Origin: Ruminococcus sp.
GTDB taxonomy: Bacteria; Bacillota; Clostridia; Oscillospirales; Ruminococcaceae
Reading direction: 5' to 3'
DNA length: 64,000 nt
Assembly (NCBI GenBank): GCA_021770655.1
Contig: JAETQO010000018.1
Location: 1,305 to 65,304 of the forward strand
Part shown: positions 1 to 64,000 of the stretch, one piece after another
How the letters are laid out: the number at the start of each line of letters is the position of its first letter
Numbering within the stretch: the stretch's first letter is position 1
The notes under the pieces: model-generated
Told to the model about the DNA's origin: nothing
What the model saw: the letters and a program-made list of their open reading frames with translations, nothing else
Databases searched by the model: none
Program-made: the position numbers and the translations under genes

Positions 1-376
1 TAATAAGCCTTCTGAGGTGGAAAAAAAGCTTTTCCCAAGCTATGTTCTGGTTAAAATGGTGCTTACGGACGATTCCTGGTATATCGTAAGAAATACCAGA
101 GGCGTAACGGGCTTTGTAGGTCCTGCGTCCAAGCCGGTACCGCTTACTGAAAAAGAGGTTGCGGCGCTTGGTGTCGATACCGAAAGAAGCTCGGGCATTG
201 AGGTTAATTTCAAAGAGGGCGACAGCGTTATCGTTACATCGGGTTCTTTCGAGGGCTTTACGGGCGTTGTGGAGAAATTCGATATGGAGGCTCAGACCGC
301 CGACGTAAAGGTTTCGATGTTCGGAAGAGAGACCTCGGTTACTCTGCCGCTTACGCAGATAAAGGCAGACGCCTGA
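1..376 (+). CDS. nusG: Transcription antitermination factor NusG, C-terminal part (5' end outside window)
   Basis: Frame is open from base 2 with no upstream start in the window. Contains KKLFPSYVLVKM and the KOW-type motif GDSVIVTSGSFEGFTGVV. Sits directly upstream of rplK-rplA. Confidence 0.85.
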   Translation, partial: NKPSEVEKKLFPSYVLVKMVLTDDSWYIVRNTRGVTGFVGPASKPVPLTEKEVAALGVDTERSSGIEVNFKEGDSVIVTSGSFEGFTGVVEKFDMEAQTADVKVSMFGRETSVTLPLTQIKADA

Positions 377-478
377 TCTCTTGGGAAAAAACGGAGGGTA
401 TGTTCTCCGTAAAAAAATCATTCGTTTGAAATGGAAGCAAAACCGCTCAGGCGGTTCGGATATACGGCTTCCGGAAAC

Positions 479-531
479 GTGGGAGAGCGCTCGGCGCTCG
501 CCTTACCACTTAATTATGGAGGTGCGAACAA
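479..531 (+). promoter_or_regulatory. Putative L1-binding mRNA leader (23S L1-stalk mimic) upstream of rplK
   Basis: GTGGGAG (479-485), a 6-bp hairpin GAGCGC/GCGCTC (485-499), then TTACCACTTAAT (503-514) abutting the SD GGAGG. GUGG can pair with CCAC. Resembles the E. coli 23S L1-stalk strings GGUGGGAGG...AUACCACCCUUUAAU (recalled from memory). Confidence 0.5.
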
Positions 532-957
532 ATGGCACAAAAGGTAGTAGGCTATATTAAGCTTCAGATTCCAGCAGGAAAGGCAACTCCTGCACCGCCG
601 GTAGGTCCGGCTCTTGGTCAGCATGGTGTTAACATCATGGCGTTCACAAAGGATTTCAACGAGAGAACCAAGAACGATATCGGTCTTATAATCCCTGTTG
701 TTATCACTGTATACGCAGACAGATCGTTTACATTTATCACTAAGACTCCTCCTGCGGCTGTTCTTATCAAGAAGGCGTGCAAGATCGAGTCCGGTTCCGG
801 CGTACCTAACAAGACTAAGGTTGCAACTATCACAAAAGAGCAGGTTCAGAAGATCGCTGAGCAGAAGATGCCCGACCTGAACGCCGCAAGCCTTGAGAGT
901 GCAATGAGCATGATCGCCGGTACTTGCCGTTCAATGGGTATCGTAGTTGAGGATTAA
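532..957 (+). CDS. rplK: 50S ribosomal protein L11
   Basis: [38 protein letters not shown] is canonical L11. Good SD. Confidence 0.97.
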
Positions 958-989
958 TTAATCGGACTGCGGAAATGCCGCAGGCAATG

Positions 990-1060
990 GTGGGAGGAAT
1001 TTTCCGCTAACCGGCACGATTTCACCGCCGGTATTACCACTTAATGAGGAGGAAATATTA
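990..1060 (+). promoter_or_regulatory. Second copy of the putative L1-binding leader motif, upstream of rplA
   Basis: GTGGGAG (990-996), hairpin CCGGC/GCCGG (1011-1031), and an identical 12-mer TTACCACTTAAT (1034-1045) just before the SD GAGGAGG. Confidence 0.5.
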
Positions 1061-1756
1061 ATGAAACATGGCAAGAAGTATGTTGATAGCGCAAAAACTA
1101 TCGACAAGTCTAAGCAATATGACGCTCCTGAGGCTCTTGAACTTGCAGCTAAGGGTGCAAAAGCAAAGTTTGACGAGACCATTGAGCTTCACATCCGTCT
1201 CGGCGTTGACTCAAGACACGCTGATCAGCAGGTAAGAGGCGCGGTCGTACTTCCTAACGGAACAGGTAAGACTGTAAGAGTCTGCGTATTCTGCAAGGAG
1301 GACAAGTACGAGGCCGCAAAGGCTGCCGGTGCAGATTATGTAGGCGGTATGGATCTTGTTGAAAAGATCACAAAGGAAAACTGGATGGATTTCGACGTTG
1401 TTGTTGCTTCGCCTGATATGATGGGCGTTGTAGGCCGTCTCGGTAAGATCCTCGGACCAAGAGGTCTTATGCCGAACCCTAAGGCAGGAACGGTTACACC
1501 TGATGTAGCAAAGGCTGTTACAGACGCTAAGGCAGGTAAGATCGAGTATCGTCTTGATAAGACAAACATCATTCACTGCCCTATCGGAAAGGCTTCCTTC
1601 GGTGTTGAAAAGCTTGAGCAGAACTTCAACACACTTATCGACGCTATCGTTAAGGCTAAGCCGGCGGCTGCAAAGGGTCAGTATCTTAAGAGCGTTGTAG
1701 TAGCTTCTACAATGGGCCCCGGAATCAAGATCAGCACTGCTAAGTACGGCAACTAA
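1061..1756 (+). CDS. rplA: 50S ribosomal protein L1
   Basis: 231 aa with full-length L1-like sequence ([25 protein letters not shown]). Confidence 0.97.
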
Positions 1757-1769
1757 TTCTGATATATCA

Positions 1770-1803
1770 ATTCAGCACGGTTTTTACTGTGCTGAATTTT
1801 TTT
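1770..1803 (+). terminator. Intrinsic terminator after rplA
   Basis: 9-bp stem ATTCAGCAC/GTGCTGAAT with a 10-nt loop, followed by a T-run. Confidence 0.75.
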
Positions 1804-1826
1804 GTGTTTGCAAAGGACGTGATGAT

Positions 1827-2183
1827 TTGACCAGAGAAAAATATCTTGAGTTTTGTAATTCTATCTCCGGCGCGGTTTCGGATATGCCCTTCCGTGAGGA
1901 TTTTAACTCGGTGGTGCTGAGACATTGGGACAACCGCAAATGGTTCGGACTGGTCATGGAACACAACGGCAGGGATATTGTTAATCTGAAGCTTTCGCCC
2001 GATGAGGTTTTGTTCTACAGGGATATGTATGAGGGGATAACCGAGGCTTATCATATGAACAAGACACATTGGATAACTTTGTACCTTGACAGCGACGTTC
2101 CCGAAGAGGAGATAAAAAATCTTACGATGATAAGCTTTGAGCTTACCGCTTCACGGAAAAAAAGGCGACGGGTGGGAATCTGA
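1827..2183 (+). CDS. MmcQ/YjbR-family protein
   Basis: 118 aa with a TTG start. The pattern PFREDFNSVVLRHWDNRKWFGLV...HMNKTHWITL is typical of the YjbR/MmcQ fold family. Confidence 0.65.
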   Translation: MTREKYLEFCNSISGAVSDMPFREDFNSVVLRHWDNRKWFGLVMEHNGRDIVNLKLSPDEVLFYRDMYEGITEAYHMNKTHWITLYLDSDVPEEEIKNLTMISFELTASRKKRRRVGI

Positions 2184-2198
2184 ACATTAGATGTTTGA
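2181..2198. promoter_or_regulatory. Operator-like imperfect palindrome TGAACAT-TAG-ATGTTTGA
   Basis: Shares TGAACATnAGATGTT with the perfect palindrome at 2300-2324. Confidence 0.3.
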
Positions 2199-2233
2199 AT
2201 TTCAGATTGCTGATAAAGCAATGCAGTGTAGCT

Positions 2234-2272
2234 AAGGGGAAGTCCTTTATCGCAGGGCTTCCCCTTATTTTA
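2234..2272 (+). terminator. Intrinsic terminator after the MmcQ-like gene
   Basis: Stem AAGGGGAAG/CTTCCCCTT followed by ATTTTA. Confidence 0.55.
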
Positions 2273-2299
2273 GCTCAAAGCAAGAGTTATTGATAAAAT

Positions 2300-2324
2300 A
2301 ATTTGAACATGAGATGTTCAAATT
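2300..2324. promoter_or_regulatory. Perfect 11-bp inverted repeat AATTTGAACAT-GAG-ATGTTCAAATT upstream of the alpha-galactosidase gene
   Basis: Read directly from the sequence. Lies about 70 nt before the ORF, and its geometry fits a dimeric repressor operator. Confidence 0.4.
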
Positions 2325-2392
2325 TTTATACTCGTTATAAAAGTTCATAAAAAAATTATTAAGTAATCGTTTTAGACGGTTGCATTATTTTT

Positions 2393-4663
2393 TTGTTATG
2401 TTATAATATCATTGTACCGCAAGGTTCAGATTTTTTGGAGGAGTGGTTTACTATTAATATCTTTTACAATGAAAAGGAGCGTTCCTTTAAGCTGAGAGCC
2501 AAGGATACGGATTATATGATGAAGGTGTGCGAGGGAGAATATCTCGGTCACGTTTACTACGGAAACAAGGTTCCCGACGAGGATCTTACTTATCTTTTAA
2601 GACTGGACGAAAGTCCTTTCACACCGGCGACCAACGACAGGGACAGAGCCTGCTATATGGATACTCTGCCGTTTGAATATCCCTGCTTCGGACTGGGCGA
2701 CTACAGAGAGCCTGCCCTGAAAATAATGGAAGAAGAGGGCATGTCTACCTGCGACCTCAGATATGTTTCATATAAGATATATGAGGGTAAGCCTAAGCTT
2801 GAGGGACTGCCTGCTACGTTTGCCACGGAGGAAAGCGGATGCTCTACTCTGGAGATATTAATGGAGGACAAGCACGCGGGTCTTGAGGTAAGGCTTATTT
2901 ATACTGCGTTTGACGAGCTGGACGTGATAACCCGTTCCGCTGTTATTTCAAATAAAGGGGAAAAGCCTGTCAAGATAACAAGAGCGCTTTCCGCCTGCGT
3001 TGATTTCGATACGGATAAAATGGATATGATAACTCTCAACGGTTCGTGGGCAAGAGAAAGAGCCGTTGAAAGATGCAGACTTCACCACGGCAAGCAGTTG
3101 GTGGATTCCTGCAAGGGCGAGTCTTCTCATCAGAGCAATCCTTTCGTGGCTTTGTGCGAACACAAGGCCGATGAGGACAGCGGGGAGGTGTTCGGCTTTA
3201 ACTTTGTTTATTCCGGAAACTTCTATGCTCAGGCGGAGGTAACTCAGCATAAGAAAACACGTTTCCTTATGGGTATAAATCCGCTGGATTTTGAGTGGTT
3301 GCTGGAAAAGGATGAAAGCTTTACCTGCCCGGAGGTCGTAATGGTGCATTCCGACGAGGGTCTGGGAAAAATGTCGAGGACCTTCCACGATCTGTACAGA
3401 AACAATCTTATCAGAGGCGAATACAAGGATAAAAGACGTCCGATACTTATAAACAACTGGGAAGCCACATATTTTGATTTTAATACCGAAAAGCTTATCG
3501 ACATTGCAAGAGAGGCCTCAAAGCTGGGAATCGAAATGCTTGTTATGGACGACGGCTGGTTCGGTCACAGAGATTCCGATAATTCCTCGCTGGGCGACTG
3601 GTTCGTTTATGAGAAAAAATTGAAAGGCGGACTTAAATATCTGGTAGACGAGGTAAACAAGCTGGGAATGAAGTTCGGTATCTGGTTCGAGCCGGAAATG
3701 ATCTCTCCCGATTCGGAGCTTTATAAGGCTCACCCCGACTGGGCGATACAGATAAACGGCAGACCCCTTACTCTTTGCAGAGAACAGTATGTGCTGGATT
3801 ATTCCAGAAAGGACGTAAGAGATTACGTTTACGGAATGATGAGAAAGATACTCGATTCCGCAAATATCGAATATATAAAGTGGGACATGAACAGACAGCT
3901 TACAGAGGTAGGCTCCAACGCTCTTCCCGCAAACAGACAGAGAGAGCTCTGGCACAGATATGTTCTGGGCGTTTACGATCTTATGGACAGGTTAACTACG
4001 GACTATCCGCATATCCTGCTTGAAAACTGCTCGGGCGGCGGAGCGAGATTTGACCCCGGTATGCTTTATTACAGTCCGCAGATATGGTGCTCGGACGACA
4101 CCGACGCTATCGAAAGACTGAAGATACAGCACGGTACTTCAATGTGCTATCCCTGCTCGGCAATGGGCGCTCACGTTTCCGACTGCCCTAACCATACGGT
4201 AGGAAGAAAAACTCCGTTTTCCACAAGAGGTCACGTTGCAATGGTCGGTACTTTCGGCTATGAGCTGGACGTGACAAGGATACCGCAGGAGGACAGGGAC
4301 GCTATCCCTGCGCAGATCGAGGAGTTCAACAAGTACAACAAGCTTGTGAGAACGGGCGATCATTACAGGATAGGAAATATGTTCGAGGACAACACCTGGG
4401 ACGCATGGATGTTTGTGGCTAAGGACAAGGGCGAGGCTCTCTTTGAGTTCGTACAGGTGCTTGCAAGACCTAACGAGCGTTCGAGAAGGATAAAGCTGAA
4501 AGGTCTTGAGCCGGAGGCTTACTATTACGAGGAGAGCGAGCCGGATAAGAAAATCTCTGGCGCGGCGCTTATGAACGCAGGAATTAATATTGCCAAGATA
4601 TGGAACGGCGACGGACTTTACGGAGATTTCGCTTCAAAGATTTTGCACTTCGTAAAGTGCTAG
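2393..4663 (+). CDS. Alpha-galactosidase, GH36 family (true start uncertain, probably near 2440-2460)
   Basis: About 750 aa. Contains NIFYNEKERSFKLRAKDTDYMM, LINNWEATYFDFN, MDDGWFG and KWDMNR motifs typical of GH36 AgaA/RafA enzymes. Confidence 0.9.
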   Translation: MLCYNIIVPQGSDFLEEWFTINIFYNEKERSFKLRAKDTDYMMKVCEGEYLGHVYYGNKVPDEDLTYLLRLDESPFTPATNDRDRACYMDTLPFEYPCFGLGDYREPALKIMEEEGMSTCDLRYVSYKIYEGKPKLEGLPATFATEESGCSTLEILMEDKHAGLEVRLIYTAFDELDVITRSAVISNKGEKPVKITRALSACVDFDTDKMDMITLNGSWARERAVERCRLHHGKQLVDSCKGESSHQSNPFVALCEHKADEDSGEVFGFNFVYSGNFYAQAEVTQHKKTRFLMGINPLDFEWLLEKDESFTCPEVVMVHSDEGLGKMSRTFHDLYRNNLIRGEYKDKRRPILINNWEATYFDFNTEKLIDIAREASKLGIEMLVMDDGWFGHRDSDNSSLGDWFVYEKKLKGGLKYLVDEVNKLGMKFGIWFEPEMISPDSELYKAHPDWAIQINGRPLTLCREQYVLDYSRKDVRDYVYGMMRKILDSANIEYIKWDMNRQLTEVGSNALPANRQRELWHRYVLGVYDLMDRLTTDYPHILLENCSGGGARFDPGMLYYSPQIWCSDDTDAIERLKIQHGTSMCYPCSAMGAHVSDCPNHTVGRKTPFSTRGHVAMVGTFGYELDVTRIPQEDRDAIPAQIEEFNKYNKLVRTGDHYRIGNMFEDNTWDAWMFVAKDKGEALFEFVQVLARPNERSRRIKLKGLEPEAYYYEESEPDKKISGAALMNAGINIAKIWNGDGLYGDFASKILHFVKC

Positions 4664-4770
4664 AACAGGTGCGGCGGATAAAAGCTATGAGGAATTTCAT
4701 CAGGGAAATCAATTTTCAAAATATTAAATCGGGAAAAGACGATATTATGTTTAAATTACAATAATTATCC

Positions 4771-4806
4771 GTATATCTTCCCCGCCGTACGGCGGGGAAG
4801 ATATAC
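4771..4806 (+). terminator. Strong hairpin after the alpha-galactosidase gene
   Basis: Palindrome of about 17 bp per arm: GTATATCTTCCCCGCCG...CGGCGGGGAAGATATAC. No clear T-run. Confidence 0.5.
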
Positions 4807-4988
4807 AGAAACAAGCTCTTTATGTAAAAAATGATTTCCGTGGAATTTCATATATTTCCCTTGACTTTCTGTCGGGGTTATAGTACAATAGATTTGGAAA
4901 TAATACGTTCGGATTTTAAGGCGGAAAAGAAAAACTCCGCCTTAAAACGGCAAGAAAATGTAAACGACTACATAAAAGGAGAACTTAC

Positions 4989-7271
4989 ATGAGAGTAAAA
5001 AAAATGACGGCGCTTGTCTGCGCGGCCGTACTGGCTGTTTCGGCGATGTCAGGCTGTTCTAAAAAGGACGAGTCCTCTTCGGATTCGGACAAGGATATGA
5101 CGAAGAATTATTATAACGCTCAGCCCGTGGAAACCGGTTGGGAGTGGGGAAACGTTGAGATAGTTGACGGCGGTTTTATCCCCGATGTTATCTATAACCC
5201 TACGGAGGAAGGTCTTATATACGCAAGGACCGATATGGGCGGCGCATATAAGTACAATAAGGATACAGAGCGGTGGGAGTGTATAACAGACTGCTTCGGA
5301 GGCGACGATTGGAATTACAACGGTACTGAAAGCCTTGCAACAGACCCTGTTGAGCCTAACAGAGTGTATCTTGCGGCAGGAACTTATTCCACCAGCAACG
5401 GCGCGATATTCGCTTCCGACGATTACGGCAAGAACTGGACTATCTGTGAAATGCCTTTCGGTATGGGCGGAAACGAGGTCGGAAGAGGCTGCGGAGAAAG
5501 ATTGCAGGTAGACCCTAATGACAACTCCATACTTTATTTCGGCTCAAGAGCCGACGGACTCTGGAAGTCTACCGATTATGGTGCAACATGGAACGAGGTA
5601 ACTTCATTCCCGACCAAAGGCGGATATACCGAGGACGGTTATTCTATCGGCCTTACATTTGTGGCGTTTGATAAGTCAAGCTCGGAAAAGGGAGAGGCAA
5701 CAAAGACTATCATTGTCGGAGCCGCCGGAACACAGGGAGATTATCTTTACCGTTCCGACGACGCAGGCGAAAGCTGGACGGCTATTCCTAACCCTACTGC
5801 CGAGGAGACAGGCGACAAGACCGAAAAACTCAAGCCCTGCCAGGGCGAGATCTCGTCCGACGGTTATCTTTATACTACATGGTCCTTTAAAGTAGGTCCA
5901 AACGGAGCGTCGGCGGGTGCGGTCCAGAAGTATAATCTTGAAACGGGCGAGTGGACGGAGATTACTCCTGAGAGGCTGTATACCTGCGGTTATAACGGAA
6001 TTTCGGTAAATCCGAACGACCCGAATATGATCGTCTGTACGACCCTTGACCTCTGGGCATACTTCGACAATGTTTTCGTTTCCTATGACGGCGGCGAAAC
6101 CTGGGACGGAATCTGGTCCTGTGAAAAGGGCGGCGATCCTGTAAACAATTTCAATCTCGATATAAGCAATGCCCCTTGGCTTGATTGGCAGGGACAGCTT
6201 AAGCCGGGCTGGTGGATGACCGGCGTTGCTATCAACCCGTTTAACCCCGATGAGGTTCTTTACACAACAGGCGCAACTATTTTCGGAACAACAAATATCT
6301 CAAAGATAAAGGAAGAGCCTGTTAATATCGAAGTAAGAGCAATGGGCGTCGAAATGACTGCTATCTTCGATTTTGTTGCCCCCTGCGATAACGGCGAGGG
6401 TACGCCCGAGCTTTATTCGACAATGGGAGATATTTACGGTTTCAGACATGATGATGTAACAGTCGTTCCGAAGGAGCATTTCGGCGATTTCAAAGCCACA
6501 TCGATAGACTGTGCATCGCAGGATTATAAAATAGTAGCGAGAGCGACGGACGATGGCGAGGGTTCTGTTTATTATTCTACCGATGCGGCGGAAACATGGA
6601 ACGCAGTTGAAACTCTTCCGGAGGGCGTAGGCAAAAAGGCAGGCGGAACAGTAAAGGTTTCGGCGGACGGCAAAAAGCTGTTTTATCAGTGCGGCACTAC
6701 AGGCGTTGGCGCATTTGTGACCGACGACTTCGGAAAGTCCTGGACAGCCTGCGAGGGACTTCCTGCAAACTGCATGATAGAAACGGACAAGGTGAATCCG
6801 GACAGATTCTACGGAACATATGACGGTACGTTCTATATGAGCACAGACGGAGGAAAAACCTTCAGCTCTATCGCAAACTTCCTTGTATCCAACTTTACAA
6901 TGGCCGCCTGTCCCGACACGGAGGGCGATCTGTGGCTTGCTGTCGGCGGCGGCGGAGTTTACTACCTTGATACTTCCACAGGTACGCTCACCTCTACGTC
7001 TGAGGACGTGACGACCTGCGACGCTATCGGTCTCGGAAAGGCTGAAAAGGAGGGCGACTATATGGCTCTCTATATGCTGGGCGAGGCTAACGGCGACGGC
7101 TACGGAGTATATCAGTCTACCGACAAGGGCGTGACATGGAAGAGAATAAACGACGATACCCAGAAGTGGGGCAACGTCAAGAAGATAATCAGCGGCGACC
7201 CCAAGACCTACGGCAGAGTTTATATTGCTACGGACGGCCGCGGTATAATCATGGGAAACGTTAAAGAATAA
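4989..7271 (+). CDS. GH74-like xyloglucanase-type glycoside hydrolase, lipoprotein (BNR/Asp-box beta-propellers)
   Basis: Signal peptide with lipobox (AVSAMSGC). Has nine or more SxDxGxTW-type boxes (SDDYGKNWT, STDYGATWN, SDDAGESWT, SYDGGETWD and others). The N-terminal block GGFIPDVIYNPTEEGLIYARTDMGGAYKYN matches the GH74 signature as I recall it. No dockerin or CBM is visible. Confidence 0.8.
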   Translation: MRVKKMTALVCAAVLAVSAMSGCSKKDESSSDSDKDMTKNYYNAQPVETGWEWGNVEIVDGGFIPDVIYNPTEEGLIYARTDMGGAYKYNKDTERWECITDCFGGDDWNYNGTESLATDPVEPNRVYLAAGTYSTSNGAIFASDDYGKNWTICEMPFGMGGNEVGRGCGERLQVDPNDNSILYFGSRADGLWKSTDYGATWNEVTSFPTKGGYTEDGYSIGLTFVAFDKSSSEKGEATKTIIVGAAGTQGDYLYRSDDAGESWTAIPNPTAEETGDKTEKLKPCQGEISSDGYLYTTWSFKVGPNGASAGAVQKYNLETGEWTEITPERLYTCGYNGISVNPNDPNMIVCTTLDLWAYFDNVFVSYDGGETWDGIWSCEKGGDPVNNFNLDISNAPWLDWQGQLKPGWWMTGVAINPFNPDEVLYTTGATIFGTTNISKIKEEPVNIEVRAMGVEMTAIFDFVAPCDNGEGTPELYSTMGDIYGFRHDDVTVVPKEHFGDFKATSIDCASQDYKIVARATDDGEGSVYYSTDAAETWNAVETLPEGVGKKAGGTVKVSADGKKLFYQCGTTGVGAFVTDDFGKSWTACEGLPANCMIETDKVNPDRFYGTYDGTFYMSTDGGKTFSSIANFLVSNFTMAACPDTEGDLWLAVGGGGVYYLDTSTGTLTSTSEDVTTCDAIGLGKAEKEGDYMALYMLGEANGDGYGVYQSTDKGVTWKRINDDTQKWGNVKKIISGDPKTYGRVYIATDGRGIIMGNVKE

Positions 7272-7277
7272 TAACTA

Positions 7278-7326
7278 AGGGCAGGCTCACAGCGGCGCTT
7301 TTACAGCCGCCTGAAGAGCCTGCCCT
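7278..7326 (+). terminator. Compound hairpin after the GH74-like gene
   Basis: Outer stem AGGGCAGGCTC/GAGCCTGCCCT with inner stem GCGGC/GCCGC. A second small hairpin and T-rich tract follow at about 7342-7380. Confidence 0.5.
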
Positions 7327-7484
7327 GTCGGTTATATAAAGGCGGTTCAGACCGCTTTACTGTCTTTTTGGTTTTTTCAAAAAAATTTTATAAAAGTTTG
7401 TTGTTTTCGGTTTTTCATTCGTCTTAATTACAGCGGAGCAAAAACTCTGCGGCTGAAGCAGCAATTATAGGGAGGAAAAATTTT

Positions 7485-9224
7485 ATGGACAGCGTCAAGC
7501 AATTAGCCGAACAAGCGGCAAAGGGTAATGAAAAAGCTTTCGGCGAGCTTTATGAGCTTACCAAATCCGTAGTATGGTTTACCTGCATAAATCTGCTGAA
7601 AAATGAAACCAGCGCAAAGGACGTAATGCAGGATACATATCTGACCGCTTATTCAAAGCTTTCGACCTTGAACGATTATGGGGCTTTTCAAAGCTGGGTA
7701 AACAAAATTGCCGCAAATAAGAGCAGGGATATTCTGAAATCTAAGGCGGTCACGGCAGTAGACTGCGTTGAAACTGAAGAGCTCGAAACGCTTGAGGATG
7801 AAAATTTCCTGCCTGACGATTATGTCGTTGATCGTGAAAAACGCAGGATAATTATGGACATAGTGCGTAGTTGTCTGTCGGACATTCAGTATCAGACGGT
7901 AATAATGTATTACTTTGATGAAATGACCGCCGCTGAAATTGCGGTTGTTATGGATTGCGCAGAAAGTACGGTGCTTTATCGTCTTGGTGCTGCCCGAAAA
8001 AAGATCAAAGAGGGGGTAATGCAGTATGAAGAGCAGAACGATGACAAGCTGCATGCAATAGTGCCGATTCCTTTCCTGACGCAGCTTTTAAGAGCGGAAT
8101 CAAGGTCGGTTACTGTTCCGGACGTCCCTTTGGATATTGCTTCAGCCACTGAGAAAGTCTCCGAATTATCTGGAAATGCAGCCGACGGCATTGCAGAGTC
8201 GGCGATAACGGGAGGAAAAACTATGTTTAAAACACTCACTTCAAAGGTAATTGCGGGAACAGCAGTGGCAGCGGTGGCAGTAGGGATAGCTATCGCTGTG
8301 ATCGCAGCGAACGGCAAGTCAGATGATAACGCCGTAAAGGATAAATCTTCGGAAAATCCGGTAGTCAGCTCCACAAGTATTCTATCGGCAGACGACGGTT
8401 CTCTGACAACGCCTGTAATTTCTGAGACGGAAAAGCCTGCATTGTCTGAGGACTCATCAGAGGAAGAACCGGAAACCGTCGAGGAGGTAGACTATGTTCC
8501 GACTCAGGAGATAAAAGACGCTTCGTTTGAATCGGGACTGGTTCAGTATAACAATGACGTTTTCAGAAACGGCGGATATATTACCATAAAGGATTTTGTA
8601 GCTCAGTATTCCGACAGGTACGATTTTATGTTCGGAGATATGTCTTATGAAGAAGGAAAAGAATACTGGCTTCCATATGAGGGTGACAAATCTTTAAAGG
8701 AAATCCATGGCTCAGATATTCAGATGATACCAAAATACGGCAGCAAAAAGAATATAATCTCCGTAACCGTTGTTAATATGACGGATGAAAGCAGCGCTGC
8801 ACAGATGCAAGATGGCATAGTATTAAAAACCTCGATAGCTTTCCAGACAGATGAAAACGGTAATTATCTTGAGATAAATACTCCAGAATGGCTGCCGAAG
8901 GGCTGCAGCGCAGGGCCGGGTGAAAAGGACGCGATCAAATGGTCAATGATGAAGGGCGCTGACGCGGAAAATGCAGCAGCCAATGTGCAGTCGGCTATTG
9001 AAATGCTTGAAGCAGCAGGCTTTGTTGACGGCGACACCGTTGAGCTTGGTACTGAAAAGGTATACTATTTTGACGATTTTGAAGACGGAAAGTTTTTGAC
9101 CTTTGCTGTATCCGGCGATGAAAATCTGTTTGGTGCAGTGCCTTCGTTTGAGTACACGATAAGCTTTGACTCAGACGGGAATTACGTTCATATGTATTAT
9201 AATATTTTATTCGACGTGATGTAA
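7485..9224 (+). CDS. ECF-type sigma-70 factor fused to a transmembrane helix and an extracytoplasmic domain of about 300 aa
   Basis: Region 2 (DVMQDTYLTAYSKL...FQSWVNKIAANKSRD) and region 4 (YQTVIMYYFDEMTAAEIAVVMDCAESTVLYRLGAARKKI) are present. A TM helix VIAGTAVAAVAVGIAIAVIAA lies at nt about 8247-8309, followed by an S/E-rich linker and a domain I do not recognise. Confidence 0.8.
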   Translation: MDSVKQLAEQAAKGNEKAFGELYELTKSVVWFTCINLLKNETSAKDVMQDTYLTAYSKLSTLNDYGAFQSWVNKIAANKSRDILKSKAVTAVDCVETEELETLEDENFLPDDYVVDREKRRIIMDIVRSCLSDIQYQTVIMYYFDEMTAAEIAVVMDCAESTVLYRLGAARKKIKEGVMQYEEQNDDKLHAIVPIPFLTQLLRAESRSVTVPDVPLDIASATEKVSELSGNAADGIAESAITGGKTMFKTLTSKVIAGTAVAAVAVGIAIAVIAANGKSDDNAVKDKSSENPVVSSTSILSADDGSLTTPVISETEKPALSEDSSEEEPETVEEVDYVPTQEIKDASFESGLVQYNNDVFRNGGYITIKDFVAQYSDRYDFMFGDMSYEEGKEYWLPYEGDKSLKEIHGSDIQMIPKYGSKKNIISVTVVNMTDESSAAQMQDGIVLKTSIAFQTDENGNYLEINTPEWLPKGCSAGPGEKDAIKWSMMKGADAENAAANVQSAIEMLEAAGFVDGDTVELGTEKVYYFDDFEDGKFLTFAVSGDENLFGAVPSFEYTISFDSDGNYVHMYYNILFDVM

Positions 9225-9235
9225 GAATATCTCAG

Positions 9236-9275
9236 CGGGTGGACAGAAAAAGCTGTCTGCCCGTTGATTGTTTAT
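9236..9275 (+). terminator. Probable terminator after the sigma-fusion gene
   Basis: Imperfect stem CGGGTGGACAG/CTGTCTGCCCG followed by a T-rich tract. Confidence 0.45.
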
Positions 9276-9391
9276 TCAGATGTTTATGGGCTGTTGATAC
9301 TATATTATAAATATATTATGCTTTGTGCAATATGCCGAATATAGGCGATGAATGTTGATAAATTTCTACATTGTAAATTATCTGTAACCGC

Positions 9392-9420
9392 TTGCAATCA
9401 GCGAGGAGATAGTGTATAAT
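9392..9420 (+). promoter_or_regulatory. Sigma-A-type promoter (TTGCAA-17 nt-TATAAT) about 450 nt upstream of rpsJ
   Basis: TTGCAA at 9392-9397, a 17-nt spacer, TATAAT at 9415-9420. Confidence 0.5.
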
Positions 9421-9642
9421 AATACTTGCGTGACTGCACAAGGTCTATATAAATGTAGACTTGAAAGATATGCGATGAAACGGAAGGTTGCCGGCGGTAT
9501 GCCGGGTAATTTCCGCGGAGTATGTCCGATTTTAAACCGGGCGACTGTAATACCGAACACAGTATGTGCTTATGCTTCTTGCGATAGCGGGATAATTCCG
9601 CTTTGGCATGGGTGTGTGAATGCTGTGTGCGCTGTTTCTGAG

Positions 9643-9679
9643 TCCGAAAACCGCATTGCGGAGTTCGGAATTTTTTATT
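9643..9679 (+). terminator. Intrinsic terminator/attenuator inside the rpsJ upstream region
   Basis: TCCGAA..CCGC-ATT-GCGG..TTCGGA stem followed by ATTTTTTATT. Located about 190 nt before the rpsJ start. Confidence 0.55.
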
Positions 9680-9748
9680 GAAACGGCAGGGAACACACGG
9701 CAGGGTGTAAACGGGTTTTACAGATAGCTTTTCCAAAGGCATAAACCT

Positions 9749-9801
9749 GTCAATTGCGTAAGCGATTGACCTCCCTCTTGGCGATTGTTTACGCAATTGA
9801 C
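9749..9801 (+). promoter_or_regulatory. 13-bp perfect inverted repeat GTCAATTGCGTAA...TTACGCAATTGAC in the rpsJ leader
   Basis: Arms at 9749-9761 and 9789-9801. The 27-nt loop carries GCGATTGAC and GCGATTGT direct repeats. Confidence 0.4.
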
Positions 9802-9867
9802 TGAGGCTTTTGTCGGAAGAAAAGCTGCCCCCTAAACTTTTTTAATTTGCACAAGGAGGCGATTTTA

Positions 9868-10182
9868 GTGGCAGTCAATGAAAAAATCAGAATCAAGATC
9901 AAGGGCTATGAGCACGCTGTTGTAGACGCGGCCGCGGCAAAGATCGTAGAGGCTGTTAAGCGCTCGGGCGCAAAGGTTTCCGGTCCTATCCCGCTGCCTA
10001 CGGACAAAGAGGTAATCACTATCCTCAGAGCCGTACACAAGTACAAGGACAGCCGTGAGCAGTTCGAGATGAGAACTCACAAGAGACTTATCGACGTACT
10101 GAGACCTACAAAGGAAACTACAGCCGCACTTGAAAATCTTGAACTTCCTGCAGGCGTAAACATCGTTATGGAGATCAAGTAA
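9868..10182 (+). CDS. rpsJ: 30S ribosomal protein S10
   Basis: GTG start 8 nt after AAGGAGG gives [16 protein letters not shown], the normal S10 N-terminus and length. The TTG at 9847 used by the ORF track overlaps the SD. Confidence 0.95.
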
Positions 10183-10272
10183 TTTCCAAATGAGATTGCG
10201 TGCAATCTCAAAAAACATGAACGCGCAGGTCATGTCGGCGACGCCGACCAATAACCAATAGGAGGATTAAAA

Positions 10273-10908
10273 ATGGAAAAAGGAATCATCGGTAAGAAAA
10301 TCGGTATGACACAGATTTTCGATGAGACAGGAAAAGTTATTCCTGTAACTGTCGTTGAAGCCGGTCCGTGTGTTGTCGTTCAGAAGAAGACAGTTGAAAA
10401 CGACGGATATGAGGCTGTTCAGCTGGGCTACGGCGACATCAGAGCGAAGAGAGTAAACAAGCCTCTTCAGGGACATTTCAAAAAGGCAGACGTTGCAATG
10501 AAGAGAACTCTCAAGGAGTTCAGATTTGCAGATACGTCCGCTCTCAATGTAGGAGACATCGTTAAGGCTGATACATTTGCCGCAGGCGACATCGTAGATG
10601 TAAGCGGTACAAGCAAGGGTCACGGATTCTCCGGTACGATCAAACGTCACAACAATTCAAGACTTAAGGAAACCCACGGTACAGGTCCTGTACACAGACA
10701 CGCAGGCTCCATGGGCGCTTGCTCTTCTCCTTCGAGAATCTTCAAGGGCAAGGGTATGCCGGGACAGTACGGTAACGTAAAGGTCACCGTTCAGAATCTT
10801 GAAATTGTCAAGGTTGACGCAGAAAATAATCTTATCGCAATCAAGGGCGCAATTCCCGGACCAAAGAACGGTACGGTTACTATCGTTGACTGCGTTAAGA
10901 AGGCTTAG
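10273..10908 (+). CDS. rplC: 50S ribosomal protein L3
   Basis: [30 protein letters not shown] is canonical L3. Confidence 0.97.
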
Positions 10909-10925
10909 TGGAAGGAGGAAACACA

Positions 10926-11549
10926 ATGTCACAGATTTCAGTATTTGATATGACAGGCAAAAAGGTTGCCGACACTGAGCTTAACGACGCCGTTTTCGGC
11001 ATCGAGCCAAACAAAGCTATCATGCACGCAATGGTTGTAAATTACCTTGCAAACCAGAGACAGGGCACACAGTCTACTCTTACAAGAACAGAAGTAAGAG
11101 GCGGCGGAAGAAAGCCTTGGAGACAGAAGGGCACGGGTCATGCAAGACAGGGCTCCATCAGAGCTCCGCAGTGGGTACACGGCGGCGTTGCTCTCGGTCC
11201 TAAGCCAAGAGATTACAGCTATTCGCTTAATAAAAAGGAAAAGAGACTCGGTATGAAGTCAGCGCTTTCAACAAAGGTTGTTGACGAAAATCTTGTAGTT
11301 GTTGATTCCATCAAGATGGAAGAATTCAAAACCAAGGCTATCGTTGATATGCTCAAGGCTCTGGGCGCTACGGGCAAGGCTCTTATCGTTACGGCAGACG
11401 CCGACAAGATGGTAGTTAAGAGCGCCGGCAATATTCCGGGCGTTAAGACAGCTACTGTAAATACTCTCAGTGTTTACGACATTCTGAACTACGATAAGTT
11501 CATCGTTTCTTCGGAAGCTGTAAAGAAGATTGAGGAGGTTTACGCATAA
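10926..11549 (+). CDS. rplD: 50S ribosomal protein L4
   Basis: ATG at 10926 follows GGAAGGAGG. Contains [26 protein letters not shown]. Confidence 0.96.
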
Positions 11550-11839
11550 TGAGAACTGCTCAAGATATTATCATAAAGCCTGTTATCACCGAGGATTCTA
11601 TGGATAGACTTCAGGATAACAGATACACCTTCAAGGTTGCTAAGGACGCCAATAAGATCGAGATCGCCAAGGCTGTTGAGGAACTTTTCGACGTTAAGGT
11701 CGCTAAGGTAAACACAATCAGCGTTAAGGGCAAACAGAAGAGAATGGGCAGAAGCGTCGGCTTCAGACCGGACTGGAAAAAGGCGATCGTTACTCTTGAG
11801 GGTGACAAGACTATCGAATTCTTCGAGGGTATGTATTAA
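11549..11839 (+). CDS. rplW: 50S ribosomal protein L23
   Basis: 96 aa. [13 protein letters not shown]...[22 protein letters not shown]. Confidence 0.96.
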
Positions 11840-12028
11840 TCCCCTCCGAAAGATATGCGGCGTATGCCGCTTGCTCCGGAGAGCTTCATAAATACCGAGA
11901 AGACTTCGGAAAGGCTCCGCGAGGCGGCGAGGACCGCTTGTTAAGATTCCGCGGAACGTAAGTATGGAAGGGCGCTTGGCGAAAGCTTTGACCTTTTCGC
12001 AAAACTCAGATTAAGGAGTGAATTTTAA

Positions 12029-12862
12029 ATGGCAATAAAGAGCTACAAGCCTACTACAGCCGGCAGAAGAGGTATGACTGTTACCGATTATTCCGAGCTG
12101 TCAAAGGTTGCTCCATGCAAAACTCTGCTTGAGCCTCTCAAGAAGAATTCAGGCAGAAACAGCTACGGCAGAATCACCGTTCGTCACAGAGGAGGCGGAG
12201 TTAGAAGAAAATACCGTGTAATTGATTTTAAGAGAAATAAACTCGATATGAACGCTACTGTTCTTACTATCGAGTACGACCCCAACCGTTCAGCATTTAT
12301 CGCTTTGGTTGAGTATGAGGACGGCGAGAAGAGATACATCATCGCTCCTTACGGACTCAAGGTCGGCGACGTTATCAGATCAGGCGCTGATGCGGACATC
12401 AAGCCCGGCAACGCTCTGGCAATGGCTAACATTCCTGTCGGTACTTTTATCCACAACATCGAGCTTTATCCCGGCAAGGGCGCTCAGCTTGTTCGTTCGG
12501 CAGGAAACATGGCACAGCTCATGGGTAAGGAAGACAATTACGCTCTCGTAAGACTTCCTTCCGGCGAAATGAGAAAGGTTCCGATCAACTGCATGGCTAC
12601 TGTTGGCCAGGTCGGAAACATCGACCATGAAAACGTAAATATCGGTAAGGCAGGAAGAAAGCGTCATATGGGCTGGAGACCTACCGTTAGAGGTTCCGTA
12701 ATGAACCCATGCGACCACCCGCACGGCGGCGGTGAGGGACGTGCTCCCGTTGGTAGACCAAGTCCTGTTACTCCTTGGGGTAAGCCGACTATGGGATACA
12801 AGACCCGCGCTAAGCATCATCGCTCCGATAAGTTTATCGTAAAACGCAGAAACGGTAAGTAA
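12029..12862 (+). CDS. rplB: 50S ribosomal protein L2
   Basis: 277 aa. Contains [16 protein letters not shown] and HPHGGGEGR. Confidence 0.97.
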
Positions 12863-12885
12863 TGCTGAAAGGAGGCAGATGATCA

Positions 12886-13167
12886 ATGGGAAGAAGTGTC
12901 AAGAAGGGACCTTACGTTCAGGAGGTTCTTTATAAGAGAGTTAAGGCAATGAACGATGCAGGAGAGAAGAAGGTGCTCAAGACATGGAGCAGAGCTTCTA
13001 CGATTTTCCCTGATTTTGTCGGTCACACATTCGCAGTTCACGACGGCCGCAAGCACGTTCCGGTATATGTTACCGAGGATATGGTAGGTCACAAGCTGGG
13101 AGAGTTCGCTCCGACAAGAACATTCAAGGGTCATGCAGGTTCAAAGACCTCAAATAATGGTAAGTAG
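12886..13167 (+). CDS. rpsS: 30S ribosomal protein S19
   Basis: [11 protein letters not shown]...[28 protein letters not shown]. Confidence 0.97.
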
Positions 13168-13186
13168 TGCGGAAGGAGGAATACAA

Positions 13187-13522
13187 ATGGAAGCAAAAGC
13201 AATTCTGAGAAATGCTCGTATTGCTCCTCGTAAGGTACAGATCGTTCTTGATCTTATCAGAGGAAAAGACTATGACGTTGCAATGGCAACGGTAAAGCAT
13301 ACACCAAAGGCTGCAAGTGAATATCTTGAGAAGCTTCTTAAGTCCGCCGCTCACAACGCTGAGAACAATCATAACATGGATAAAAACAACCTTTACGTTG
13401 CGGAGTGTTATGTTTGTCCCGGACCAATTATGAAGAGAATCATGCCAAGAGCACAAGGCAGAGCATACAGAATCCTTAAGAGAACATCACACGTAACCGT
13501 TGTTCTCAAGGAAAAGGAATAA
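13187..13522 (+). CDS. rplV: 50S ribosomal protein L22
   Basis: ATG at 13187 follows [36 protein letters not shown]. The upstream part of the 13133 ORF overlaps rpsS. Confidence 0.96.
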
Positions 13523-13542
13523 GCTGAAAGAGGAGGTAAACT

Positions 13543-14325
13543 ATGGGCCAGAAAGTAAATCCACACGGACTTCGCGTCGGTGTGATTAAGAATTGGGATT
13601 CCCGCTGGTTTGCAGAGAAGGGTACTTTCGGCGATACACTGGTTGAGGATTACAACGTTCGTAACTTCATTCTTAAAGAGCTGAATACAAGATCAAAGAA
13701 TCCTGCAGATAAGTGCGTATACGCCGGAGTTCCGAAAGTAGAGATCGAAAGATTTGCCGATAAGGACGGCGGTCAAAAGGTTAGAATTCATATTCACTGC
13801 GCTAAGCCCGGTATCGTAATCGGCAGAGGCGGAGCTGAGATCGAAAAGCTTCGTGCAAACGTTGAAAAGATGATCGGCAAGAGCGTTGCTATCAATATCG
13901 TTGAGGTTAAACAGCCTGATTTGAACGCACAGCTCGTTGCAGAGAAGATCGCTCACGATCTGGAGGACAGAATTTCCTTCAGAAGAGCTATGAAGCAGTC
14001 CATTGGCAGAGCTATGAAGCTCGGCGCAAAGGGCATCAAGGTAAGATGCGGCGGACGTCTCGGCGGCGCTGAGATCGCAAGATCCGAGACTTATCACGAG
14101 GGTACGATCCCGCTTCAGACAATCAGAGCCGACATCGACTACGGTACGGCAGAAGCTCACACAACTTACGGAAGAATCGGCGTCAAGGTATGGATATACA
14201 GAGGCGAGGTTCTCAAGGGTGAGGTTGCCGCATCGGATAAGAGAGAGTCAAATGACAGAAGACGCCAGAACAGAAATGGCAAGCGCGACTTCAATAAGGC
14301 TAAAAGAGAGGGAGGTAACAAGTAA
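13543..14325 (+). CDS. rpsC: 30S ribosomal protein S3 (with a long basic C-terminal tail)
   Basis: [24 protein letters not shown]. 260 aa. The tail after VWIYRGEVL is about 37 aa and K/R/N-rich. Confidence 0.96.
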
Positions 14326-14756
14326 TGCTGCTTCCAAAGAGAGTTAAGTTCAGAAAACAGCACAGAGGTCGTATGACCGGCAAGGCTATGAGAGGCAACA
14401 CCGTTTCTAACGGCGAGTATGGTCTTCAGGCTCTTCAGCCGGCATGGATCACTTCAAATCAGATCGAGGCTGCCCGTATCGCGATGACAAGATATATCAA
14501 GCGTGGCGGACAGGTATGGATCAAGATTTTCCCTGACAAGCCGGCAACAAGAAAACCGCTTGGTACCCGAATGGGTAAAGGTAAGGGCGCTCCGGAATAC
14601 TGGGTAGCCGTTGTTAAGCCGGGCAGAGTCATGTTTGAAATTGCAGGCGTTCCTGAGGAAACTGCAAGAGAGGCAATGAGACTTGCGATGCACAAGCTGC
14701 CGATCAAATGTAAGTTCGTTAAAAGAGATACTCAAGAAACGGGTGGTGAGCAATAA
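14325..14756 (+). CDS. rplP: 50S ribosomal protein L16
   Basis: [21 protein letters not shown]. Confidence 0.97.
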
Positions 14757-14953
14757 TGAAGGCTAATGAAATCAAAGATATGACGATCGATGAGCTCAAC
14801 GGCAAGCTTGCCGAGCTCAAGCAGGAGCTTTTTAACCTTCGCTTCCAGCACGCAGTAAATCAGTTGGAGAACCCAAAGAGATTACAGGCTGTCAAGAAGG
14901 ATATTGCTCGTGTAAAGACGTTCATTCGTAAGCAAGAGTCCAATGTTCAGTAA
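14756..14953 (+). CDS. rpmC: 50S ribosomal protein L29
   Basis: 65 aa. [21 protein letters not shown]. Confidence 0.95.
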
Positions 14954-14974
14954 TTTTCGAAAGGAGGATTAACT

Positions 14975-15235
14975 GTGAGCGAAGAAAGAAATCTGAGAAA
15001 AACAAGAGTCGGCGTTGTAGTTTCCAACAAGATGGATAAGACGATCGTTGTAGCTATCAAGGATAATGTACAGCACCCTCTTTACAAGAAGATAATCAAG
15101 AGAACAGTTAAGCTTAAGGCACATGACGAAAACAATGTCTGCGGAATCGGAGACAAGGTTGAGGTCATGGAGACAAGACCTCTGTCAAAGGACAAGAGAT
15201 GGCGTCTCGTTAACGTTCTTGAGAAGGCTAAGTAA
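14975..15235 (+). CDS. rpsQ: 30S ribosomal protein S17
   Basis: GTG start after [27 protein letters not shown]. Confidence 0.95.
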
Positions 15236-15308
15236 TTAAAACCGCATAAGCGCTTAAGGCAGATATAATCTGCCGGAGCGCCTGTAATTCTGAAAGGAGG
15301 AACGCACT

Positions 15309-15677
15309 GTGATACAAATGCAGACTTACCTGAAGGTCGCAGATAACTCCGGAGCGAAGGAGCTTATGTGCATCAGGGTTCTCGGCGGAACACGCAGAAA
15401 GTATGCAAACATCGGTGACGTTGTAGTTTGTTCTGTTAAAAAGGCAACACCAGGCGGAGTTGTTAAAAAGGGCGACGTTGTTAAAGCAGTAATCGTTCGT
15501 TCAGCTAAGGGTCTTCGCCGTGCGGACGGAACTTATATCCGCTTCGACGAAAACGCTGCTGTAATTATAAGAGATGATAAAAACCCCAGAGGTACTCGTA
15601 TCTTTGGACCAGTTGCTAAGGAGCTCAGAGAAAAGGATTATCTGAAAATTCTTTCACTTGCTCCGGAAGTACTTTAA
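15309..15677 (+). CDS. rplN: 50S ribosomal protein L14
   Basis: GTG start 8 nt after [32 protein letters not shown]. Confidence 0.96.
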
Positions 15678-15689
15678 TTTGGAGGTGTC

Positions 15690-16019
15690 GTGAATATGAG
15701 TAAGGTACACGTAAAAACCGGCGACACCGTCGTTATCCTTTCCGGTAAGGACAAGGGTAAGAAGGGTAAGGTTCTGGAAGTTTCCCCTAAGGAGGGAAAG
15801 GTTATCGTTGAGGGTCTTAACATTGCGACAAAGCACGTTAAGCCAAGACGCCAGGGCGAGCAGGGCGGCATTGTCGAGGCTGAGGCTGCTATGTACGCTT
15901 CCAAGGTACAGGCAGTTTGCCCTAAGTGCGGCAAGCCTACAAGGATCGCTCATAAGTTCCTTGAGGACGGTACAAAAGTTAGAGTCTGCAAGAATGCAGA
16001 CTGCGGCGAAGAATTTTAA
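15690..16019 (+). CDS. rplX: 50S ribosomal protein L24 (Cys4-containing form; start at 15690 or 15696)
   Basis: KOW motif [18 protein letters not shown]. The C-terminal part carries CPKCG...CKNADCG. Confidence 0.95.
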
Positions 16020-16035
16020 TTAGGAGGATATTACG

Positions 16036-16578
16036 ATGGCTAGACTTAAAGAATATTATGTTAGCGACGTAGCTCCTGCTATGATGAAGAAATTCCAGTA
16101 CGCTAACGTTATGCAGATCCCTAAGCTCGATAAGGTAGTTATCAATGTAGGCTGTGGTGCAGACAAGGATAACAAGAAGGTTATCGACGCTATCATGACA
16201 GACCTGGCCGCTATTACAGGTCAGAAGCCGATCGTCTGCAAGGCTAAGAAGTCCGTTGCGAACTTCAAGCTGAGAGACGGACAGATCATCGGCGTTAAGG
16301 TAACGCTGAGAGCCGAGAAGATGTATGAATTCGTTGACAGACTGTTCAACGTTGCATTTCCTCGTGTAAGAGACTTCAGAGGTATTAATCCCAACTCCTT
16401 TGACGGCAGAGGAAACTACTCTACCGGTCTTAAAGAGCAGCTGATTTTCCCTGAGATCGAGTACGATAAGATTGATAAGGTTCGTGGTATGGATATTAAC
16501 TTTATCACTACTGCAAACACTGACGAAGAGGCAAAAGAGCTGCTTTCACTCATGGGCGCTCCGTTTGCCGATAAGTAA
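16036..16578 (+). CDS. rplE: 50S ribosomal protein L5
   Basis: [37 protein letters not shown]. Confidence 0.97.
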
Positions 16579-16592
16579 GAGGAGGATAAAAA

Positions 16593-16778
16593 ATGGCTAA
16601 GAAGGCTATGATCAACAAACAGCAGGCTACGCCTAAATATTCCACTCGTGCTTACAACAGATGTAAGATTTGCGGAAGACCTCACGCTTATCTGAGAAAG
16701 TTCGGCGTTTGCCGTATCTGTTTCAGAGAGTTGGCTCACGAGGGTAAGATTCCGGGAGTTAAGAAGGCTAGTTGGTAA
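16593..16778 (+). CDS. rpsN: 30S ribosomal protein S14, type Z (zinc-binding, 61 aa)
   Basis: [20 protein letters not shown] is a CxxC...CxxC motif. Short form. Confidence 0.95.
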
Positions 16779-16794
16779 AAGGAGGTTAACACGC

Positions 16795-17193
16795 ATGCAA
16801 ATTACTGATACAATAGCGGATTTGCTCACAAGAATCCGTAACGCAAGTACCGCGAAGCACGCAACGGTTGACGTTCCTGCATCTAATATGAAGAAGTCAA
16901 TTACACAGATCCTTGTTGACGAGGGTTATGTAAAGGACTATAAAATCATTGAAGACGGTAAGCAGGGTATCATTAGAATTACTCTTAAATATGACGAGAA
17001 CAGAAATCCGGTCATCACAGGACTCAGAAGAGTTTCTAAGCCGGGTCTGAGAATTTACGCAAGCTGCGAGGATATGCCTAAGGTTATTAAGGGTCTTGGC
17101 ATTGCAATCGTATCTACTTCCAAGGGCGTAATCACCGACAAGAAGGCAAGAGAGCTCAATGTCGGCGGCGAAGTTCTCGCATTCATCTGGTAA
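16795..17193 (+). CDS. rpsH: 30S ribosomal protein S8
   Basis: [17 protein letters not shown]. Confidence 0.97.
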
Positions 17194-17206
17194 GGAGGAC
17201 TAAGTT

Positions 17207-17758
17207 ATGTCAAGAATCGGTATTAAACCAATTAGTGTTCCTGCAGGTGTAGAGGTTACTGTTGCGGACGGAAACGTGGTTACAGTAAAGGGTCCTAAGG
17301 GTTCACTTACAAAAGAATTCCACAAGGATATGATTATCAAGTGCGCAGACGGTGTGGTTACCGTTGAGCGTCCTACAGAGGATAAGCTCCACAAATCACT
17401 CCACGGTCTGACAAGAACGCTCGTATACAATATGGTAGAGGGCGTTACAAACGGTTTCTCCAAGAAGCTTGAAATCGTCGGAGTAGGTTACAGAGCTCAG
17501 AAGCAGGGTAAAAACCTTGTTATGAACCTCGGTTTCTCACATCAGGTCATTATTCCTGAGACCGACACAATAAAGATTGACGTTCCCGACGCCAACCATA
17601 TCGTTGTTTCAGGCTGTGACAAGCAGGAAGTAGGTCAGTTTGCTTGTGAAATCCGCGAGAAGCGTCCGCCGGAGCCTTATAAGGGTAAGGGTATTCGCTA
17701 TGAGGGCGAGTATGTTATCCATAAAGAAGGTAAAGCCGGTAAGGGTTCTAAGAAGTAA
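17207..17758 (+). CDS. rplF: 50S ribosomal protein L6
   Basis: [19 protein letters not shown]. Confidence 0.97.
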
Positions 17759-17776
17759 TAAAAGGAGAGAATTACT

Positions 17777-18136
17777 ATGGTTAAAAAGCTTGACAGAGCT
17801 AAGGCAAGAGCAAAAAGACATCAGAGAGTCCGCAACAAGATCAACGGTACAGCTGATTGTCCTCGCCTCAACGTATTCCGCTCCTCTAAGCACATATATG
17901 TACAGATCATCGACGATGTTAACGGCGTAACACTTTGCAGCGCTTCTTCAATGTCCAAGGATTTTGAAGGAAACGGCGGCAACAAGGAAGGCGCACGCAA
18001 GGTCGGCGAGATGATAGCTCAGGCGGCAAAGGCAAAGGGAATCGAGAATGTCGTATTCGACAGAGGCGGCTACCTTTACCACGGACGCGTTCAGGAGTTA
18101 GCAGACGGAGCCCGTGAAGGCGGACTAAAGTTCTAA
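17777..18136 (+). CDS. rplR: 50S ribosomal protein L18
   Basis: [18 protein letters not shown]...[26 protein letters not shown]. Confidence 0.97.
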
Positions 18137-18151
18137 AGAGGAGGGTAAACA

Positions 18152-18652
18152 TTGGCTTTAATAGATGCTTCAAACATGGAACTTGCTGAAAAGGTCGTTG
18201 CTATTAACAGAGTTTCCAAGACTGTTAAGGGCGGACGTATAATGAAGTTCTCAGCTCTCGTAGTCGTAGGCGACGGAAACGGAATAGTAGGTTTCGGAAT
18301 CGGTAAATCGGGTGAAGTTCCCGACGCGATCAGAAAGGCTATTCAGGACGCCAAGAAGAATCTTATCAGAATTTCGCTCAAGGGAACAACTATCCCTCAC
18401 GAGATCGTTGGTAAGTTCGGCGCAGGAGAGGTTCTTCTGAAGCCGGCTGCTCCCGGTACGGGAGTTATCGCAGGCGGCACTGTAAGAGCCGTTGTAGAGG
18501 CTGCCGGAATCAAGGATATCAGAGCTAAGTCTCTTCGCTCAAACAATCCTTACAATGCGGTAAGAGCTACGATCAACGGTCTTTCCAGAGTAAGATCTGC
18601 TGATACAGTTGCGGCGATCAGAGGCAAGACAGTAAAAGAAATTACAGGCTAA
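18152..18652 (+). CDS. rpsE: 30S ribosomal protein S5
   Basis: TTG start. [38 protein letters not shown]. Confidence 0.96.
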
Positions 18653-18667
18653 GGAGGATAAACAGTT

Positions 18668-18844
18668 ATGGCAATTAACATCGAACTGATAAAGAGCCTT
18701 AACGGAAGAAGCGAGAAGCAGATCGCTACCGCTAATTCTCTCGGACTCAGAAAAATCGGGGATAAGACTTGTCAGCCTGACAATCCTCAGACAAAGGGAA
18801 AGGTAAAGGTTATCTCCCATCTTATTAAAGTAACCGAAGCGTAA
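18668..18844 (+). CDS. rpmD: 50S ribosomal protein L30 (58 aa, below the ORF-track cutoff)
   Basis: Hand translation gives MAINIELIKSLNGRSEKQIATANSLGLRKIGDKTCQPDNPQTKGKVKVISHLIKVTEA. SD AAGGAGG lies upstream. Canonical position between rpsE and rplO. Confidence 0.9.
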   Translation: MAINIELIKSLNGRSEKQIATANSLGLRKIGDKTCQPDNPQTKGKVKVISHLIKVTEA

Positions 18845-18861
18845 GCAAGGAGGTGCGATAA

Positions 18862-19302
18862 ATGAAACTGCACGAATTATCACCTGTTGCCGGCTCCACA
18901 AAGGAGTGCAAGCGTAAGGGCAGAGGTCACGGTTCCGGAAACGGCAAGACTGCCGGCAAGGGACACAAGGGACAGAAGGCTCGTTCAGGCGGCTCTATCA
19001 GACCGGGATTTGAAGGCGGACAGACAATGCTCGCAAGAAGAATCCCTAAGCGTGGATTCAACAACATTTTTGCAACTGAATATGCAGTAGTTAACGTGTC
19101 CGATCTGGATAGATTCGTAGACGGCACAGTTGTAGATACGGAGCTTCTCAAGGCTTCCGGTATAATCAAAAAGGAGCTTGACGGCGTCAAGGTCCTCGGA
19201 AACGGCGAATTGACTAAGAACCTTACCGTTAAGGCTGCCAAGTTCTCGGCGGCTGCTAAGGAAAAGATTGAAAAGGCAGGCGGGAAGGCTGAGGTGATGT
19301 AA
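18862..19302 (+). CDS. rplO: 50S ribosomal protein L15
   Basis: [44 protein letters not shown]. Confidence 0.97.
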
Positions 19303-19304
19303 TT

Positions 19305-20600
19305 GTGATAGAGACATTTCGTAATGCCTGGAAAGTTCCGGAATTAAGAAAAAAACTTCTATTTACTTTTTTCATCATCGTTATTTACAGAGTGGGCGGT
19401 ACAGTGCCTGTTCCTTTCCTCAACGCGGTTGCGCTGTCGGCTTGGTTTGAACAGAGCGCTTCATCAGGTGACTTCTTCAGTTACCTGAACGTGCTGTCGG
19501 GAGGTAACTTCTCAAAGGCTACTCTCCTGGCGCTGTCCGTTTCACCATATATCAACGCTCAGATCATTATTCAGCTTCTGACGTACGCTCTTCCTCCGTT
19601 GGAGAGACTTTCCAAGGAAGGTCCGGAAGGAAGAAAGAAAATCAACAAGATCACAAAATACACTTCGCTTGGCATCGCTGTTTTCCAGGCGTGGGCTTAT
19701 TACCTTACAATGAAAAAGGCGGGCGCTATAGTGTATGTTGACGGATTCGACAAGATATTCTCCGAGATCGTAATCATCGCCTGCTTTACTGCCGGCGCGT
19801 CACTCACCATCTGGCTGGGCGACGAGATCAACGAGAAGGGTATCGGCAACGGAATCTCAATGCTCCTGTTTGCCGGAATCATCGCAAGAGGTCCTTCCGC
19901 CGTTCTCGGTCTCTTCGACTATATGAAGACCGGCGAGGCAAAGAACATCATTCTTGTTATCGTCATCGTTCTTGTGTTCATTCTGATGATCGGTTTCATT
20001 ATCTTTATGAATGAGGCTGAAAGACGTATCCCGATACAGTACGCAAAAAGGGTTGTCGGAAGAAAACAGTACGGCGGTCAAAGTACATTTATTCCGATCA
20101 AGATCGCAATGAGCGGCGTTATGCCGATCATCTTTGCGATGGCATTTATGTCACTGCCTTCGACGCTCAAAATGTTTATCGAACCTAAGGCCGGAAGCTT
20201 CTACGATCACTTCCTGCACTGGTTTGAGTACACTCATCCGTTCTACGCTTGTCTGTACTTTGTACTGATAATCGGATTCAATTACTTCTATGTTTCAATG
20301 CAGTACAATCCGATCGAGATTGCAAACAACCTGAGACAGAACAACGGCGGTATCCCAGGTATCAGACCCGGACGTCCGACTTCCGATTATTTGAAGAAGG
20401 TTTTGTCAAAGATAACTTTGGTGGGCGCTGTATTCCTCGGAATCATCGCTATCTTCCCTATCATCTTTACTGCGATCACAAAGATGAATATCGCTATGGG
20501 CGGTACTTCTATCCTCATCGTGGTTTCAGTTGCGCTTGAAACTGCAAGAACAATGGAATCCCAGATGATGATGCGTCATCACAAGGGTTTTCTTGAATAA
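19305..20600 (+). CDS. secY: Preprotein translocase subunit SecY
   Basis: 431 aa, multi-TM, GTG start. Canonical position after rplO. Confidence 0.96.
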   Translation: MIETFRNAWKVPELRKKLLFTFFIIVIYRVGGTVPVPFLNAVALSAWFEQSASSGDFFSYLNVLSGGNFSKATLLALSVSPYINAQIIIQLLTYALPPLERLSKEGPEGRKKINKITKYTSLGIAVFQAWAYYLTMKKAGAIVYVDGFDKIFSEIVIIACFTAGASLTIWLGDEINEKGIGNGISMLLFAGIIARGPSAVLGLFDYMKTGEAKNIILVIVIVLVFILMIGFIIFMNEAERRIPIQYAKRVVGRKQYGGQSTFIPIKIAMSGVMPIIFAMAFMSLPSTLKMFIEPKAGSFYDHFLHWFEYTHPFYACLYFVLIIGFNYFYVSMQYNPIEIANNLRQNNGGIPGIRPGRPTSDYLKKVLSKITLVGAVFLGIIAIFPIIFTAITKMNIAMGGTSILIVVSVALETARTMESQMMMRHHKGFLE

Positions 20601-20639
20601 TCCGTTCGCTTTAAGTTTGAGATAATAAGGAGTTAAAAA

Positions 20640-21272
20640 ATGAATATTATTCTTTTAGGCGCTCCCGGTGCGGGAAAGGGTACTCAGGCTGAGGTAATAT
20701 GCGAGGCTTTGAATATCCCAACTATTTCAACAGGAAATATGCTCAGAGCCGCTGTTAAGGCAGGCACAGAGTACGGTCTCAAGGCTAAGGCTGCAATGGA
20801 CGCCGGCGATCTTGTTTCGGACGACATTGTTATCGGTATCCTCAAAGACAGAATCGCCGAGCCTGATGCTCAGAACGGTTTCATTCTGGACGGTTTTCCG
20901 AGAACGGTTCCTCAGGCTGAGGCTCTGGACGCAATGGGCGTTAAGATCGACAAGGTAATCGAAATTTACGTTCCCGATGAGACTATTCAGCAGAGACTCT
21001 CGGGCAGAAGAGTCTGCCTCGACTGCGGCGCTACCTATCATACATCTTTCAAGCCTTCTAAGGTAGAGGGAGTGTGCGACGTATGCGGCAAGCCTATAGT
21101 TATCCGCAAGGACGACGAACCGGCTACGGTCATCAGCAGACTTCAGACATATCATAAATCCACGGCTCCTCTCAAGGACTATTACGGTAAGCAGGGCAAG
21201 CTTGTTACCGTTGAGGGACAGGACAAGGTTGAGGATACTTCCAAGCTTGTTCTCGAGGCTGTCAAGGAATAA
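20640..21272 (+). CDS. adk: Adenylate kinase (zinc-lid type)
   Basis: [18 protein letters not shown]-loop. The lid carries CLDCG...CDVCG. Confidence 0.96.
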
Positions 21273-21304
21273 GAGAAAGCATCAGCTTTCAGAGGCAATT
21301 TTAA

Positions 21305-22051
21305 ATGATATGCGTTAAATCCAACAAGGAAATTGTAAAAATGCAGAAGGCGGGAGCGATCACCGCCGGTGCATTGATCGCTGCGGGCGAGGCTATCAGA
21401 CCGGGTATGACTACCTACGAGCTTGATAAAGTCGTTCACAGATATATTACCTCTCACGGCGCAAAGCCAAGCTTTTTAGGCTACGGCGGATTTCCCGGCT
21501 CAGCCTGCATCTCCGTCAACGACGAGGTAATCCACGGAATTCCCGGTCCCCGCAAGCTTTGCGAGGGAGACATCGTTTCGATAGACGTCGGCGCTTATAT
21601 CGACGGCTATCACGGAGATTCCTGTAAAACCTTTGCTGTGGGAAAAGTTTCTCCCGAGGCGGAGGCTCTGATGAAGTCCACCGAGGAAAGCCTTTATCTT
21701 GCGATAGACATGGTTAAGCCGGGCGTAAGGCTCGGAGACCTCGGAGCGGCTATTCAGAAATACAACGAGGATAACGGTTACTCGGTTGTAAGACAGTTCG
21801 TCGGACACGGAGTCGGCAGAAATCTGCACGAGGATCCGGAAGTTCCGAACTACGGTAAGGCAGGTCACGGTATCCGTCTTACGGCGGGAATGGTAATTGC
21901 TATCGAGCCTATGATAAACATGGGCACTGCCGATATAAAGACTTTGCCGGACGGCTGGACTGTCAAAACAAAAGACGGTAAGATGTCCGCTCATTTTGAG
22001 CATACAATCGCGGTCACTCCCGAAGGCGCGGTTATTTTAACCAAAGTATGA
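21305..22051 (+). CDS. map: Type I methionine aminopeptidase
   Basis: 248 aa. Contains IVSIDVGAYIDGYHGD and FVGHGVG motifs. Confidence 0.95.
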   Translation: MICVKSNKEIVKMQKAGAITAGALIAAGEAIRPGMTTYELDKVVHRYITSHGAKPSFLGYGGFPGSACISVNDEVIHGIPGPRKLCEGDIVSIDVGAYIDGYHGDSCKTFAVGKVSPEAEALMKSTEESLYLAIDMVKPGVRLGDLGAAIQKYNEDNGYSVVRQFVGHGVGRNLHEDPEVPNYGKAGHGIRLTAGMVIAIEPMINMGTADIKTLPDGWTVKTKDGKMSAHFEHTIAVTPEGAVILTKV

Positions 22052-22350
22052 CGGAGAACGGCGTTGTAAATAAATTGGTCGGTTCGGTGGTCACTGCAAA
22101 CGCAGGCCGCGATAAGGGCAGGTATTTTGTTGCGGTAGCTGTCGGCGGCGGTTTTGTATATATCGCAGACGGAAAAGAGCGCAGGCTCGAGAAACCGAAG
22201 CGAAAAAACGCAAAGCACATTTCACCTGCGGGCGCAAGAGTCGATCTCGAAGGACTGACGAACAGGAAACTAAGACGGCTGATAAGAGAGTTTTCAACCC
22301 AAACCGATTATCGGCAGACCCAAAGCCTTTTAGATGGGGAGGTTTTTTAA
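22048..22350 (+). CDS. Small KOW-domain protein found between map and infA in Clostridia
   Basis: 100 aa. [19 protein letters not shown] is KOW-like. Translationally coupled on both sides. Confidence 0.65.
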
Positions 22351-22568
22351 TGTCAAAGGAAGACGTTATCGAACTTGAGGGAACGGTCGTTGAGGCTAAG
22401 CCTAACGCAACGTTTCTGGTAGAACTTTCAAACGGTCATAAAATCCTTGCTCATATTTCGGGTAAGCTTCGTATGAATTACATTCGTATCGTACCCGGAG
22501 ATAAGGTAACGGTCGAAATGTCACCGTATGACTTGACAAAAGGAAGAATCACATGGAGAGCTAAGTAG
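22350..22568 (+). CDS. infA: Translation initiation factor IF-1
   Basis: [47 protein letters not shown]. Confidence 0.97.
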
Positions 22569-22742
<174 letters not shown>

Positions 22743-22771
22743 CAAACCAATAATGGAGGTGCAGCTAAATA

Positions 22772-23140
22772 ATGGCTCGTATTGCTGGTATCGACCTGCC
22801 AAAGGATAAGAGAATTGAAATTGCTCTTACTTATATCTATGGTATAGGTCAAAAGACTGCTACAAAGATTCTTAAAGAAACAGGCGTAAATCCTGATACA
22901 AGAGTAAAGGATATGACTGAGGACGATGTAGCAAAATTGCGTGAATATATCGATCACAACATTACTGTAGAGGGCGACCTCAGAAGAAATGTTGCGCTCA
23001 ACATCAAGAGATTGACTGAAATCGGTTGTTATCGCGGACTTCGTCACAGAAGAGGTCTCCCTGTCAGAGGACAGAGAACCAAGACGAACGCAAGAACCCG
23101 TAAGGGTCCTGTAAAGACAATCGCTAATAAGAAGAAGTAA
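22772..23140 (+). CDS. rpsM: 30S ribosomal protein S13
   Basis: [26 protein letters not shown]. Confidence 0.97.
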
Positions 23141-23154
23141 GGAGGGTGTGAACA

Positions 23155-23553
23155 ATGGCTCAGGCTAAGAAGAAGACTACTATTCGCCGTCGTCGCGAAA
23201 GAAAAAACATTGAACAGGGACAGGTTCATATCCAGTCTACTTTTAACAACACTATCGTAACTATTACAGATATGCAGGGCAACGCTATTTCTTGGGCTTC
23301 CGCCGGCGGACTTGGCTTCAGAGGTTCTAAGAAGTCTACTCCGTTTGCTGCTCAGACTGCCGCTGAAACAGCTGCAAGAGCCGCTAAGGAGCATGGTCTC
23401 AAGACAGTTGAAGTATTTGTAAAGGGACCGGGTGCAGGCCGCGAGGCTGCGATCAGAGCTTTGCAGTCCGAGGATCTGGAAGTAAGACTTATCAAGGATG
23501 TAACTCCTATTCCTCACAACGGATGCCGTCCTCCTAAGAGAAGACGTGTATAG
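23155..23553 (+). CDS. rpsK: 30S ribosomal protein S11
   Basis: [30 protein letters not shown]. Confidence 0.97.
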
Positions 23554-23645
23554 TTTATAAGACGATTTGAGTTTGTAGTTTACTCAAAGTCAGGTAAGCA
23601 TAAGGCTAAGACCTGATAACATTTTAGAAAACGGAGGTATTTACT

Positions 23646-24242
23646 ATGGCAGTAAATAGAGAACCAGTTCTTAAGAGATGTAAATCTCTCGGAATCAGCC
23701 CAATGGTAATGGGTATCGCTAAGGAGACGAAGCGCGATCCTAACGCAAACAAGAGAAAGAAAGTTTCAGAGTATGGTATGCAGCTGAAGGAAAAGCAGAA
23801 GCTGAAGTTCATCTACGGCGTGCTTGAGAAGCAGTTCTATCATTACTTTGAGATCGCTCAGAAGATGGAAGGACAGGCCGGTGCCAATCTTATTACTCTT
23901 CTCGAGTCCAGACTTGACAACGTAGTATTCAGAATGGGTCTTGCTATGACAAGAAGAGAGGCTCGCCAGCTCGTTGTTCACGGTCATTATCTTGTAAACG
24001 GTAAGAGAGTTGACATTCCTTCCTACAGAATCAAGGAAGGCGACGTTATCTCCCTTAAAGAGAACAGCAAGAAGAGCGAGAAGTTCAAGCAGATCATCGA
24101 AACAACTGCGGGCAGAACAACTCCTACATGGCTTGATGTAAACAAGGACAATCAGACAGCAAAGGTAATCCGTATGCCGGTTAAGGAAGACCTTGACTAC
24201 GACATCGAGGAGCATCTCATCGTCGAGTTGTATTCTAAATAA
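23646..24242 (+). CDS. rpsD: 30S ribosomal protein S4
   Basis: 198 aa with an S4 domain (LESRLDNVVFRMGLAMTRREARQLVVHGH). Two small hairpins lie in the 92-nt leader. Confidence 0.96.
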   Translation: MAVNREPVLKRCKSLGISPMVMGIAKETKRDPNANKRKKVSEYGMQLKEKQKLKFIYGVLEKQFYHYFEIAQKMEGQAGANLITLLESRLDNVVFRMGLAMTRREARQLVVHGHYLVNGKRVDIPSYRIKEGDVISLKENSKKSEKFKQIIETTAGRTTPTWLDVNKDNQTAKVIRMPVKEDLDYDIEEHLIVELYSK

Positions 24243-24373
24243 TGTATTGATAGTGGTTCTCGCGGTATGCGCTCCCTGCGGGTGCATATCGGGGAAATAC
24301 TTGATATGTTTTTGGAAATGTATGCGCTATTAATCATATAAAACATTCGAGTTTGAAAACAGGAGGGTTTTAA

Positions 24374-25333
24374 ATGCTTGAAAAAATAGAAAAGCCTGAA
24401 ATCGAAACGGCCGAGCTAAAGAGCAACGGAACATACGGTAAGTTTATTCTCGAGCCTCTGGAGCGTGGCTATGGTATTACGCTCGGAAACAGTCTGAGAC
24501 GTGTACTACTCTCCTCTTTGCCAGGTGTCGCTGTAACGTCTGTCAAGATAGACGGCGTACACCATGAACTATCAACAATTCCCGGAGTTAAGGAAGATGT
24601 AACGGAAATCATTCTTAACCTCAAGGGTTTAACTGCTAAGCTTTACGGCGAGGGTCCGAAGACTATCTATATCGAGGCGGAGGGTGAATGCGTTGTTACC
24701 GCCGGCGATATCAAGACCGATTCTGAGGTAGATATTCTTGTTCCTGATATGCATATTGCAACTCTTGGCCCCGGAGCAAAGCTTTATATGGAAATTGTCA
24801 TCGACAGAGGCCGCGGTTATGTTTCCGCCGAAAAGAATAAGGCTCTTATGCCTAACGCCCCTATCGGTGTTATTGCAGTAGACAGTATTTATACGCCGGT
24901 ATTAAAGGTAAACTTCACGGTTGACAACACCCGTGTCGGACAGATTACCGACTTTGATAAGCTTACGCTTGAGGTCTGGACCGACGGTACGATCTCGGCG
25001 AAGGAAGCCGTATCAATGGCAGCCAAACTCCTCAACGAGCATCTGAATCTGTTCGTCGATTTGTCTGAAGAAACAAACGTCGTTGAGATTATGGTTGAAA
25101 AGGATGAAAAGGGCAAGGAAAAGATCCTTGAGATGACCATTGAGGAACTTGACTTATCTGTGCGTTCATTTAACTGTCTGAAGCGTGCAGGAATTAACAC
25201 GGTTAACGATTTGATTGAAAAGTCCGCTGAAGAAATGATGAAGGTAAGAAACCTCGGAAAGAAGTCCTTTGACGAAGTCAAGGAGAAGCTTCATTCGCTG
25301 GGTTACGAGCTTAATTCAGAGGACGATAATTAA
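24374..25333 (+). CDS. rpoA: DNA-directed RNA polymerase alpha subunit
   Basis: 319 aa. [27 protein letters not shown]. The C-terminal domain carries [17 protein letters not shown]. Confidence 0.97.
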
Positions 25334-25351
25334 AGTAAGGAGTGAAAATCT

Positions 25352-25693
25352 ATGCCAGGCACAAGAAAGCTGGGAAGAACTAGCGACCAGAGAAAGGCAA
25401 TGCTCAGAGCAATGGTTACTTTTCTTCTCGAAAACGGTAAGATTGAAACCACTGTAACAAGAGCTAAGGAAGTTGCTGCTATGACCGAAAAGATGATTAC
25501 ACTCGGCAAGGCAGGAGACCTCCATTCAAAGAGACAGGTACTTTCTTATGTAACTAAGGAGTCTGTAGCTAAGAAGCTGTTCGACGAGATTGCGCCTTCC
25601 TATGAGGGAAGAAACGGCGGTTATACAAAGATCGTTAAGATCGGTCCCCGCCGCGGTGACGCTGCTGAAATGGCTATCATTCAGTTGGTTTAA
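25352..25693 (+). CDS. rplQ: 50S ribosomal protein L17
   Basis: [29 protein letters not shown]. Confidence 0.97.
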
Positions 25694-25710
25694 TAAATTT
25701 GCTATTATTA

Positions 25711-25747
25711 AAGGCTGTATTCCTAAGAGGATACAGCCTTTCAGTTT
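25711..25747 (+). terminator. Terminator after rplQ
   Basis: 10-bp stem AAGGCTGTAT/ATACAGCCTT followed by TCAGTTT. Confidence 0.7.
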
Positions 25748-25777
25748 GTCGATAAACCTAATTTTGATGGTAAACAA

Positions 25778-26055
25778 GGGGAAGCCCTCGAATTATTGCG
25801 AACAAGTTGAGCAATAATTTTCGCAGGGTTTCCCCTCTTTCAAAACAGTCCACCGGACTGTTTTGAAATTCACCCCTTTCGGAGCTCCTAAAGTAAGGGG
25901 ATTTCGCTCCTGCGGGAGCGACGGGGGCTCTGCCCCAAATTCTTGCAAGCTTGCCGAGCAAGAATTTTTCTTTGCAAGCTTGTCGAGCAAGACTTTTCCT
26001 CGCAAGCGGCAATCGCGTCGCTAAATTCTTGTAAGCTACGTCGAACAAGAATTTT
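25778..26055. repeat. Array of consecutive palindromic hairpin units (REP-like) downstream of rplQ
   Basis: Nested palindrome at 25778-25836. Perfect hairpin TCAAAACAGTCC-ACCG-GACTGTTTTGA at about 25839-25867. From about 25938 there are four tandem 28-33-nt units of the type ATTCTTGCAAGCTTGCCGAGCAAGAAT, CTTTGCAAGCTTGTCGAGCAAGAC and ATTCTTGTAAGCTACGTCGAACAAGAAT. Confidence 0.65.
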
Positions 26056-26187
26056 CCCGCTCTTTTTACCTCTTTGGCAGTTAAAAAAGACTTTTTTGTT
26101 ACAACAATTTTCAAAAGAAAAAGTAACGCAAGTTTCTTTCATCAAAAGATATAAAAGAAACACCGCCCAATCCTTCCCAAATTGACG

Positions 26188-27063
26188 TTATTTCAGCAGT
26201 TCTTCTCCGAGTTTGTTTATGAAGTTCTTTCCTGCTGTGCCGTTCTGGACATAGCCCCAGCTTTTCAGAAGTGCGTTAACAGCTTTTTGCGTTCCTTTGC
26301 CGAAGATGCCGTTGCGGTCGAGGGTCACGCTGTGAAGTCCTTTCTTTTTGGCGAGCATAAGCAGATATTTCATGCTGAGTACGCCGTCGGAGCTGTCGCC
26401 CTTTTTGTAACCGCTTTTATCCAGCGTTTTATCCTGTGGGGGCTTGTAGCCGTTCAGGGATTTCTCCTTTATTATGGTCGGATAATCCTTATAGGCGTAA
26501 TTGCAGTCGCAGTAGCCGCTTACGCCCGGAACAGAGCCTTTGCTGGTGTACTGCCACATTCCGTATTGAGCGGCGGTGGGGCGGGCTACGTCATAATGGG
26601 CTACCCAGATGTCAAATCGGTTCTTTACTGCTGTGGACACCTTGCGGCTGAGAAAATCTGCATAGCTGTAAAGCGCGGTATAATATCCGCACTTTTCAAG
26701 GTGTTCGCAGAATGCGGTTATTATGCTGTCAACAGAGGCGGAGGACAGCGCGTTCTGCGATGGGTCCTCTATATCGAACGCCAGAGGGTATTCAAACTTT
26801 TTGCCCTTTATACATGATACAAAGGTTTTTGCCTCTTCTAAGGCTTCGGTCTCTGTGAGTGCGTAGCTGTACCAATATGCGCCCACGTCAAGACCGGCTT
26901 TCTTTGCGGCGGTATAATTGCGCTCAAAGCTTTCATCCTTTTGTTTGGCGTATCTGCCGTAGCCGGCGTTCAGCATTACAAAGGTATAGCCTGCCGATTT
27001 TACCTTTTCAAAATCCACTGTTCTCTGCCAGTGAGAAACGTCAATGCCGCTAATTTTTGTCAT
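26188..27063 (-). CDS. GH25 muramidase (lysozyme) with a C-terminal PG_binding_1-type domain; endolysin-like
   Basis: The ATG at 27063 (MTKISGIDVSHWQ) follows GGGAGGTG by 9 nt. GH25 motifs GIDVSHWQ, DVGAYWYS and AFDIED are present. The C-terminus is a peptidoglycan-binding repeat (GKGTQKAVNALLKSWG). Confidence 0.85.
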   Translation of the reverse strand: MTKISGIDVSHWQRTVDFEKVKSAGYTFVMLNAGYGRYAKQKDESFERNYTAAKKAGLDVGAYWYSYALTETEALEEAKTFVSCIKGKKFEYPLAFDIEDPSQNALSSASVDSIITAFCEHLEKCGYYTALYSYADFLSRKVSTAVKNRFDIWVAHYDVARPTAAQYGMWQYTSKGSVPGVSGYCDCNYAYKDYPTIIKEKSLNGYKPPQDKTLDKSGYKKGDSSDGVLSMKYLLMLAKKKGLHSVTLDRNGIFGKGTQKAVNALLKSWGYVQNGTAGKNFINKLGEELLK

Positions 27064-27250
27064 TGTCGCTGTCACCTCCCGTCCTTTTTGCCGACTGTGT
27101 TCCGAAATAGAATGATATTACCACAGTAAAAATCGTGATGAACTGATCGGCGTCAATTATTCTTTTTACGGCAAGGGTGCAGAATACACCCGTAAGCAAA
27201 ATCGTAACTATCGATTTCACGTCAATAAGCTTTATAAGCCTTTCTTTCAT
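27050..27250 (-). CDS. Holin-like small membrane protein (2 TM, charged C-tail)
   Basis: 66 aa with TM helices IVTILLTGVFCTLAV and FITIFTVVISFYFG and the tail KRTGGDSDNDKN. Its stop overlaps the lysozyme start by 14 nt, the classic holin-endolysin arrangement. Confidence 0.55.
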   Translation of the reverse strand: MKERLIKLIDVKSIVTILLTGVFCTLAVKRIIDADQFITIFTVVISFYFGTQSAKRTGGDSDNDKN

Positions 27251-27480
27251 GAATATCTCTCCCTTTCCATATCGGTAAGCTTTTGTTCTGCCGCCGCCAC
27301 ACGGGAAATAAGCGCATTGTGCTCGGCGACAGTCTGTTCAAGTTTATCTATACGATATATAATAAGCCGTTCGGTGGCTTCCTGTGATTTTTTGTTTTCC
27401 TTTGCTCCCGAACGTGCTATTATCAGTTGACAGGCTACGCTTGCCGCTGCGGCAATGAATGCGGCAATGACCGCTCCCAT
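27247..27480 (-). CDS. Small N-terminally anchored coiled-coil protein, first gene of the lysis cassette
   Basis: The ATG at 27480 lies 8 nt after GGAGG. TM helix GAVIAAFIAAAASVACQLII is followed by a heptad-like stretch (IDKLEQTVAEHNALISRVAAAEQKLTDME). ATGA overlap with the holin start. Confidence 0.45.
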   Translation of the reverse strand: MGAVIAAFIAAAASVACQLIIARSGAKENKKSQEATERLIIYRIDKLEQTVAEHNALISRVAAAEQKLTDMERERYS

Positions 27481-27859
27481 ACTTATCACCTCCCTGCGTT
27501 TTTCATTTATACCGCAAAATCACAGAAAAGTTGCATAAAAAATGCAACAATTACTAAAATGTTGTCAAATTAAAACATTTTTCATATTGTTGCACAAAAA
27601 GAGCAAGCAAAATTTGTTGCATTTGATTTTATATCATTGTTGTGTGGAAGTTATGATTTTTGACAATACTATATTATAGATATAAATGCGACGGATTTTC
27701 GGTTGCTTTTTCAATAAATATATAGTATAATGTGAATAAACAATAAATAACAGGATAATGTCTTACAAAACGTAGATGTAAGCTGTTAAAGGCAGCACTG
27801 TAAACAAAGCCGTTAGGCGGCAGTTGTGCGGTGTTGCCTTATGAAAAGGAGACACGCAA

Positions 27860-29941
27860 ATGAAAAAAGAAAACAATTATACGCCCACCGATGAGATATG
27901 CGGTTTTAAGGTGCGCCCGGGATTTTATTCTATAAACGGCGCAACAGCGCTTGATCATGCGGTAAACTTTACCGTCCATTCGGCCAACGCCACGGCTTGC
28001 TCGCTTGCGCTTTTCAGACGTAAGGAAACCGAGCCGTTTGCGGTCATTCCAATTCCGACCTCTTACCGTATCGGCAATGTCTGGTCTATAATGATCTTTG
28101 ATCTGGATATATACGAGATCGAATACTGCTACAGATTGGACGGACCCTATCAGCCGGAAAAAGGATTCATTTTCGATAAAAACCGCAATGTGCTGGACCC
28201 TTATGCGAGAGCGGTGACGGGACAGAGCGTCTGGGGGAAAAAGGGCGGCGCAGATGACTGCTATCACGGAAGGATCTGCACGGACAGCTTTGACTGGGGG
28301 GATTTTCCTCAGCCGGACATTCCGTTCTCCGACCTTGTGATATATGAACTGCACGTTAGAGGCTTTACAATGGACAAGTCCTCAAAGGTCAAGCACAGAG
28401 GAACCTTTGCGGGGCTTAAAGAAAAGATACCATATCTGAAAAAGCTGGGAATAAACGCCGTTGAGCTTATGCCGATATTTGAATTTGACGAGCTGGACGG
28501 GTCGAGAACCTTTGACGGAAAACAACTGCTTAATTACTGGGGATATAACACGACCTGCTTTTTTGCGCCTAATACCAGCTATACCTCCGAAAGTGAATAC
28601 AATCATGAGGGCGATGAACTGAAAGATCTTATAAAGACCCTAAACGAAAACGGTATACAGGTCTTTCTGGACGTGGTTTTCAACCATACTTCGGAGGGCG
28701 ACGAACAAGGTCCTGCATTTTCGTTTAAAGGACTTGACAACAGCGTATATTATATGCTCACTCCCGACGGACATTATTTCAATTTCAGCGGCTGCGGCAA
28801 TACGGTAAACTGCAATCACCCCGTTGTACAGCAGTTTATCATTGATTGTCTGCGCTATTGGGTAGTGGAATACCGTGTGGACGGTTTCAGGTTCGATCTT
28901 GCTTCGATTCTCGGAAGAAACGAGGACGGTTCGCCTATGTCAAATCCGCCGCTGCTCAAAGCCCTTGCCTACGATCCGATACTAAGCGGCGTAAAGCTTA
29001 TCGCCGAGGCATGGGACGCAGGCGGACTTTATCAGGTGGGAAGCTTTCCGTCCTGGGGCAGGTGGGCGGAATGGAACGGCAAATACCGTGACGACCTGCG
29101 GTGCTTTTTAAAGGGCGACGGAGGCAAGGCGTGGCTTGCGGCTCAGAGGATAATGGGTTCGGCGGATATATACAATCCCCTGTTCAGAGGAAACAATGCG
29201 TCGGTCAATTTTTTGACCTGTCACGACGGTTTTACCCTTTACGATCTGTATTCCTATAATTACAAGCACAATGAGGAAAACGGCTGGAACAACACCGACG
29301 GAGATAACAGTTCCACCAGCTGGAACTGCGGAGTTGAGGGGGAGACGGACGACCCGGAGGTCGAGGACCTTCGCCGCAGGTTGGTGAAAAACGCATTTAC
29401 TGTGCTTATGTGCAGTCGGGGAGCGGTCATGTTCTATGCAGGCGACGAGTTCTGCAACACTCAGTACGGAAATAACAACGCCTATTGTCAAGACAGCATA
29501 GTTTCGTGGCTGGACTGGACAAGGCTGAAAAAATACGGCGAGATATATGAATATGTACGGGAGCTTATAAGATTCCGCAAAGAGCATGAGATACTGCGCA
29601 GGGATACAGCGCCCTGCTCAATGGGCTGGCCGTCTATGAGCGTACACAATTCATTTGCATGGAACGGCACATTTACGGACGACACAAGAGTGATAGGCAT
29701 AATGTTTGCGGGAGTTGACAAAGAGGGTAAAGACGATGTGGTTTTCCTTGCGGTGAACGCTTACTGGGAAAGTCAGCAGATACAGCTTCCCGAGATTCCG
29801 GAGGGAAGGGACTGGGAAGTCAAATTCAACTCGGACTTTGTTCACGGAGGAGTGACCGATTACGACCTGTTTACGCCGAGAGAGGGCAGAATGGTGACTC
29901 TTGCGCCAAGGAGCGCGGCGGTGCTTTGTCTGAGAAAGTAA
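27860..29941 (+). CDS. glgX: Glycogen debranching enzyme / isoamylase-type GH13 (GlgX-like)
   Basis: 693 aa. GH13 regions VFNHT, GFRFDLASIL, EAWD and FLTCHDGFTLYDL, plus an N-terminal CBM48-like segment. Confidence 0.8.
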   Translation: MKKENNYTPTDEICGFKVRPGFYSINGATALDHAVNFTVHSANATACSLALFRRKETEPFAVIPIPTSYRIGNVWSIMIFDLDIYEIEYCYRLDGPYQPEKGFIFDKNRNVLDPYARAVTGQSVWGKKGGADDCYHGRICTDSFDWGDFPQPDIPFSDLVIYELHVRGFTMDKSSKVKHRGTFAGLKEKIPYLKKLGINAVELMPIFEFDELDGSRTFDGKQLLNYWGYNTTCFFAPNTSYTSESEYNHEGDELKDLIKTLNENGIQVFLDVVFNHTSEGDEQGPAFSFKGLDNSVYYMLTPDGHYFNFSGCGNTVNCNHPVVQQFIIDCLRYWVVEYRVDGFRFDLASILGRNEDGSPMSNPPLLKALAYDPILSGVKLIAEAWDAGGLYQVGSFPSWGRWAEWNGKYRDDLRCFLKGDGGKAWLAAQRIMGSADIYNPLFRGNNASVNFLTCHDGFTLYDLYSYNYKHNEENGWNNTDGDNSSTSWNCGVEGETDDPEVEDLRRRLVKNAFTVLMCSRGAVMFYAGDEFCNTQYGNNNAYCQDSIVSWLDWTRLKKYGEIYEYVRELIRFRKEHEILRRDTAPCSMGWPSMSVHNSFAWNGTFTDDTRVIGIMFAGVDKEGKDDVVFLAVNAYWESQQIQLPEIPEGRDWEVKFNSDFVHGGVTDYDLFTPREGRMVTLAPRSAAVLCLRK

Positions 29942-30119
29942 ACGCACGTGAATCGATATAATTTGAGCGAAGGAATAGATATTTTTGTCTTTTTCCGCCT
30001 TACGGAGTGGAAGGACTACTTAACGTTCTGATTTTGCGAAGTAAACGGAGGGTAGATTGACATACCGCGTAAGCCGATATATAATTGACATAGTCCGATA
30101 AGAAGAGGAGGTTATTACA

Positions 30120-30707
30120 ATGCTGGATTGCCGAAAAACAGGAGAGCTTATTTACAGGCTCAGAAAAGAAAAGGGTATGACTCAGCTTCAGCTTGCAGAA
30201 AAACTTCACGTAAGCGATAAGGCGGTATCCAAGTGGGAGCGGGGTTTGGGCTGTCCCGACGTTTCCCTGTTAAGCGATTTGTCGGAAACGCTGGGAGTAA
30301 ACGTGGAGAGGCTTCTTGACGGAAACATGGATATTAATCAGGAGGACGCAGGAAATATGAATAAGATAAAATTTTATGTGTGCGAGGACTGCAAAAGCGT
30401 TTTTACGGCTACGGGAGCGGGAGAGATCTCATGCTGTGGGAAAAAGCTCAGTCCGCTTGCAGCAAAGGACGCGGACGACGCGCACAAGCTTTCCATTGAA
30501 GAAGTGGAGGACGAATTTTATGTGACTGCAGATCACGAAATGACAAAGGAGCATTACATTGCTTTTATAGCTTATGTGACTTATGACAGGGTAAATCTGG
30601 TGAAAACTTATCCCGAACAGGATCTTGCGGTGAGATTTCCACAGGCGCAGGGCGGATATTACTATTATTACTGCACAGGCGACGGGCTGTACAGAATGAA
30701 AGGGTAA
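30120..30707 (+). CDS. XRE-family HTH fused to a desulfoferrodoxin-like (Dx + SOR) module
   Basis: N-terminus GMTQLQLAEKLHVSDKAVSKWERG is XRE-type. Next comes CEDC-x13-CC (desulforedoxin-type centre I). Then AHKLSIEE, DHEMTKEHYIAFIAY and YYCTGD align with the centre II ligand blocks of 2Fe-SOR. Confidence 0.65.
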   Translation: MLDCRKTGELIYRLRKEKGMTQLQLAEKLHVSDKAVSKWERGLGCPDVSLLSDLSETLGVNVERLLDGNMDINQEDAGNMNKIKFYVCEDCKSVFTATGAGEISCCGKKLSPLAAKDADDAHKLSIEEVEDEFYVTADHEMTKEHYIAFIAYVTYDRVNLVKTYPEQDLAVRFPQAQGGYYYYYCTGDGLYRMKG

Positions 30708-30734
30708 TGCAAAATATTTTTATATAGAGATAAG

Positions 30735-30768
30735 CGGCACAGTGACAGACACTGTGCCGGCTTTTTTG
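30735..30768 (+). terminator. Intrinsic terminator after the HTH-Dfx gene
   Basis: 10-bp stem CGGCACAGTG/CACTGTGCCG, then GCTTTTTTG. Confidence 0.8.
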
Positions 30769-31192
30769 TTGATTGCTTTAGCGTAACAAAACCGCCGGTT
30801 CAAGCCACCATGATTCATCAGATAAATGTGCTATAGATTAAGCTTTGTGAAATTATCTTTAATTGACAACTCGTTGCATTCAGATTATGTTTGGAGTAAG
30901 TCCAGTATACAGATGAGCAGATCAAGAAATACAAACCGAAGATGATTTTGATTACAAACGCATTGGTATAATCATCTTTGGGAAACTCTGGATAGGTCTA
31001 TTTGAATTATGAGAGATGACAGTATATTGTCTTATATTTTAAAAATATGTAAAATAATGTATGTGTTTTTATGTAATAAATTAGAGTAATTTCATCTTAT
31101 CAGCTATTAAAAAATTTAATATTAAAAATTATTTATTAAGTTAATAGTGTTTTACCGTGGGCTATTAAGTTTTGATTACTTGAATTTTTGAG

Positions 31193-31954
31193 GTGAATAA
31201 TTTGAGTGAAATAAATACAACATCGGTCATTGATATTGAAAAGAACCAGACAAATGAAGTTGTTAATATGGAATATGAATCAGTGTGCGTAAAAACAAGT
31301 TTGGTATACCGTGTTGTAAAACGTATATTTGATTTTTTGTTTTCTTTTTGTGCAAGTATAATATTGTTTGTTCCCATGATAATAATAATGTTGATGATAA
31401 TGATAAAAGATAGTGGGACACCTTTTTATATTCAAAAGCGTGTGGGAAAAAACGGTAAAGTGATAGGAGTTTTTAAGTTTCGGAGTATGAAGAAGGGAGC
31501 AGATAATCTGGAAAAAATGCTCAATCCGGAACAGCTTGAAGAGTACAGGCGAGAGTACAAGCTAAAAGATGACCCCAGGTTAATAGGATATAAAAATCCA
31601 GGTGACGGTGATAAATGTTTTGGAGCAAGAATTCGTTCATTGAGTCTTGATGAACTGCCGCAGATATTATTTAATGTTTGTATTTTGGGCAATATGTCAT
31701 TGGTCGGTCCGCGACCATTGCTTGAAGAAGAAATTAAGAAGAATTATACAATTGAAGAGCAGGTTTTATTTAAATCTGTAAAACCTGGGCTTACAGGTTA
31801 TTGGCAAGCATATGCTAGAAACAATGCTACATATGAGAGCGGTGAACGGCAGAAAATGGAAATGTATTATATAAAAAACAAGTCATTATGGCTTGATTTG
31901 AAGATCCTTTTTAAGACAGTCGAAACCGTGTTAAAAAAGAATGGTGCAATGTAA
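31193..31954 (+). CDS. Undecaprenyl-phosphate sugar phosphotransferase (bacterial sugar transferase family), initiating enzyme
   Basis: TM helix followed by PFYIQKRVGKNGKVIGVFKFRSM...SLDELPQILFNV..GNMSLVGPRP, the signature of the WbaP/EpsL C-terminal domain. Confidence 0.85.
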   Translation: MNNLSEINTTSVIDIEKNQTNEVVNMEYESVCVKTSLVYRVVKRIFDFLFSFCASIILFVPMIIIMLMIMIKDSGTPFYIQKRVGKNGKVIGVFKFRSMKKGADNLEKMLNPEQLEEYRREYKLKDDPRLIGYKNPGDGDKCFGARIRSLSLDELPQILFNVCILGNMSLVGPRPLLEEEIKKNYTIEEQVLFKSVKPGLTGYWQAYARNNATYESGERQKMEMYYIKNKSLWLDLKILFKTVETVLKKNGAM

Positions 31955-32004
31955 TATTGTAGATATTTTACTATTAAGATATTATTAACTGGAGGGGTTG
32001 TAAA

Positions 32005-32937
32005 ATGAATCCAGCAATTAGTCTTATAATTCCGACATTAAATGCTGAAAAGTATATTAAGTCATTATTAGACAGACTGTTTTCCCAGACTATTGTTCCA
32101 ACTGAAGTTATTGTTATAGATTCACAATCTGATGACAGAACAGTTGAATTGTGTCGAGAATATGATAGGGTAAAAGTGATTGAGATTCAAAGAGAAGATT
32201 TTGATCATGGAGGAACGAGACATATTGGATTTAAAGAAGCTAAAGGCGATATTTGTCTTGTTATGTCTCAGGATGTACTTCCTAAAGATAATTATTATAT
32301 TCAGAATTTGATTAAAGCTTTTGATACGGATGGAGTGGTTATGGCAACAGGAAGGCAGATTCCATATCCTGATTCACCATTAACGGAAAAAATAACAAGA
32401 GAATTTAATTATCCTGATTTTGATATAATAAAAGATAGGTCTAGTGCTGAGAAGTTAGGAATAAAAACATATTTCTTTTCTGATGTTTGTTCAGCATACA
32501 TAAAAAGTAAATATTTTGCTTTAGGCGGGTATGATACTCCATCTTTAATATGTAATGATATGATTATGGCAGCTAAAGCAATTAATGCCGGATATAAGAC
32601 AGCATATATAAGCAGTGCTCAAGTTTACCATTCACATAAGTATACATTAAAGCAACAATATAAAAGAAATTTTGATGTTTCGGCAGATATGGCTATTAAT
32701 AATAAATATTTTTCTGATGTATCTGATACATCAGAAGGATTAAAAATGGTAAGGTATGTTTTAAAAAGGCTTTTGAGTGGACTTCATTTTATTACTGCTT
32801 TTTATTATTGTATTGAATGTGCTGCAAAATTTTTGGGTAATAGAGCCGGAAAAAAATACGATAGAATGAATAAAAAACAGATACTAAAGAGAACAATGAA
32901 CAAGAGTTATTGGAAAAGAACAAAGTACGTTTCATGA
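32005..32937 (+). CDS. Family 2 glycosyltransferase
   Basis: ISLIIPTLNAEKYI...VIVIDSQSDDRT is a GT-A N-terminus with a DxD-like motif. Confidence 0.8.
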   Translation: MNPAISLIIPTLNAEKYIKSLLDRLFSQTIVPTEVIVIDSQSDDRTVELCREYDRVKVIEIQREDFDHGGTRHIGFKEAKGDICLVMSQDVLPKDNYYIQNLIKAFDTDGVVMATGRQIPYPDSPLTEKITREFNYPDFDIIKDRSSAEKLGIKTYFFSDVCSAYIKSKYFALGGYDTPSLICNDMIMAAKAINAGYKTAYISSAQVYHSHKYTLKQQYKRNFDVSADMAINNKYFSDVSDTSEGLKMVRYVLKRLLSGLHFITAFYYCIECAAKFLGNRAGKKYDRMNKKQILKRTMNKSYWKRTKYVS

Positions 32938-32965
32938 TTCTTATTGAGTTAGGGGCTAATTTTTT

Positions 32966-33793
32966 GTGAGTTATAATGATTTACAGCAAATACATGAAAT
33001 TGATATAAAAATCATAAAGGAATTTGTGCGTATATGTGAACAATATGGATTGGAATATTCAATTATAGACGGAACCATGCTTGGTGCAGTCAGACACAAA
33101 GGCTTTATTCCATGGGACGATGATGTGGATATTGCTATGCCAAGACAGTCTTATAAAAAATTTGTAAAGTTGGCGAGCAAGGAATTGCCAAGTAATATGT
33201 CAATAGAATATTTTGGTGATAAAAATAATTCTGAAAAAGATATTTCATATATTACCAGAATATATTGCAGCGATTTAAAAGTTAAATTGAATATAAATCA
33301 ATTATCTAAGGAACAGGGCGTATGGATAGATATTATGCAACTTGATGGTATGCCTAAAAATAATATTAAATATACTATCCATAAGTATAGATTGTTATTT
33401 CTTAAAGCCGTAACCAAAATGTCTCAGCCGGAAACGATTGGTACACATATAAAAGATAGACCATTGATTGATAGAATTTTTATCTGGGCGGGAAAAAATA
33501 TTGGTATTTTCAAGAAGATAAATACCAAGAAAATGTATTATAAATTAGATACATTGTTATGCAAATACAAAATCAATAAAGAAAATAATTTAGGTATATT
33601 TATTAGTGATTATCGATTTAGGGAAACCGTACCCTATGATTGGTATTTTCCATTAAAAAAATATAAATTTGAAGATATTGAGGTTTGGGGACCTAATAAA
33701 GCAGATGAGATATTAAGGCACTTGTATGGTGATTATAACAAACTCCCGCCATTGGAAGAAAGAAATAAGCACAACATTATTATTGTAAAATAA
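32966..33793 (+). CDS. LicD-family phospho(no)transferase, copy 1
   Basis: IIDGTMLGAVRHKGFIPWDDDVDIAMPR matches the LicD signature. Confidence 0.8.
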   Translation: MSYNDLQQIHEIDIKIIKEFVRICEQYGLEYSIIDGTMLGAVRHKGFIPWDDDVDIAMPRQSYKKFVKLASKELPSNMSIEYFGDKNNSEKDISYITRIYCSDLKVKLNINQLSKEQGVWIDIMQLDGMPKNNIKYTIHKYRLLFLKAVTKMSQPETIGTHIKDRPLIDRIFIWAGKNIGIFKKINTKKMYYKLDTLLCKYKINKENNLGIFISDYRFRETVPYDWYFPLKKYKFEDIEVWGPNKADEILRHLYGDYNKLPPLEERNKHNIIIVK

Positions 33794-33808
33794 CAGGAGT
33801 GTTTGTTG

Positions 33809-34639
33809 ATGTATAATGAATTACAGAAGATTCAGGATATAGAATTAAATATACTTAAAGAGATAGATCGTATTTGTTCTGAATGTGGTATTAAATATTT
33901 TTTATCTAGTGGTACGTTGCTTGGTGCTGTTAGGCATCATGGCTTTATTCCTTGGGACGATGATATAGATATTATGCTGACCAGAAGTGATTATGAGAGA
34001 TTTATCAAAGAGATTCCTAAGAAACTTCCTGAACATTTGAAGTTGTTGCATTTCTCTGTCGGAAATACGGAAGATGATCAAAACTTATTGATTAAAATTA
34101 TAGATACTAGATATCCATGTAAAAGATATTCATATTCGGAAGTGAATACTTGTGTTTGGATTGATGTATTTGCTCTTGATGCGGTTCCTGACAACGTATT
34201 TTTTAGACAAGCTTTTTTTTTCAGATTGAATATAACTACAGCTTTGAGATCATTTAAAAGATGGGAAAATTATGACGAAAATTATAAGTCTAAATCAAAG
34301 TTGAAACAAATTCTTATTACTTTAAATCGCAAATGTAAATTTTCAAAGTTAATAAATATTGATAAGATCTTAAGACGGCAGGATAAAATTTTAAAAGATG
34401 TTGGTAAATATAAGCATAAAAATGTAATGAATTATATGGGCGAATATAAATACAAAGAAACCTTTCCTGAAAAATGGTTGGGAACTGGTAAAAGAGTGCC
34501 GTTTGAAAAATGTAATTTCTTGATTCCTACTAATTCCCATGGTTACTTATCTGTTTTGTATGGAGATTATATGAAGTATCCACCTGTAGAACAACAAGTA
34601 TGTAAGCATGGATTATATTTATATAAGCAAATTAATTAA
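33809..34639 (+). CDS. LicD-family phospho(no)transferase, copy 2
   Basis: LSSGTLLGAVRHHGFIPWDDDIDIML. The ATG at 33809 follows AGGAG by 9 nt. Confidence 0.8.
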   Translation: MYNELQKIQDIELNILKEIDRICSECGIKYFLSSGTLLGAVRHHGFIPWDDDIDIMLTRSDYERFIKEIPKKLPEHLKLLHFSVGNTEDDQNLLIKIIDTRYPCKRYSYSEVNTCVWIDVFALDAVPDNVFFRQAFFFRLNITTALRSFKRWENYDENYKSKSKLKQILITLNRKCKFSKLINIDKILRRQDKILKDVGKYKHKNVMNYMGEYKYKETFPEKWLGTGKRVPFEKCNFLIPTNSHGYLSVLYGDYMKYPPVEQQVCKHGLYLYKQIN

Positions 34640-34704
34640 TTTGCAAATTTAATAAGTTATAAGCATTTTCTTTAGTCATATTTATTAGGAGTATTGTAAT
34701 TAAT

Positions 34705-35946
34705 ATGTATATGTCTTATAAAAAGAAAAATACAGAGTTAATTCAAGTAATTCTGTGTTTTTTTGCTTCTTTATTTTTATTAGAACCAACATGCTTGCCA
34801 TATGTTACAAGTATTGAAAAGTTTTACAATGTTATTTCTATTGCGGTATGTGCAGCAATACTATTATTATATTTATGGTATAATAAAATAAGCCGAATTA
34901 TTCTTTTAATCTCAATATATTATTTTTATCAAATAGCAATGACATGGTATAATTCGGGAAATCTAAAAGGTATATTGTTACTTTCAATTAAATTTATAGC
35001 GATTTGTATGTTTATTGAAATCGGTCTAAATTTAAAAAACAAATTCATAGTAATTAATTCGTTGATGACAGTATTGGAAATATATATTTATATTAATTTA
35101 TTAACTATTTTAATTTATCCTAACGGGATGTACGTTACTGTTTCAACGGATAATGCCAATAATTGGTTCTTAGGCTATAAGAATCAAATGATAAATTTTA
35201 TACTTCCTGCAATTGGGTTGTGCTTATTTAATTATTATTGTAATGATAAATTTGCTTATAAAAAATTAAGAACAGGTTGTATTCTTGTTTGTGGATGCCT
35301 TACAACAATATTGATGTGGTCAGGAGCATCGCTTGTTCTATTGGCAATCTTGATAGTATATGTTCTGTTAGCAAAAAAATTACCTACAAAAATATTTAAT
35401 TTTAGAAACTTTCTGATTGTAAATATTATATTAACAGTATCAATAGTTTTATTCAGAATACAAAATATTTTTTCATTTTTAATAGTGGATATTCTTCATA
35501 AGGATATAACATTGACAGGAAGAATCTATATATGGGATAAAGTTCTTAAATATATATATGAAAGACCGTTGGTTGGTTATGGTGTTGAAAGCTATAGCTA
35601 TCGATGTATAAAAATGAGGAGTATAGCTCCACTGACATACTATGATTATTATGGAGCACTTCATGGACACTGTAGATTTTTAGAAGTGATGTATAGAGGC
35701 GGAATAATTTTGCTGATAATATATTTGCTTATTTTAATATATTCGTGTAGGGATTTAATGCGTCATAAAAATAGTATGCAAGCTAAAATTATTTCAATTA
35801 CCATTTTTGCATATTTGACCGGAATGATAACAGAATGGTATGATTATTCACCAATGTTTTTTGCCTTGTTAGTTCTTGGATATAATATCCAAAGGTTTTT
35901 AAATGAAAGTTCAAAATCCAAGGAAGTGACAGAAAGGGTAAGTTAG
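34705..35946 (+). CDS. Wzy-type polymerase / O-antigen ligase-family membrane protein
   Basis: 413 aa with ten or more hydrophobic segments and a large loop with RIYIWDKVLKYIYERPLVGYGVES. Confidence 0.7.
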   Translation: MYMSYKKKNTELIQVILCFFASLFLLEPTCLPYVTSIEKFYNVISIAVCAAILLLYLWYNKISRIILLISIYYFYQIAMTWYNSGNLKGILLLSIKFIAICMFIEIGLNLKNKFIVINSLMTVLEIYIYINLLTILIYPNGMYVTVSTDNANNWFLGYKNQMINFILPAIGLCLFNYYCNDKFAYKKLRTGCILVCGCLTTILMWSGASLVLLAILIVYVLLAKKLPTKIFNFRNFLIVNIILTVSIVLFRIQNIFSFLIVDILHKDITLTGRIYIWDKVLKYIYERPLVGYGVESYSYRCIKMRSIAPLTYYDYYGALHGHCRFLEVMYRGGIILLIIYLLILIYSCRDLMRHKNSMQAKIISITIFAYLTGMITEWYDYSPMFFALLVLGYNIQRFLNESSKSKEVTERVS

Positions 35947-37347
35947 ATGAACTTTATAAAAAAATTATTGATTTATTTTATAGGTAATGTATTTAATAAA
36001 CTGATTGTATTTTTTCTTTTACCTATTTATACATCAAATCTTTCTCCAAGTGCATATGGAGATGCTGATTTATCACTTACAACAGTTACCATGTTGGTTT
36101 CCCTTCTATTTATGGAGGTTTGGACACCGTTACTAAGATTTTCTTATGACAGCGAAAAAAGAAATGACAAAATAAAAGTATTTAACAATGTAATAATTGT
36201 TGTATGCATATGTATGCCAATTTATTTTGTTGGATGTTTGATAATTGGAAAATGGCAAAATCTCCCTCATTTGACGTGGATGATAGTATATGGATTATCC
36301 ATACTTATTTTGCACATATACCAGTTTGAAGTCAGAGCGGTTGGTAACAGCAAAGACTTTATGCTGTCTGGAATGATTTCTTCTATTGCACAGTTAGTTA
36401 TTAGCTTTATTGCTATTTATTTATTTAAAGCTAATTCTGAGGTAATACTTTTGGCCCCGGCAATCTCAAATATTATCGCTTCAATTTATCTTGAATTTAA
36501 GTATAAATTTATTTCACAGATAAAAAAATCATATTATTCGTTTGAAATGGTCAGCAGTATCATAAAATACGCTTTTCCATTGGCAATAAATGCAGTAGCG
36601 TTTTGGGCAATGACTAATATAAACAGATATTTTTCCAGAGCATATCTTGGATCTGCGGCAAATGGATATATTGCGGTTGCTACAAAATTTATAGCTCTTA
36701 TTAATACGATTGTTCAAATATATTCCTTGGCATGGCAGGAGAGTGCTTATGAACATTGCAATAGTCAGCAGCGATCAAATTATTATAGTAAAATGTTGAC
36801 AATTTATCTTGATGTTATGTCAGTGGGAACATGTATTGCTATAGTAGCAACTAATGTACTTTTCCCGTATATTATATCTGATGTGTCTTATGAAAAAACG
36901 CAATTAATCTTACCAATTTATTATATTTCTGCGTTTGCAAGTGCTATAAGTAATTTTTATGGACATATTTATAATGCATTAAAGAAAACCAATATTTTGC
37001 TTTTCTCGACTATTGGTGGTGCTGTGGTTAATATTGCTCTGCTGTATATCACTATAAATAAATTCGGAATATATTCAATTCCAATTTCGCTTATTGCGGG
37101 ATATAGTGTAAATGTCTTTATGCGTATTGTGAATATAAGTGAACATGTAAAAATCAAGTTAAACTATACGCATATTATTATTAATGCCTTGAGTATTGTA
37201 ATGCCATGTTTAATTGTTTATTTAAATTGTAATTATATTATCAAACTTATTGTTTTTATTCTTAGTTTAGGAAGTCTTATATACTGTTATAGAAAAGATT
37301 TAGGCACATTACTACATAAAATTAAAAAGGGAGTTGTCAGAAAATGA
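35947..37347 (+). CDS. Wzx-type flippase (MOP/PST family)
   Basis: 466 aa polytopic membrane protein. Position and size are typical of Wzx. Confidence 0.7.
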   Translation: MNFIKKLLIYFIGNVFNKLIVFFLLPIYTSNLSPSAYGDADLSLTTVTMLVSLLFMEVWTPLLRFSYDSEKRNDKIKVFNNVIIVVCICMPIYFVGCLIIGKWQNLPHLTWMIVYGLSILILHIYQFEVRAVGNSKDFMLSGMISSIAQLVISFIAIYLFKANSEVILLAPAISNIIASIYLEFKYKFISQIKKSYYSFEMVSSIIKYAFPLAINAVAFWAMTNINRYFSRAYLGSAANGYIAVATKFIALINTIVQIYSLAWQESAYEHCNSQQRSNYYSKMLTIYLDVMSVGTCIAIVATNVLFPYIISDVSYEKTQLILPIYYISAFASAISNFYGHIYNALKKTNILLFSTIGGAVVNIALLYITINKFGIYSIPISLIAGYSVNVFMRIVNISEHVKIKLNYTHIIINALSIVMPCLIVYLNCNYIIKLIVFILSLGSLIYCYRKDLGTLLHKIKKGVVRK

Positions 37348-38456
37348 ACGTAGATAAACTTATGTTGGGCGATTTTTATACCGGTGTTCCAGATTCACAA
37401 TTAAAACCATTATGTAATTGTCTTATGAATACTTATGGTATATCTGCAAAGCATATAATTGCTGCAAATGAGGGTAATTGTACAGCTATTGCTGCTGGTT
37501 ATTATCTGGCGACAGGAAAGGTTCCGGTCGTATATATGCAGAATAGTGGAATAGGAAATATTGTGAATCCGGTAGCATCACTTTTGAATGACAAGGTTTA
37601 TGGAATTCCATGTATTTTTATTGTAGGCTGGAGAGGTGAGCCTGGCGTACATGATGAACCGCAGCATATCTTTCAAGGTGAAATCACTATTAAATTGCTT
37701 GAGGATATTGGAATACATACGTTTATAATAGATAAAGATACCACCGAGGAGCAGATTCAAGAAGAAGTAAAAAGTAATGAGTCTATTTTGGCTAGCGGAA
37801 AAAGTGTAGCATTTGTTGTCAGAAAAGGTGCTATAAGCTATGATGAGAAAATTGAATATAAAAATGATAATACTATGTCTCGCGAAGATATTATCAAGCA
37901 CATAACATCAGTTACTAAAGATGATGTTATAGTTTCTACTACTGGTAAAGCGTCCAGGGAATTGTTTGAAATAAGGGAATCTCAAAATCAGACCCATCAG
38001 TATGATTTTCTCACAGTAGGTTCAATGGGGCATAGTTCATCGATTGCATTGGGTATTGCACTTCAAAAGCCTAATACAAAGGTTTGGTGTATTGACGGAG
38101 ATGGAGCTTTATTAATGCATATGGGAGCAATGGCGGTTATAGGTACTAACCGACCAGGAAATTTGATTCATATAGTTATTAATAACGGCGTTCATGAAAC
38201 TGTTGGAGGAATGCCAACTGTTGCTGGAGATATAGACATTGTAAAAATTGCAGAGGGTTGTGGATATCCTAACGCAGTATCAGTCGATAGTTTTGAAAAA
38301 CTTGATAAAGTATTAATTGAAGCAAAATCACAAAATGAACTTACATTAATCGAAGTAAAGTGTGCGATTGGTTCAAGAGATAATCTTGGCAGACCAACTA
38401 CAACGGCTCACGAAAATAAAGAAAACTTTATGAAGTATTTGGAGGTCCTTGAATAG
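37344..38456 (+). CDS. Phosphonopyruvate decarboxylase (ThDP-dependent; AepY/Fom2-like)
   Basis: DFYTGVPDSQLKPL...NEGNCTAIAAGYYLATGK...GSMGHSSSIALGIA...DGDGALLMHMG are ThDP-binding motifs. About 370 aa. Confidence 0.8.
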   Translation: MNVDKLMLGDFYTGVPDSQLKPLCNCLMNTYGISAKHIIAANEGNCTAIAAGYYLATGKVPVVYMQNSGIGNIVNPVASLLNDKVYGIPCIFIVGWRGEPGVHDEPQHIFQGEITIKLLEDIGIHTFIIDKDTTEEQIQEEVKSNESILASGKSVAFVVRKGAISYDEKIEYKNDNTMSREDIIKHITSVTKDDVIVSTTGKASRELFEIRESQNQTHQYDFLTVGSMGHSSSIALGIALQKPNTKVWCIDGDGALLMHMGAMAVIGTNRPGNLIHIVINNGVHETVGGMPTVAGDIDIVKIAEGCGYPNAVSVDSFEKLDKVLIEAKSQNELTLIEVKCAIGSRDNLGRPTTTAHENKENFMKYLEVLE

Positions 38457-39160
38457 TGAAGGCATTGATTTTAAATTCCGGTTTAGGAAGTCGTATGGGA
38501 GATATAACAAAGAGTGTTCCTAAATGTATGAGTATTGTTAAAGACAATGAGACTATTTTGTCAAATCAAATAAGACTTTTAAAGAAATCAGGAATAGATG
38601 ATATTGTAATTACAACTGGTTCACTTGAGAATGTTTTGAAAAATTATCTTAATGAGACTTTTCCTGGGGAAAGGTTTACGTATGTTTATAACGACAAGTA
38701 TATGGATACGAATTATATTTATTCTATATTTCTTGCAAAAGATATCGTTGACGATGACATTATATTTATGCATGGTGATTTATACTTTACTTCTGAAGTG
38801 TTTGACAAGTTAATTGAAGCTAAGAACAGTTGTGTAGTGATTGATAAGAATGCTGCTTTGCCTGAAAAAGATTTTAAGGCGGTTGTGGTTGACAATAAGG
38901 TGAAGAAAATTGGAATAGAATTTTTTGAAGATGCTTATACATGTCAGCCACTATATAAATTAAAACGAGATGATTGGCATATATGGTTGAATAAAATTTC
39001 CGAATTTTGTAAGAATGGAAAAACAAAAGTATATGCTGAAAATGCTTTAAACGAAATTACCGATAAAATAAATTTATATCCGTTAGATATTCAGTCTATG
39101 TTATGCAATGAAATTGATAATCTCGAGGATTTAAAGATAATAAGAGAAAAAATTAATTAA
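38456..39160 (+). CDS. LicC/MobA-type nucleotidyltransferase (possible phosphonate cytidylyltransferase)
   Basis: MKALILNSGLGSRMGDITKSVPKCM is the N-terminal NTP-binding loop. 234 aa. Confidence 0.65.
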   Translation: MKALILNSGLGSRMGDITKSVPKCMSIVKDNETILSNQIRLLKKSGIDDIVITTGSLENVLKNYLNETFPGERFTYVYNDKYMDTNYIYSIFLAKDIVDDDIIFMHGDLYFTSEVFDKLIEAKNSCVVIDKNAALPEKDFKAVVVDNKVKKIGIEFFEDAYTCQPLYKLKRDDWHIWLNKISEFCKNGKTKVYAENALNEITDKINLYPLDIQSMLCNEIDNLEDLKIIREKIN

Positions 39161-39248
39161 TGAGAATTTATGGAATAAGGTTTTGGATATGTCGGATTGT
39201 AATTTAAACCGATGTGTCAATTACACAAACCTTGAGGAAGGAATAATT

Positions 39249-40544
39249 ATGAAAAAAGTATATTTGTGTATGAGTACAGATGTTATACATGGCGGTCATA
39301 TTAAACTTATCAATAATGCAGCTAAACTTGGTGAAGTAACAGTTGGTGTTTTAACTGATACTGTTGTAGCTAGCTATAAGCGTTTTCCTATGCTTTCATA
39401 TGAGGAAAGAGCAAATATTATATCAAATATAAAGGGCGTTGCAAATGTTGTTCCGCAAACTGATTTGAGTTACAAAGAAAATTTACTTAAATACAAACCA
39501 GATTATCTTGTTCATGGTGATGATTGGATAAACGGATTACAAAAACCAATACGAGAGGAAGCTATTCAAGTATTATCTACATATGGTGGCGAATTGAAGG
39601 AATTTCCTTATTCAGGTGAAAAAGAATATGACATGTTTGAAGCAGGCGTAAGAAAGCAGTTATCTATTCCTGATCTTAGAAGAGGAAGATTGAAAAAGCT
39701 TTTAGGTATGAAGTCGACAGTTACTGCGATTGAGGCACATAATGGACTTACGGGCCTTATAGCAGAAAACACTCAGGTTGTTGAAAACGGTAAGGCATAT
39801 CAGTTTGATGCTATGTGGGTATCAAGTCTTTGTGATTCCACAGCGAAGGGCAAGCCTGATATTGAACTTGTTGATATGTCTAGCAGAATGCGTACGATTG
39901 ATGAGATAATGGAAGTGACAACAAAACCAATTATTTTTGATGGAGATACCGGCGGATTGATTGAGCATTTTGTATATAATATCAAGACATTTGAACGTAT
40001 GGGTATTTCTGCCATAATAATTGAAGATAAAGTTGGACTGAAAAAGAATTCACTGTTTGGTAATGAAGTTGTTCAGACTCAGGATACAATTGAACATTTT
40101 TGCGAAAAAATAAAGGCAGGGAAAAAAGCTTTAAAGACAAAAGATTTTATGCTTATAGCAAGGATTGAAAGTCTTATTTTAGAGCAAGGAATGGATGACG
40201 CTCTTAACAGAGCCTTCGCATATGTTGAAGCAGGTGCAGATGGTATAATGATTCATTCCAGAAAAAGTTCTCCTGATGAGATTTTTGAATTCTGTGATAA
40301 ATTCCGTGCTAAAGATAACATTACACCGCTTGTTGTTGTACCGACGTCGTTTAATACTGTTACGGAAGATGAGTTCGCAAGAAGAAATATTAATATTGTG
40401 ATTTATGCAAATCAACTTACGAGAAGTGCCTTTCCAGCTATGAAGGAAACGGCAGAAATTATACTAAAAAATCACAGAGCTAAAGAAGCTGATGATGTAT
40501 GTATGTCATTTAAAGATATAATTCGTTTAATTCCGGAGGAGTAA
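39249..40544 (+). CDS. Cytidylyltransferase-PEP mutase fusion (Fom1-like architecture)
   Basis: N-terminal HxGH module (YLCMSTDVIHGGHIKLINNA). The C-terminal ~290 aa is an ICL/PEP-mutase-type barrel (AHNGLTGLIAE...WVSSLCDS...IIEDKVGLKKNS...ARIESLI). The ATG at 39249 follows GAGGAAGG. Confidence 0.75.
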   Translation: MKKVYLCMSTDVIHGGHIKLINNAAKLGEVTVGVLTDTVVASYKRFPMLSYEERANIISNIKGVANVVPQTDLSYKENLLKYKPDYLVHGDDWINGLQKPIREEAIQVLSTYGGELKEFPYSGEKEYDMFEAGVRKQLSIPDLRRGRLKKLLGMKSTVTAIEAHNGLTGLIAENTQVVENGKAYQFDAMWVSSLCDSTAKGKPDIELVDMSSRMRTIDEIMEVTTKPIIFDGDTGGLIEHFVYNIKTFERMGISAIIIEDKVGLKKNSLFGNEVVQTQDTIEHFCEKIKAGKKALKTKDFMLIARIESLILEQGMDDALNRAFAYVEAGADGIMIHSRKSSPDEIFEFCDKFRAKDNITPLVVVPTSFNTVTEDEFARRNINIVIYANQLTRSAFPAMKETAEIILKNHRAKEADDVCMSFKDIIRLIPEE

Positions 40545-41660
40545 ATGAAAGAACCTAAAATATATGAAGATGGAAATTGTAGTGAAATACTTTCCGAAGT
40601 ATTAAATGAAGTATCCGCAAAAAATATTTTACTTGTTTGCAGCCACTCTTTTGATTCGTTAATTATAAAAAAAGATATTGAGCTTTTAGCTGGTAAGTAT
40701 AGCTTTTTTAGATTCGGAGATTTTGCCCCCAATCCTGTATATGAATCTGTCCAAAAAGGTGTAAAGTTTTTTAAAGAAAGTAATTGTGACACGGTTCTTG
40801 CCATTGGCGGGGGGAGCGCTATAGATGTTGCAAAATGTATAAAGCTATTTTCTCATATGGAAGATAACTCTAATTACCTTGAACATAATTTTAAGGATAA
40901 TGGAGTTCCTATTGTTTGTATACCTACTACGGCTGGCACTGGTAGTGAAGCTACAAGGTATGCTGTGATTTATTATAATGGTGAAAAGCAATCAATTACA
41001 CACGAAAGTATAATACCTGATTACGCTTTGTTGATTCCTGATTTACTGGACACACTTCCGCTATATCAAAAAAAGGCAACAATGCTTGACGCACTATGTC
41101 ATTCAATTGAGTCATTTTGGTCTGTTAATTCCACTGATGAAAGTAAAAAATACTCATCACAAGCAATAAGAATGATAATTGATAATAAGAATTCTTATTT
41201 ATCAAACAATATTGACGGAAATAAGAAAATGTTAATTGCCGCAAATTTGGCTGGAAAGGCAATAAATATAACACAAACCACGGCCGGACATGCAATGTGT
41301 TATAAAATTACATCATTGTATAACATTGCTCATGGTCATGCAGCCGGATGTTGCGTTCCCTATTTATGGGAATTTATGCTGGATAATATGGGTTTTGTTA
41401 CTGATTATCGTGGGAAAGAATATTTATTAAATGTTTTTTATGAAATATCGGAATGTCTAGGGTGTGATGGTCCAACGAATGCAGTTGCTTTTTTGAAAAA
41501 AATGCTTTTTGAATTATCACTTGAAATTCCAAAAATGAAAAATGATAAGGAACTTGAACTGCTTATAAAGTCAGTGAATCCTACAAGACTAAAAAATAAT
41601 CCCATTGCATTGAATAAGGAACAAATTAAGCAAATATATACCAATATATTTGGCTTGTAA
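40545..41660 (+). CDS. Group III iron-containing alcohol dehydrogenase (candidate phosphonoacetaldehyde reductase, FomC/PhpC-like)
   Basis: VLAIGGGSAIDVAKCIK...TTAGTGSEATRYAV...H..H metal motifs. Directly abuts the mutase gene. Confidence 0.7.
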   Translation: MKEPKIYEDGNCSEILSEVLNEVSAKNILLVCSHSFDSLIIKKDIELLAGKYSFFRFGDFAPNPVYESVQKGVKFFKESNCDTVLAIGGGSAIDVAKCIKLFSHMEDNSNYLEHNFKDNGVPIVCIPTTAGTGSEATRYAVIYYNGEKQSITHESIIPDYALLIPDLLDTLPLYQKKATMLDALCHSIESFWSVNSTDESKKYSSQAIRMIIDNKNSYLSNNIDGNKKMLIAANLAGKAINITQTTAGHAMCYKITSLYNIAHGHAAGCCVPYLWEFMLDNMGFVTDYRGKEYLLNVFYEISECLGCDGPTNAVAFLKKMLFELSLEIPKMKNDKELELLIKSVNPTRLKNNPIALNKEQIKQIYTNIFGL

Positions 41661-41672
41661 ATTGGAGGAATT

Positions 41673-42659
41673 ATGGACAAGTTTTTTGTTATCAGCCATA
41701 CAGAAGGCAAGAGTGCATATTTTCAATTTGTTTGGGGAAATATTGATAGCTACGGTGCATCATATATAAAAAATCAAGCTGAGATAAAAAATAAATTTTT
41801 AAAATTCCTTTTTAGAATTCACAACTCCAGAGATATTAATAGATATTTAAATTTGCCTTTTAAAAATATTTGGAAGAAATTCTATTCATTGAAACCGGAG
41901 ATGTTGTCTCCATCAGACAGAAATTTTCTTATATTTGACAATACAATTAAATATTCTCATTCTTATCTTAAATATTTGAAAGAGCATTATAATTGCGTTA
42001 TAGTTAATATTCTTCAGGATACTTTGAAAGTATATAAATGTGGTAGAAATAAGAAAGAACTTGATAGATATATTAATCAAGCCTGTGTGGATAAGTTTTT
42101 TTCTTTTGACTTTAAAGACTGCAAAGATTTTAATTTAGAATATTATATGCTGTATTCATATTTTCCTTCTAATTTGACAAAAGGAAAGGCCGGTAAGGTA
42201 TGTTATGTAGGAAGCAATAAAAGTAAAAATCGTTTAAACCTTTTTCATAGTGTATTTAAAAAGATTCATCAAGAAGTGGAAACAGATTTTAATATGGTCG
42301 GAGTATCAGAAAGTAATCAGATATTTCCACGTGAAATAACATACAATCATACTTTAAAATATAATGAGGTTATAGAAAAGATTCAAAAAAGTGATTGTTT
42401 ATTAGATATAGTTAATGATAATCAAACAGGTATAACGTTAAGATGCTGTGAAGCAATTTGTTATAATAAAAAGCTGCTAACGAATAATCCTTTTATAAAG
42501 GAATTGTCATTCTATAATCCAGAGTATATAAAGATTTTTAATAATGCTAATGATATTGATATAGAATGGCTTAAGTCGGACATTGATGTTGATTATCATT
42601 ATAATGGTGATTTTCATCCTACAAAGTTGTTTGAAATTCTTTCTCAAACGTTTAAATAA
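41673..42659 (+). CDS. Hypothetical protein, possible non-canonical glycosyl/phosphotransferase
   Basis: 328 aa with no family I can name. The C-terminal half (VCYVGSNKSKNR...GITLRCCEAICYNKKLLTNN) looks like a Rossmann-type half domain. Confidence 0.4.
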   Translation: MDKFFVISHTEGKSAYFQFVWGNIDSYGASYIKNQAEIKNKFLKFLFRIHNSRDINRYLNLPFKNIWKKFYSLKPEMLSPSDRNFLIFDNTIKYSHSYLKYLKEHYNCVIVNILQDTLKVYKCGRNKKELDRYINQACVDKFFSFDFKDCKDFNLEYYMLYSYFPSNLTKGKAGKVCYVGSNKSKNRLNLFHSVFKKIHQEVETDFNMVGVSESNQIFPREITYNHTLKYNEVIEKIQKSDCLLDIVNDNQTGITLRCCEAICYNKKLLTNNPFIKELSFYNPEYIKIFNNANDIDIEWLKSDIDVDYHYNGDFHPTKLFEILSQTFK

Positions 42660-42678
42660 TGTAAAGGTAGATGTTATT

Positions 42679-44013
42679 ATGAACATAGAGAATATACTGA
42701 AAAAAATTGACAGATTAAATAACTCAATAAAAGTAGGCATATCAAAGATACCATTTAATGAATGTAATTTATGGATGTATAATGAAGAACTCGGTGAGAT
42801 TTGTAATCAGACAAGAAGTTTTTTTCAAATTAAGGGTTTGATTAAGAATAACAAGAATGAGAATATTATAGAGCAACCCATTATCATTCAGAATGAAATT
42901 GGTTATCTCGGTATAATCCGTAAAAAGATCAATGGTGAATTTCATTATCTTATGCAGTACAAGATTGAACCGGGAAATATAAATAAAATTCAGATTTCCC
43001 CTACTATTCAAGCAACAAAGAGTAACTTCACGCAGAAACACGGTGGAAAGAGACCAGCATATTTGGACTATTTTGTCAATGCATATAAGTATAAAATAAT
43101 TGTAGATCAAATCCAGTCAGAACAGTCTTCGAGATTCTTGGGAAAGCGAAATAGAAACATAATTATTGAGCTTGATGAAAACGAATATGTTGAAGTGCTT
43201 CCTAGTCATGAATGGATGACATTAAATCAAATCAAGGCACTTATGACTTTTGACAATTTGGTTAATATGGATACACGTACAGTATTATCCTGTTTACCGT
43301 TATCGATAATAACTTATTCTAGCAGTAATCTTAATAATTTTGAGTCGCAATTCAATGATAAAGCATTGTTTAGATCTATTACAGCGGGATGTGGAAAAAA
43401 TCTCTTGCCCGATATTTATCAGTATATAAATAATTATAAAATGTTTGATGAAAGTGAAACAAAACTGATACCGTTATTTAATTTGACAAGTTGGCATATG
43501 CAAAACAACGAATTTGTATGTGATAATCCGTATAGTTTTAAAATTGTTTTTTGTAATATTGAAATTGAGGGAAGAGAGGTCAAACAATGGTGTCAGCCTT
43601 TGTTTGAGGCAACTGGAATTGCAACTTTTGGACTTTTTACTTGTATTGATAATGGTGTGAGAATGTTTTTGATAAGATGTTGTCCCGAAATTGGCTGTTT
43701 TGACAAAATTGAAATTGGTCCTAGTGTTCAGCGTGAATACACTTCATTGGAAGAAAAGAATTCAGTAGATTTGCTGTTTGATAAAAAGGTTAAAGAAAAG
43801 TCTGGAATTATGTTTGATACGCTTCTTTCTGAAGAGGGCGGACGCTTTTACCAGGAGCAGAATCGTAATGTAATTATTGAAATTGAAAAAAATGAAATTC
43901 AATTGCCAGACGGATATTTTTGGTGTGATTATAAAACGCTTAATATTCTTGTTCAAGTTAATAATACGCTTAATATTCAACTTAGAAATCTTTTATCAGT
44001 ATTGGAGTTTTAA
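42679..44013 (+). CDS. NDP-hexose 2,3-dehydratase
   Basis: QPIIIQNEIGYLGII...YKIEPGNINKIQISPTIQATKSNFTQKHGG...DQIQSEQSSRFLGKRNRNIII, duplicated in the second half (EEGGRFYQEQNRNVIIE). The ATG at 42679 follows the upstream stop at 42659. Confidence 0.85.
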   Translation: MNIENILKKIDRLNNSIKVGISKIPFNECNLWMYNEELGEICNQTRSFFQIKGLIKNNKNENIIEQPIIIQNEIGYLGIIRKKINGEFHYLMQYKIEPGNINKIQISPTIQATKSNFTQKHGGKRPAYLDYFVNAYKYKIIVDQIQSEQSSRFLGKRNRNIIIELDENEYVEVLPSHEWMTLNQIKALMTFDNLVNMDTRTVLSCLPLSIITYSSSNLNNFESQFNDKALFRSITAGCGKNLLPDIYQYINNYKMFDESETKLIPLFNLTSWHMQNNEFVCDNPYSFKIVFCNIEIEGREVKQWCQPLFEATGIATFGLFTCIDNGVRMFLIRCCPEIGCFDKIEIGPSVQREYTSLEEKNSVDLLFDKKVKEKSGIMFDTLLSEEGGRFYQEQNRNVIIEIEKNEIQLPDGYFWCDYKTLNILVQVNNTLNIQLRNLLSVLEF

Positions 44014-44016
44014 TAT

Positions 44017-45030
44017 ATGGATAAAATTAGGATAGGAATCATATGTCCCTCGGAGATTGCATTCAGACGTTTTATGCCAGCAATTACGAAATGCACGGAT
44101 TTTGATTATGTTGGAGTTGCTGTACCTCAAGCGGATGAATGGGGAGGTGCTTTTTCAAATGAAACAAGGGAAATCGAATTGTCAAAGGCTAAAGATTTTG
44201 TTGCAAGTTATGGTGGTAAGATCTTTGCAAGCTATAATGAGTTAATAGAAAGCAATGAAATTGATGCTGTTTATCTTCCGTTGCCACCTTCACTTCATTA
44301 TAAATGGGGTAGAAAAGTTCTTGAAAACGGGAAACATCTTTTTGTTGAAAAGCCATCAACAACTTGCTATAAAGATACAGAGGAACTTGTGAAATTTGCT
44401 TTGGGGAAAGGACTTGCATTGCACGAGAATTATATGTTCCGGTTCCATAGTCAGATTGAGTACATAAAGGATTTTATTGAGAGTGGAAAAATAGGAGATA
44501 TTAGGTTATACAAAATTGCATTTGGATTTCCTAAAAGAGCGTCCAATGATTTTAGATATAACAAAATGTTGGGCGGGGGAGCCTTGCTTGATGCTGGTGG
44601 TTATACTTTCAGATTGGCATCTATTCTTTTAGGTGATACAGTAAAAGTTGTAACATCAAAATTAAATTATACAGATGAGTTTGATGTAGATTTGTTTGGA
44701 AGTGCTACTCTTGAAAATGCAGAGGGTCTTATCGCTCAGGTTTCGTTTGGTATGGATAATGCTTACAAATGTGAACTTGAGGTGTGGGGCAGTAAAGGTA
44801 CATTATTTACAAACCGTATATTGACTGCACCGGTAGGATTTGAGCCTATAATTGAATATAAAGATGGTAATAATCCTATTGAAAAAATAAGGTTGTCTGA
44901 AGATGATACATTTATGAAATCTATTATGTATTTTGAAAAATGCATATATGATCAGAAAATAAGAAACAAAAGTTATAATTCCATTTTAAAGCAAGCTGAA
45001 CTTGTTGAAAAGGTGAAAGGATGCAATTAG
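44017..45030 (+). CDS. Gfo/Idh/MocA oxidoreductase (candidate NDP-hexose 3-ketoreductase)
   Basis: IRIGIICPSEIAFRRFMPAI is a Rossmann N-terminus, followed by LFVEKP. Context immediately after the 2,3-dehydratase. Confidence 0.7.
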   Translation: MDKIRIGIICPSEIAFRRFMPAITKCTDFDYVGVAVPQADEWGGAFSNETREIELSKAKDFVASYGGKIFASYNELIESNEIDAVYLPLPPSLHYKWGRKVLENGKHLFVEKPSTTCYKDTEELVKFALGKGLALHENYMFRFHSQIEYIKDFIESGKIGDIRLYKIAFGFPKRASNDFRYNKMLGGGALLDAGGYTFRLASILLGDTVKVVTSKLNYTDEFDVDLFGSATLENAEGLIAQVSFGMDNAYKCELEVWGSKGTLFTNRILTAPVGFEPIIEYKDGNNPIEKIRLSEDDTFMKSIMYFEKCIYDQKIRNKSYNSILKQAELVEKVKGCN

Positions 45031-45031
45031 C

Positions 45032-45580
45032 ATGAAAGTTACATCATTAGAAATTCCTGAAGTAAAAGTAATAGAGCCGGATGTGTTCTCAGATTATAGA
45101 GGTTATTATATGGAATCTTATTCTCAGAGATCCTTGGCGAAATTAGGAATCAATGACATATTTGTTCAAGATAATCATTTTTATTCAATAAAAAAAGGAA
45201 CTATTAGAGGAATTCATTTTCAAAATAATCCTTATGCACAGTCAAAACTTTTAAGATGTACAAGAGGTGTTATCCTTGATGTTGCAGTAGATCTTCGAAG
45301 GAATTCGCCTACCTATAAAAAATATGTAATGGTAGAACTTTCGGCTGAAAATAAAAAGCAGATTTACATTCCTAAGGGATTTGGACACTGCGCAATGTCA
45401 TTGACAGATGACGTAGAAGGTCAATATAAGGTTGATGAGTTTTACTACCCTAAATATGATCGTGCAATAGCTTTTAATGATCCTGAGATAGGAATTGACT
45501 GGGGTACTGATCAATTTATAGTATCTGAAAAGGATAAAAAAGCTCCGTTGTTGAAAGACAGTGATGTTAATTTTTTATGA
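45032..45580 (+). CDS. dTDP-4-keto-6-deoxyhexose 3,5-epimerase (RmlC family)
   Basis: 182 aa. FSDYRGYYMESY...IRGIHFQ...KLLRCTRGVILDVAVDLR...IPKGFGHC. Confidence 0.88.
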   Translation: MKVTSLEIPEVKVIEPDVFSDYRGYYMESYSQRSLAKLGINDIFVQDNHFYSIKKGTIRGIHFQNNPYAQSKLLRCTRGVILDVAVDLRRNSPTYKKYVMVELSAENKKQIYIPKGFGHCAMSLTDDVEGQYKVDEFYYPKYDRAIAFNDPEIGIDWGTDQFIVSEKDKKAPLLKDSDVNFL

Positions 45581-45589
45581 GGTGAGTGT

Positions 45590-46492
45590 ATGCAGGTAGC
45601 GGTTGTAACGGGCGCTGGCGGCTTTATCGGGGGCGCTTTGACTCAAAAGCTTTTGTCAGATGGAATGAAGGTTTATGGTGTGGATATAAGTGCAGATTCT
45701 CTATTGCGTTTTAATTCGTATGATAATTTTGTTCCCGTGTGTATTAATCTTGAAAAAGAGAGCATATCAAGTTATTTAGATGAAAAATGTGATGTATTTT
45801 ATTATCTTGCTTGGGGTGGACAACTTGGAGGAAAGGATTTATCTGATGAAAATTTACAGGTAAAAAATATAATGACTGCTGTGAGAACTTGCCGTAGTAT
45901 GGTAAATTCATGTAACAAGTATATCTTTTGCAGTTCAAGTTATGAGTATATGAGAAGCTGTGAAAATGATGAGATTTATGTAAATATATATGGTATTGCC
46001 AAACGTTCAGCTGCTGAGATGTGTGCAGCTATCGCATTGCAGAATGGAATGAACTTTAATAAAGCTATTTTGACCAATACCTATGGTGTAGGAGATCGAT
46101 CTAAAAAAGCTGTTAATACAATAATTAATGCTATGAATAATAATATTTCGCTTACTTTGGTTGAGGGAAATAATAAAAATGATTGGGCTTATATTGATGA
46201 TACAGTTGATGGTTTGATCAATATTTTTAAAAAAGGTAAAAATCACAAAACTTATTATATAGGACATAGGGAGATATCTACCTTTAAAGAGAAAATATTG
46301 GCAATGCGTAGTTTACTGTGTCCGGAGAGAGAATTGATATTTGGAGGATATGTAGAAAATACATATGTCGATTATTCCTGTATTGATTTGGACGCGTTAT
46401 ATGATGATACGGGATTTGAATGTAAAACGGAATTTAATGAAAGTATAATAAAAACGTCTGAATGGTTAAAAAATAAAAAAGATAAGGTGTAA
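45590..46492 (+). CDS. NAD(P)-dependent SDR epimerase/reductase (candidate 4-ketoreductase)
   Basis: VAVVTGAGGFIGGAL glycine motif and YGIAK catalytic YxxxK. Confidence 0.7.
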   Translation: MQVAVVTGAGGFIGGALTQKLLSDGMKVYGVDISADSLLRFNSYDNFVPVCINLEKESISSYLDEKCDVFYYLAWGGQLGGKDLSDENLQVKNIMTAVRTCRSMVNSCNKYIFCSSSYEYMRSCENDEIYVNIYGIAKRSAAEMCAAIALQNGMNFNKAILTNTYGVGDRSKKAVNTIINAMNNNISLTLVEGNNKNDWAYIDDTVDGLINIFKKGKNHKTYYIGHREISTFKEKILAMRSLLCPERELIFGGYVENTYVDYSCIDLDALYDDTGFECKTEFNESIIKTSEWLKNKKDKV

Positions 46493-46493
46493 A

Positions 46494-47666
46494 ATGGATA
46501 AGATAATAATTGTTGGTTCTGGTTTTTCTGGAAGTATATTGGCAAGAAAGATTGCAGAAGAATTGAACAGAAAAGTTTTAATAGTAGAAAGAAGAAATCA
46601 TATTGCAGGTAATATGTTTGATGAATATGATGAAAATGGAATATTAATACAAAGATATGGCCCACATTTTATTAATACAAATAATTATGCTGTAATCAGA
46701 TTTTTGCTGAAATATTCAAAATTATTTAGGCATGATACGAAACTCCTTAGTTTTATTGATGGAAACTATGTTAGACTTCCATTTAATTTTAGAACAATGC
46801 AACAACTGGTGGGCGATGAAAAGTCAGAATATCTTTTGAAAAAAATGAGATCTGAGTATGTTGGGCGTGATAGGGTTCCGATATTCGAATTGTTGAATAA
46901 TGAAGATGAGTCAATAAGAGAATATGGTAAATTGTTGTTTGAAAAAGCATATAAGACATATACAGCAAAACAATGGGGGCTTCAACCAGAGGAAATTGAT
47001 AAAAGCGTTTTAGAACGAGTGCCAATGGCAATGAATTTCGATGAAAGATACCTCAATAAGGATTTTCAATATCTCCCTGAAAATGGTTATACTGAATTGT
47101 TTAAAAATTTATTAGAACATCCTAATATTGAAGTAAGACTTAATACAGATGCATTGCCCCACATTGAATTTGATGAAGATAACCATACTATTAAATATGA
47201 TGGGGAAAATGTTGAGCTGCTTGTTTTTACTGGTGCAATTGATGAACTTTTCAATTTAAAATATGGAAGACTTCCATATCGGTCTTTGGATATAAAGTAT
47301 GATTATTTTAATGAAGAAAAGATACTTCCCAGTGAAATAATATCATATCCTCAGGCAATTGGTTATACAAGAAAGACAGAATACAAGCAGATCACTCAAA
47401 ATGTTCCTAAGATTAATAAGACGGTTGTTGCAACTGAGTATCCGATTGAATACGATCCAGATAAAAATGTAGGGAATATACCATATTATCCTGTTTTAAC
47501 AGAGAATAGCAAAGTGGCTTATGAAAAATATTTTGCGGAATCGAAAAAATATGGTAATATTTTCCTATGCGGAAGATTAGCTGAGTTTAAATATTATAAT
47601 ATGGATATTTGTATCGAGCATGCATTAGATAAATTTGAAAAAATAAAACAAATACTGGAGGTTTAA
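46494..47666 (+). CDS. glf: UDP-galactopyranose mutase
   Basis: [17 protein letters not shown]...[29 protein letters not shown]...YTAKQWG. Confidence 0.9.
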
Positions 47667-47667
47667 T

Positions 47668-48540
47668 ATGAAAGGTATTATACTTGCTGGAGGAAAAGGT
47701 ACAAGACTTTATCCAAATACCATAGTGGTTAGCAAACAACTTTTGCCAATTTATGATAAGCCACTTATCTATTATCCATTATCTGTATTGCTCCTTGCTA
47801 ATATAAGAGATATTCTTATTATTTCTACACCGGAGGATACTCCTAATTATCAAAGACTTTTGGGAGATGGTTCAAGAATAGGAATACATATTGAGTATGC
47901 AATTCAAGATTGTCCCAAAGGTTTAGCTGATGCTTTTATTATTGGAGCAAATTTTATAGGTAATGACAGCGTATGTCTCGTTCTTGGAGATAATGTGTTT
48001 TATGGACAGCATTTTTCAGGAATATTACAGCAAGCCAGAAAACAGGCAGAAATAGGTGGAGCATCAATATTTGGTTATCCAGTAAAAAATCCAAGGGAAT
48101 TTGGTGTAGTTGAATTTGATAGCAATAATAAAGTTCTTTCTATAGAAGAAAAACCTGAAAATCCGAAATCTAATTATGCTGTTCCCGGACTTTATTTTTA
48201 TGATAACGATGTTGTGGAGATAGCAAAAAATGTTAAGCCTTCGGCTAGAGGAGAAATTGAAATTACATCAGTTAATAATGTATATCTCAAAAATAGTAAA
48301 TTAGACGTAGTACTAATGGGCAGGGGGATGGCATGGCTTGATACCGGATCTCCTAAGGGAATGCATAAAGCCGGATCTTTTGTAAAAACCGTTCAGGAAA
48401 TGCAGGGATTCTATATTTCATGTATTGAAGAAATTGCATGGAGAAGAGGCTTTATTTCAACAGAACAACTTCATGAAATTGGAGAAAATCTTAAAATGAC
48501 TGACTACGGAAAGTATATTTTATCTCTTAGGGAGGAATAA
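47668..48540 (+). CDS. rfbA: Glucose-1-phosphate thymidylyltransferase
   Basis: [16 protein letters not shown]...[20 protein letters not shown]. Confidence 0.93.
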
Positions 48541-48544
48541 TAAA

Positions 48545-49564
48545 ATGACAATCATAGTAACAGGTGGAGCAGGGTTTATTGGAAGTAATTTCATCTTCCA
48601 TATGCTTGAAAAATATCAAGACTATCGTATTATATGTCTTGATAAATTGACGTATGCTGGTAATCTTTCAACACTTAAAAATATAATGAACAATCGAAAT
48701 TTTCGATTTGTAAAGGCGGATATTTGCGACAGGGAGGCTGTTTACAAACTTTTTGAGGAAGAACATCCTGATGTTGTGGTGAATTTTGCCGCAGAGAGTC
48801 ATGTTGACCGTTCTATCGAAAATCCAGAGGTATTTCTTAAGACTAATATTTTGGGAACACAAACACTTATGGATGCATGTAGAAAATATGGGGTAGTTCG
48901 TTATCATCAGGTTTCAACAGATGAAGTGTATGGCGATTTACCACTTGATAGACCTGATCTTTTTTTTACAGAAACGACACCAATTCATACAAGTAGTCCA
49001 TATTCTGCCAGCAAAGCGTCTGCAGATCTTCTTGTTTTAGCTTATTATAGAACCTATGGTTTGCCAATAACGATTTCACGTTGTTCCAATAACTATGGTC
49101 CATATCATTTTCCCGAAAAACTTATTCCACTTATGATTGCAAATGCATTAAACGATAAACCGTTGCCTGTCTATGGTACCGGTGAAAATATTAGGGATTG
49201 GTTGTATGTAGAGGATCATTGTAAAGCTATTGATCTTATCATTCATAAGGGAACTGTGGGAGAAGTTTACAATATAGGTGGGCATAATGAAATGTCAAAC
49301 ATTGATATTGTAAAGCTTATTTGCAAGGAACTTGGTAAACCTGAAAGTCTAATAACTTATGTTACTGATAGAAAAGGTCATGATATGCGCTATGCGATTG
49401 ATCCTACGAAAATTCACAATGAACTTGGTTGGTTGCCTGAAACAAAATTTTCTGAAGGAATAAAGAAGACGATTCAGTGGTATTTAGAAAATACAGAGTG
49501 GTGGGAAACAATCATCAGTGGTGAGTATAAGAATTATTATGATAAGATGTATCATAATAGATAA
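48545..49564 (+). CDS. rfbB: dTDP-glucose 4,6-dehydratase
   Basis: IIVTGGAGFIGSNF...FAAESHVDRSI...YSASKASADLLV. Confidence 0.93.
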   Translation: MTIIVTGGAGFIGSNFIFHMLEKYQDYRIICLDKLTYAGNLSTLKNIMNNRNFRFVKADICDREAVYKLFEEEHPDVVVNFAAESHVDRSIENPEVFLKTNILGTQTLMDACRKYGVVRYHQVSTDEVYGDLPLDRPDLFFTETTPIHTSSPYSASKASADLLVLAYYRTYGLPITISRCSNNYGPYHFPEKLIPLMIANALNDKPLPVYGTGENIRDWLYVEDHCKAIDLIIHKGTVGEVYNIGGHNEMSNIDIVKLICKELGKPESLITYVTDRKGHDMRYAIDPTKIHNELGWLPETKFSEGIKKTIQWYLENTEWWETIISGEYKNYYDKMYHNR

Positions 49565-49743
49565 AAAGTATAAATATAAAGCATCGTGCGGTTTTGAATG
49601 AATTATTGAAGCGTCGTACAACATTGATAAAAAGTTTTCTTCCCCTGGAATCAAGTGAACAATTTTAGAAGCTAACAGAATTATTTCGATTTGATCTACT
49701 TTTTCACTATCAAATAAGATTCGAATTTATTGACAACAAAAAC

Positions 49744-49778
49744 CTCCGCAGTTTTTACTACGGAGATTTTTGTTTTTA
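49744..49778. terminator. Hairpin with flanking A/T runs between the convergent rfbB and 49828 ORF
   Basis: CTCCGCAG/CTACGGAG stem followed by TTTTTGTTTTT and preceded by ACAAAAA. Confidence 0.6.
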
Positions 49779-49827
49779 TTTGATTATTTTACTTTTTCGT
49801 TGTCACACTCTTAACAGCAGACCATTC

Positions 49828-50268
49828 TTACTTGCCCTCCACAATTTCTGGTTCACACATTATTTTAACGTTAACAGACCTTACTTCTTCCTTCTCACAC
49901 CAACCTAAATCAATAGAAAAAGCTTCGTTTATCATTTTTAATATTTCAGTTTGTTTTTCCCACAATTCATTTGGAATTGGAAGTGTCATTATATTCCAAG
50001 TGATATTAATCCCATCATCATAATTTCCAGTACTAGTTCTTACAACTTCTATACGTATCGTATAGCCATCCCACCAAAAATCGTGAAAATTCGGCATATC
50101 ATTAAATCCACCACCTATCCTAACTAAATATGCATTTCTATCCCTATCTGCACACCACTTTGTATCCTTTGACAAACTCAAAGAACCATTTCCCCAACAA
50201 TTTTTCAATCCCATAGATTTAAAAAACTCATAATCCTTTTCAGGAACTTTCTCAAAAACAAAAGCCAT
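49828..50268 (-). CDS. Hypothetical protein (146 aa), AT-rich, at the island edge
   Basis: The ATG at 50268 (MAFVFEK) lies 7 nt after GGAGG. No recognisable motifs. W-rich (WGNG, WWDGY, WNIM). Confidence 0.5.
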   Translation of the reverse strand: MAFVFEKVPEKDYEFFKSMGLKNCWGNGSLSLSKDTKWCADRDRNAYLVRIGGGFNDMPNFHDFWWDGYTIRIEVVRTSTGNYDDGINITWNIMTLPIPNELWEKQTEILKMINEAFSIDLGWCEKEEVRSVNVKIMCEPEIVEGK

Positions 50269-50491
50269 AATAAAAACCTCCAAATATAATTATTGATATT
50301 TTAAGTATGCCGTAAAAGAGTTTGCAAGTCAAGCATTTTTATATAATTTTGACTGCAAAACATAAATCAAGAACACTCAGACAGTGCAGATAAGCAATAA
50401 ATTATTACTGTTAAAATGTACAAATAAACAAGTGTGAAATTATGCGATCATACAAAAGTGATTGATGTTAAATGTTTTTGAATGAAAGCTC

Positions 50492-50520
50492 TTGACGATT
50501 AACTTTAGATATGCTATCAT
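50492..50520 (+). promoter_or_regulatory. Sigma-A-type promoter upstream of fruK (TTGACG-17 nt-TATCAT with TGn extension)
   Basis: TTGACG at 50492-50497. TGC-TATCAT at 50512-50520. Confidence 0.45.
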
Positions 50521-50640
50521 AGCGCCAAAAGCTTTATCGACGCAGTAATATTTGCACAATTTAACGGAGTAAAGATAATTACCGATAAACTCAAAGACAA
50601 AAAATATATGACAAAAGCCAACATCAAGGAGGTTATGTAA

Positions 50641-51540
50641 ATGGTCTGTACAGTAACGTTCAACCCTGCGATCGACTACGTTGTTCATACGGAAAAAATG
50701 AAACTTGGGGCGACAAACCGTTCCGAAAGAGAAGAAATGTATTTCGGCGGCAAGGGAATAAACGTATCCGTCGTTTTAAGAGAGCTTGGAATTGAATCGA
50801 AGGCGCTTGGATTTACGGCGGGATTTACAGGTGAGGCTATTGAAAACGGTTTGAACGATATGGGAATAGATACGGATTTTGTCCGCCTTGAAAAAGGAAA
50901 TTCCCGTATAAACGTAAAGATAAAATCCGATGAGGAAACCGAACTGAACGGTCAAGGTCCGGACATTGACGACAAAGCGGTTGAATCTCTTTTTGAAAAG
51001 CTTGATGCTTTGTCCGACGGAGATACGCTGATATTAGCCGGAAGTATCCCTTCGTCACTTCCCTCGGATATTTATGAGAAGATACTGGAAAGGCTTTCAC
51101 GGAAAAAAATAAGAACAGTGGTTGACGCGACCAAAGATTTGCTCCTGAATGTTCTTAAATATAAACCGTTCCTGATAAAGCCTAACAACCATGAGCTTGC
51201 CGAGATGTTCGGAGTCGAGCTTGATACAGATGAAGATATTGAAAAATACGCAAGAAAGCTGAGGGATATGGGTGCGGTGAACGTGCTTATCTCAATGGCG
51301 GGCGACGGAGCAATGCTTATTGACGAAACGGGAAAAACGCACCGATGCGGAGTATGCAAGGGCAGGGTGAAAAATTCCGTAGGCGCAGGCGACTCAATGG
51401 TAGCCGGCTTTATCGCCGGAATACAAAATGGTGATTACGAATATGCCCTTAAGCTGGGAACTGCCGCAGGAGGAGCGACCGCATTTTCGGACGGACTTGC
51501 AGTAAAGCAAAAGATCACGGAGCTTCTGGAAACGCTCTGA
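50641..51540 (+). CDS. fruK: 1-phosphofructokinase (PfkB family)
   Basis: VCTVTFNPAIDYVV...GGKGINVS...VGAGDSMVAGFIAG. 299 aa. Confidence 0.8.
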   Translation: MVCTVTFNPAIDYVVHTEKMKLGATNRSEREEMYFGGKGINVSVVLRELGIESKALGFTAGFTGEAIENGLNDMGIDTDFVRLEKGNSRINVKIKSDEETELNGQGPDIDDKAVESLFEKLDALSDGDTLILAGSIPSSLPSDIYEKILERLSRKKIRTVVDATKDLLLNVLKYKPFLIKPNNHELAEMFGVELDTDEDIEKYARKLRDMGAVNVLISMAGDGAMLIDETGKTHRCGVCKGRVKNSVGAGDSMVAGFIAGIQNGDYEYALKLGTAAGGATAFSDGLAVKQKITELLETL

Positions 51541-51600
51541 AGCAAAAAATATATGACGTAAGTATAATTTGACCTACAGAAAAACCTGTTCAGTTTTGAC

Positions 51601-51641
51601 ATAGGCAACACCGCACAACTATTGTGTGCGGTGTTGCCTAT
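51601..51641. terminator. 17-bp perfect hairpin after fruK (no T-run)
   Basis: ATAGGCAACACCGCACA-ACTATTG-TGTGCGGTGTTGCCTAT. Confidence 0.45.
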
Positions 51642-52026
51642 ACACAATCGCCAAAAGGCAGGGATCTAATCAGTGCAAATAGACTATTTTCCGGCGTAAG
51701 CATTGACAATCCGCTAAAAACTGTGTTATCATAAAAATGCGGCGACGGGGAGGACACCCATAGAAAAAAACGGCGGTCGTATCTGCACACAATTTAATAC
51801 AAACTTTTACAAGGGGGAGATACCCATAGAAAAAAACGTAATTGTAACAGACGTAAACGGTAAACGAGTTGGACTTACTTACCCGAAAAGGGCGAGAGGT
51901 CTTGTTAAAAACGGTCGGGCAGAGTATGTCGGCGACTGTGAAATACGTCTGCTGTTTCAGCAAATCGAATGTGAAACGGCTATTGCTCATGACCCGTCCG
52001 TAAATAAAGATACGGAGGATAATACT

Positions 52027-53532
52027 ATGAGTAAGGTAATAAATTTTAATGCAAGAGAGTTTAAGTTTGATAACACCTGCGACAATAATGTGGGTTCAAG
52101 AATTTTCGTGACAGACGCCTTGGGAGAGAATGTCGAAATTTACGAGATAGGCGACTGGGGCTGGGCGTGGACGCAGATATGCTGTGAAAAGGCGCTTGAA
52201 AAGAACACTGATTATGTGTTCAGATTTGCAATGACAGGCGGATATAACGATACCTGCGACGGTACGTCTCAGTTTGTGATAGTTCCCATTGAAAACGATG
52301 AACTTACCATGGACGATTGGGAAAACAGATATTCATACGATCTTTCGCAAAGCCAGTATAAGCCTGTGCTGAGCAAGCGCTGGGGCAACGGTATGCTGAG
52401 AGTGTATGAGATACCCTTCAATACCTATGAATGTGAAAAGTTCAGGTTCGTGTTTATTTCTCAGCACGTTGTGTCAAGACTGTTTCCTGTACGGGAGCTT
52501 ACGGCTTATACGGAGTTTGAGGATTACAGCTACCACGACTGGTACAATGAAAGATTCGGGCAGAAAAAGGGAAATAATTTCAACGGAGATATTAAAAGCT
52601 CAGTTCATGATTTTGTAAAAAGGACTGTAAGCAACGCTCTGAATAACGCTTTTGCTCAGGCAAGCGGAGAATTTAACGGCTGCGGCGACGGAATGAGCAT
52701 TGAGCATACAAATAAAAATATGAGCGGCAGTGATCTTTCCAATATTCTCAGGAACATGGGCGACGGCAGTCATATTAACCTTTCAAACTGCAATATCTCA
52801 GACGTGGAAGCGTTTCTCGACTGCGGAGGTCGATCCGACGGCTGTGATTTTGAAATGACCAACACAAATATAGGCGGCAGAGCGTTCTGCGGCGTACTTC
52901 GTAAAATAGGCGACGGCTGTAACGTTTATTTCTACAATACAAACATCACCTATACTGAAAAGAAATACGCAAAATCAGGAAAGCAGGCGGACGGCTGTAA
53001 TATTGAATTGCAAAACGTTGCTATTTCGGCAGGTGCATTTTCTGCGCTTATATCAAAGCTGGGAGACGGATGCGTACTTAATCTGAGCAATTCATACATC
53101 AAGGCGGACGATACCGACATAAGCTTTGGCAATCGTGCAGACGGAATTGTGATAAACCTCACCAAAACAAAAATACCGAACAGCATTTACAGCAGGCTCA
53201 ACGAAAAAACGGGCGACGGTTGTTGTATAAACGAAAACGGTCTGGAAATCTATTATGACGACGGACAGAATCAGTCTCAGAATGCTGAGCAAGAACAGAA
53301 AACAGTTGCCGAAGACGAGATACTCAGGCAGACTGCGGATCTGGTGGCAATAAGCGGTCCGTTAAATGCGGCATATGTTCAGCACAAGCTTGGATTGAAT
53401 TATATGCAGGCTAAAAACGCGTTGGACGAGCTTGTAAACCGAGGTGTATTAAGCTATCTTGACGGAGCGAACGAATATCTTTGCAACGTTTCGCCCGATG
53501 AAGTTAAAAACTTCTTTTTCGGTACAAACTAG
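52027..53532 (+). CDS. Hypothetical protein: N-terminal domain of unknown fold, about eight Cys-containing LRR-like repeats, and a C-terminal FtsK-gamma-like winged helix
   Basis: The ATG lies 8 nt after GGAGG. There are 25-aa repeats DGCxhxhxNxxI...GDGC (nt about 52681-53253). The C-terminus ILRQTADLVAISGPLNAAYVQHKLGLNYMQAKNALDELVNRGVL resembles the FtsK gamma domain. The frame stays open upstream to 51718. Confidence 0.7.
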   Translation: MSKVINFNAREFKFDNTCDNNVGSRIFVTDALGENVEIYEIGDWGWAWTQICCEKALEKNTDYVFRFAMTGGYNDTCDGTSQFVIVPIENDELTMDDWENRYSYDLSQSQYKPVLSKRWGNGMLRVYEIPFNTYECEKFRFVFISQHVVSRLFPVRELTAYTEFEDYSYHDWYNERFGQKKGNNFNGDIKSSVHDFVKRTVSNALNNAFAQASGEFNGCGDGMSIEHTNKNMSGSDLSNILRNMGDGSHINLSNCNISDVEAFLDCGGRSDGCDFEMTNTNIGGRAFCGVLRKIGDGCNVYFYNTNITYTEKKYAKSGKQADGCNIELQNVAISAGAFSALISKLGDGCVLNLSNSYIKADDTDISFGNRADGIVINLTKTKIPNSIYSRLNEKTGDGCCINENGLEIYYDDGQNQSQNAEQEQKTVAEDEILRQTADLVAISGPLNAAYVQHKLGLNYMQAKNALDELVNRGVLSYLDGANEYLCNVSPDEVKNFFFGTN

Positions 53533-53922
53533 GCGTCCGAAAGGCAGTGCTTGAGGTGCTTGACCGCGATTTCGCTGATTTGGATTACACAAACGGCAAG
53601 CAGAAAGAGATCTGCACGCAGGCGCTCAGTGACGCCAAGGATTGCTTGAAAGGTGTTTTTTAACAACTTGCATTTTTTACTTTACAATTGTTTTTTATAA
53701 TGAACAACTTATAAAAGGCAACCAACCTTGAAATAGAGGTGGCAGCTAAGGCTATAATAGATGAAATTGCTAAAAAAGATATCGTTTATGCAGCTAACTA
53801 AGCTATTATTGTTATCGAATCCTTTGATACAACAGCATACCTGTGAAGTCCTGAGATTGCTCTTATAGCAATTTCAGGACTTTTCTTTGCAGGCGGATAA
53901 ATAATTTCATGCGCTCCAGGGG

Positions 53923-54219
53923 TTGACGGCTCTGAGATGTGTTTCCGTTCACCGGACGGTCAAGCTAAAATCAGTCCGGCAATGCCATTGCGGATTTCAT
54001 ACTCACGCACACGGCGGTAAAATGTATTCTCTGTCAAGCTTCACCGAAAATGGTACAGCACTGATTCTTGGAGTAAATCTCGGAGGGTTGGGAACTATTA
54101 TTGCGTCCCTTGCAAGTCTGATCTCTTTCCAATTTTACAGAAAACCGGATAATGCAAGGTCCGGAAATATCTGCTTGTATTTTCAGCTGTCAATTTTGGA
54201 ATACTTTTTATACTTATGA
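53923..54219 (+). pseudogene. Possible C-terminal remnant of an anion/ArsB-NhaD-type permease
   Basis: Only the tail GTALILGVNLGGLGTIIASLASLISFQFYRK looks membrane-protein-like. No credible N-terminus. Lies in a region of other short fragments. Confidence 0.3.
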
Positions 54220-54338
54220 TAGATACATATCTTATGAGTTAAAACGAAAAAGCAAAGAGGAAAACCGCATTTATCTTAGCTTGAAATACTCCTCTTTTTA
54301 TGCTATAATTATCACAACAACTATTAAGGAGGATCACT

Positions 54339-55256
54339 ATGGCACTACCGGATTTTAAGAAAACCGAGCAGAACAAAAATGCAGTTCCCGAATGGGCTAA
54401 GTTTATGAAAGGCAGCGATTTCATAAGTTATTCTACCACCTATCAAAGCAAAAAGTATTTCGGCCTTTTCGATTATTATGTTTACCCCTGTGAAGGAACG
54501 GGTGACATAAGGTATTATGTATATGACCCTGTAAAACACGGCGCCGATCCTTCCGAAAAATATCCGATGCTGATGTGGCTGCACGGCGCAAGTAATTCTC
54601 TTATGGGTGCCGGCTGCATAATGTGCTGCGGCGCAGAACAGTTTGCTTCATCGAAATATCAGCAAAAAATGGGCGGTGCTTACCTTCTCGTACCGCTGGC
54701 AAACGAAGAACGTCTTGAAAACGGCAGTATTCTCGGTACATGGTCAGAAGAATATTCAAAGCCGATAAAAGCGATATATGACAAGGTCTGCACCGAGCAT
54801 TCAAATAACATAGGAAAGAAATTTGTTATGGGCGCTTCCTCGGGAGGATATTTTACCTGGCAGCTTCTTGAAGACTATATCGGATATTTTGACGGAGTCA
54901 TTCCTATCGCTTCGGGCTATCTTCCCTCTTACGAGTTACTTGACAGAATTTCCGACAGCGGTATTGAGCTTATTATCGCCCACGGCCAGAAAGACGAGCT
55001 TGTGCCTTTTAATGATTGTATTGCGCCGCACATAGAAAAGCTGTCGACACTTAGAAACTGCATTTGCTTTTTCCCCGAATGGGTCTATAACGGAGACGGT
55101 GGTATAGCTTCGGTTTTTTACGGATTTGAAATGGGTCAGCACTGTATGATAAACTGGATACAGAATGATCTTCTGTTTGACGACGGGACCTATGTTGACG
55201 AAAGATTACCCGAAGGTATAACAGGCTGGATAAAAGAAGTTTGTCAAAAAGACTGA
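54339..55256 (+). CDS. Alpha/beta-hydrolase fold esterase/peptidase
   Basis: MLMWLHGAS (oxyanion-region-like), nucleophile elbow GASSGG, and a later HGQKDELVP block. Confidence 0.65.
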   Translation: MALPDFKKTEQNKNAVPEWAKFMKGSDFISYSTTYQSKKYFGLFDYYVYPCEGTGDIRYYVYDPVKHGADPSEKYPMLMWLHGASNSLMGAGCIMCCGAEQFASSKYQQKMGGAYLLVPLANEERLENGSILGTWSEEYSKPIKAIYDKVCTEHSNNIGKKFVMGASSGGYFTWQLLEDYIGYFDGVIPIASGYLPSYELLDRISDSGIELIIAHGQKDELVPFNDCIAPHIEKLSTLRNCICFFPEWVYNGDGGIASVFYGFEMGQHCMINWIQNDLLFDDGTYVDERLPEGITGWIKEVCQKD

Positions 55257-55488
55257 TCGAAATAAAGGTTTACAAATGCTAAATGACCGACTTTAACGCT
55301 ATCATCGCTTTGTATGACTAAACCATATTGTATCTCACCAACCATATAAATTATACCCAAGAAGCTATGAAAACGGTTTGTCATTTTGTTCGCCGTCCCA
55401 GCAGTCATTCTTGGAATAATTCCGTTTATTTTCTGGTACATATCGGCAGATGATATTGCTATGACATATAGCTTAGCTGTTGTATTCA

Positions 55489-55518
55489 CAATATAGATAA
55501 TGACAATTATCTATATTG
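55489..55518. repeat. Perfect 13-bp inverted repeat CAATATAGATAAT-GACA-ATTATCTATATTG at the left edge of the recombinase island
   Basis: Read directly from the sequence. Lies 16 nt beyond the stop of the minus-strand XRE gene. Confidence 0.6.
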
Positions 55519-55533
55519 GTACGGCGGAAGGAG

Positions 55534-55893
55534 TTAGGTATTTCTTTTTCGTAATAACAAATCCTTATTTTTGCGCAGACTCTTTTTCAGTTCGTTCGCC
55601 ATATCGAAAATCATATTTTTCTCGTAGTTACTGCAATCAGAAAATAATTCACGCAGTTCGGGAGCATAGTCACCGCTTTCTAGATTTCCACGCAGCAACT
55701 TATCAACAGTTACATTTAAAGTATTTGCAATTTTCACGATAGTTTCAAGACTTGCTTTACTTCTGCCAGTTTCAATGTGACTGATGTACGGAACTGATAA
55801 ATCGGTATATTCAGCCAAATCAGCTTGAGATAATCCTGTTGAAATTCTTTCAGCTTTGATTATTTTTCCCATTTTCTTGTAGTTCAAATCCAT
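55534..55893 (-). CDS. XRE-family HTH transcriptional regulator
   Basis: The ATG at 55893 (MDLNYKKMGKII) lies after GGAGGTG. HTH LSQADLAEYTDLSVPYISHIETGRS. Confidence 0.8.
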   Translation of the reverse strand: MDLNYKKMGKIIKAERISTGLSQADLAEYTDLSVPYISHIETGRSKASLETIVKIANTLNVTVDKLLRGNLESGDYAPELRELFSDCSNYEKNMIFDMANELKKSLRKNKDLLLRKRNT

Positions 55894-56045
55894 ATTTCTC
55901 ACCTCCAATCTGCACTTGCTGATGGAGCTGTTTTTGAAAAAACTTATTTTATAACCATAAGGATATGACTATACTTATAGTTAATTTTCTTTTCCTCAAA
56001 AAAGGTTTATAATGAATATACAATCCGATTTACGAGGTGAGATTT

Positions 56046-57917
56046 ATGCTTGAAAGCGAAGCGAATATTTCAAACAAAGAACTGCGACGCGCAAAAATCA
56101 GAGAACGATATAAAGGGTCAAACACAGAATTACTTGAAGTAATCCCCGGGAAGAAAGCTGCTGATTTTTACGATGATATTGCTCGACGTGTTGCGGTATA
56201 TGTAAGAGTTTCAACCGATAATTTACAACAAACCAGTTCTTATGAGCTTCAGAAAAACTATTATGAAGAAAAAGTAAGCAGAAATCCCAACTGGGCTTTA
56301 GTTGATATATACGCTGATGAAGGAATATCGGGTACTTCTTTGCAGCATCGTGATGCTTTTAATAGAATGATTGAGGACTGCAAAGCAGGAAAAATAGACA
56401 TGATAATAACCAAAAGCGTATCACGTTTTGCGAGAAATATTGTTGACTGTATAAGTATTGTTCGTCAGCTTTCCGCACTTAAAAATCCTGTCGGAGTAAG
56501 ATTTGAAACCGAGGGTATTTTCACATTGAATGACAATACAGAAATGAATCTCAGTTTTACGGCGACTATGGCACAAGAGGAGTCCCATATTAAAAGTTCA
56601 ATTATGAACGCTTCTATTGAAATGCGTTTTGGACGAGGAATTGTTTTGACACCGGTTCTTCTCGGCTATGACCACGATGAAGATGGAAAACTTACAATCA
56701 ACGAAAAAGAAGCTAAGACAGTTCGGCTCATATTCTTTATGTACCTGTACGGTTATTCCTGTAAGGAAATAGCAGACTTGTTGACTAAACTTGGCAGACA
56801 GACCAAGAAGGGGAATACAAAATGGAGTTCGGGAAGCGTTTTGGAGATACTCAGAAACGAGCGACATTGCGGAGAAATTCTTACCCGAAAAACATATACA
56901 CCAAGCTATTTAGACCATAAATCAAGAAAAAATCGTGGTGAGCGTTCACAGCACCGCTGGAAAGGTGAACATGAAGCCATAATTTCCAAAGACGATTTTA
57001 TTGCTGTACAGCACCTTATAAATAACGCAAAATACGGAAACAAAGGTATTCTGCCGGAACTGAAAATTATTCCCGAAGGCGCATTGAAAGGCTTTATATC
57101 CATAAATACGAGATGGGCTGGCTTTAAGGCTGATGATTATATCTACATTGCCAAGACTGTTTGTGATGGAGAGGATGCGGAAAACGACATTATAAAGATA
57201 GAAGTGCAGAGTGGAGATTTTGATTACAGAGGTTTTGAGATAGCAAGAGAGCAGTTTTTTAATAATTCCGATAGGCTGTCAATTACTTTTTCGCTGAAAT
57301 CAATGAAGTTCAGTTACAACTGCATCAAAAAGCTTTCGGATACTCAGTACATAGAATTACTTATTCACCCATTGAAAAAACTGTTGATAGTTAGAACTGC
57401 CGACAGCAAAAACAAGAACGCTATAAAATGGCTGTCATTGACCGCATATGGAGGATATATTTCACGTTCCGTATGTGGTACTGCATATCTCAAAACAATA
57501 TATGCGTTACTTGGTTGGGACGAAAATTGTAAATATCGAGTCCGAGGTATCCGAAAGCAAAATGATGATGAAAGTCTACTTATTTTCAGCCTTGAAGAAA
57601 CTGAGCTTTATTTATCAAAGGACAGAAAAGGAATTGCCGATGAGGGTGAAGCAGAAATAACATCTCTTGCCAAAACAGGGAAGTCCGTTATTGCATATCC
57701 TTCTGCTTGGGCAGATAATTTTGGCAGTAACTTTTACCATCACTCTCAGGCTGCGGAATTACAACGTATGAAAAAAGCAGCAGATTGGAGTTTAAGGCAA
57801 GAAGTAACCAGTTATCCAGATTATCTTGAACTTAACATTACCAGCCGTGATGAGGCAGCAAACAACATACGAACAATAATCAACGATATGAAAATGGAGG
57901 AAAATAATGATGGATAA
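56046..57917 (+). CDS. Large serine recombinase with a non-canonical C-terminal region (no zinc-ribbon Cys pairs)
   Basis: Resolvase catalytic domain VAVYVRVSTDNLQQTSSYELQ...ITKSVSRFARN. Recombinase domain (GYDHDEDGKLTINEKEAKTVRLIF...WSSGSVLEILRNERHCGE). An alternative GTG start lies at 56037. Confidence 0.85.
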   Translation: MLESEANISNKELRRAKIRERYKGSNTELLEVIPGKKAADFYDDIARRVAVYVRVSTDNLQQTSSYELQKNYYEEKVSRNPNWALVDIYADEGISGTSLQHRDAFNRMIEDCKAGKIDMIITKSVSRFARNIVDCISIVRQLSALKNPVGVRFETEGIFTLNDNTEMNLSFTATMAQEESHIKSSIMNASIEMRFGRGIVLTPVLLGYDHDEDGKLTINEKEAKTVRLIFFMYLYGYSCKEIADLLTKLGRQTKKGNTKWSSGSVLEILRNERHCGEILTRKTYTPSYLDHKSRKNRGERSQHRWKGEHEAIISKDDFIAVQHLINNAKYGNKGILPELKIIPEGALKGFISINTRWAGFKADDYIYIAKTVCDGEDAENDIIKIEVQSGDFDYRGFEIAREQFFNNSDRLSITFSLKSMKFSYNCIKKLSDTQYIELLIHPLKKLLIVRTADSKNKNAIKWLSLTAYGGYISRSVCGTAYLKTIYALLGWDENCKYRVRGIRKQNDDESLLIFSLEETELYLSKDRKGIADEGEAEITSLAKTGKSVIAYPSAWADNFGSNFYHHSQAAELQRMKKAADWSLRQEVTSYPDYLELNITSRDEAANNIRTIINDMKMEENNDG

Positions 57918-58605
57918 TTCTCGTTTTGCCACTTTACCAGCTATTCCACAGCTTCCCAATTATAATCCTGCTGTTGACAAAACTGATATTATTGAAGATA
58001 ACACTTTTAGCTATGACGGTTATCAAGTAGTGCGCAGTGAATTTTTTGCACATATTTCCGAGCCGTCTATCAGCTTTAATAATTGCAAGGTTACATTGAA
58101 TACGGCTTGCCTGAAAAAACTACCCGATGTTAGCTATATTCAATTCCTTGTTAACCCCGATACGAGAAAATTAGTAGTTCGTGCCTGTTCAGAAGATGAA
58201 AAAGACTCATTCTTATGGTGCAATGCCAAAAGGAAGCCAAGACAGATTACTTGTAGAATTTTCTTTGCGAAAATTGTCAATCTTATGCATTGGAATCCGC
58301 AGTACCGTTATAAAATGCTTGGCAAGATTATTAAAACAGGAACAGATTACCTGATAATTTTCGACCTCAATGCGACCGAAGTATATCAGCGCATAGTGAA
58401 AGAAGGAGAGAAACCCAAAGTATCACGTTCTCCGGTTTTCCCAAAGGATTGGCAAAACCAGTTCGGATTGCCTGTTGAAGAACATAAAAGGCTCTTGCAA
58501 ATCAACGTTTTTGAGGGCTATACGATGTTTGGTATAAAAAACGAGAAAAACAAAACAGAACAACTTAATACTTTTGAGGAGAATAAGGCAGAGGAGGCTT
58601 TATGA
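57907..58605 (+). CDS. Hypothetical protein, paralogue of the recombinase C-terminal third
   Basis: Residues about 35-205 align with recombinase residues about 395-575. Examples: FSYDGYQVVRSEFF vs FDYRGFEIAREQFF, YIQFLVNPDTRKLVVRAC vs YIELLIHPLKKLLIVRTA, YRYKMLGKII vs KYRVRGIRK. Overlaps the recombinase stop by 11 nt. Confidence 0.6.
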   Translation: MMDNSRFATLPAIPQLPNYNPAVDKTDIIEDNTFSYDGYQVVRSEFFAHISEPSISFNNCKVTLNTACLKKLPDVSYIQFLVNPDTRKLVVRACSEDEKDSFLWCNAKRKPRQITCRIFFAKIVNLMHWNPQYRYKMLGKIIKTGTDYLIIFDLNATEVYQRIVKEGEKPKVSRSPVFPKDWQNQFGLPVEEHKRLLQINVFEGYTMFGIKNEKNKTEQLNTFEENKAEEAL

Positions 58606-58606
58606 T

Positions 58607-58981
58607 ATGCAGGATAATATATCAGACAAACCCGTTGCAGTTATTGATTTTGCTAATAATCTGATACGAATACATAAAAAGACCATTCTTTCAATCGGCT
58701 CTCCCGAATATATCCTGCTGCTTATAAATCCTGAAAAGCTTACACTTGGTATAGTTGGATGTATCAAAGATGTTAGAGGATCACATTGTATTCGTTCCAG
58801 AAAAACACATTGTTATGAGCTTTACAGCAAATCTCTTGTAAGCACGATGAAAAAGACATTCCCTTATTGGGACAGCGAGAAAGGCTATCGGATGACAGGA
58901 GATTATATTTACAAGGAAGGGATTGCTCGTTTTAATTTATCTGAGTCCGTTCCGTTAAAAATTGATGAGGCAGATATATGA
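58607..58981 (+). CDS. Hypothetical protein, third shorter copy of the same domain
   Basis: The ATG at 58607 lies after GAGGAGG. NLIRIHKKTILSIGSPEYILLLINPEKLTLGIV...GYRMTGDYI follows the same pattern. Confidence 0.55.
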   Translation: MQDNISDKPVAVIDFANNLIRIHKKTILSIGSPEYILLLINPEKLTLGIVGCIKDVRGSHCIRSRKTHCYELYSKSLVSTMKKTFPYWDSEKGYRMTGDYIYKEGIARFNLSESVPLKIDEADI

Positions 58982-59937
58982 TTATGGAGCATAAATTTCC
59001 TAAATTACAGTGTAATTCCGAGTATAAACGTCTGTATCAATCTATGTCAGAGCAAGACTATAAGGCGCTTGAACAGAAAATTCTTACTCAAAATGATACA
59101 GTTACAATAAAAACATGGAATAGCATTGTTCTTTATGATTATGAAAAATATGAAATATGTCAGAAGCACCGAATACCATACATTATTTCACGAATATATC
59201 CTCGTAACAGTGAAGAAGCATTGTTGTGGCTGTGTAAAAATCAACTGGAACGGCTAGATTTGACGTTTGAAATGAAACGCTATTTAATAGGAAAACGCTT
59301 TTTATATGAAAGAATCCTTGGTGCTCACGATGTTGCTTTACGACGTGCGTCGAGCAGTGTTAGAGGTAGACCTAAAAATACGGAGTCAAAATATGACGAT
59401 TGCGCCATAAAGGTACAGGAACGCTTAGGAAAGGAATACAATCTTTCTCCTGCAACAATATGGAAATACAAGACGTTTGCAGAAGCAATTGATGTTATTT
59501 ATGATATTACAGAAGGCTTTTGCCATAAAATTCTATCAAATAATCTTAAATTGTCACAAGAAAATGTAATTGCTATATCACAACTGTCAGAAAAGGAAAT
59601 ACGTGATATGGCTGATTATATTTTGAATAAAAGGGTTGATTTTGCTTCATTTGCAAATTCACGAAGACTTATGTCAAAAGCAACAGCGGATAAGATAGAG
59701 GAAAATACGGTGGTAAAACGCACAACTATCAAGGATATGCCTAAATATGACCCCGATGCGGAAGCTGCAAGTCTTACACTCACAATCCCCTCGTGGATAA
59801 GTTTTATGAAGCGAGTATGTACCGCCTGTGATATGGGTAATGTCAGTCAAACCGCTAAAAACAGACTTTTCAATGAGCTTTACAGACTTGTTAATACCGT
59901 ATTTGATATGCTTGATATTTTGAAGGAGGAAAAATAG
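58978..59937 (+). CDS. Hypothetical protein with a degenerate ParB/Srx-like N-terminus and HTH-like middle region
   Basis: TIKTWNSIVLYDYEKYEICQKHRIPY resembles the ParB N-domain core but lacks the GxxR arginine motif. The central segment SPATIWKYKTFAEAI is HTH-like. Confidence 0.4.
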   Translation: MIMEHKFPKLQCNSEYKRLYQSMSEQDYKALEQKILTQNDTVTIKTWNSIVLYDYEKYEICQKHRIPYIISRIYPRNSEEALLWLCKNQLERLDLTFEMKRYLIGKRFLYERILGAHDVALRRASSSVRGRPKNTESKYDDCAIKVQERLGKEYNLSPATIWKYKTFAEAIDVIYDITEGFCHKILSNNLKLSQENVIAISQLSEKEIRDMADYILNKRVDFASFANSRRLMSKATADKIEENTVVKRTTIKDMPKYDPDAEAASLTLTIPSWISFMKRVCTACDMGNVSQTAKNRLFNELYRLVNTVFDMLDILKEEK

Positions 59938-60815
59938 TGGAAGATGTAGAATACAGTAAATTTGTCCCCAATGTTCACTTTGAGCAGATACCTATTAAAA
60001 ACCTTGTTTCCAATCAAGAGTACCAGCGTAATCTTTCTCAGAGTCATATTGAACGTGCTGCAAAGAATTTTGACCTTTATCAGATAAATCCCGTGAAAGT
60101 CAGTAGGCGTGATGGTATCAACTATGTATTTAATGGACAGCATACCATTGAAATTGTTGCAATGGTATCGGAGTCGAGAGATACGCCTGTGTGGTGTATG
60201 GTTTATGACGATATGGACTATAATATTGAAGCTGATGTTTTTGCTAATCAGCAGAAATATGTAAAAGCACTTGTACCTTATGAAATATATAAAGCAAACC
60301 TTGAAGCGGGAAATGATAAGCAGATAATGATAAAATCGTTGGTTGAGTCCTACGGTTTAAGTATTGGGCCTTCTAAATCGCAAGGTGTTATATGCGCTGT
60401 TTCTTCATTGGAGTACATTTTTGATACTTGGGGATTTCACGTTCTTGACAGGGCGCTTCGTTTGTGCATAGGAACGTGGGAAGGAGAAGCAAATTCCCTT
60501 ACTTCCAATATGCTTAAAGGAATTGCACGTCTTATTGTTGCATTTGATGAAAAGATGCGTGATGATATATTTAAGGAAAAAGTCGGCGCATTCTCAGCAA
60601 AAGAAATTATACGCACAGCCAAAGAACGTCGTGCAGGAGCAATTGGATATGCTGAAGCTATGCTTCTTGTCTATAACAAAAAAATGAAATATCCACTTCG
60701 ATGGAGTAATCTTTACAGTAATCAGAAAATCAAAAAAGCCATAGCGGCTATTGAAACGGACGTTATGGGAACTGAGGAAGAAGATGAAGATAATCCTTCT
60801 TTCTTTGATGAATAA
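59937..60815 (+). CDS. ParB-like / DGQHR-type (DndB-like) domain protein
   Basis: The GTG lies 7 nt after AAGGAGG. IPIKNLVSNQEYQRNLSQSHIERAAKNF, then INYVFNGQHTIEIV (an NGQHT variant of DGQHR). Confidence 0.55.
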   Translation: MEDVEYSKFVPNVHFEQIPIKNLVSNQEYQRNLSQSHIERAAKNFDLYQINPVKVSRRDGINYVFNGQHTIEIVAMVSESRDTPVWCMVYDDMDYNIEADVFANQQKYVKALVPYEIYKANLEAGNDKQIMIKSLVESYGLSIGPSKSQGVICAVSSLEYIFDTWGFHVLDRALRLCIGTWEGEANSLTSNMLKGIARLIVAFDEKMRDDIFKEKVGAFSAKEIIRTAKERRAGAIGYAEAMLLVYNKKMKYPLRWSNLYSNQKIKKAIAAIETDVMGTEEEDEDNPSFFDE

Positions 60816-61146
60816 TTGTCATAACTCCAGTTAAGTAATTATCAGAACTAGTATTCTTTTTAACTATATCGTTAATATACATTAAATGGATTGGCGCTTC
60901 TGCATCGTTATTAATAAAAGCCTTATACTATGTATGAGCGATTTAGCTATTGCATAGTTGAGGTGAACGGTATGATTGATAAATGAATATGACAAGATTT
61001 ATGCTGGCATTGGTCGCTGTATTACAACGGTACGTTTTATGATCCCGAGCACGGTATTATGAATGACTTCCCAAAATCAAACAGACGTTATTACTGGAGA
61101 TTATCTTCAATTTAAAAGCGAGTATTGAGTGTCCGCAGGAATGATT

Positions 61147-61824
61147 TTATTCGTGGGCATTACCGTTTATCAATCTGAATTGCGATCTTTTGGATTCAAT
61201 TATTCCCTCCTCTCTCAGCTTGCTTATCTCCGCAGACATTGCACTGCGGTCTACCTCAAGGAAATCGGCAAGAGATTGTCGGTCGTATGGTATTGTAAAA
61301 CAGTCGCTCCCGTTAAGCTTTGCCTGCGACATCAGAAATGCCATGATTTTTTCACGTGTGGTACGCTTGGATATGATCTCTATTTTTTCATTTAGCTTTA
61401 AATTTTTTTCCGTCACAAGCCGCAGCAAGTTGCTTGTTAGCTTTGTATAAAATGAGCTTCGGTCAGAACTTTTATTCAGAATATCTTTCAGTCCGATTAG
61501 CATTATTCTGCTGTCAGTTACGGAAATAACGCTTACAGGCATAGTTTCTGTTTGTGAAAATACAAATACCTCCGCAAAAATCTGAGGCGAATTTATCATA
61601 GCAATAATACTGCGGTTACCATAGTAATCGTTTCTGACGATCTGAATTGTGCCGGAAAGAACGATACCGATATGATCCGTATCACTGCCTTCTGCAATTA
61701 CCGTATGGTTTTTTGAAAAGTCCTGAATTTTCGTGTGCGGACTTTTCAGGATCGCATTTAATTCTTCATCGTCCATTTTATCAAATAAAGGGCACTTTTT
61801 CATAAGTTCAAAATCTTTTTTCAT
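61147..61824 (-). CDS. Crp/Fnr-family transcriptional regulator
   Basis: 225 aa. cNMP-binding-type barrel plus C-terminal HTH (RQSLADFLEVDRSAMSAEISKLREEGII). Confidence 0.85.
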   Translation of the reverse strand: MKKDFELMKKCPLFDKMDDEELNAILKSPHTKIQDFSKNHTVIAEGSDTDHIGIVLSGTIQIVRNDYYGNRSIIAMINSPQIFAEVFVFSQTETMPVSVISVTDSRIMLIGLKDILNKSSDRSSFYTKLTSNLLRLVTEKNLKLNEKIEIISKRTTREKIMAFLMSQAKLNGSDCFTIPYDRQSLADFLEVDRSAMSAEISKLREEGIIESKRSQFRLINGNAHE

Positions 61825-61837
61825 TTTATCCTGCCTT

Positions 61838-61853
61838 TGTTGGATTTACAACA
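61838..61853. promoter_or_regulatory. Palindrome TGTTG-N6-CAACA in the Crp/Fnr-ferredoxin divergent intergenic region
   Basis: Read directly from the sequence. The spacing suits a Crp/Fnr dimer, but the half-site identity is unverified. Confidence 0.3.
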
Positions 61854-61932
61854 TACTTATTTTTATTATTATACTATAATTTAATCACAGGATCAATAAA
61901 AAATTCTGATAAAAATTTACGGAGGTAAAAAA

Positions 61933-62634
61933 ATGATAAGAAAGATCATAAAAATAGACGAAGAAAAATGCAACGGCTGCGGAGCGTGTGCAGCCGCCTG
62001 TCATGAGGGAGCAATAGGAATGGTTGACGGAAAAGCAAAGCTTATGCGTGAAGATTACTGCGACGGTCTGGGAGATTGCCTGCCTGCTTGTCCTACAAAT
62101 GCTATTTCTTATGAAGACCGTGAAGCTCCCGCATATGACGAGGAGGCTGTACGAAAAGCAAAACGAAAAAGGCAAGCAGGTAACCTGCCTTGCGGCTGTC
62201 CGGGAACGCATTCCAAAAGCATAAAGAGAGACGGCAAGGCGAATATGAAATTGGCTGAACCTATTTCAAGTCAGCTTTCACAATGGCCTGTGCAGATAAA
62301 GCTTGTTCCAACAAATGCACAGTATTTTGATGGAGCGAACCTGCTTATTGCCGCAGACTGCACGGCTTACGCTTATGGTAATTTCCATGACGAATTTATC
62401 CGTAACAGAATAACTCTTATCGGCTGTCCGAAGCTCGACGAGGGCGATTATGCAGATAAGCTTACTAAGATCGTTAAGAATAACGACATTAAAAGCGTTA
62501 CGATTGTGCGTATGGAAGTCCCGTGCTGCGGAGGTATTGAAAATTCTGCCAAGAAAGCTTTGCAGGCAAGCGGCAAATTTATTCTGTGGCAGGTAGTGAC
62601 GATTGCAACAGATGGAAGAATAATTAATAAATAA
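61933..62634 (+). CDS. 4Fe-4S dicluster ferredoxin-domain protein (FrdX-like)
   Basis: CNGCGACAAAC and CDGLGDCLPACP cluster motifs. The C-terminal ~130 aa carries CPKL...VPCCGG. Confidence 0.8.
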   Translation: MIRKIIKIDEEKCNGCGACAAACHEGAIGMVDGKAKLMREDYCDGLGDCLPACPTNAISYEDREAPAYDEEAVRKAKRKRQAGNLPCGCPGTHSKSIKRDGKANMKLAEPISSQLSQWPVQIKLVPTNAQYFDGANLLIAADCTAYAYGNFHDEFIRNRITLIGCPKLDEGDYADKLTKIVKNNDIKSVTIVRMEVPCCGGIENSAKKALQASGKFILWQVVTIATDGRIINK

Positions 62635-62657
62635 GTTAAATTTAATATCCGATATAA

Positions 62658-62693
62658 AGTTCCGGAGAGTATATACTTTTTCGGAACTTTTTG
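62658..62693 (+). terminator. Terminator after the ferredoxin gene
   Basis: Stem AGTTCCG/CGGAACT followed by TTTTT. Confidence 0.55.
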
Positions 62694-63577
62694 TGCGAAA
62701 GGAATGTTCAAAATGCCTGTCTCGATAATGAATTTGCTCAGGCAGTTCAAAGCAGAATAAGACGAAGAAGCAAACTATTATAAATGCTATTGCTGTTCCA
62801 ACAAAACTGAAAAAATATTTACATCCAATGTAGTAATTATTGTGTATGATAAAACTGTCAGAAAGCATATTGATACTATTCTAAGATTCTATTGGTTTCT
62901 CTGCTTTGTGAGATATCAACAAAATCGGCATTAAAACTTTGTGAAAGTTTTTTCATAACAAATTGGCAAGTTAAGAGCGAAATCTGCTCAAGGACTGCCG
63001 ATTTGTTTGACAATGTTCAATTGTTGAGGGTTCGAGTTCATTTTCAATTGAAAAGCATCTTGTGTTATACCATTAACGAAGAAATATGAAACAAACCGAA
63101 TAGGAAATAAAACAGCCAATGAGTAGTTTAATTAAGACTCATTGGTCGTTTTAATATTGACTTGTAATAATAGATTGCCATGTGGTTATTGACACCTGAG
63201 GGTGAGGCAACGACAGTGAAATTAATTTGTTTCTACATAGGTAACCGGATTGGGATTTCTCTTTTCGAGCTTAAAAGCGGGTGATTTTTTATTTCTTATA
63301 TGCAAATTTAAGTCTTGCTCCGGGGCAAGGCTTGGGTTTCTGCGGTTTATTTTGTTTGTTGTTAGTCGGCATATGATAATTTTATGGTTTTTGGTATGAA
63401 TTAAGGGGTTGTTGCTTGTGTGCAACAGCCCCAATTATTGTAATCCGAAAACGGCGATATTACGCTGTTTCCGAGAACTTAACTTGTGTTGTCTGCATAA
63501 AATAGATATTCGTATTTTGGCTCATACTAGTGTGCGTTGGATTCGTATATTACCTTGTTGCATTCTTTTTTTCGCAG

Positions 63578-63754
63578 TCAACATAATCCTTGCCACGCCA
63601 CGGAACTCAAGCTCAAATACCTTCTCATGTCTTGATAGGCTTTCTGTGCGAATCTGTCTATTTCACACCATCCGACGCATTCAAAGCCTCCGACTTTCTC
63701 AAAAGCGGAGCGGAATGCGCCGATTCCTGCAAACGCTTCAAAATATCTTATCAT
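63578..63754 (-). pseudogene. Truncated DNA (cytosine-5) methyltransferase, N-terminal 58 codons only
   Basis: Hand translation gives MIRYFEAFAGIGAFRSAFEKVGGFECVGWCEIDRFAQKAYQDMRRYLSLSSVAWQGLC-stop. Motif I (FxGxG) and the EID block are present; everything after is missing. Confidence 0.6.
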
Positions 63755-63787
63755 TTATCACCGATCCTTTCTTTTTTGCAATAAAAA

Positions 63788-63821
63788 AACGGCTAAGTCT
63801 TTTTTTCAAAACTTAACCGTT
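63788..63821. terminator. Hairpin between the convergent Dcm remnant region and the partial end ORF
   Basis: AACGGCTAAGT...ACTTAACCGTT stem (one G-U pair) with a T-rich loop/flank. Confidence 0.4.
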
Positions 63822-64000
63822 ACATTGACATATTCATTTCTTCGGATTCTTCAATATCCTCCGTTTCTGTAATTTCCTCTGTTTGCTCATCAGTCTGAGT
63901 CTGTTCCGGATCAATTTTATCGAACTGATCTACATCAGGAATAACGCCAAGCGTTCTTCTGTTGTCAAATTTGCAATGGAGAGTACCTGCATCGTCCACG
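63820..64000 (-). CDS. 3' end of an unidentified minus-strand gene running off the window (acidic C-terminal tail)
   Basis: The open frame to the window edge reads ...VDDAGTLHCKFDNRRTLGVIPDVDQFDKIDPEQTQTDEQTEEITETEDIEESEEMNMSM-stop. Confidence 0.35.
   Translation of the reverse strand, partial: VDDAGTLHCKFDNRRTLGVIPDVDQFDKIDPEQTQTDEQTEEITETEDIEESEEMNMSM

Follow-up and report, generated by a model that had tools for sequence, protein, structure and literature searches.

The Wzx/Wzy heteropolysaccharide operon of a Ruminococcus-like gut or rumen bacterium probably includes a module for phosphonyl tailoring, of the type that leads to 2-hydroxyethylphosphonate (the HEP branch). The window analysed is a 64-kb stretch of DNA, and an ORF check found the four predicted reading frames of the module in it on the plus strand between 37344 and 41660. 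These four phosphonate genes are translationally coupled and lie within a 19-gene low-GC glycan operon that also holds two LicD genes (Table 1); the junctions, in the order Wzx/Ppd/NTa/CyT-PepM/Fe-ADH, are −4, −1, +88, and 0 nt. The testable parts of the original prediction all held: PEP mutase, phosphonopyruvate decarboxylase (Ppd), a Fom1-type fusion, and the absence of both an aminoethylphosphonate (AEP) transaminase (AEPT) and late fosfomycin genes. (The host RpoA is 95% identical to that of Ruminococcus sp.)

The best-supported pathway, each step of which is assigned by homology, runs from PEP to CMP-HEP and onward to a glycan. The PEP mutase domain would convert PEP to phosphonopyruvate; Ppd would decarboxylate this to phosphonoacetaldehyde, drawing the unfavourable equilibrium forward; and the Fe-ADH would reduce the aldehyde to HEP. 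CMP from CTP would then be joined to HEP, a step for which the Fom1-type fused domain has precedent and for which the free LicC-fold enzyme, NTa, also seems suited, HEP rather than an amine being its likely substrate. One or both LicD proteins would take the hydroxyethylphosphonyl group of CMP-HEP and attach it, at the cytoplasmic face, to a hydroxyl on a sugar in the undecaprenyl-PP-linked repeat unit. Finally, Wzx would flip the decorated unit and Wzy would polymerise it.

Table 1. Genes of the glycan operon and the regulator gene upstream, in window coordinates
Feature	Coordinates	Strand	Evidence
HTH_3 (XRE-type) regulator gene	30120..30707	+	PF01381, 58 bits; directly 5' of glycan operon
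Bac_transf, initiating phosphoglycosyl transferase	31193..31954	+	PF02397, 169.8 bits
GT2 glycosyltransferase	32005..32937	+	PF00535, 89.6 bits
LicD1, predicted phosphonyl (CMP-HEP) transferase	32966..33793	+	PF04991, 168 bits
LicD2, diverged paralogue of LicD1	33803..34639	+	PF04991, 151.5 bits
Wzy-type polymerase	34705..35946	+	PF04932 (Wzy_C), 44.7 bits vs cut-off 31.7
Wzx-type flippase	35947..37347	+	PF01943 (Polysacc_synt), 41.1 bits vs cut-off 28.2
Ppd/Fom2/AepY-type phosphonopyruvate decarboxylase, 370 aa	37344..38456	+	TIGR03297; TPP_enzyme_N/C domains
NTa, LicC-fold DUF6564-type nucleotidyltransferase, predicted HEP-adapted cytidylyltransferase, 234 aa	38456..39160	+	NTP_transf_3, NTP_transferase, DUF6564
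Fom1-type bifunctional CyTase (residues 1-~125) + PEP mutase (~150-431), 431 aa	39249..40544	+	CTP_transf_like + PEP_mutase
PhpC/FomC-like Fe-ADH, predicted phosphonoacetaldehyde reductase, 371 aa	40545..41660	+	PF00465 (Fe-ADH) + PF25137 (ADH_Fe_C)
WaaS/CpsH-family glycosyltransferase	41673..42659	+	NF053598, 125 bits vs cut-off 60
Sugar-nucleotide genes: NDP-hexose 2,3-dehydratase, GFO-type ketoreductase, RmlC-like epimerase, SDR reductase, Glf, RmlA, RmlB	42679..49564	+	spacing 1-19 nt

As predicted, the barrel of the fusion protein is a true PEP mutase and neither an isocitrate lyase nor a methylisocitrate lyase. It scores 407 bits against TIGR02320 (cut-off 319.55), and residues 259-268 read EDKVGLKKNS; the EDKxxxxxNS motif separates PEP mutases (Ppm) from the rest of the isocitrate-lyase superfamily (PMC6697681). 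Alignment to the mussel enzyme (1m1b) pairs D58, D85, D87, E114, K120, N122, S123, R159, and H190 with D204, D231, D233, E259, K265, N267, S268, R305, and H336, although mussel G47 is Ser here. The sister families were rejected on score: phosphonopyruvate hydrolase (PPH), 153.6 (below 374); methylisocitrate lyase (PrpB), 96.7 (below 354); and carboxyPEP (CPEP) mutase, 48.6 (below 420). Two findings favour the start at ATG 39249 over TTG 39183 and ATG 39189: the GGAAGG ribosome-binding site 8 nt before it, and the length of 431 aa that most homologues share.

The amino-terminal module proved to be the expected HxGH cytidylyltransferase (PF01467, 53.4 bits; HGGH at residues 14-17), and of the solved structures that of the Fom1 CyTase, 5x3d, comes closest to it (E 6e-41; identity ~54%). 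Twenty-five columns separate AEP-type from HEP-type loci; Fom1 has the HEP-type residue at 18 of these and the AEP-type residue at one. Within the same polypeptide, branch-specific columns make up 27 of 125 in the CyTase domain versus 13 of 281 in the PepM domain. The fused CyTase domain thus looks adapted to HEP, and CTP:HEP activity is predicted. The ThDP enzyme is likewise Ppd, passing the NCBI equivalog TIGR03297 (476.4 bits vs cut-off 312.5) and containing both the FYTGVPDSQLKPL motif and the ThDP motif GDG-X25-NN (at residue 252). Sulfopyruvate decarboxylase was rejected as its identity, with ComE at 125 (below 221.5) and ComD at 74 (below 148).

NTa has been correctly described as LicC-type: it contains an NTP_transf_3 domain, and among its solved relatives LicC 1jyk comes first (E 1.5e-13), followed by PntC 6pd1 (E 2e-7). 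The LicC fold and the metal ligands D108, E219, and D221 are retained, but the amine-contact position, E104 in Tde-PntC and D105 in LicC, is H106. This residue is His in all 30 copies of NTa from the loci and in each of 120 database homologues, versus Glu in 27/27 AEPT-linked copies of NTb, a second LicC-like family. Two Trp residues of the LicC aromatic box, W136 and W191, are replaced by F140 and A194. An AEP-type PntC identity was therefore rejected for want of the acidic amine contact, and a LicC identity for loss of the box that holds the quaternary amine. NTa appears to be PntC-like in its working but not an AEP-type PntC.

Comparison with 80 related loci, whose modules are related and horizontally shared so that counts are not independent events, ties each free nucleotidyltransferase to one branch: NTa accompanies Fe-ADH in 19 loci, NTb accompanies AEPT in 22, and neither is found with the other's partner. 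Fe-ADH and AEPT occur together in none of the 80. NTa forms a single polypeptide with CyT-PepM in 12 loci and with Fe-ADH in one (L012), which suggests that its substrate is made by the module itself. Moreover, both nucleotidyltransferases look HEP-adapted, given the His at the amine-contact site of NTa and the CyTase branch residues that match Fom1. The second nucleotidyltransferase had been called unexplained, but the enzyme is recurrent, sometimes fused to the module, and marked by HEP-branch-specific residues.

One reason for having two, possible though unlikely, would be a division of labour: the fused Fom1-type domain would make all of the CMP-HEP, and NTa would take a different branch-specific substrate or nucleotide, yielding two donors for two LicD proteins. 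In Streptomyces, the Fom1 domain by itself is enough for CMP-HEP formation (PMC6697681, PMC9088020); NTa is missing from a HEP-type locus of Bacteroidota; and the window pairs two nucleotidyltransferases with two LicD proteins that are just 33% identical (pairwise BLASTP). However, the fusions of NTa to Fe-ADH and to CyT-PepM argue for the module's product as its substrate, an abundant gut locus combines a triple fusion with a single LicD, and nothing encoded in the operon would make another small phosphoryl or phosphonyl substrate.

Assignment to the HEP branch depends also on what is missing. Searches with 27 AEP transaminases from related loci found no match in the 64 kb, and no radical-SAM, cupin, or epoxidase domain was found in the operon or in the flanking ORFs scanned, in keeping with the predicted lack of AEPT and of Fom3/Fom4-like genes. 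It is improbable that the pathway ends in AEP or some other phosphonate, formed in trans by a transaminase or tailoring enzyme (HEPD/MpnS type, or a methyltransferase) encoded elsewhere. AEP is the commonest surface phosphonate (56% of neighbourhoods; PMC8942020), and the sequence examined is 64 kb of a genome. Against this stand the lack of AEPT in the window, the mutual exclusion of Fe-ADH and AEPT across the 80 loci, and the HEP-branch residues of both nucleotidyltransferases, without the amine-binding Glu. Furthermore, every ORF of the operon is assigned, and none encodes a cupin, a radical-SAM enzyme, or an aminotransferase.

The branch-point enzyme has two Fe-ADH domains (PF00465 and PF25137), and homologues ~55% identical carry the NCBI name phosphonoacetaldehyde reductase. 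In PhpC of P. fungorum, the metal ligands are D191, H195, H260, and H274, and K157, T256, Y264, and R349 are reported to bind HEP (PMC13576164). The window protein has D182, H186, H249, and H263 together with K148, T245, Y253, and R348, which match by spacing only and which 28-29 of 29 cluster-linked homologues share; a generic Fe-ADH from Thermotoga also has equivalents of K148 and Y253. The single phosphonate-linked NCBIfam model for Fe-ADH, TIGR03405 (Phn_Fe-ADH / PsrA), gives 142.4 bits, under its cut-off of 423.7, so membership in this mainly degradative subgroup was rejected.

It is also improbable that the Fe-ADH acts on a sugar-nucleotide or some other aldehyde, the module then ending at phosphonoacetaldehyde or feeding another branch. 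Generic Fe-ADH models score about as well as TIGR03405, and one homologue, 54% identical, lies in an unrelated genomic context, away from phosphonate genes. Yet the gene begins directly after the PepM stop codon; of three independently sampled homologues, two lie between CyT-PepM and Ppd; and adjacency to PepM and Ppd, seen in at least 23 related loci, is kept in Clostridia, Bacillales, Bacteroidota, Spirochaetota, and Methanobrevibacter though gene order changes. The NTa-Fe-ADH fusion and the NCBI naming also favour reduction of phosphonoacetaldehyde to HEP.

Transfer of HEP to the glycan would fall to the LicD proteins, the two paralogues foreseen in the same operon, both of which exceed the PF04991 cut-off of 22.6. 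Their versions of the (I/V)PWDxDxD motif, WDDDVD and WDDDID, line up with the catalytic segment of FKRP. The genes are placed between those for a glycosyltransferase and Wzy, and we infer the donor and acceptor of the enzymes solely from this position. That NTa and the LicD pair are instead a Lic-type phosphocholine system of the usual kind, with the phosphonate genes serving a separate product, is very hard to credit: among solved structures NTa is closest to 1jyk, and LicD is the classical phosphocholine transferase family, but NTa lacks both the aromatic box and the D105 acid, neither the operon nor the other ORFs scanned showed a choline kinase or transporter (LicA/LicB), and NTa is physically joined to PepM or Fe-ADH in other genomes.

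The operon itself contains the three components of a Wzx/Wzy-dependent pathway (Bac_transf, Polysacc_synt, and Wzy_C), all above gathering scores. Galactofuranose and a dTDP-derived 2,6-dideoxyhexose are probably further constituents of the glycan. The HTH_3 gene is flanked by a sigma-70-like promoter (12/12; 30057-30085) and a hairpin terminator (30735-30759), and its position suggests control of the glycan operon; a promoter-like site at 30863-30891 is listed with the Bac_transf gene. The entire 16-gene arrangement is present also in a Clostridia MAG (L001), and its core in Clostridium leptum DSM 753 (L031).

Four known systems resemble this HEP-tailoring module in part. It shares three chemistries and the Fom1 architecture with Fom1/Fom2/FomC of Streptomyces fosfomycin biosynthesis, along with the CyTase identity and 18 of 25 branch-specific residues noted above. 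A fosfomycin cluster was nonetheless rejected, because the operon and the flanking ORFs scanned lack Fom3 (a B12 radical-SAM methyltransferase), the Fom4 epoxidase, and FomD, as well as FomA and FomB. The module lies instead among the LicD, Wzx, and Wzy genes of a glycan operon, and includes a LicC-fold nucleotidyltransferase that the fom cluster does not have. CMP-HEP, a transient intermediate in fosfomycin synthesis, would here be the transfer donor.

The Pnt pathway (PntC: Treponema denticola Tde1415; Atopobium rimae Ari1348) offers a Ppm often fused to a nucleotidyltransferase, Ppd, a LicC-fold cytidylyltransferase, and LicD-like transferases, all encoded at surface-glycan loci; some of the clusters described have a free nucleotidyltransferase besides a fused one, and the NTa fusions resemble the characterised PntC-AEPT fusion Tde1415 (PMC6697681). 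The branch-point enzyme differs, being AEP transaminase in Pnt and Fe-ADH in the window, and the free nucleotidyltransferase, with His for PntC Glu104, belongs to a separate family (NTa, not NTb). The Lic system of Streptococcus pneumoniae (LicC/LicD1/LicD2) likewise combines a LicC-fold nucleotidyltransferase with two LicD paralogues and decorates the repeat unit before export. There the substrate is phosphocholine, whereas a phosphonate made de novo is predicted here; LicA and LicB are missing from the ORFs scanned, and the choline-binding aromatic box from NTa.

The predicted product class, HEP esterified to extracellular polysaccharide, is that of the Stackebrandtia nassauensis and Glycomyces phosphonoglycans and the PhpC-type gene-cluster families (PMC8942020). 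Those bacteria belong to another phylum, and gene order and transferase set differ from the LicD pair and Wzx/Wzy of this Clostridia operon. The published rule (Ppm, Ppd, and Fe-ADH, without AEPT) places the cluster among the HEP-type neighbourhoods, 8.5% of ppm loci (PMC8942020, Li and Horsman). An exopolysaccharide bearing HEP has already been isolated; we know of no HEP-glycan shown from any Clostridia.

The idea that antibiotic chemistry was reused for surface decoration has the direction reversed: Ppm serves mostly in surface tailoring, its fusions to a cytidylyltransferase are frequent (23.6% of Ppm enzymes), and HEP-type clusters have already been inventoried (PMC6697681, PMC8942020). 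The module is thus not novel in kind; its arrangement is catalogued and common in gut anaerobes. What the 80-locus comparison adds is the split of NTa and NTb by branch, the NTa fusions, the change from Glu to His at the amine contact, and the branch-specific residues of the CyTase domain.

The four genes of the original prediction are present at 37344-41660, and on bioinformatic evidence they probably yield a surface glycan decorated with 2-hydroxyethylphosphonate (HEP). They lie within a run of 19 genes on one strand (about 30.1-49.6 kb of the window), with inter-gene distances of −4 to +88 nt. The remaining glycan machinery includes both anticipated LicD genes (LicD1 and LicD2, 33% identical); the Wzx flippase and Wzy polymerase; an initiating phosphoglycosyl transferase; and two glycosyltransferases. 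Further sugar-nucleotide genes in the operon, Glf (galactofuranose) apart, are the predicted gene set for dTDP-2,6-dideoxyhexose, including an NDP-hexose 2,3-dehydratase (PF03559, 382 bits). Such sugars are typical of actinomycete antibiotics and seldom found in surface polysaccharides.

The operon region (30000-50000) forms a low-GC island (26-37% GC, versus 44-49% upstream and about 40% downstream), as would fit a serotype-like locus passed on by horizontal exchange. The window also contains a ribosomal-protein/SecY/RpoA region, whose RpoA (95% identical to that of Ruminococcus sp.) identifies the host, by sequence, as a Ruminococcus-like Clostridium. A GH25 lysozyme gene lies between this region and the island, and a probable integrated mobile element lies downstream of the operon (see table).

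Features of the window and of related loci (L numbers) from other genomes
Feature	Location	Strand	Remarks
Phosphonopyruvate decarboxylase (Ppd), ThDP enzyme	37344-38456	+	TIGR03297, 476 bits (cut-off 312.5); GDG-X25-NN motif
NTa, LicC-fold nucleotidyltransferase	38456-39160	+	234 aa; PF12804, PF00483, DUF6564
CyT-PepM	39249-40544	+	PF01467 HxGH domain (CyTase) fused to PEP mutase domain
Fe-ADH, predicted phosphonoacetaldehyde reductase	40545-41660	+	abuts pepM
Sugar-nucleotide genes	42679-49564		same operon; RmlA, RmlB, NDP-hexose 2,3-dehydratase, GFO/IDH/MocA ketoreductase, RmlC-like epimerase, SDR reductase, Glf
GH25 lysozyme/muramidase	26188-27075	−	overlaps a + strand ORF without family match
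Probable integrated mobile element	56037-60815		large serine recombinase (CcrB-like, 103 bits), several family-less ORFs, DUF6551 protein
NTa-Fe-ADH fusion	L012:11025-12863		one 612-aa ORF
Radical-SAM fusion to a second PF01467 cytidylyltransferase domain	L021:11284-12720; L028:11303-12733		478 aa; between CyT-PepM and Ppd
Orphan Fe-ADH	L086/L087 6001-7161		neighbors Cu/Zn superoxide dismutase, DUF218, GGDEF
Fe-ADH-TagF-MptE-like fusions	L002:15360-19715; L011:15320-19669; L007:130-4299; L003:135-4196		about 1400 aa

The entry enzymes are well assigned. The ThDP enzyme passes the phosphonopyruvate decarboxylase equivalog model, and both subunit models for sulfopyruvate decarboxylase fall below their cut-offs. 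The CyT-PepM barrel is, by profile and motif, a genuine PEP mutase: it scores 407 bits against TIGR02320 (cut-off 319.55); it contains the Ppm-specific motif EDKxxxxxNS, as EDKVGLKKNS; and it retains equivalents of the mussel PEP mutase catalytic residues. An isocitrate lyase reading is rejected by this motif and by a methylisocitrate lyase score far under its cut-off, and phosphonopyruvate hydrolase is rejected by a similarly low score; the carboxyPEP mutase model also falls far short. Thus neither a lyase-type barrel nor a sulfopyruvate-type ThDP enzyme, the sequence-level alternatives named with the original prediction, was found. The N-terminal domain matches the crystal structure of the Fom1 cytidylyltransferase domain (E 6e-41). 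The length of most homologues (431 aa) and a GGAAGG ribosome-binding site 8 nt 5′ of ATG 39249 favor this start codon. An exact-sequence database look-up with the 431-aa protein gave no match, because gene callers took an upstream ATG and called 451 aa.

An amine branch, through an aminoethylphosphonate (AEP) transaminase (AEPT) hidden inside the window, is rejected. A tblastn search of the whole window with 27 class-V aminotransferases that adjoin CyT-PepM in related loci (one representative checked against Pfam) found none, as had been expected from the sequence. The predicted lack of Fom3/Fom4-like tailoring also holds for the operon and the flanks scanned, which contain no radical-SAM, cupin, or epoxidase ORFs.

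The Fe-ADH is the weakest link among the enzyme assignments. No curated model singles it out: its scores against the NCBIfam models for ErcA, lactaldehyde reductase, and PsrA lie at about 140-150 bits, well short of each cut-off. FomC, PhpC, and DhpG have no solved structure, and the nearest PDB matches are generic Fe-ADHs. Support for a phosphonoacetaldehyde reductase comes from its adjacency to pepM; from the NCBI name of homologues about 55% identical ("phosphonoacetaldehyde reductase"); and from conserved residues. Equivalents of the metal ligands, and of the Lys/Thr/Tyr/Arg set recently proposed as holding HEP in PhpC (PMC13576164), are kept in 28-29 of 29 cluster-linked homologues. Homologue contexts also favor the assignment: of three homologues sampled independently, two are encoded between CyT-PepM and Ppd. 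The remaining one stands alone (the orphan in the table; 54% identity to the window's Fe-ADH), so some members of this subfamily are not tied to phosphonate synthesis.

Why should an operon with a fused cytidylyltransferase encode a second nucleotidyltransferase? NTa is not accidental to the operon, because it is also found fused in frame to its neighbors: to CyT-PepM at 12 loci, as three-domain proteins of about 670 aa (an architecture shared by a protein that recurs in over 150 metagenome blocks), and to Fe-ADH at L012, although this last example comes from a MAG and may be an assembly artefact. The L012 protein is the HEP-branch counterpart of the characterized PntC-AEPT fusion Tde1415 (PMC6697681); locus L069 likewise encodes a fusion of AEPT to NTb, the second LicC-like family.

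The solved structures that best match NTa are LicC (1jyk, E 1.5e-13) and the phosphonate enzyme PntC (6pd1, E 2e-7); a literature search found no report on DUF6564. In Tde-PntC, Glu104 contacts the AEP amine, and Asp105 is the LicC equivalent (PMC6697681). The amine-contact position is Glu in all 27 NTb copies, versus His in all 30 NTa copies and in 120/120 of their nearest database homologues (His106 in the window). Moreover, the Trp positions of the LicC aromatic box are Phe140 and Ala194 in NTa. A Lic-type phosphocholine role is rejected on these residues. Since the metal ligands are retained, NTa resembles a functional cytidylyltransferase whose specificity has shifted to a substrate lacking an amine, HEP being the simplest candidate.

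The fused domain carries a similar signature. Columns that separate AEP-type from HEP-type loci make up 27/125 positions in CyTase versus 13/281 in PepM, within the same chain, and Fom1, which is experimentally HEP-specific, matches the HEP type at 18 of 25 branch columns and the AEP type at one. Both nucleotidyltransferases thus seem suited to the HEP branch. A Bacteroidota locus of HEP type has the fused CyTase domain only and no NTa. These patterns give testable residue-level predictions for HEP versus AEP activation: His106 versus Glu in NTa, and K44/D92/Q98 versus N/N/E in the fused domain.

A single scan of species-representative genomes identified 80 related loci, with CyT-PepM 60-84% identical to that of the window. 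Most are from gut and rumen Clostridia; others are from Bacillales, Bacteroidota, Fibrobacteria, Gastranaerophilales, Spirochaetota, and Methanobrevibacter. The entire operon recurs, gene for gene, in a Clostridia MAG (L001), and Clostridium leptum DSM 753 (L031) repeats the order LicD-LicD-Wzy-Wzx-Ppd-NTase-CyT-PepM-FeADH. Besides this strain, cultured carriers include Domibacillus robiginosus DSM 25058 (L015) and Butyrivibrio sp. AE3009. When loci were typed by clustering the ORFs that neighbor CyT-PepM, 22 had AEPT with NTb, 19 had Fe-ADH with NTa, and none of the 80 mixed the two sets; these counts represent non-independent events, given that the loci are related to one another and can move horizontally. 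The association nevertheless persists despite altered gene order and phylum.

Four Methanobrevibacter MAG loci (L040, L042, L045, and L051) carry NTa-CyT-PepM-Ppd-FeADH; their PepM shares 63-64% identity with that of the window, which suggests that the module has moved between domains of life in gut and rumen settings. Four Lachnospiraceae loci of about 21 kb each (L004, L005, L008, and L010) encode the most similar CyT-PepM (77-78% identity), with no Ppd within 10 kb of it. Their neighbors include NeuB; a CTP_transf_3-HAD fusion; a choline-binding-repeat protein; TagF-GT4 fusions; a phosphomannose-isomerase-like cupin; and MBOAT. The radical-SAM fusion at L021 and L028 recalls Fom3, which acts on CMP-HEP; no B12-binding domain is reported in it.

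Together, these results suggest a pathway in which PepM would convert PEP to phosphonopyruvate; Ppd would form phosphonoacetaldehyde, pulling the unfavorable mutase equilibrium; and Fe-ADH would reduce this to HEP. Homology for these steps is strong. The Fom1-type domain, NTa, or both would then form CMP-HEP, as Fom1 precedent and residue patterns suggest. By gene position and Lic/Pnt analogy, LicD1 and/or LicD2 may move the hydroxyethylphosphonyl group onto a lipid-linked repeat unit, to be flipped by Wzx and polymerized by Wzy.

A more elaborate proposal, rather unlikely at present, is that NTa represents an uncharacterized HEP-specific cytidylyltransferase class, and that the nucleotidyltransferase and LicD pairs perform non-redundant chemistry. 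The pairs may serve two distinct attachment sites. Alternatively, HEP units could be added to one another, as the molecule has a free hydroxyl as well as its phosphonate. Lachnospiraceae proteins that adjoin CyT-PepM combine a PhpC-like Fe-ADH, a TagF-type CDP-glycerol glycerophosphotransferase, and an MptE-like domain, which suggests that teichoic-acid-type polymerases may use CMP-HEP. Through those loci, gut Firmicutes could conceivably carry a poly(hydroxyethylphosphonate) that resembles teichoic acid.

The predicted HEP-decorated glycan follows the phosphonyl-tailoring logic of Rice et al. (PMC6697681), who showed clusters with fused and free nucleotidyltransferases and noted LicD-like transferases; in their study, fusion to PF01467 occurs in 23.6% of Ppm enzymes and fusion to both nucleotidyltransferase types in 2.9%. 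The rule of Li and Horsman (PMC8942020) places the window cluster in the PhpC/HEP branch (8.5% of ppm neighborhoods), in which only two of ten inventoried gene-cluster families have an isolated product: HEP on Stackebrandtia exopolysaccharide, and a Nitrosopumilus methylphosphonate adduct. The original framing of reused antibiotic chemistry is accordingly unsurprising: this chemistry mostly serves to decorate surfaces, and Fom1 seems to belong to a widespread HEP-type clade. The window is a clean, compact example of a system type already known and inventoried, so its value is incremental. Two features for which no description was found, the division into NTa and NTb with a His/Glu switch and the fused-domain signature, are modest, testable additions.

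A literature search found no experimental report of HEP-glycans in gut Firmicutes. Pathways for HEP catabolism were recently described (PMC13576164). Lachnospiraceae, Clostridium leptum, and even Methanobrevibacter carry this module too. If the prediction is true, a phosphatase-resistant, anionic C-P group would be exposed on the surface polysaccharide of a Ruminococcus lineage common in rumen and gut and of many further gut anaerobes; such a group could influence phage and antibody recognition as well as phosphorus and phosphonate cycling in the gut.

Follow-up and report, generated by a model that had tools for sequence, protein, structure and literature searches.

Among the closest described systems, the TDP-L-digitoxose route of Actinomadura kijaniata employs six enzymes (KijD5, KijD4, KijB1, KijD10, KijD11 and KijC2; PMC11167396). 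The L-olivose/L-oleandrose route of Streptomyces antibioticus (OleS, OleE, OleV, OleW, OleL and OleU) includes, by the roles described for it, a 2,3-dehydratase, a 3-ketoreductase, a full 3,5-epimerase and a 4-ketoreductase (PMC11167396). Digitoxose is also known in the S-layer O-glycan of Tannerella forsythia (PMC5378307, PMC6120980), some glycoforms of which have a deoxyhexose where digitoxose would stand (PMC5378307).

We analyzed a 64-kb stretch of DNA (the window) from a Ruminococcus sp. that is contained in rat and mouse gut metagenomes. Seven uninterrupted open reading frames, all on the + strand and with 1–9 bases between neighbors, occupy positions 42679–49564 at the 3' end of an 18-gene cluster (31193–49564) in which each gene is a glycan-assembly or precursor gene. 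The seven contiguous genes listed in a preliminary description of the sequence are present and intact, and its gene-by-gene assignment and proposed route were upheld by HMM, PDB-sequence and catalytic-residue checks. We consider it probable that the block combines Glf with the six enzymes of a dTDP-2,6-dideoxy-L-hexose pathway and forms the 3' end of an operon, expressed in a rodent-gut Ruminococcus, for a Wzx/Wzy-type surface glycan. The six roles correspond one-to-one, in the same chemical order, to those of the A. kijaniata route. That route belongs to a polyketide cluster; the present genes lie in a Firmicute, within a Wzx/Wzy glycan operon. The likeness to T. forsythia concerns the glycan: there, too, a host-associated bacterium outside the actinomycetes has a 2,6-dideoxyhexose in a glycoconjugate of its cell surface, although that organism belongs to the Bacteroidota and its glycan is a protein O-glycan rather than a Wzy polymer. 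The locus places a full "antibiotic-type" 2,6-dideoxy sugar enzyme set inside a surface-glycan cluster; each enzyme belongs to a known kind, and other gut Clostridia have the module as well.

The first gene (42679–44013) encodes an NDP-hexose 2,3-dehydratase of the EvaA/KijB1/OleV type (444 aa) with two Nudix-like domains. PF03559 (Hexose_dehydrat) matched it in two stretches (E = 4e-115), and among PDB sequences EvaA matched at E = 4e-68 (4j7g). The duplicated motif blocks reported earlier were found in the translation, one per domain (QSEQSSRFLGKRNRN, N-terminal; LSEEGGRFYQEQNRN, C-terminal). Both catalytic residues are kept: E97 and E148, invariant across 15 homologues, align with E139 and E190, which are indispensable in EvaA (PMC8987622). 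The mechanical reading frame begins upstream, at TTG 42583, but the likely start is ATG 42679, since 444 aa matches the homologue lengths (437–449 aa). The adjacent gene (44017–45030, 337 aa) was matched by both the N- and C-terminal Gfo/Idh/MocA domains and is of the KijD10 type, an NDP-3,4-diketo-2,6-dideoxyhexose C-3 ketoreductase. Among PDB sequences, KijD10 was its best match and closest solved relative (3rbv, E = 4e-56; next unrelated family member, 7e-21), with the key residues kept (K112 and Y196, aligned to KijD10 K102 and Y186). This gene adjoins the dehydratase gene in 66/80 metagenome loci.

An RmlC-type dTDP-4-keto-sugar 3,5-epimerase (PF00908, TIGR01221) of 182 aa is encoded at 45032–45580. 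It scored 209 bits against the TIGR01221 rmlC cutoff of 155.75 and retains residues H63, K73, Y133 and D170 of Salmonella enterica RmlC. Among PDB sequences, RmlC structures matched at E = 1e-46 to 1e-48 and the mono-epimerases EvaD, NovW and ChmJ at 1e-22 to 1e-24; the enzyme is therefore nearer housekeeping RmlC than the solved antibiotic-pathway epimerases EvaD and NovW.

The 300-aa extended SDR that follows (45590–46492, PF01370) carries GAGGFIGG, SSS and YGIAK, the last being the YxxxK motif noted previously. Its PDB matches were weak (best 5e-13), with generic source names. The earlier statement that an RmlD-type gene is absent agrees with the lack of a match between the SDR and PF04321 or TIGR01214, the RmlD profiles, and with a tblastn search of the 64-kb window with three RmlD-like proteins of related loci, in which only a weak match inside rfbB was obtained. 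SDR orthologues (31–53% identity) come after the dehydratase–ketoreductase pair in related loci whether RmlC is present or absent; the family accompanies the pair in L008, L009, L010, L013, L014 and 16 metagenome loci, with RmlC missing in L009 and 4 of the metagenome loci. On this conserved neighborhood, rather than on homology to a characterized enzyme, we propose that the SDR is the dTDP-4-keto-2,6-dideoxy-L-hexose 4-ketoreductase. The last three genes encode UDP-galactopyranose mutase Glf (46494–47666; TIGR00031, 350 bits vs cutoff 303.75), a separate UDP-Galf branch, glucose-1-phosphate thymidylyltransferase RmlA (47668–48540; TIGR01207, 455 vs 360.65) and dTDP-glucose 4,6-dehydratase RmlB (48545–49564; TIGR01181, 506 vs 365.1).

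In the proposed route, for which family assignments and conserved catalytic residues back steps 1–5, RmlA would supply dTDP-glucose and RmlB would convert it to dTDP-4-keto-6-deoxyglucose. The EvaA-like dehydratase would then remove the 2-OH to give dTDP-3,4-diketo-2,6-dideoxyglucose, the KijD10-like enzyme would reduce C-3, and the RmlC-type epimerase would invert C-5 and probably also C-3. Reduction of C-4 by the SDR, as conserved gene order suggests, would complete the sugar. KijD10-type reduction yields a gluco-configured 3-OH. Since a canonical 3,5-epimerase acting on this configuration would most likely lead to L-olivose or L-oliose, we infer that the product is likelier to be 2-deoxy-L-rhamnose (L-olivose) or 2-deoxy-L-fucose (L-oliose) than L-digitoxose; capture of the C-5 epimer alone would instead give L-digitoxose or L-boivinose. 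If RmlC carries out both epimerizations, the Ole route would be the best functional analogy, although its product goes onto a macrolide aglycone via a GT1 enzyme and the cluster here lacks an O-methyltransferase. RmlA, RmlB and RmlC score above equivalog cutoffs, a likeness to the RmlABCD L-rhamnose route, from which the locus differs in the absence of RmlD and in a dehydratase and 3-ketoreductase that would take off the 2-OH ahead of epimerization and reduction.

An alternative reading is that RmlC and the SDR also, or mainly, make a 6-deoxy-L-hexose (L-rhamnose or 6-deoxy-L-talose) from dTDP-4-keto-6-deoxyglucose, leaving the 2-deoxy form partial. Because RmlC is no closer to other enzymes than to housekeeping RmlC, it and the SDR could take the 2-hydroxy intermediate too; its above-cutoff score and complete set of catalytic residues fit such a dual output, as do the mixed T. 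forsythia glycoforms (PMC5378307) and the occurrence of the orphan GT-B family (see below) in dehydratase-less, rhamnose-type loci. We nevertheless judge it unlikely, as the dehydratase, 3-ketoreductase, RmlC and SDR genes lie side by side and are conserved together as one cassette, the SDR family follows the pair even where RmlC is missing, and the SDR is not RmlD-like.

Upstream genes, all on the + strand, provide a predicted assembly pathway for the glycan. By Pfam they comprise a WbaP-type phosphoglycosyl transferase (31193–31954), similar to TIGR03022 and TIGR03025 but below both cutoffs because the catalytic domain alone is present, a GT2 (32005–32937), two LicD copies (32966–33793 and 33803–34639), a 413-aa Wzy_C protein (34705–35946, PF04932) and a Wzx flippase (35947–37347). 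The phosphonate branch (37344–41660) consists of phosphonopyruvate decarboxylase, a nucleotidyltransferase, a cytidylyltransferase–PEP mutase fusion and an Fe-alcohol dehydrogenase; profile scores were 476 bits vs 312.5 (TIGR03297) and 407 vs 319.55 (TIGR02320), the dehydrogenase being below every cutoff. With Glf, PEP mutase and phosphonopyruvate decarboxylase above NCBIfam cutoffs, the predicted co-occurrence of galactofuranose and a phosphonate is borne out at the gene level. The 328-aa protein of 41673–42659 matched nothing in Pfam at E≤5; its predicted structure (AlphaFold pLDDT 92.8) has a GT-B fold, with Foldseek matches to SenB, BshA, GtfC and WbnH (probability 1.0). Relatives occur in polysaccharide loci with rmlA/rmlC, and the protein is a candidate for transfer of the dTDP-L-sugar or Galf. 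The WbaP-type enzyme would start a lipid-linked unit, to which the GT2 and the orphan GT-B would add the dideoxy sugar and Glf-derived UDP-Galf and the LicD enzymes the phosphonate; Wzx would flip the unit and Wzy polymerize it.

PF04932 members include ligases and O-oligosaccharyltransferases besides polymerases, and the same sugar pathway might serve a protein-linked O-glycan of an S-layer or other surface protein, with Wzy_C as the oligosaccharyltransferase or ligase. The only documented non-actinomycete surface 2,6-dideoxyhexose glycan that we found is a protein O-glycan, and no chain-length regulator (Wzz/CpsCD) or LCP ligase gene lies within the cluster. However, 413 aa is the size of a Wzy polymerase and below that of the larger Gram-positive S-layer oligosaccharyltransferases, and Wzx with a WbaP-type initiator and LicD is typical of capsule or wall-polysaccharide loci; protein O-glycosylation is distinctly unlikely. 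Decoration of a small-molecule natural product in actinomycete fashion is extremely improbable: the biochemically characterized 2,3-dehydratase/3-ketoreductase pairs are all from antibiotic clusters (PMC8987622, PMC11167396), but a scan of the cluster genes and of large flanking ORFs revealed no PKS, NRPS or aglycone gene, and the related loci are polysaccharide loci too. The co-clustering of phosphoglycosyl transferase, GT2, GT-B, Wzy_C and Wzx agrees with the original proposal that the pathway feeds a Wzx/Wzy unit rather than a secondary metabolite.

The cluster is a low-GC island (~30% vs 45–48%), which indicates foreign origin and raises the question of a decaying, non-functional remnant within a horizontally acquired island. 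We consider this very unlikely. The reading frames are intact, the catalytic residues are conserved, and the protein sequence is identical across 18 independent contigs from different samples. Another Clostridia MAG shows synteny over the entire cluster at 41–83% amino-acid identity, which argues for purifying selection. Contigs of four metatranscriptomes cover 31061–49940 at even depth (~5–28×), which suggests that the cluster is expressed, although such contigs may include DNA and their depth poorly reflects expression. RNA contigs of three metatranscriptomes (X6, X13 and X15) have their 5' end at 31061 and those of X10 at 31073; together with a promoter-like site from a consensus scan (TTGTCT-17-TAAAAT, 31027–31061, +), the shared end is no more than suggestive of a promoter there. 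At the other end of the array, ~180 nt 3' of rfbB, lies a terminator-like hairpin with a U-rich tract after it (49736–49790, +; –14.9 kcal/mol, z = –6.0, 0/200 shuffles equally stable), and RNA contig depth drops past ~49.9 kb.

The combination had been called unusual. This holds for chemically characterized gut-commensal glycans, a 2025 review of whose sugars does not list a 2,6-dideoxyhexose, but not for genomes, as this cassette and variants of it are found again in many metagenome loci, from the gut and elsewhere, and digitoxose is known in a non-actinomycete surface glycan. Among 47 informative metagenome loci, 11 have the dehydratase–ketoreductase–RmlC–SDR cassette, and an aminotransferase variant is commoner (30/47). 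L006-type gut Clostridia cassettes share rmlA/rmlB and the polysaccharide context and have orthologous dehydratase (65%) and 3-ketoreductase (60%), but carry a DegT aminotransferase (plus GNAT) in place of RmlC and SDR, which predicts an N-acylated amino-trideoxyhexose there; no aminotransferase, methyltransferase or RmlD gene was found inside 31193–49564. Glf comes after the RmlC–SDR cassette in 6 of the 11 loci, and also in L013 and L014.

The seven genes that the preliminary description had read as a complete dTDP-2,6-dideoxy-L-hexose branch were recovered as described, as unbroken ORFs on the + strand separated by gaps of 1–9 bases. They encode, in order, an NDP-hexose 2,3-dehydratase (42679–44013; PF03559 twice, E = 4e-115), a Gfo/Idh/MocA oxidoreductase (KR3, 44017–45030; PF01408 and PF22725), an RmlC epimerase (45032–45580; TIGR01221, 209.4 bits against a cutoff of 155.75), an extended SDR (45590–46492; PF01370, 94 bits), Glf (46494–47666; TIGR00031), RmlA (47668–48540; TIGR01207) and RmlB (48545–49564; TIGR01181), the last three each above cutoff. 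The duplicated SEQ/SEEGG...RF...NRN blocks of the dehydratase and the YxxxK motif of the SDR (YGIAK), both noticed earlier, were seen in the translations. The reported lack of an RmlD-type gene also held: the SDR matches neither PF04321 nor TIGR01214, and when RmlD-like proteins of related loci were used as queries against the 64-kb window, the only match was a weak one inside rfbB.

The first three enzymes of the block have informative structural relatives. The dehydratase carries two tandem Hexose_dehydrat (Nudix-like) domains (PF03559 in two stretches, 383 bits). Its comparison with EvaA-type dehydratases, proposed in the preliminary description, gave EvaA (4j7g), the sole solved relative, at E = 4e-68, with both halves aligned and the catalytic glutamates kept. 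E139 and E190 of EvaA pocket A correspond to E97 and E148 of the dehydratase, which are invariant in 15 homologues; in EvaA, these two residues of the active pocket A are essential (PMC8987622). Judged by sequence, the putative dehydratase would convert dTDP-4-keto-6-deoxyglucose to the 3,4-diketo-2,6-dideoxy sugar. The parallel comparison of KR3 with known 3-ketoreductases placed KijD10 closest (E = 4e-56 over residues 4–334, the whole length), with the next family member 35 orders of magnitude worse (7e-21). Y196 of KR3 aligns with Tyr186 of KijD10, to which the KijD10 structure paper reportedly assigns an active-site role. Likewise, K112 aligns with KijD10 Lys102, whose active-site role is stated in PMC11167396. 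H62, K72, Y132 and D168 of the epimerase correspond to His63, Lys73, Tyr133 and Asp170 of Salmonella RmlC (1dzr), and it matched true RmlC structures at 1e-46 to 1e-48, versus 1e-22 to 1e-24 for the mono-epimerases EvaD, NovW and ChmJ. From this closer relation to RmlC and from its position in the cassette, we infer that the epimerase accepts a 2-deoxy substrate and inverts C-3 as well as C-5.

The SDR has an intact Rossmann motif (GAGGFIGG) and catalytic Ser/Tyr/Lys residues (SSS...YGIAK). Its best PDB match was weak (an uncharacterised SDR, 5e-13) and its database names are generic, reading only 'NAD(P)-dependent oxidoreductase'. Since the SDR has no informative relative, its proposed role as 4-ketoreductase rests on context. 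SDR orthologues (31–53% identity) directly follow dehydratase-KR3(-RmlC) in five related loci (L008, L009, L010, L013 and L014) and in 16 metagenome loci. The order dehydratase-KR3-RmlC-SDR-RmlA-RmlB is found in L008 and L010, and L009 has the same order minus RmlC. The absence of RmlC in L009 predicts a D-sugar there, and it places the SDR in the deoxy pathway. In L014, two tandem SDR paralogues (17328–18245), 37% and 40% identical to the window SDR, follow RmlC; the pair could make two dideoxy sugars that differ in configuration at C-4.

The gene set of the window maps one-to-one on the six enzymes of the TDP-L-digitoxose route, KijD5/D4/B1/D10/D11/C2 (PMC11167396). With aminotransferase, methyltransferase and RmlD all missing from it, the product would most simply be a dTDP-2,6-dideoxy-L-hexose that carries no further modification. 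The stereochemical steps are drawn from established pathway chemistry. KijD10-type reduction would leave a gluco-type 3-OH, after which a full 3,5-epimerase would direct the route to L-olivose (L-arabino) or L-oliose (L-lyxo). Were the 5-epimer alone captured, the product would instead be L-digitoxose or L-boivinose. In engineered pathways such as pLNBIV, it is the 4-ketoreductase that decides the product (PMC11167396). We infer the role of the SDR, the stereochemistry, the transferase that uses the sugar, and a polymer as opposed to a protein glycan as its destination.

The seven-gene block closes a tightly packed cluster of 18 same-strand genes (31193–49564). The glycan cluster (about 31000–50000) is a low-GC island of 26–34%, flanked by DNA of 45–48% GC upstream and ~40% downstream. 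Upstream of the seven genes, all on the + strand, are a WbaP-type phosphoglycosyl transferase (PF02397), a GT2 glycosyltransferase (PF00535), two LicD proteins (32966–34639), a Wzy_C protein (PF04932, 44.7 bits versus 31.7) and a Wzx flippase (PF01943). That one array holds an initiating phosphoglycosyl transferase, Wzx, glycosyltransferases and a Wzy-like polymerase supports the Wzx/Wzy-type destination proposed earlier. No Wzz/CpsCD chain-length regulator or LCP ligase domain was detected in the 18 cluster genes; such functions may be encoded elsewhere in the genome. Wzz, CpsD and CpsB are present in one relative, L011. The three donors (the initiating sugar, UDP-Galf and the dTDP-dideoxyhexose) would be matched by one phosphoglycosyl transferase and two glycosyltransferases (GT2 and a GT-B protein). 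The same array includes a complete early phosphonate branch (37344–41660, +) that lacks an aminotransferase. In it, phosphonopyruvate decarboxylase (Ppd) scores 476 bits with TIGR03297, and a fusion of cytidylyltransferase and PEP mutase scores 407 bits with TIGR02320; the other two members are a second nucleotidyltransferase and an Fe-alcohol dehydrogenase. PntC-Ppm fusions have been described (PMC6697681). From these genes and the two LicD proteins, a phosphonate substituent is predicted. Given the Fe-ADH and the missing aminotransferase, it would more likely be hydroxyethylphosphonate than the usual 2-aminoethylphosphonate.

The GT-B protein (328 aa, 41673–42659, +) lies directly before the dehydratase and matches no Pfam or NCBIfam family. 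Its AlphaFold model (pLDDT 92.8) has a GT-B glycosyltransferase fold, and Foldseek returned SenB, BshA, GtfC and WbnH at probability 1.0. A profile built from 47 relatives found 6,314 representative clusters at E ≤ 1e-3 (1,689 at E ≤ 1e-30), so that this orphan GT-B represents a large unmodelled glycosyltransferase family. All five contexts seen for the family were polysaccharide loci with rmlA/rmlC. A role for the protein as a dedicated dideoxyhexosyl transferase found little support, relatives being present also in dehydratase-free rhamnose loci. No orphan GT-B relative was found within 8 kb of the dehydratase in the 80 metagenome loci collected around close dehydratase relatives.

Within polysaccharide loci, the neighbourhoods of the dehydratase genes are modular. 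At E ≤ 1e-10, the dehydratase has over 7,700 relatives in the database; the best 120 of these are all at least 62% identical, the few named ones coming from Clostridia MAGs. The identical protein is encoded by 18 contigs of differing sample origin, and the sequence is present in rat and mouse gut metagenomes. A genome contig search with the single dehydratase protein returned one locus, L001, from a Longicatena MAG. KR3 adjoins the dehydratase in 66 of the 80 metagenome loci (L015–L094). Among the 47 of these 80 with enough flank to be classified, a DegT-type aminotransferase was the commonest partner (30 loci), RmlC plus SDR occurred in 11, six of which continue with Glf as in the window, and SDR alone occurred in four. 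The related locus L006 likewise has the order dehydratase-KR3-aminotransferase. With an aminotransferase as the commonest partner, amino-trideoxyhexoses may outnumber 2,6-dideoxyhexoses in these glycan loci. The full cluster, from phosphoglycosyl transferase to glf/rmlA, recurs in the same order at 41–83% protein identity in L013, a 'Clostridia bacterium' MAG (GCA_017469465.1, JAFUGH010000061.1), which looks like a conserved glycan type common to divergent genomes. Identities are mosaic: relative to L006 and L009, RmlB is 88–89% identical but the dehydratase 65–72%. The low-GC island and these mosaic identities point to horizontal exchange of sugar modules.

The combination of sugars had been called unusual. 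This stands for chemically known gut-commensal glycans, as none of the 24 monosaccharides listed in a 2025 review of surface polysaccharides of gut commensals is a 2,6-dideoxyhexose, but not for genomes, where the cassette and its variants are common. The pathway is of a known type, well supported, and lies in an under-described setting; it is not a singular case. Characterised 2,3-dehydratase pathways are all from antibiotic clusters (PMC8987622), and the S-layer O-glycan of Tannerella forsythia contains digitoxose (PMC5378307, PMC6120980). CC-licensed PMC and bioRxiv texts yielded nothing direct on a 2,3-dehydratase or 2,6-dideoxy sugar in Firmicute polysaccharides, an absence that is weak evidence. 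The 'dideoxyhexose' of Clostridium flagellin glycosylation was discarded as a precedent, since those are 3,6-dideoxy sugars. A broader reading, held tentatively and in our judgement not quite an even prospect, is that gut and rumen Clostridia widely put 'antibiotic-type' 2-deoxy sugars (2,6-dideoxy-L- and -D-hexoses and N-acyl amino-2,x,6-trideoxyhexoses) in their surface polysaccharides; that these would be commensal antigens missed by standard sugar analysis because 2-deoxy glycosides are acid-labile; that some of the transferases would come from the orphan GT-B family (~6,300 representative clusters); and that galactofuranose would be joined in the repeat unit here by a 2,6-dideoxy-L-hexose and a substituent of the hydroxyethylphosphonate type. 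In gut commensals, surface glycans affect immune recognition and phage susceptibility, and few have been solved chemically. The window locus and its many relatives predict 2,6-dideoxyhexoses in the Clostridia glycan repertoire, and a concrete set of six soluble proteins makes the prediction testable. For glycodiversification, the same six enzymes could provide dTDP-2,6-dideoxy sugars from outside the actinomycetes. As the enzymology is of the textbook kind, what is gained concerns distribution and context and not mechanism.

In four metatranscriptomic run assemblies, 31061–49940 was covered nearly gap-free at even depth, with lower depth outside. Contigs end at 31061 in three runs, six bases past a -10-like TAAAAT. 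Direct folding identified a stable hairpin followed by a U tract after rfbB (49736–49790; -14.9 kcal/mol, z = -6), which a simple terminator scan had missed because of a bulge. The even coverage, the contig end and the hairpin fit one long operon, with the reservation that the contigs may include DNA carry-over. At 31061 and 49940, the metatranscriptome contigs are interrupted and carry short extensions that do not match, and in two runs 187 bases (49940 to 50128) are skipped inside a minus-strand ORF (49828–50283) with no Pfam match; these breaks and the skip may reflect strain variation at the island borders. The flanks encode ribosomal proteins and RpoA, glycoside hydrolases and pfkB, and no PKS/NRPS was found among the large flanking ORFs scanned. 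By its RpoA, the organism belongs to Ruminococcus sp. Farther out, downstream of the glycan locus, is a serine-recombinase element (56037–60815, +) of lower GC (36–39%), in which Pfam-negative ORFs accompany a DUF6551 protein and a large serine recombinase with Resolvase and Recombinase domains; it is probably a prophage remnant or an integrated mobile element.

Follow-up and report, generated by a model that had tools for sequence, protein, structure and literature searches.

In a chromosomal region of Ruminococcus sp. (GCA_021770655.1 JAETQO010000018.1:1305-65304; the whole 64,000-nt stretch analysed is hereafter the window), a large serine recombinase, REC, has a different domain where the zinc-ribbon/coiled-coil module usually lies, and further copies of this domain are encoded by the two genes directly downstream, ORF2 and ORF3. 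Most probably, REC represents an architecturally new class of large serine integrase, in which ORF2 and ORF3 serve as accessory subunits translated together with the enzyme. Based on the sequence comparisons below, we regard it as an evenly balanced proposition that these genes are the conserved core of an integration module, in which REC would be the integrase and ORF2 and ORF3 its obligate accessory subunits. Large serine integrases count among the principal tools for placing large DNA in genomes, and their site choice and one-way behaviour have been explained entirely by the zinc-ribbon/coiled-coil module plus a directionality factor separate from the enzyme. The family described here, a large natural one, has exchanged that module for an unrelated domain, two free copies of which are always made alongside the enzyme; this poses the question of how site recognition and direction are set without a coiled coil. 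The preliminary description of the window knew of no account of such an arrangement, and none was found in the protein-family libraries and papers that we searched.

A large serine recombinase without a zinc ribbon

The genes of the module and their coordinates agree with those first described (Table 1). REC would be 623 rather than 626 residues long if begun at the ATG at 56046. Its catalytic and 'Recombinase' domains are intact. The catalytic motifs YVRVS-TD, DEGISGTS..R, and KS-SRFAR are almost invariant among 65 distinct REC relatives, and the PHROG match of the protein is an integrase (4.5e-86). Among solved structures, the catalytic domain is best matched by a recombinase of a C. difficile conjugative transposon (3g13, E=5.5e-34); the TnpX structure 2mhc also matches. 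The best NCBIfam match of the N-terminal half is CcrB, at 1.7e-29, far below the cut-off.

Table 1. Features of the recombinase module, in positions of the window
Feature	Position	Strand	Evidence or remark
12-nt perfect inverted repeat AATATAGATAAT-GACA-ATTATCTATATT	55490..55517	.	left edge of conserved unit
Cro/CI-type HTH regulator, divergent from recombinase operon	55534..55908	-	Pfam HTH_3 E=3e-17
Large serine recombinase REC, 626 aa	56037..57917	+	Pfam Resolvase (PF00239, resolvase-type catalytic domain, residues 52-195) 2.4e-26; Recombinase (PF07508, 'Recombinase' domain, DBD1, residues 223-329) 2.8e-23
REC layout: catalytic domain 52-195, Recombinase domain 223-329, linker, novel domain, acidic tail			
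Domain copy 1 (REC residues ~390-591)	57204..57809	+	hhalign vs ORF2 family E=5.9e-34
ORF2, 232 aa, free-standing copy 2 (residues ~29-215, nt 57991-58551)	57907..58605	+	BLASTP 5e-22 vs REC
ORF3, 124 aa, short copy 3 (residues ~13-115, nt 58643-58951)	58607..58981	+	hhalign
ORF4, 319 aa, fixed operon member	58978..59937	+	always between ORF3 and ORF5
ORF5, 292 aa, DUF6551 / ParB-fold, last operon gene	59937..60815	+	Pfam DUF6551 1.8e-29
Second HTH gene remnant (ATG ATT GAT AAA TGA), truncation point	60972..60986	+	aligns with L007/L008/L106

The preliminary description had seen no CxxC pairs after the recombinase domain. Indeed, the entire REC protein contains none, and past residue 335 no cysteine column is conserved in more than 65% of 65 members of the REC family. 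Neither Zn_ribbon_recom (PF13408) nor DUF4368 matched REC at E<=0.1, or 16 members of its family at E<=5, while PF13408 does match neighbouring recombinases of related loci. The domain shared with ORF2 and ORF3 likewise matches neither DUF4368 nor the zinc ribbon and is not a zinc-ribbon variant. It occupies the usual position of the zinc-ribbon/coiled-coil module, in line with the initial proposal that it replaces that module.

One domain in three copies

REC residues ~390-591, ORF2, and ORF3 contain one common domain. In BLASTP, REC 390-589 aligns with ORF2 29-213 at 24% identity (E=5e-22) and ORF2 with ORF3 at E=3e-6; the match of REC to ORF3 (E=0.013) is weak taken alone. Profile-profile comparison (hhalign) of family alignments with 61-71 distinct sequences per family linked all three: the ORF2 family to the REC C-terminal domain (CTD) with 99.9% probability (E=5.9e-34, 187 columns), the ORF2 to the ORF3 family with 98.1% probability (E=1.2e-13, 102 columns), and the REC CTD to the ORF3 family with 98.0% probability (E=2.5e-13). 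Control comparisons with ORF4 and ORF5 gave nothing significant (E>0.19). The threefold occurrence of the domain, first noted from matching sequence blocks, is thus borne out statistically, and those blocks sit inside the hhalign-aligned columns.

The tails of REC and ORF2 have in common an invariant [FY]P..W...FG motif, which ORF3 lacks. All three domain cores are basic (pI ~8.7-9.1), and the positions that all three families conserve are occupied by hydrophobic residues or glycine (F57, L81, W129, Y135, G139, and F152), which indicates a shared scaffold, not a shared active site. At ~22% identity, ORF2 and ORF3 are best read as ancient paralogues of REC's domain that diverged long ago.

A translationally coupled operon of fixed gene order

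The ATG of ORF2 overlaps the 3' end of REC by 11 nt, and ORF3 starts with an ATG 1 nt past the ORF2 stop. Further downstream, ORF4 begins with an ATG that shares bases with the ORF3 stop (ATGA), and the GTG start of ORF5 overlaps the ORF4 stop. With these overlaps, the 1-nt spacing, and a GGAGG-type ribosome-binding site at each ORF start, the three copies are translationally coupled, as first described. We found no internal terminator in the REC operon and no promoter above chance, and REC through ORF5 are predicted to form one transcription unit.

Our survey covered 166 loci: 86 were chosen by way of ORF2 and, independently, 80 viral ones by way of the REC C-terminus. The order REC-ORF2-ORF3-ORF4-ORF5 is kept in all of them wherever the contig allowed, and an HTH gene lies directly upstream of REC, on either strand, in 154 of the 166 (~93%). 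ORF2 stands directly behind a REC-type recombinase in every locus examined, and ORF3 follows ORF2 in nearly every one. The preliminary description had proposed a survey of how often the triplet recurs; virtually every homologous locus turned out to have both ORF2 and ORF3 in intact form. An apparent insertion in ORF2, seen as 817-nt matches, proved to be joined alignments of ORF2 and ORF3.

ORF4 has no family match in Pfam, NCBIfam, PADLOC, or the PDB. ORF5 matches PF20188 with 103.4 bits (curated cut-off 26.8; E=1.8e-29) and a ParB-like PHROG at 7.6e-11. ParB-CTPase-fold proteins fused to DUF6551 have been reported to bind CTP or ATP (bioRxiv 10.1101/2025.10.10.680097). No PADLOC model matched REC, ORF2, ORF3, ORF4, or ORF5, the generic HTH alone matching, and we rejected a defence-system reading on this basis.

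The operon anatomy bears on what the free copies may do. We consider it unlikely that ORF2, ORF3, or both serve as recombination directionality factors or inhibitors that switch or block the reaction, and just as unlikely that they would do so by mimicking the REC CTD, heterodimerising with it, or competing for its DNA sites. The free copies are true homologues of REC's own domain, and the docking-like [FY]P..W...FG could let REC and ORF2 compete for one site; moreover, REC lacks the coiled coil on which canonical factors act, so other control is needed. However, directional integration requires the absence of such a factor, yet REC is not easily made without ORF2 and ORF3, which are coupled downstream of it with neither an above-chance internal promoter nor a terminator. 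The invariance of this arrangement in 166 loci speaks against it as well, and the far higher conservation of ORF2 (see below) is unlike co-evolution with REC's copy. Because coupling and a single transcription unit make a 'recombinase alone' state hard to achieve for integration, a role as obligate accessory subunits fits better than that of a classical directionality factor. A classical factor, separately expressed, appears to suit this operon anatomy poorly.

Fold, family size, and conservation of the shared domain

No Pfam, NCBIfam, PHROG, or PDB entry matched the shared domain, and the protein domain family defined here has no Pfam entry. An AF2 model of ORF2 gave a core, residues 50-160, at pLDDT ~90, and this confident domain model resembles uncharacterised phage proteins only. 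A first model, built from 20 close homologues, reached a pLDDT of just 58.6, which was too weak, and a fold search with it gave no information. Foldseek searches returned no characterised fold relative that would support DNA binding; weak recurrent matches to sliding-clamp/PCNA and Bet v 1-like folds (E>0.006, TM<0.2, rmsd 12-20 A) are not meaningful. The beta-beta-alpha-beta-beta pattern prompted comparison with the AbrB/MazE/SpoVT swapped-hairpin fold, for which we found no profile or fold support: against an approximate AbrB/Abh/SpoVT/MazE alignment, the three family profiles gave hhalign E ~0.24-0.35, and Foldseek searches of the PDB with both structure models returned no AbrB-type match. 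The domain is one of ~190 aa, basic and beta-rich, without a characterised relative.

Its superfamily is large, comprising 3116 clusters at 50% identity, and consists mostly of free-standing proteins. ORF2 has >1000 relatives at 57-100% identity, and its relatives were found in 223 species-representative genomes. Neither of the other two copies is conserved as strongly as ORF2, whose mean pairwise identity is 70%, vs 47% for REC's own copy at equivalent positions. Together with ORF5 (mean identity 66%), it forms the slow-evolving part of the operon, and REC's domain copy, ORF3, and ORF4 are the fast-evolving members. Conservation of ORF2 so far above that of the REC copy is not what one would expect of a partner that co-evolves with the REC copy or with att DNA specific to the element; it hints that ORF2 has a conserved partner outside REC's domain.

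These rates suit a different reading, in which ORF2 to ORF5 are a separate unit around a ParB-fold nucleotide switch that is merely co-transcribed with the integrase. Such a unit might serve lysogeny maintenance, silencing, or superinfection control, and the shared domain would be a general DNA- or protein-binding module that both use independently. We judge this reading, its example roles, and its view of the domain each to be improbable, at the same level as a directionality factor or inhibitor. The large, mostly free-standing superfamily is in its favour, as are the location of the module in the lysogeny region, opposite the lytic genes, and the persistence of intact copies in stand-alone remnants such as the window's. 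Against it, ORF2 comes directly after a REC-type recombinase in every locus examined, no defence-system model matches the five proteins, and the pointers to ORF4 and ORF5 function are limited to nucleotide binding by relatives.

Distribution, prophage edge, and insertion site

The surveyed loci include Ca. Heliusvirales phages, Bacillota genomes, and a few other phyla, and the gene set is widespread in gut-bacterial prophages. Related modules were located in genomes of Heliusvirales, a widespread order of human-gut phages, so the chemistry of their integration matters for lysogeny in gut Bacillota. The module also occurs in differing phage backgrounds, which comprise Heliusvirales and a phage with Mu-type head genes (L005), and it occurs alone.

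Within prophages, the module is the outermost block, beside the host junction. Host GerA genes lie ~120 bp from the HTH gene in two loci (L109 and L110), and in the group of locus L076 the host junction lies ~480 bp past ORF5. In IMG/VR, the module is <=1 gene from the predicted provirus end in dozens of contigs; the constant distance between module and end in these contigs was set aside, as these ends were set by provirus prediction, which cuts at gene edges, and are not physical termini. Elements of the L076 type share an identical insertion point in a conserved CpaF-like ATPase gene (8 genomes, several genera), and most of their 20-kb loci have no other intact recombinase gene. The deposited-phage collection held no complete L076-type phage.

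One or more zinc-ribbon recombinase genes, usually a pair, come right after ORF5 in 62 of the 80 viral and ~25 of the 86 genome loci, and most Heliusvirales phages have two canonical zinc-ribbon serine recombinases directly past ORF5. This pair could be the real integrases in Heliusvirales, leaving REC another role. In general, however, we find it quite doubtful that REC is not the integrase and that the adjacent pair integrates the phage, and equally doubtful that REC and its paralogues would instead serve in resolution, in inversion, or in mobilising the 5.5-kb module as a hitchhiking element. A portable cassette would indeed occur in different phage backgrounds and alone, as the module does. 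Yet many elements without the zinc-ribbon pair are still integrated, in the L076 group site-specifically, and in elements with both REC and the pair, the host junction lies 0.5 kb from REC and >5 kb from the pair. Around the module, we saw neither inverted segments nor res-like repeats.

A Mu-like transposition module, suggested by the Mu-type head genes of L005 and a c-ner-A-B-like layout, was rejected in view of the Heliusvirales' own polymerase, helicase, and SSB and the presence of a serine recombinase, not a DDE transposase, and is also disfavoured by site-specific insertion in the L076 lineage; with the same replication genes and no ParA, we likewise rejected a phage replicon or partition system.

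A possible multi-part serine integrase and its relation to known systems

We infer that REC most likely acts as the site-specific integrase of its element and that ORF2 and ORF3 act on or with REC. The module would belong to temperate phages and small integrative islands, most of them from Bacillota. Translational coupling would make ORF2 and ORF3 in fixed proportion to REC, and the partners with which the two may assemble would be REC's homologous domain, adjacent att-site DNA, or both. REC, ORF2, and ORF3 would then together supply site recognition and synapsis control, as the zinc ribbon and coiled coil do canonically, and ORF4 and the ParB-fold ORF5 would be part of the same unit. A more specific version is less likely than not: a multi-subunit serine integrase of catalytic REC and two trans-acting CTD paralogues that jointly recognise att sites and set directionality, possibly governed by ORF5 as a ParB-fold nucleotide switch. 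If true, this would be a mode of control that no serine recombinase is known to use, and one that occurs in a phage lineage ranking among the most prevalent in the human gut. The REC family could also yield integrases with new properties.

Like the phiC31, Bxb1, TP901-1, A118/LI, and SPbeta SprA integrases, REC has a resolvase-type N-terminus with a serine nucleophile followed by a 'Recombinase' domain, and as with canonical large serine integrases, it is phage-encoded, found at the prophage edge, and associated with insertion into a conserved host gene. Unlike them, it has neither a zinc ribbon nor an embedded coiled coil, with an unrelated ~190-aa beta-rich domain there, and it is co-translated with two paralogues of that domain, ORF4, and the ParB-fold ORF5. 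Canonical serine integrases are generally known to need no partner for integration (PMC3783163).

The TnpX and TndX recombinases of Tn4451 and Tn5397 resemble REC in being large serine recombinases of Clostridia with a non-canonical C-terminal region, which in TnpX and TndX is DUF4368. REC and 16 of its relatives, in contrast, have no DUF4368 at any threshold tried, and insertion is site-specific in the one REC lineage examined (L076). We know of no paralogous free-standing domain genes in transposons of the Tn4451/Tn5397 type. CcrA/CcrB and other tandem large serine recombinases are similar in that several serine-recombinase-related products are encoded together on one element; CcrA and CcrB are, however, both full recombinases, whereas ORF2 and ORF3 have no catalytic domain.

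As small phage-encoded proteins proposed to act on the integrase C-terminal region, ORF2 and ORF3 are comparable to phiC31 gp3, Bxb1 gp47, and SPbeta SprB. Established directionality factors are not known to be homologous to a domain of their own integrase, and they are usually encoded elsewhere and separately expressed (PMC12286644 and PMC11722253). ORF2 and ORF3 differ on both counts, being paralogues of REC's domain and translationally coupled to REC.

In the archaeal pleolipovirus SNJ2, Int is co-transcribed with the small Orf2 and Orf3, both required for integration (PMC5861418). As a functional precedent for accessory subunits that are obligate and co-expressed, the SNJ2 operon comes closest, though its Int is an archaeal tyrosine recombinase, unlike the serine recombinase REC. 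To our knowledge, the SNJ2 accessory proteins have not been reported to be paralogous to an integrase domain.

Tn5 Inh, IS1 InsA, and IS911 OrfA are free copies of an enzyme's own DNA-binding or multimerisation part and control that enzyme through competition or mixed oligomers, the same logic that mimicry by ORF2 and ORF3 would follow. These truncated-transposase regulators are products of the enzyme's own gene, made by alternative starts or frameshifting, and act on DDE transposases. ORF2 and ORF3, in contrast, are separate genes, long diverged (~22% identity), beside a serine recombinase.

The module copy in the window

The window's copy stands alone in an ordinary chromosome, with its right side truncated. 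The flanks are chromosomal (esterase-like, Crp, ferredoxin, glycan island, and ribosomal cluster genes), no phage structural, replication, or lysis genes were found beside the module, and the window is among the many loci with no other recombinase nearby. We did not find an empty site, as the module was present on every contig that has the exact Crp or esterase proteins of the flanks, and a search for the att sites of the window's element yielded no reconstruction. Terminal inverted repeats or att arms were rejected, as the ends of the unit have no 9-mer in common; neither is expected, since the right end is a truncation scar. A sharp 6.4-kb unit common to loci L007 and L106 was also rejected as marking element termini, its borders being CDS ends (84% identity).

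At the left edge, the inverted repeat could be junction DNA or an att remnant. Homology with L007 and L008 begins at 55516, in the loop of a terminator hairpin that in those loci comes after the HTH gene. On the right, the promoter, ribosome-binding site, and first codons of the second HTH gene align with the intact HTH gene of L007, L008, and L106, and the homology stops at 60997.

A five-gene operon with three copies of one domain

The large serine recombinase gene (REC) heads a tightly packed operon, REC-ORF2-ORF3-ORF4-ORF5, in which each downstream start, preceded by a GGAGG-type ribosome-binding site, overlaps or touches the previous stop codon. This agrees with the translational coupling proposed in a preliminary description of this DNA. 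We found no convincing internal terminator within the operon, and promoter-like sites there are at chance level (24 observed versus 21.8 expected). Two domains can be recognised in REC, Resolvase (catalytic, residues 52-195) and Recombinase (223-329); no family is recognisable beyond residue 329. ORF2, ORF3 and ORF4 have no family match in Pfam, NCBIfam, PHROGs or PADLOC, while ORF5 was identified by family searches as DUF6551, a ParB-like protein.

Features of the recombinase module in the window
Feature	Position	Description
HTH gene, Cro/CI-type	55534-55908	minus strand, divergent; precedes the operon
REC, serine recombinase	56037-57917	626 aa
ORF2	57907-58605	232 aa
ORF3	58607 (ATG)-58981	124 aa
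ORF4	58978-59937	319 aa
ORF5	59937-60815	292 aa
Second HTH gene remnant	60972-60986	reads ATG ATT GAT AAA TGA in the window
Perfect 12-nt inverted repeat (palindrome)	55490-55517	AATATAGATAAT-GACA-ATTATCTATATT; homology to related modules begins here

By BLASTP, REC residues 390-589 align with ORF2 residues 29-213 (E=5e-22); the pairwise match of ORF2 to ORF3 has E=3e-6, and that of REC to ORF3 is weak (E=0.013). To test the third copy, we drew on 166 related loci to make a family alignment of each segment, and ran profile-profile comparisons between these alignments. The ORF2 family matched the REC C-terminal domain with 99.9% probability (E=5.9e-34, 187 columns), and the ORF3 family matched both the ORF2 family (E=1.2e-13) and the REC domain family (E=2.5e-13). 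Because these matches are strong, and the control comparisons of the shared-domain profiles with ORF4 and ORF5 gave no match (E>0.19), the sequences show that the domain truly occurs three times, as the preliminary description had claimed. ORF3 is the minimal copy, consisting of the core only and matching ORF2 residues 55-158.

That description also noted that the shared domain appears to take the place of the usual zinc ribbon, and its observations proved right in all particulars. REC has no CxxC motif, and past residue 335 conservation of a Cys column never exceeds 65% among 65 relatives. Neither Zn_ribbon_recom nor DUF4368 matched REC or 16 relatives, even at E<=5; the Zn-ribbon model does match other recombinases encoded in related loci. 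REC thus has the catalytic and Recombinase domains of the large serine recombinase family but not its zinc ribbon with coiled coil, nor is it a DUF4368-type enzyme. Its catalytic motifs are nearly invariant among relatives. Altogether, REC is an active-type serine recombinase without zinc ribbon and coiled coil, predicted to be serine-integrase-like in its working yet of a distinct architectural class.

Fold and distribution of the shared domain

With 20 close ORF2 homologues as input, the structure model was weak (pLDDT 58.6); with an alignment of 77 sequences mixed from the three families, its core at residues 50-160 was confident (pLDDT ~90). In the predicted fold, a beta-beta-alpha-beta-beta unit leads through a loop into a helix and a long beta hairpin, and the tail after it is of low confidence. 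A Foldseek comparison of the domain model with the PDB gave nothing significant (best E=0.0066, TM<=0.2), and a profile search of PDB sequences with the domain gave no match. The best matches among predicted viral structures were borderline (E=2e-4 to 1e-3, target TM 0.59-0.64) and were small uncharacterised phage proteins, Gp105 of Lactococcus phage KSY1 and a protein of Bacillus phage Mgbh1. A likeness of the core to the AbrB/SpoVT swapped hairpin failed its test and was rejected.

Since the residues conserved in all three families are hydrophobic or Gly (F57, L81, W129, Y135, G139 and F152 in ORF2 numbering), they point to a common scaffold rather than a common catalytic site. With a median pI of 8.7-9.1, all three cores are mildly basic; acidic tails follow in REC and ORF2. 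An [FY]P..W...FG motif is invariant in these tails (REC 554-563, ORF2 178-187) and is not found in ORF3.

A mixed-profile HMMER search, run exhaustively, returned 3116 clusters at 50% identity, 429 of them below 1e-30. Free-standing proteins of 200-300 aa make up the majority of clusters; recombinase fusions (~620-630 aa) form a minority. Some relatives have other architectures. In metagenomic P0310 (359 aa), a resolvase-type catalytic domain and an ORF2-like domain are fused without an intervening Recombinase domain; if the protein is real, a small serine recombinase can have the shared domain in place of its DNA-binding part. In P0166 and P0181, the REC tail seems to be joined to ORF2 by read-through. 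P0295 (834 aa, metagenomic) is tape-measure-like (PhageMin_Tail) with a domain copy at residues 630-820; this is either a genuine fusion or an artefact of gene calling.

Recurrence and conservation of the module

ORF2 has >1000 relatives at 57-100% identity, and genes for it are present in 223 species-representative genomes. Most of these are Bacillota (Oscillospiraceae, Lachnospiraceae, Syntrophomonadaceae and Selenomonadales), joined by a few MAGs of Melainabacteria/Gastranaerophilales and a single Acidobacteriota MAG. In the 86 loci found via ORF2, the gene order is constant wherever the contig permits, and decayed copies are few. In a second sample of 80 viral contigs, chosen independently via the REC C-terminal domain, ORF2 lies immediately downstream of REC in all 80, and at least 76 have the full string. 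The small ORFs are therefore kept, not missing or pseudogenised, in most homologous loci. In 154 of the 166 loci (~93%), an HTH gene on one strand or the other lies ahead of REC. One decayed module (L010:7625-11128) has REC broken into two ORFs and ORF2 residues 1-194 joined in-frame to ORF5 residues 110-292, with ORF3 and ORF4 deleted.

When equivalent core positions are compared in one set of 56 loci, ORF2 has a mean pairwise identity of 70%, the copy within REC 47% and ORF3 44%; in these loci ORF5 averages 66% and ORF4 37%.

Phage setting and site-specific insertion

Carriers of the module include GenBank phages assigned to Ca. Heliusvirales. In PV036411 and PV036424, both complete genomes, genes for replication, packaging, head, tail and lysis all lie on the strand opposite the module, which sits in the lysogeny region adjoining a pair of canonical Zn-ribbon serine recombinases. 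Because these phages have genes for a DNA polymerase, a helicase and an SSB of their own, the module can be ruled out as a replicon or Mu-like transposition unit. A Zn-ribbon recombinase pair, or at least one such gene, is present in 62 of the 80 viral loci and ~25 of the 86 genome loci. When integrated, the module is the prophage's outermost block: in L109/L110 the end of a host spore-germination operon is ~120 bp from the HTH gene, and in dozens of IMG/VR proviruses the predicted boundary is one gene from the module.

Elsewhere, the module adjoins Mu-type head genes (Portal_Mu, Phage_Mu_F; L005:9826-14500), with type I restriction-modification and Schlafen/AlbA genes upstream; it is thus common to unrelated phage backbones. 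At L107:1-12206, three tandem Zn-ribbon serine recombinase genes directly precede the REC-ORF2-ORF3-ORF4 string; farther upstream there is another ORF4-like/DUF6551 pair, together with a PemK toxin.

One group of near-identical elements (96-99%; L071, L076-L085) is found in hosts assigned to Coprococcus, Blautia, Dorea, Muricoprocola and other Lachnospiraceae. The elements end at one identical point ~480 bp past ORF5 (junction about L076:13365), within a conserved stretch ('...EVRGEEALDMLQA') of a CpaF/TadA-like ATPase gene, and most of these 20-kb loci have no other intact recombinase gene. This pattern reads as the signature of a site-specific integrase with attP adjoining the module. The near-identity of the element in the same ATPase gene of several genera implies a very recent spread. 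The element also carries an MmeI-type restriction-modification gene.

Possible roles of the module proteins

The mechanism we infer throughout. REC would be the element's integrase, and ORF2 and ORF3 its obligate accessory subunits, working together with the homologous domain of REC, on DNA near att, or in both ways. Recognition of sites and control of synapsis, elsewhere the job of the zinc ribbon/coiled coil, would fall to them. A functional precedent is the SNJ2 integrase, which reportedly depends for integration on two small proteins co-transcribed with it (PMC5861418). ORF5 may add a nucleotide-dependent switch, because ParB-fold proteins fused to DUF6551 are reported to bind CTP or ATP (bioRxiv 10.1101/2025.10.10.680097).

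Two other readings stay alive. ORF2-ORF5 could work as a separate unit, given that ORF2 is much more conserved than the REC domain expected to co-evolve with it. Alternatively, REC may not be the integrase, as most Heliusvirales phages carry two canonical integrases beside the module. Both observations warn against any simple picture. The preliminary suggestion that ORF2 and ORF3 may be directionality factors or mimics has a logical parallel in truncated-transposase inhibitors, but it fits the operon poorly, because with the small genes coupled downstream REC could hardly be produced without them.

Searches of full texts on Heliusvirales, DUF6551, ribbon-less serine recombinases and paralogous directionality factors brought up no account of such an arrangement, and public records name the module proteins 'hypothetical protein' or, in one case, 'integrase'. 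The module amounts to a serine-integrase type in which the C-terminal domain is new and the co-translated partners are its paralogues. Human-gut phages carry the family in abundance, and it raises the question of how directionality is controlled without a coiled coil.

The stand-alone copy in the window

At L106 the module lies alone amid ordinary genes with no phage nearby. The window copy is likewise alone, between an esterase-like gene on one flank and Crp and ferredoxin genes on the other, and is collinear with its closest relatives over 55516-60997 only. On the right, homology ends nine codons into the second HTH gene, which is intact in the related loci L007, L008 and L106. On the left, it ends in the loop of a terminator hairpin after the first HTH gene, beside the palindrome, which may be host DNA, an att remnant or an operator. 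Because homology stops on both sides and the second HTH gene is cut, the window copy is a stand-alone, at least partly eroded element with six genes still intact.

The remaining window is chromosome, with glycoside hydrolases, a SecY/RpoA ribosomal cluster and, directly after that cluster, a low-GC glycan island. This polysaccharide-biosynthesis island (30000-50000; GC 0.26-0.34 versus ~0.47 upstream) encodes a Wzy-type ligase, a flippase, a PEP mutase (phosphonate) and an NDP-hexose 2,3-dehydratase. A 501-aa protein (52027-53532) without a family match has many 'GDGC/ADGC/SDGC' repeats and a weak FtsK-gamma-like C-terminus. The stretch 63032-64000, which includes a truncated Dcm-type methyltransferase N-terminus (63578-63754, minus strand), is a strain polymorphism or assembly break point: many metagenomic contigs stop at 63032, and L094 departs from the window at 63071, with a trypsin-like gene there instead.
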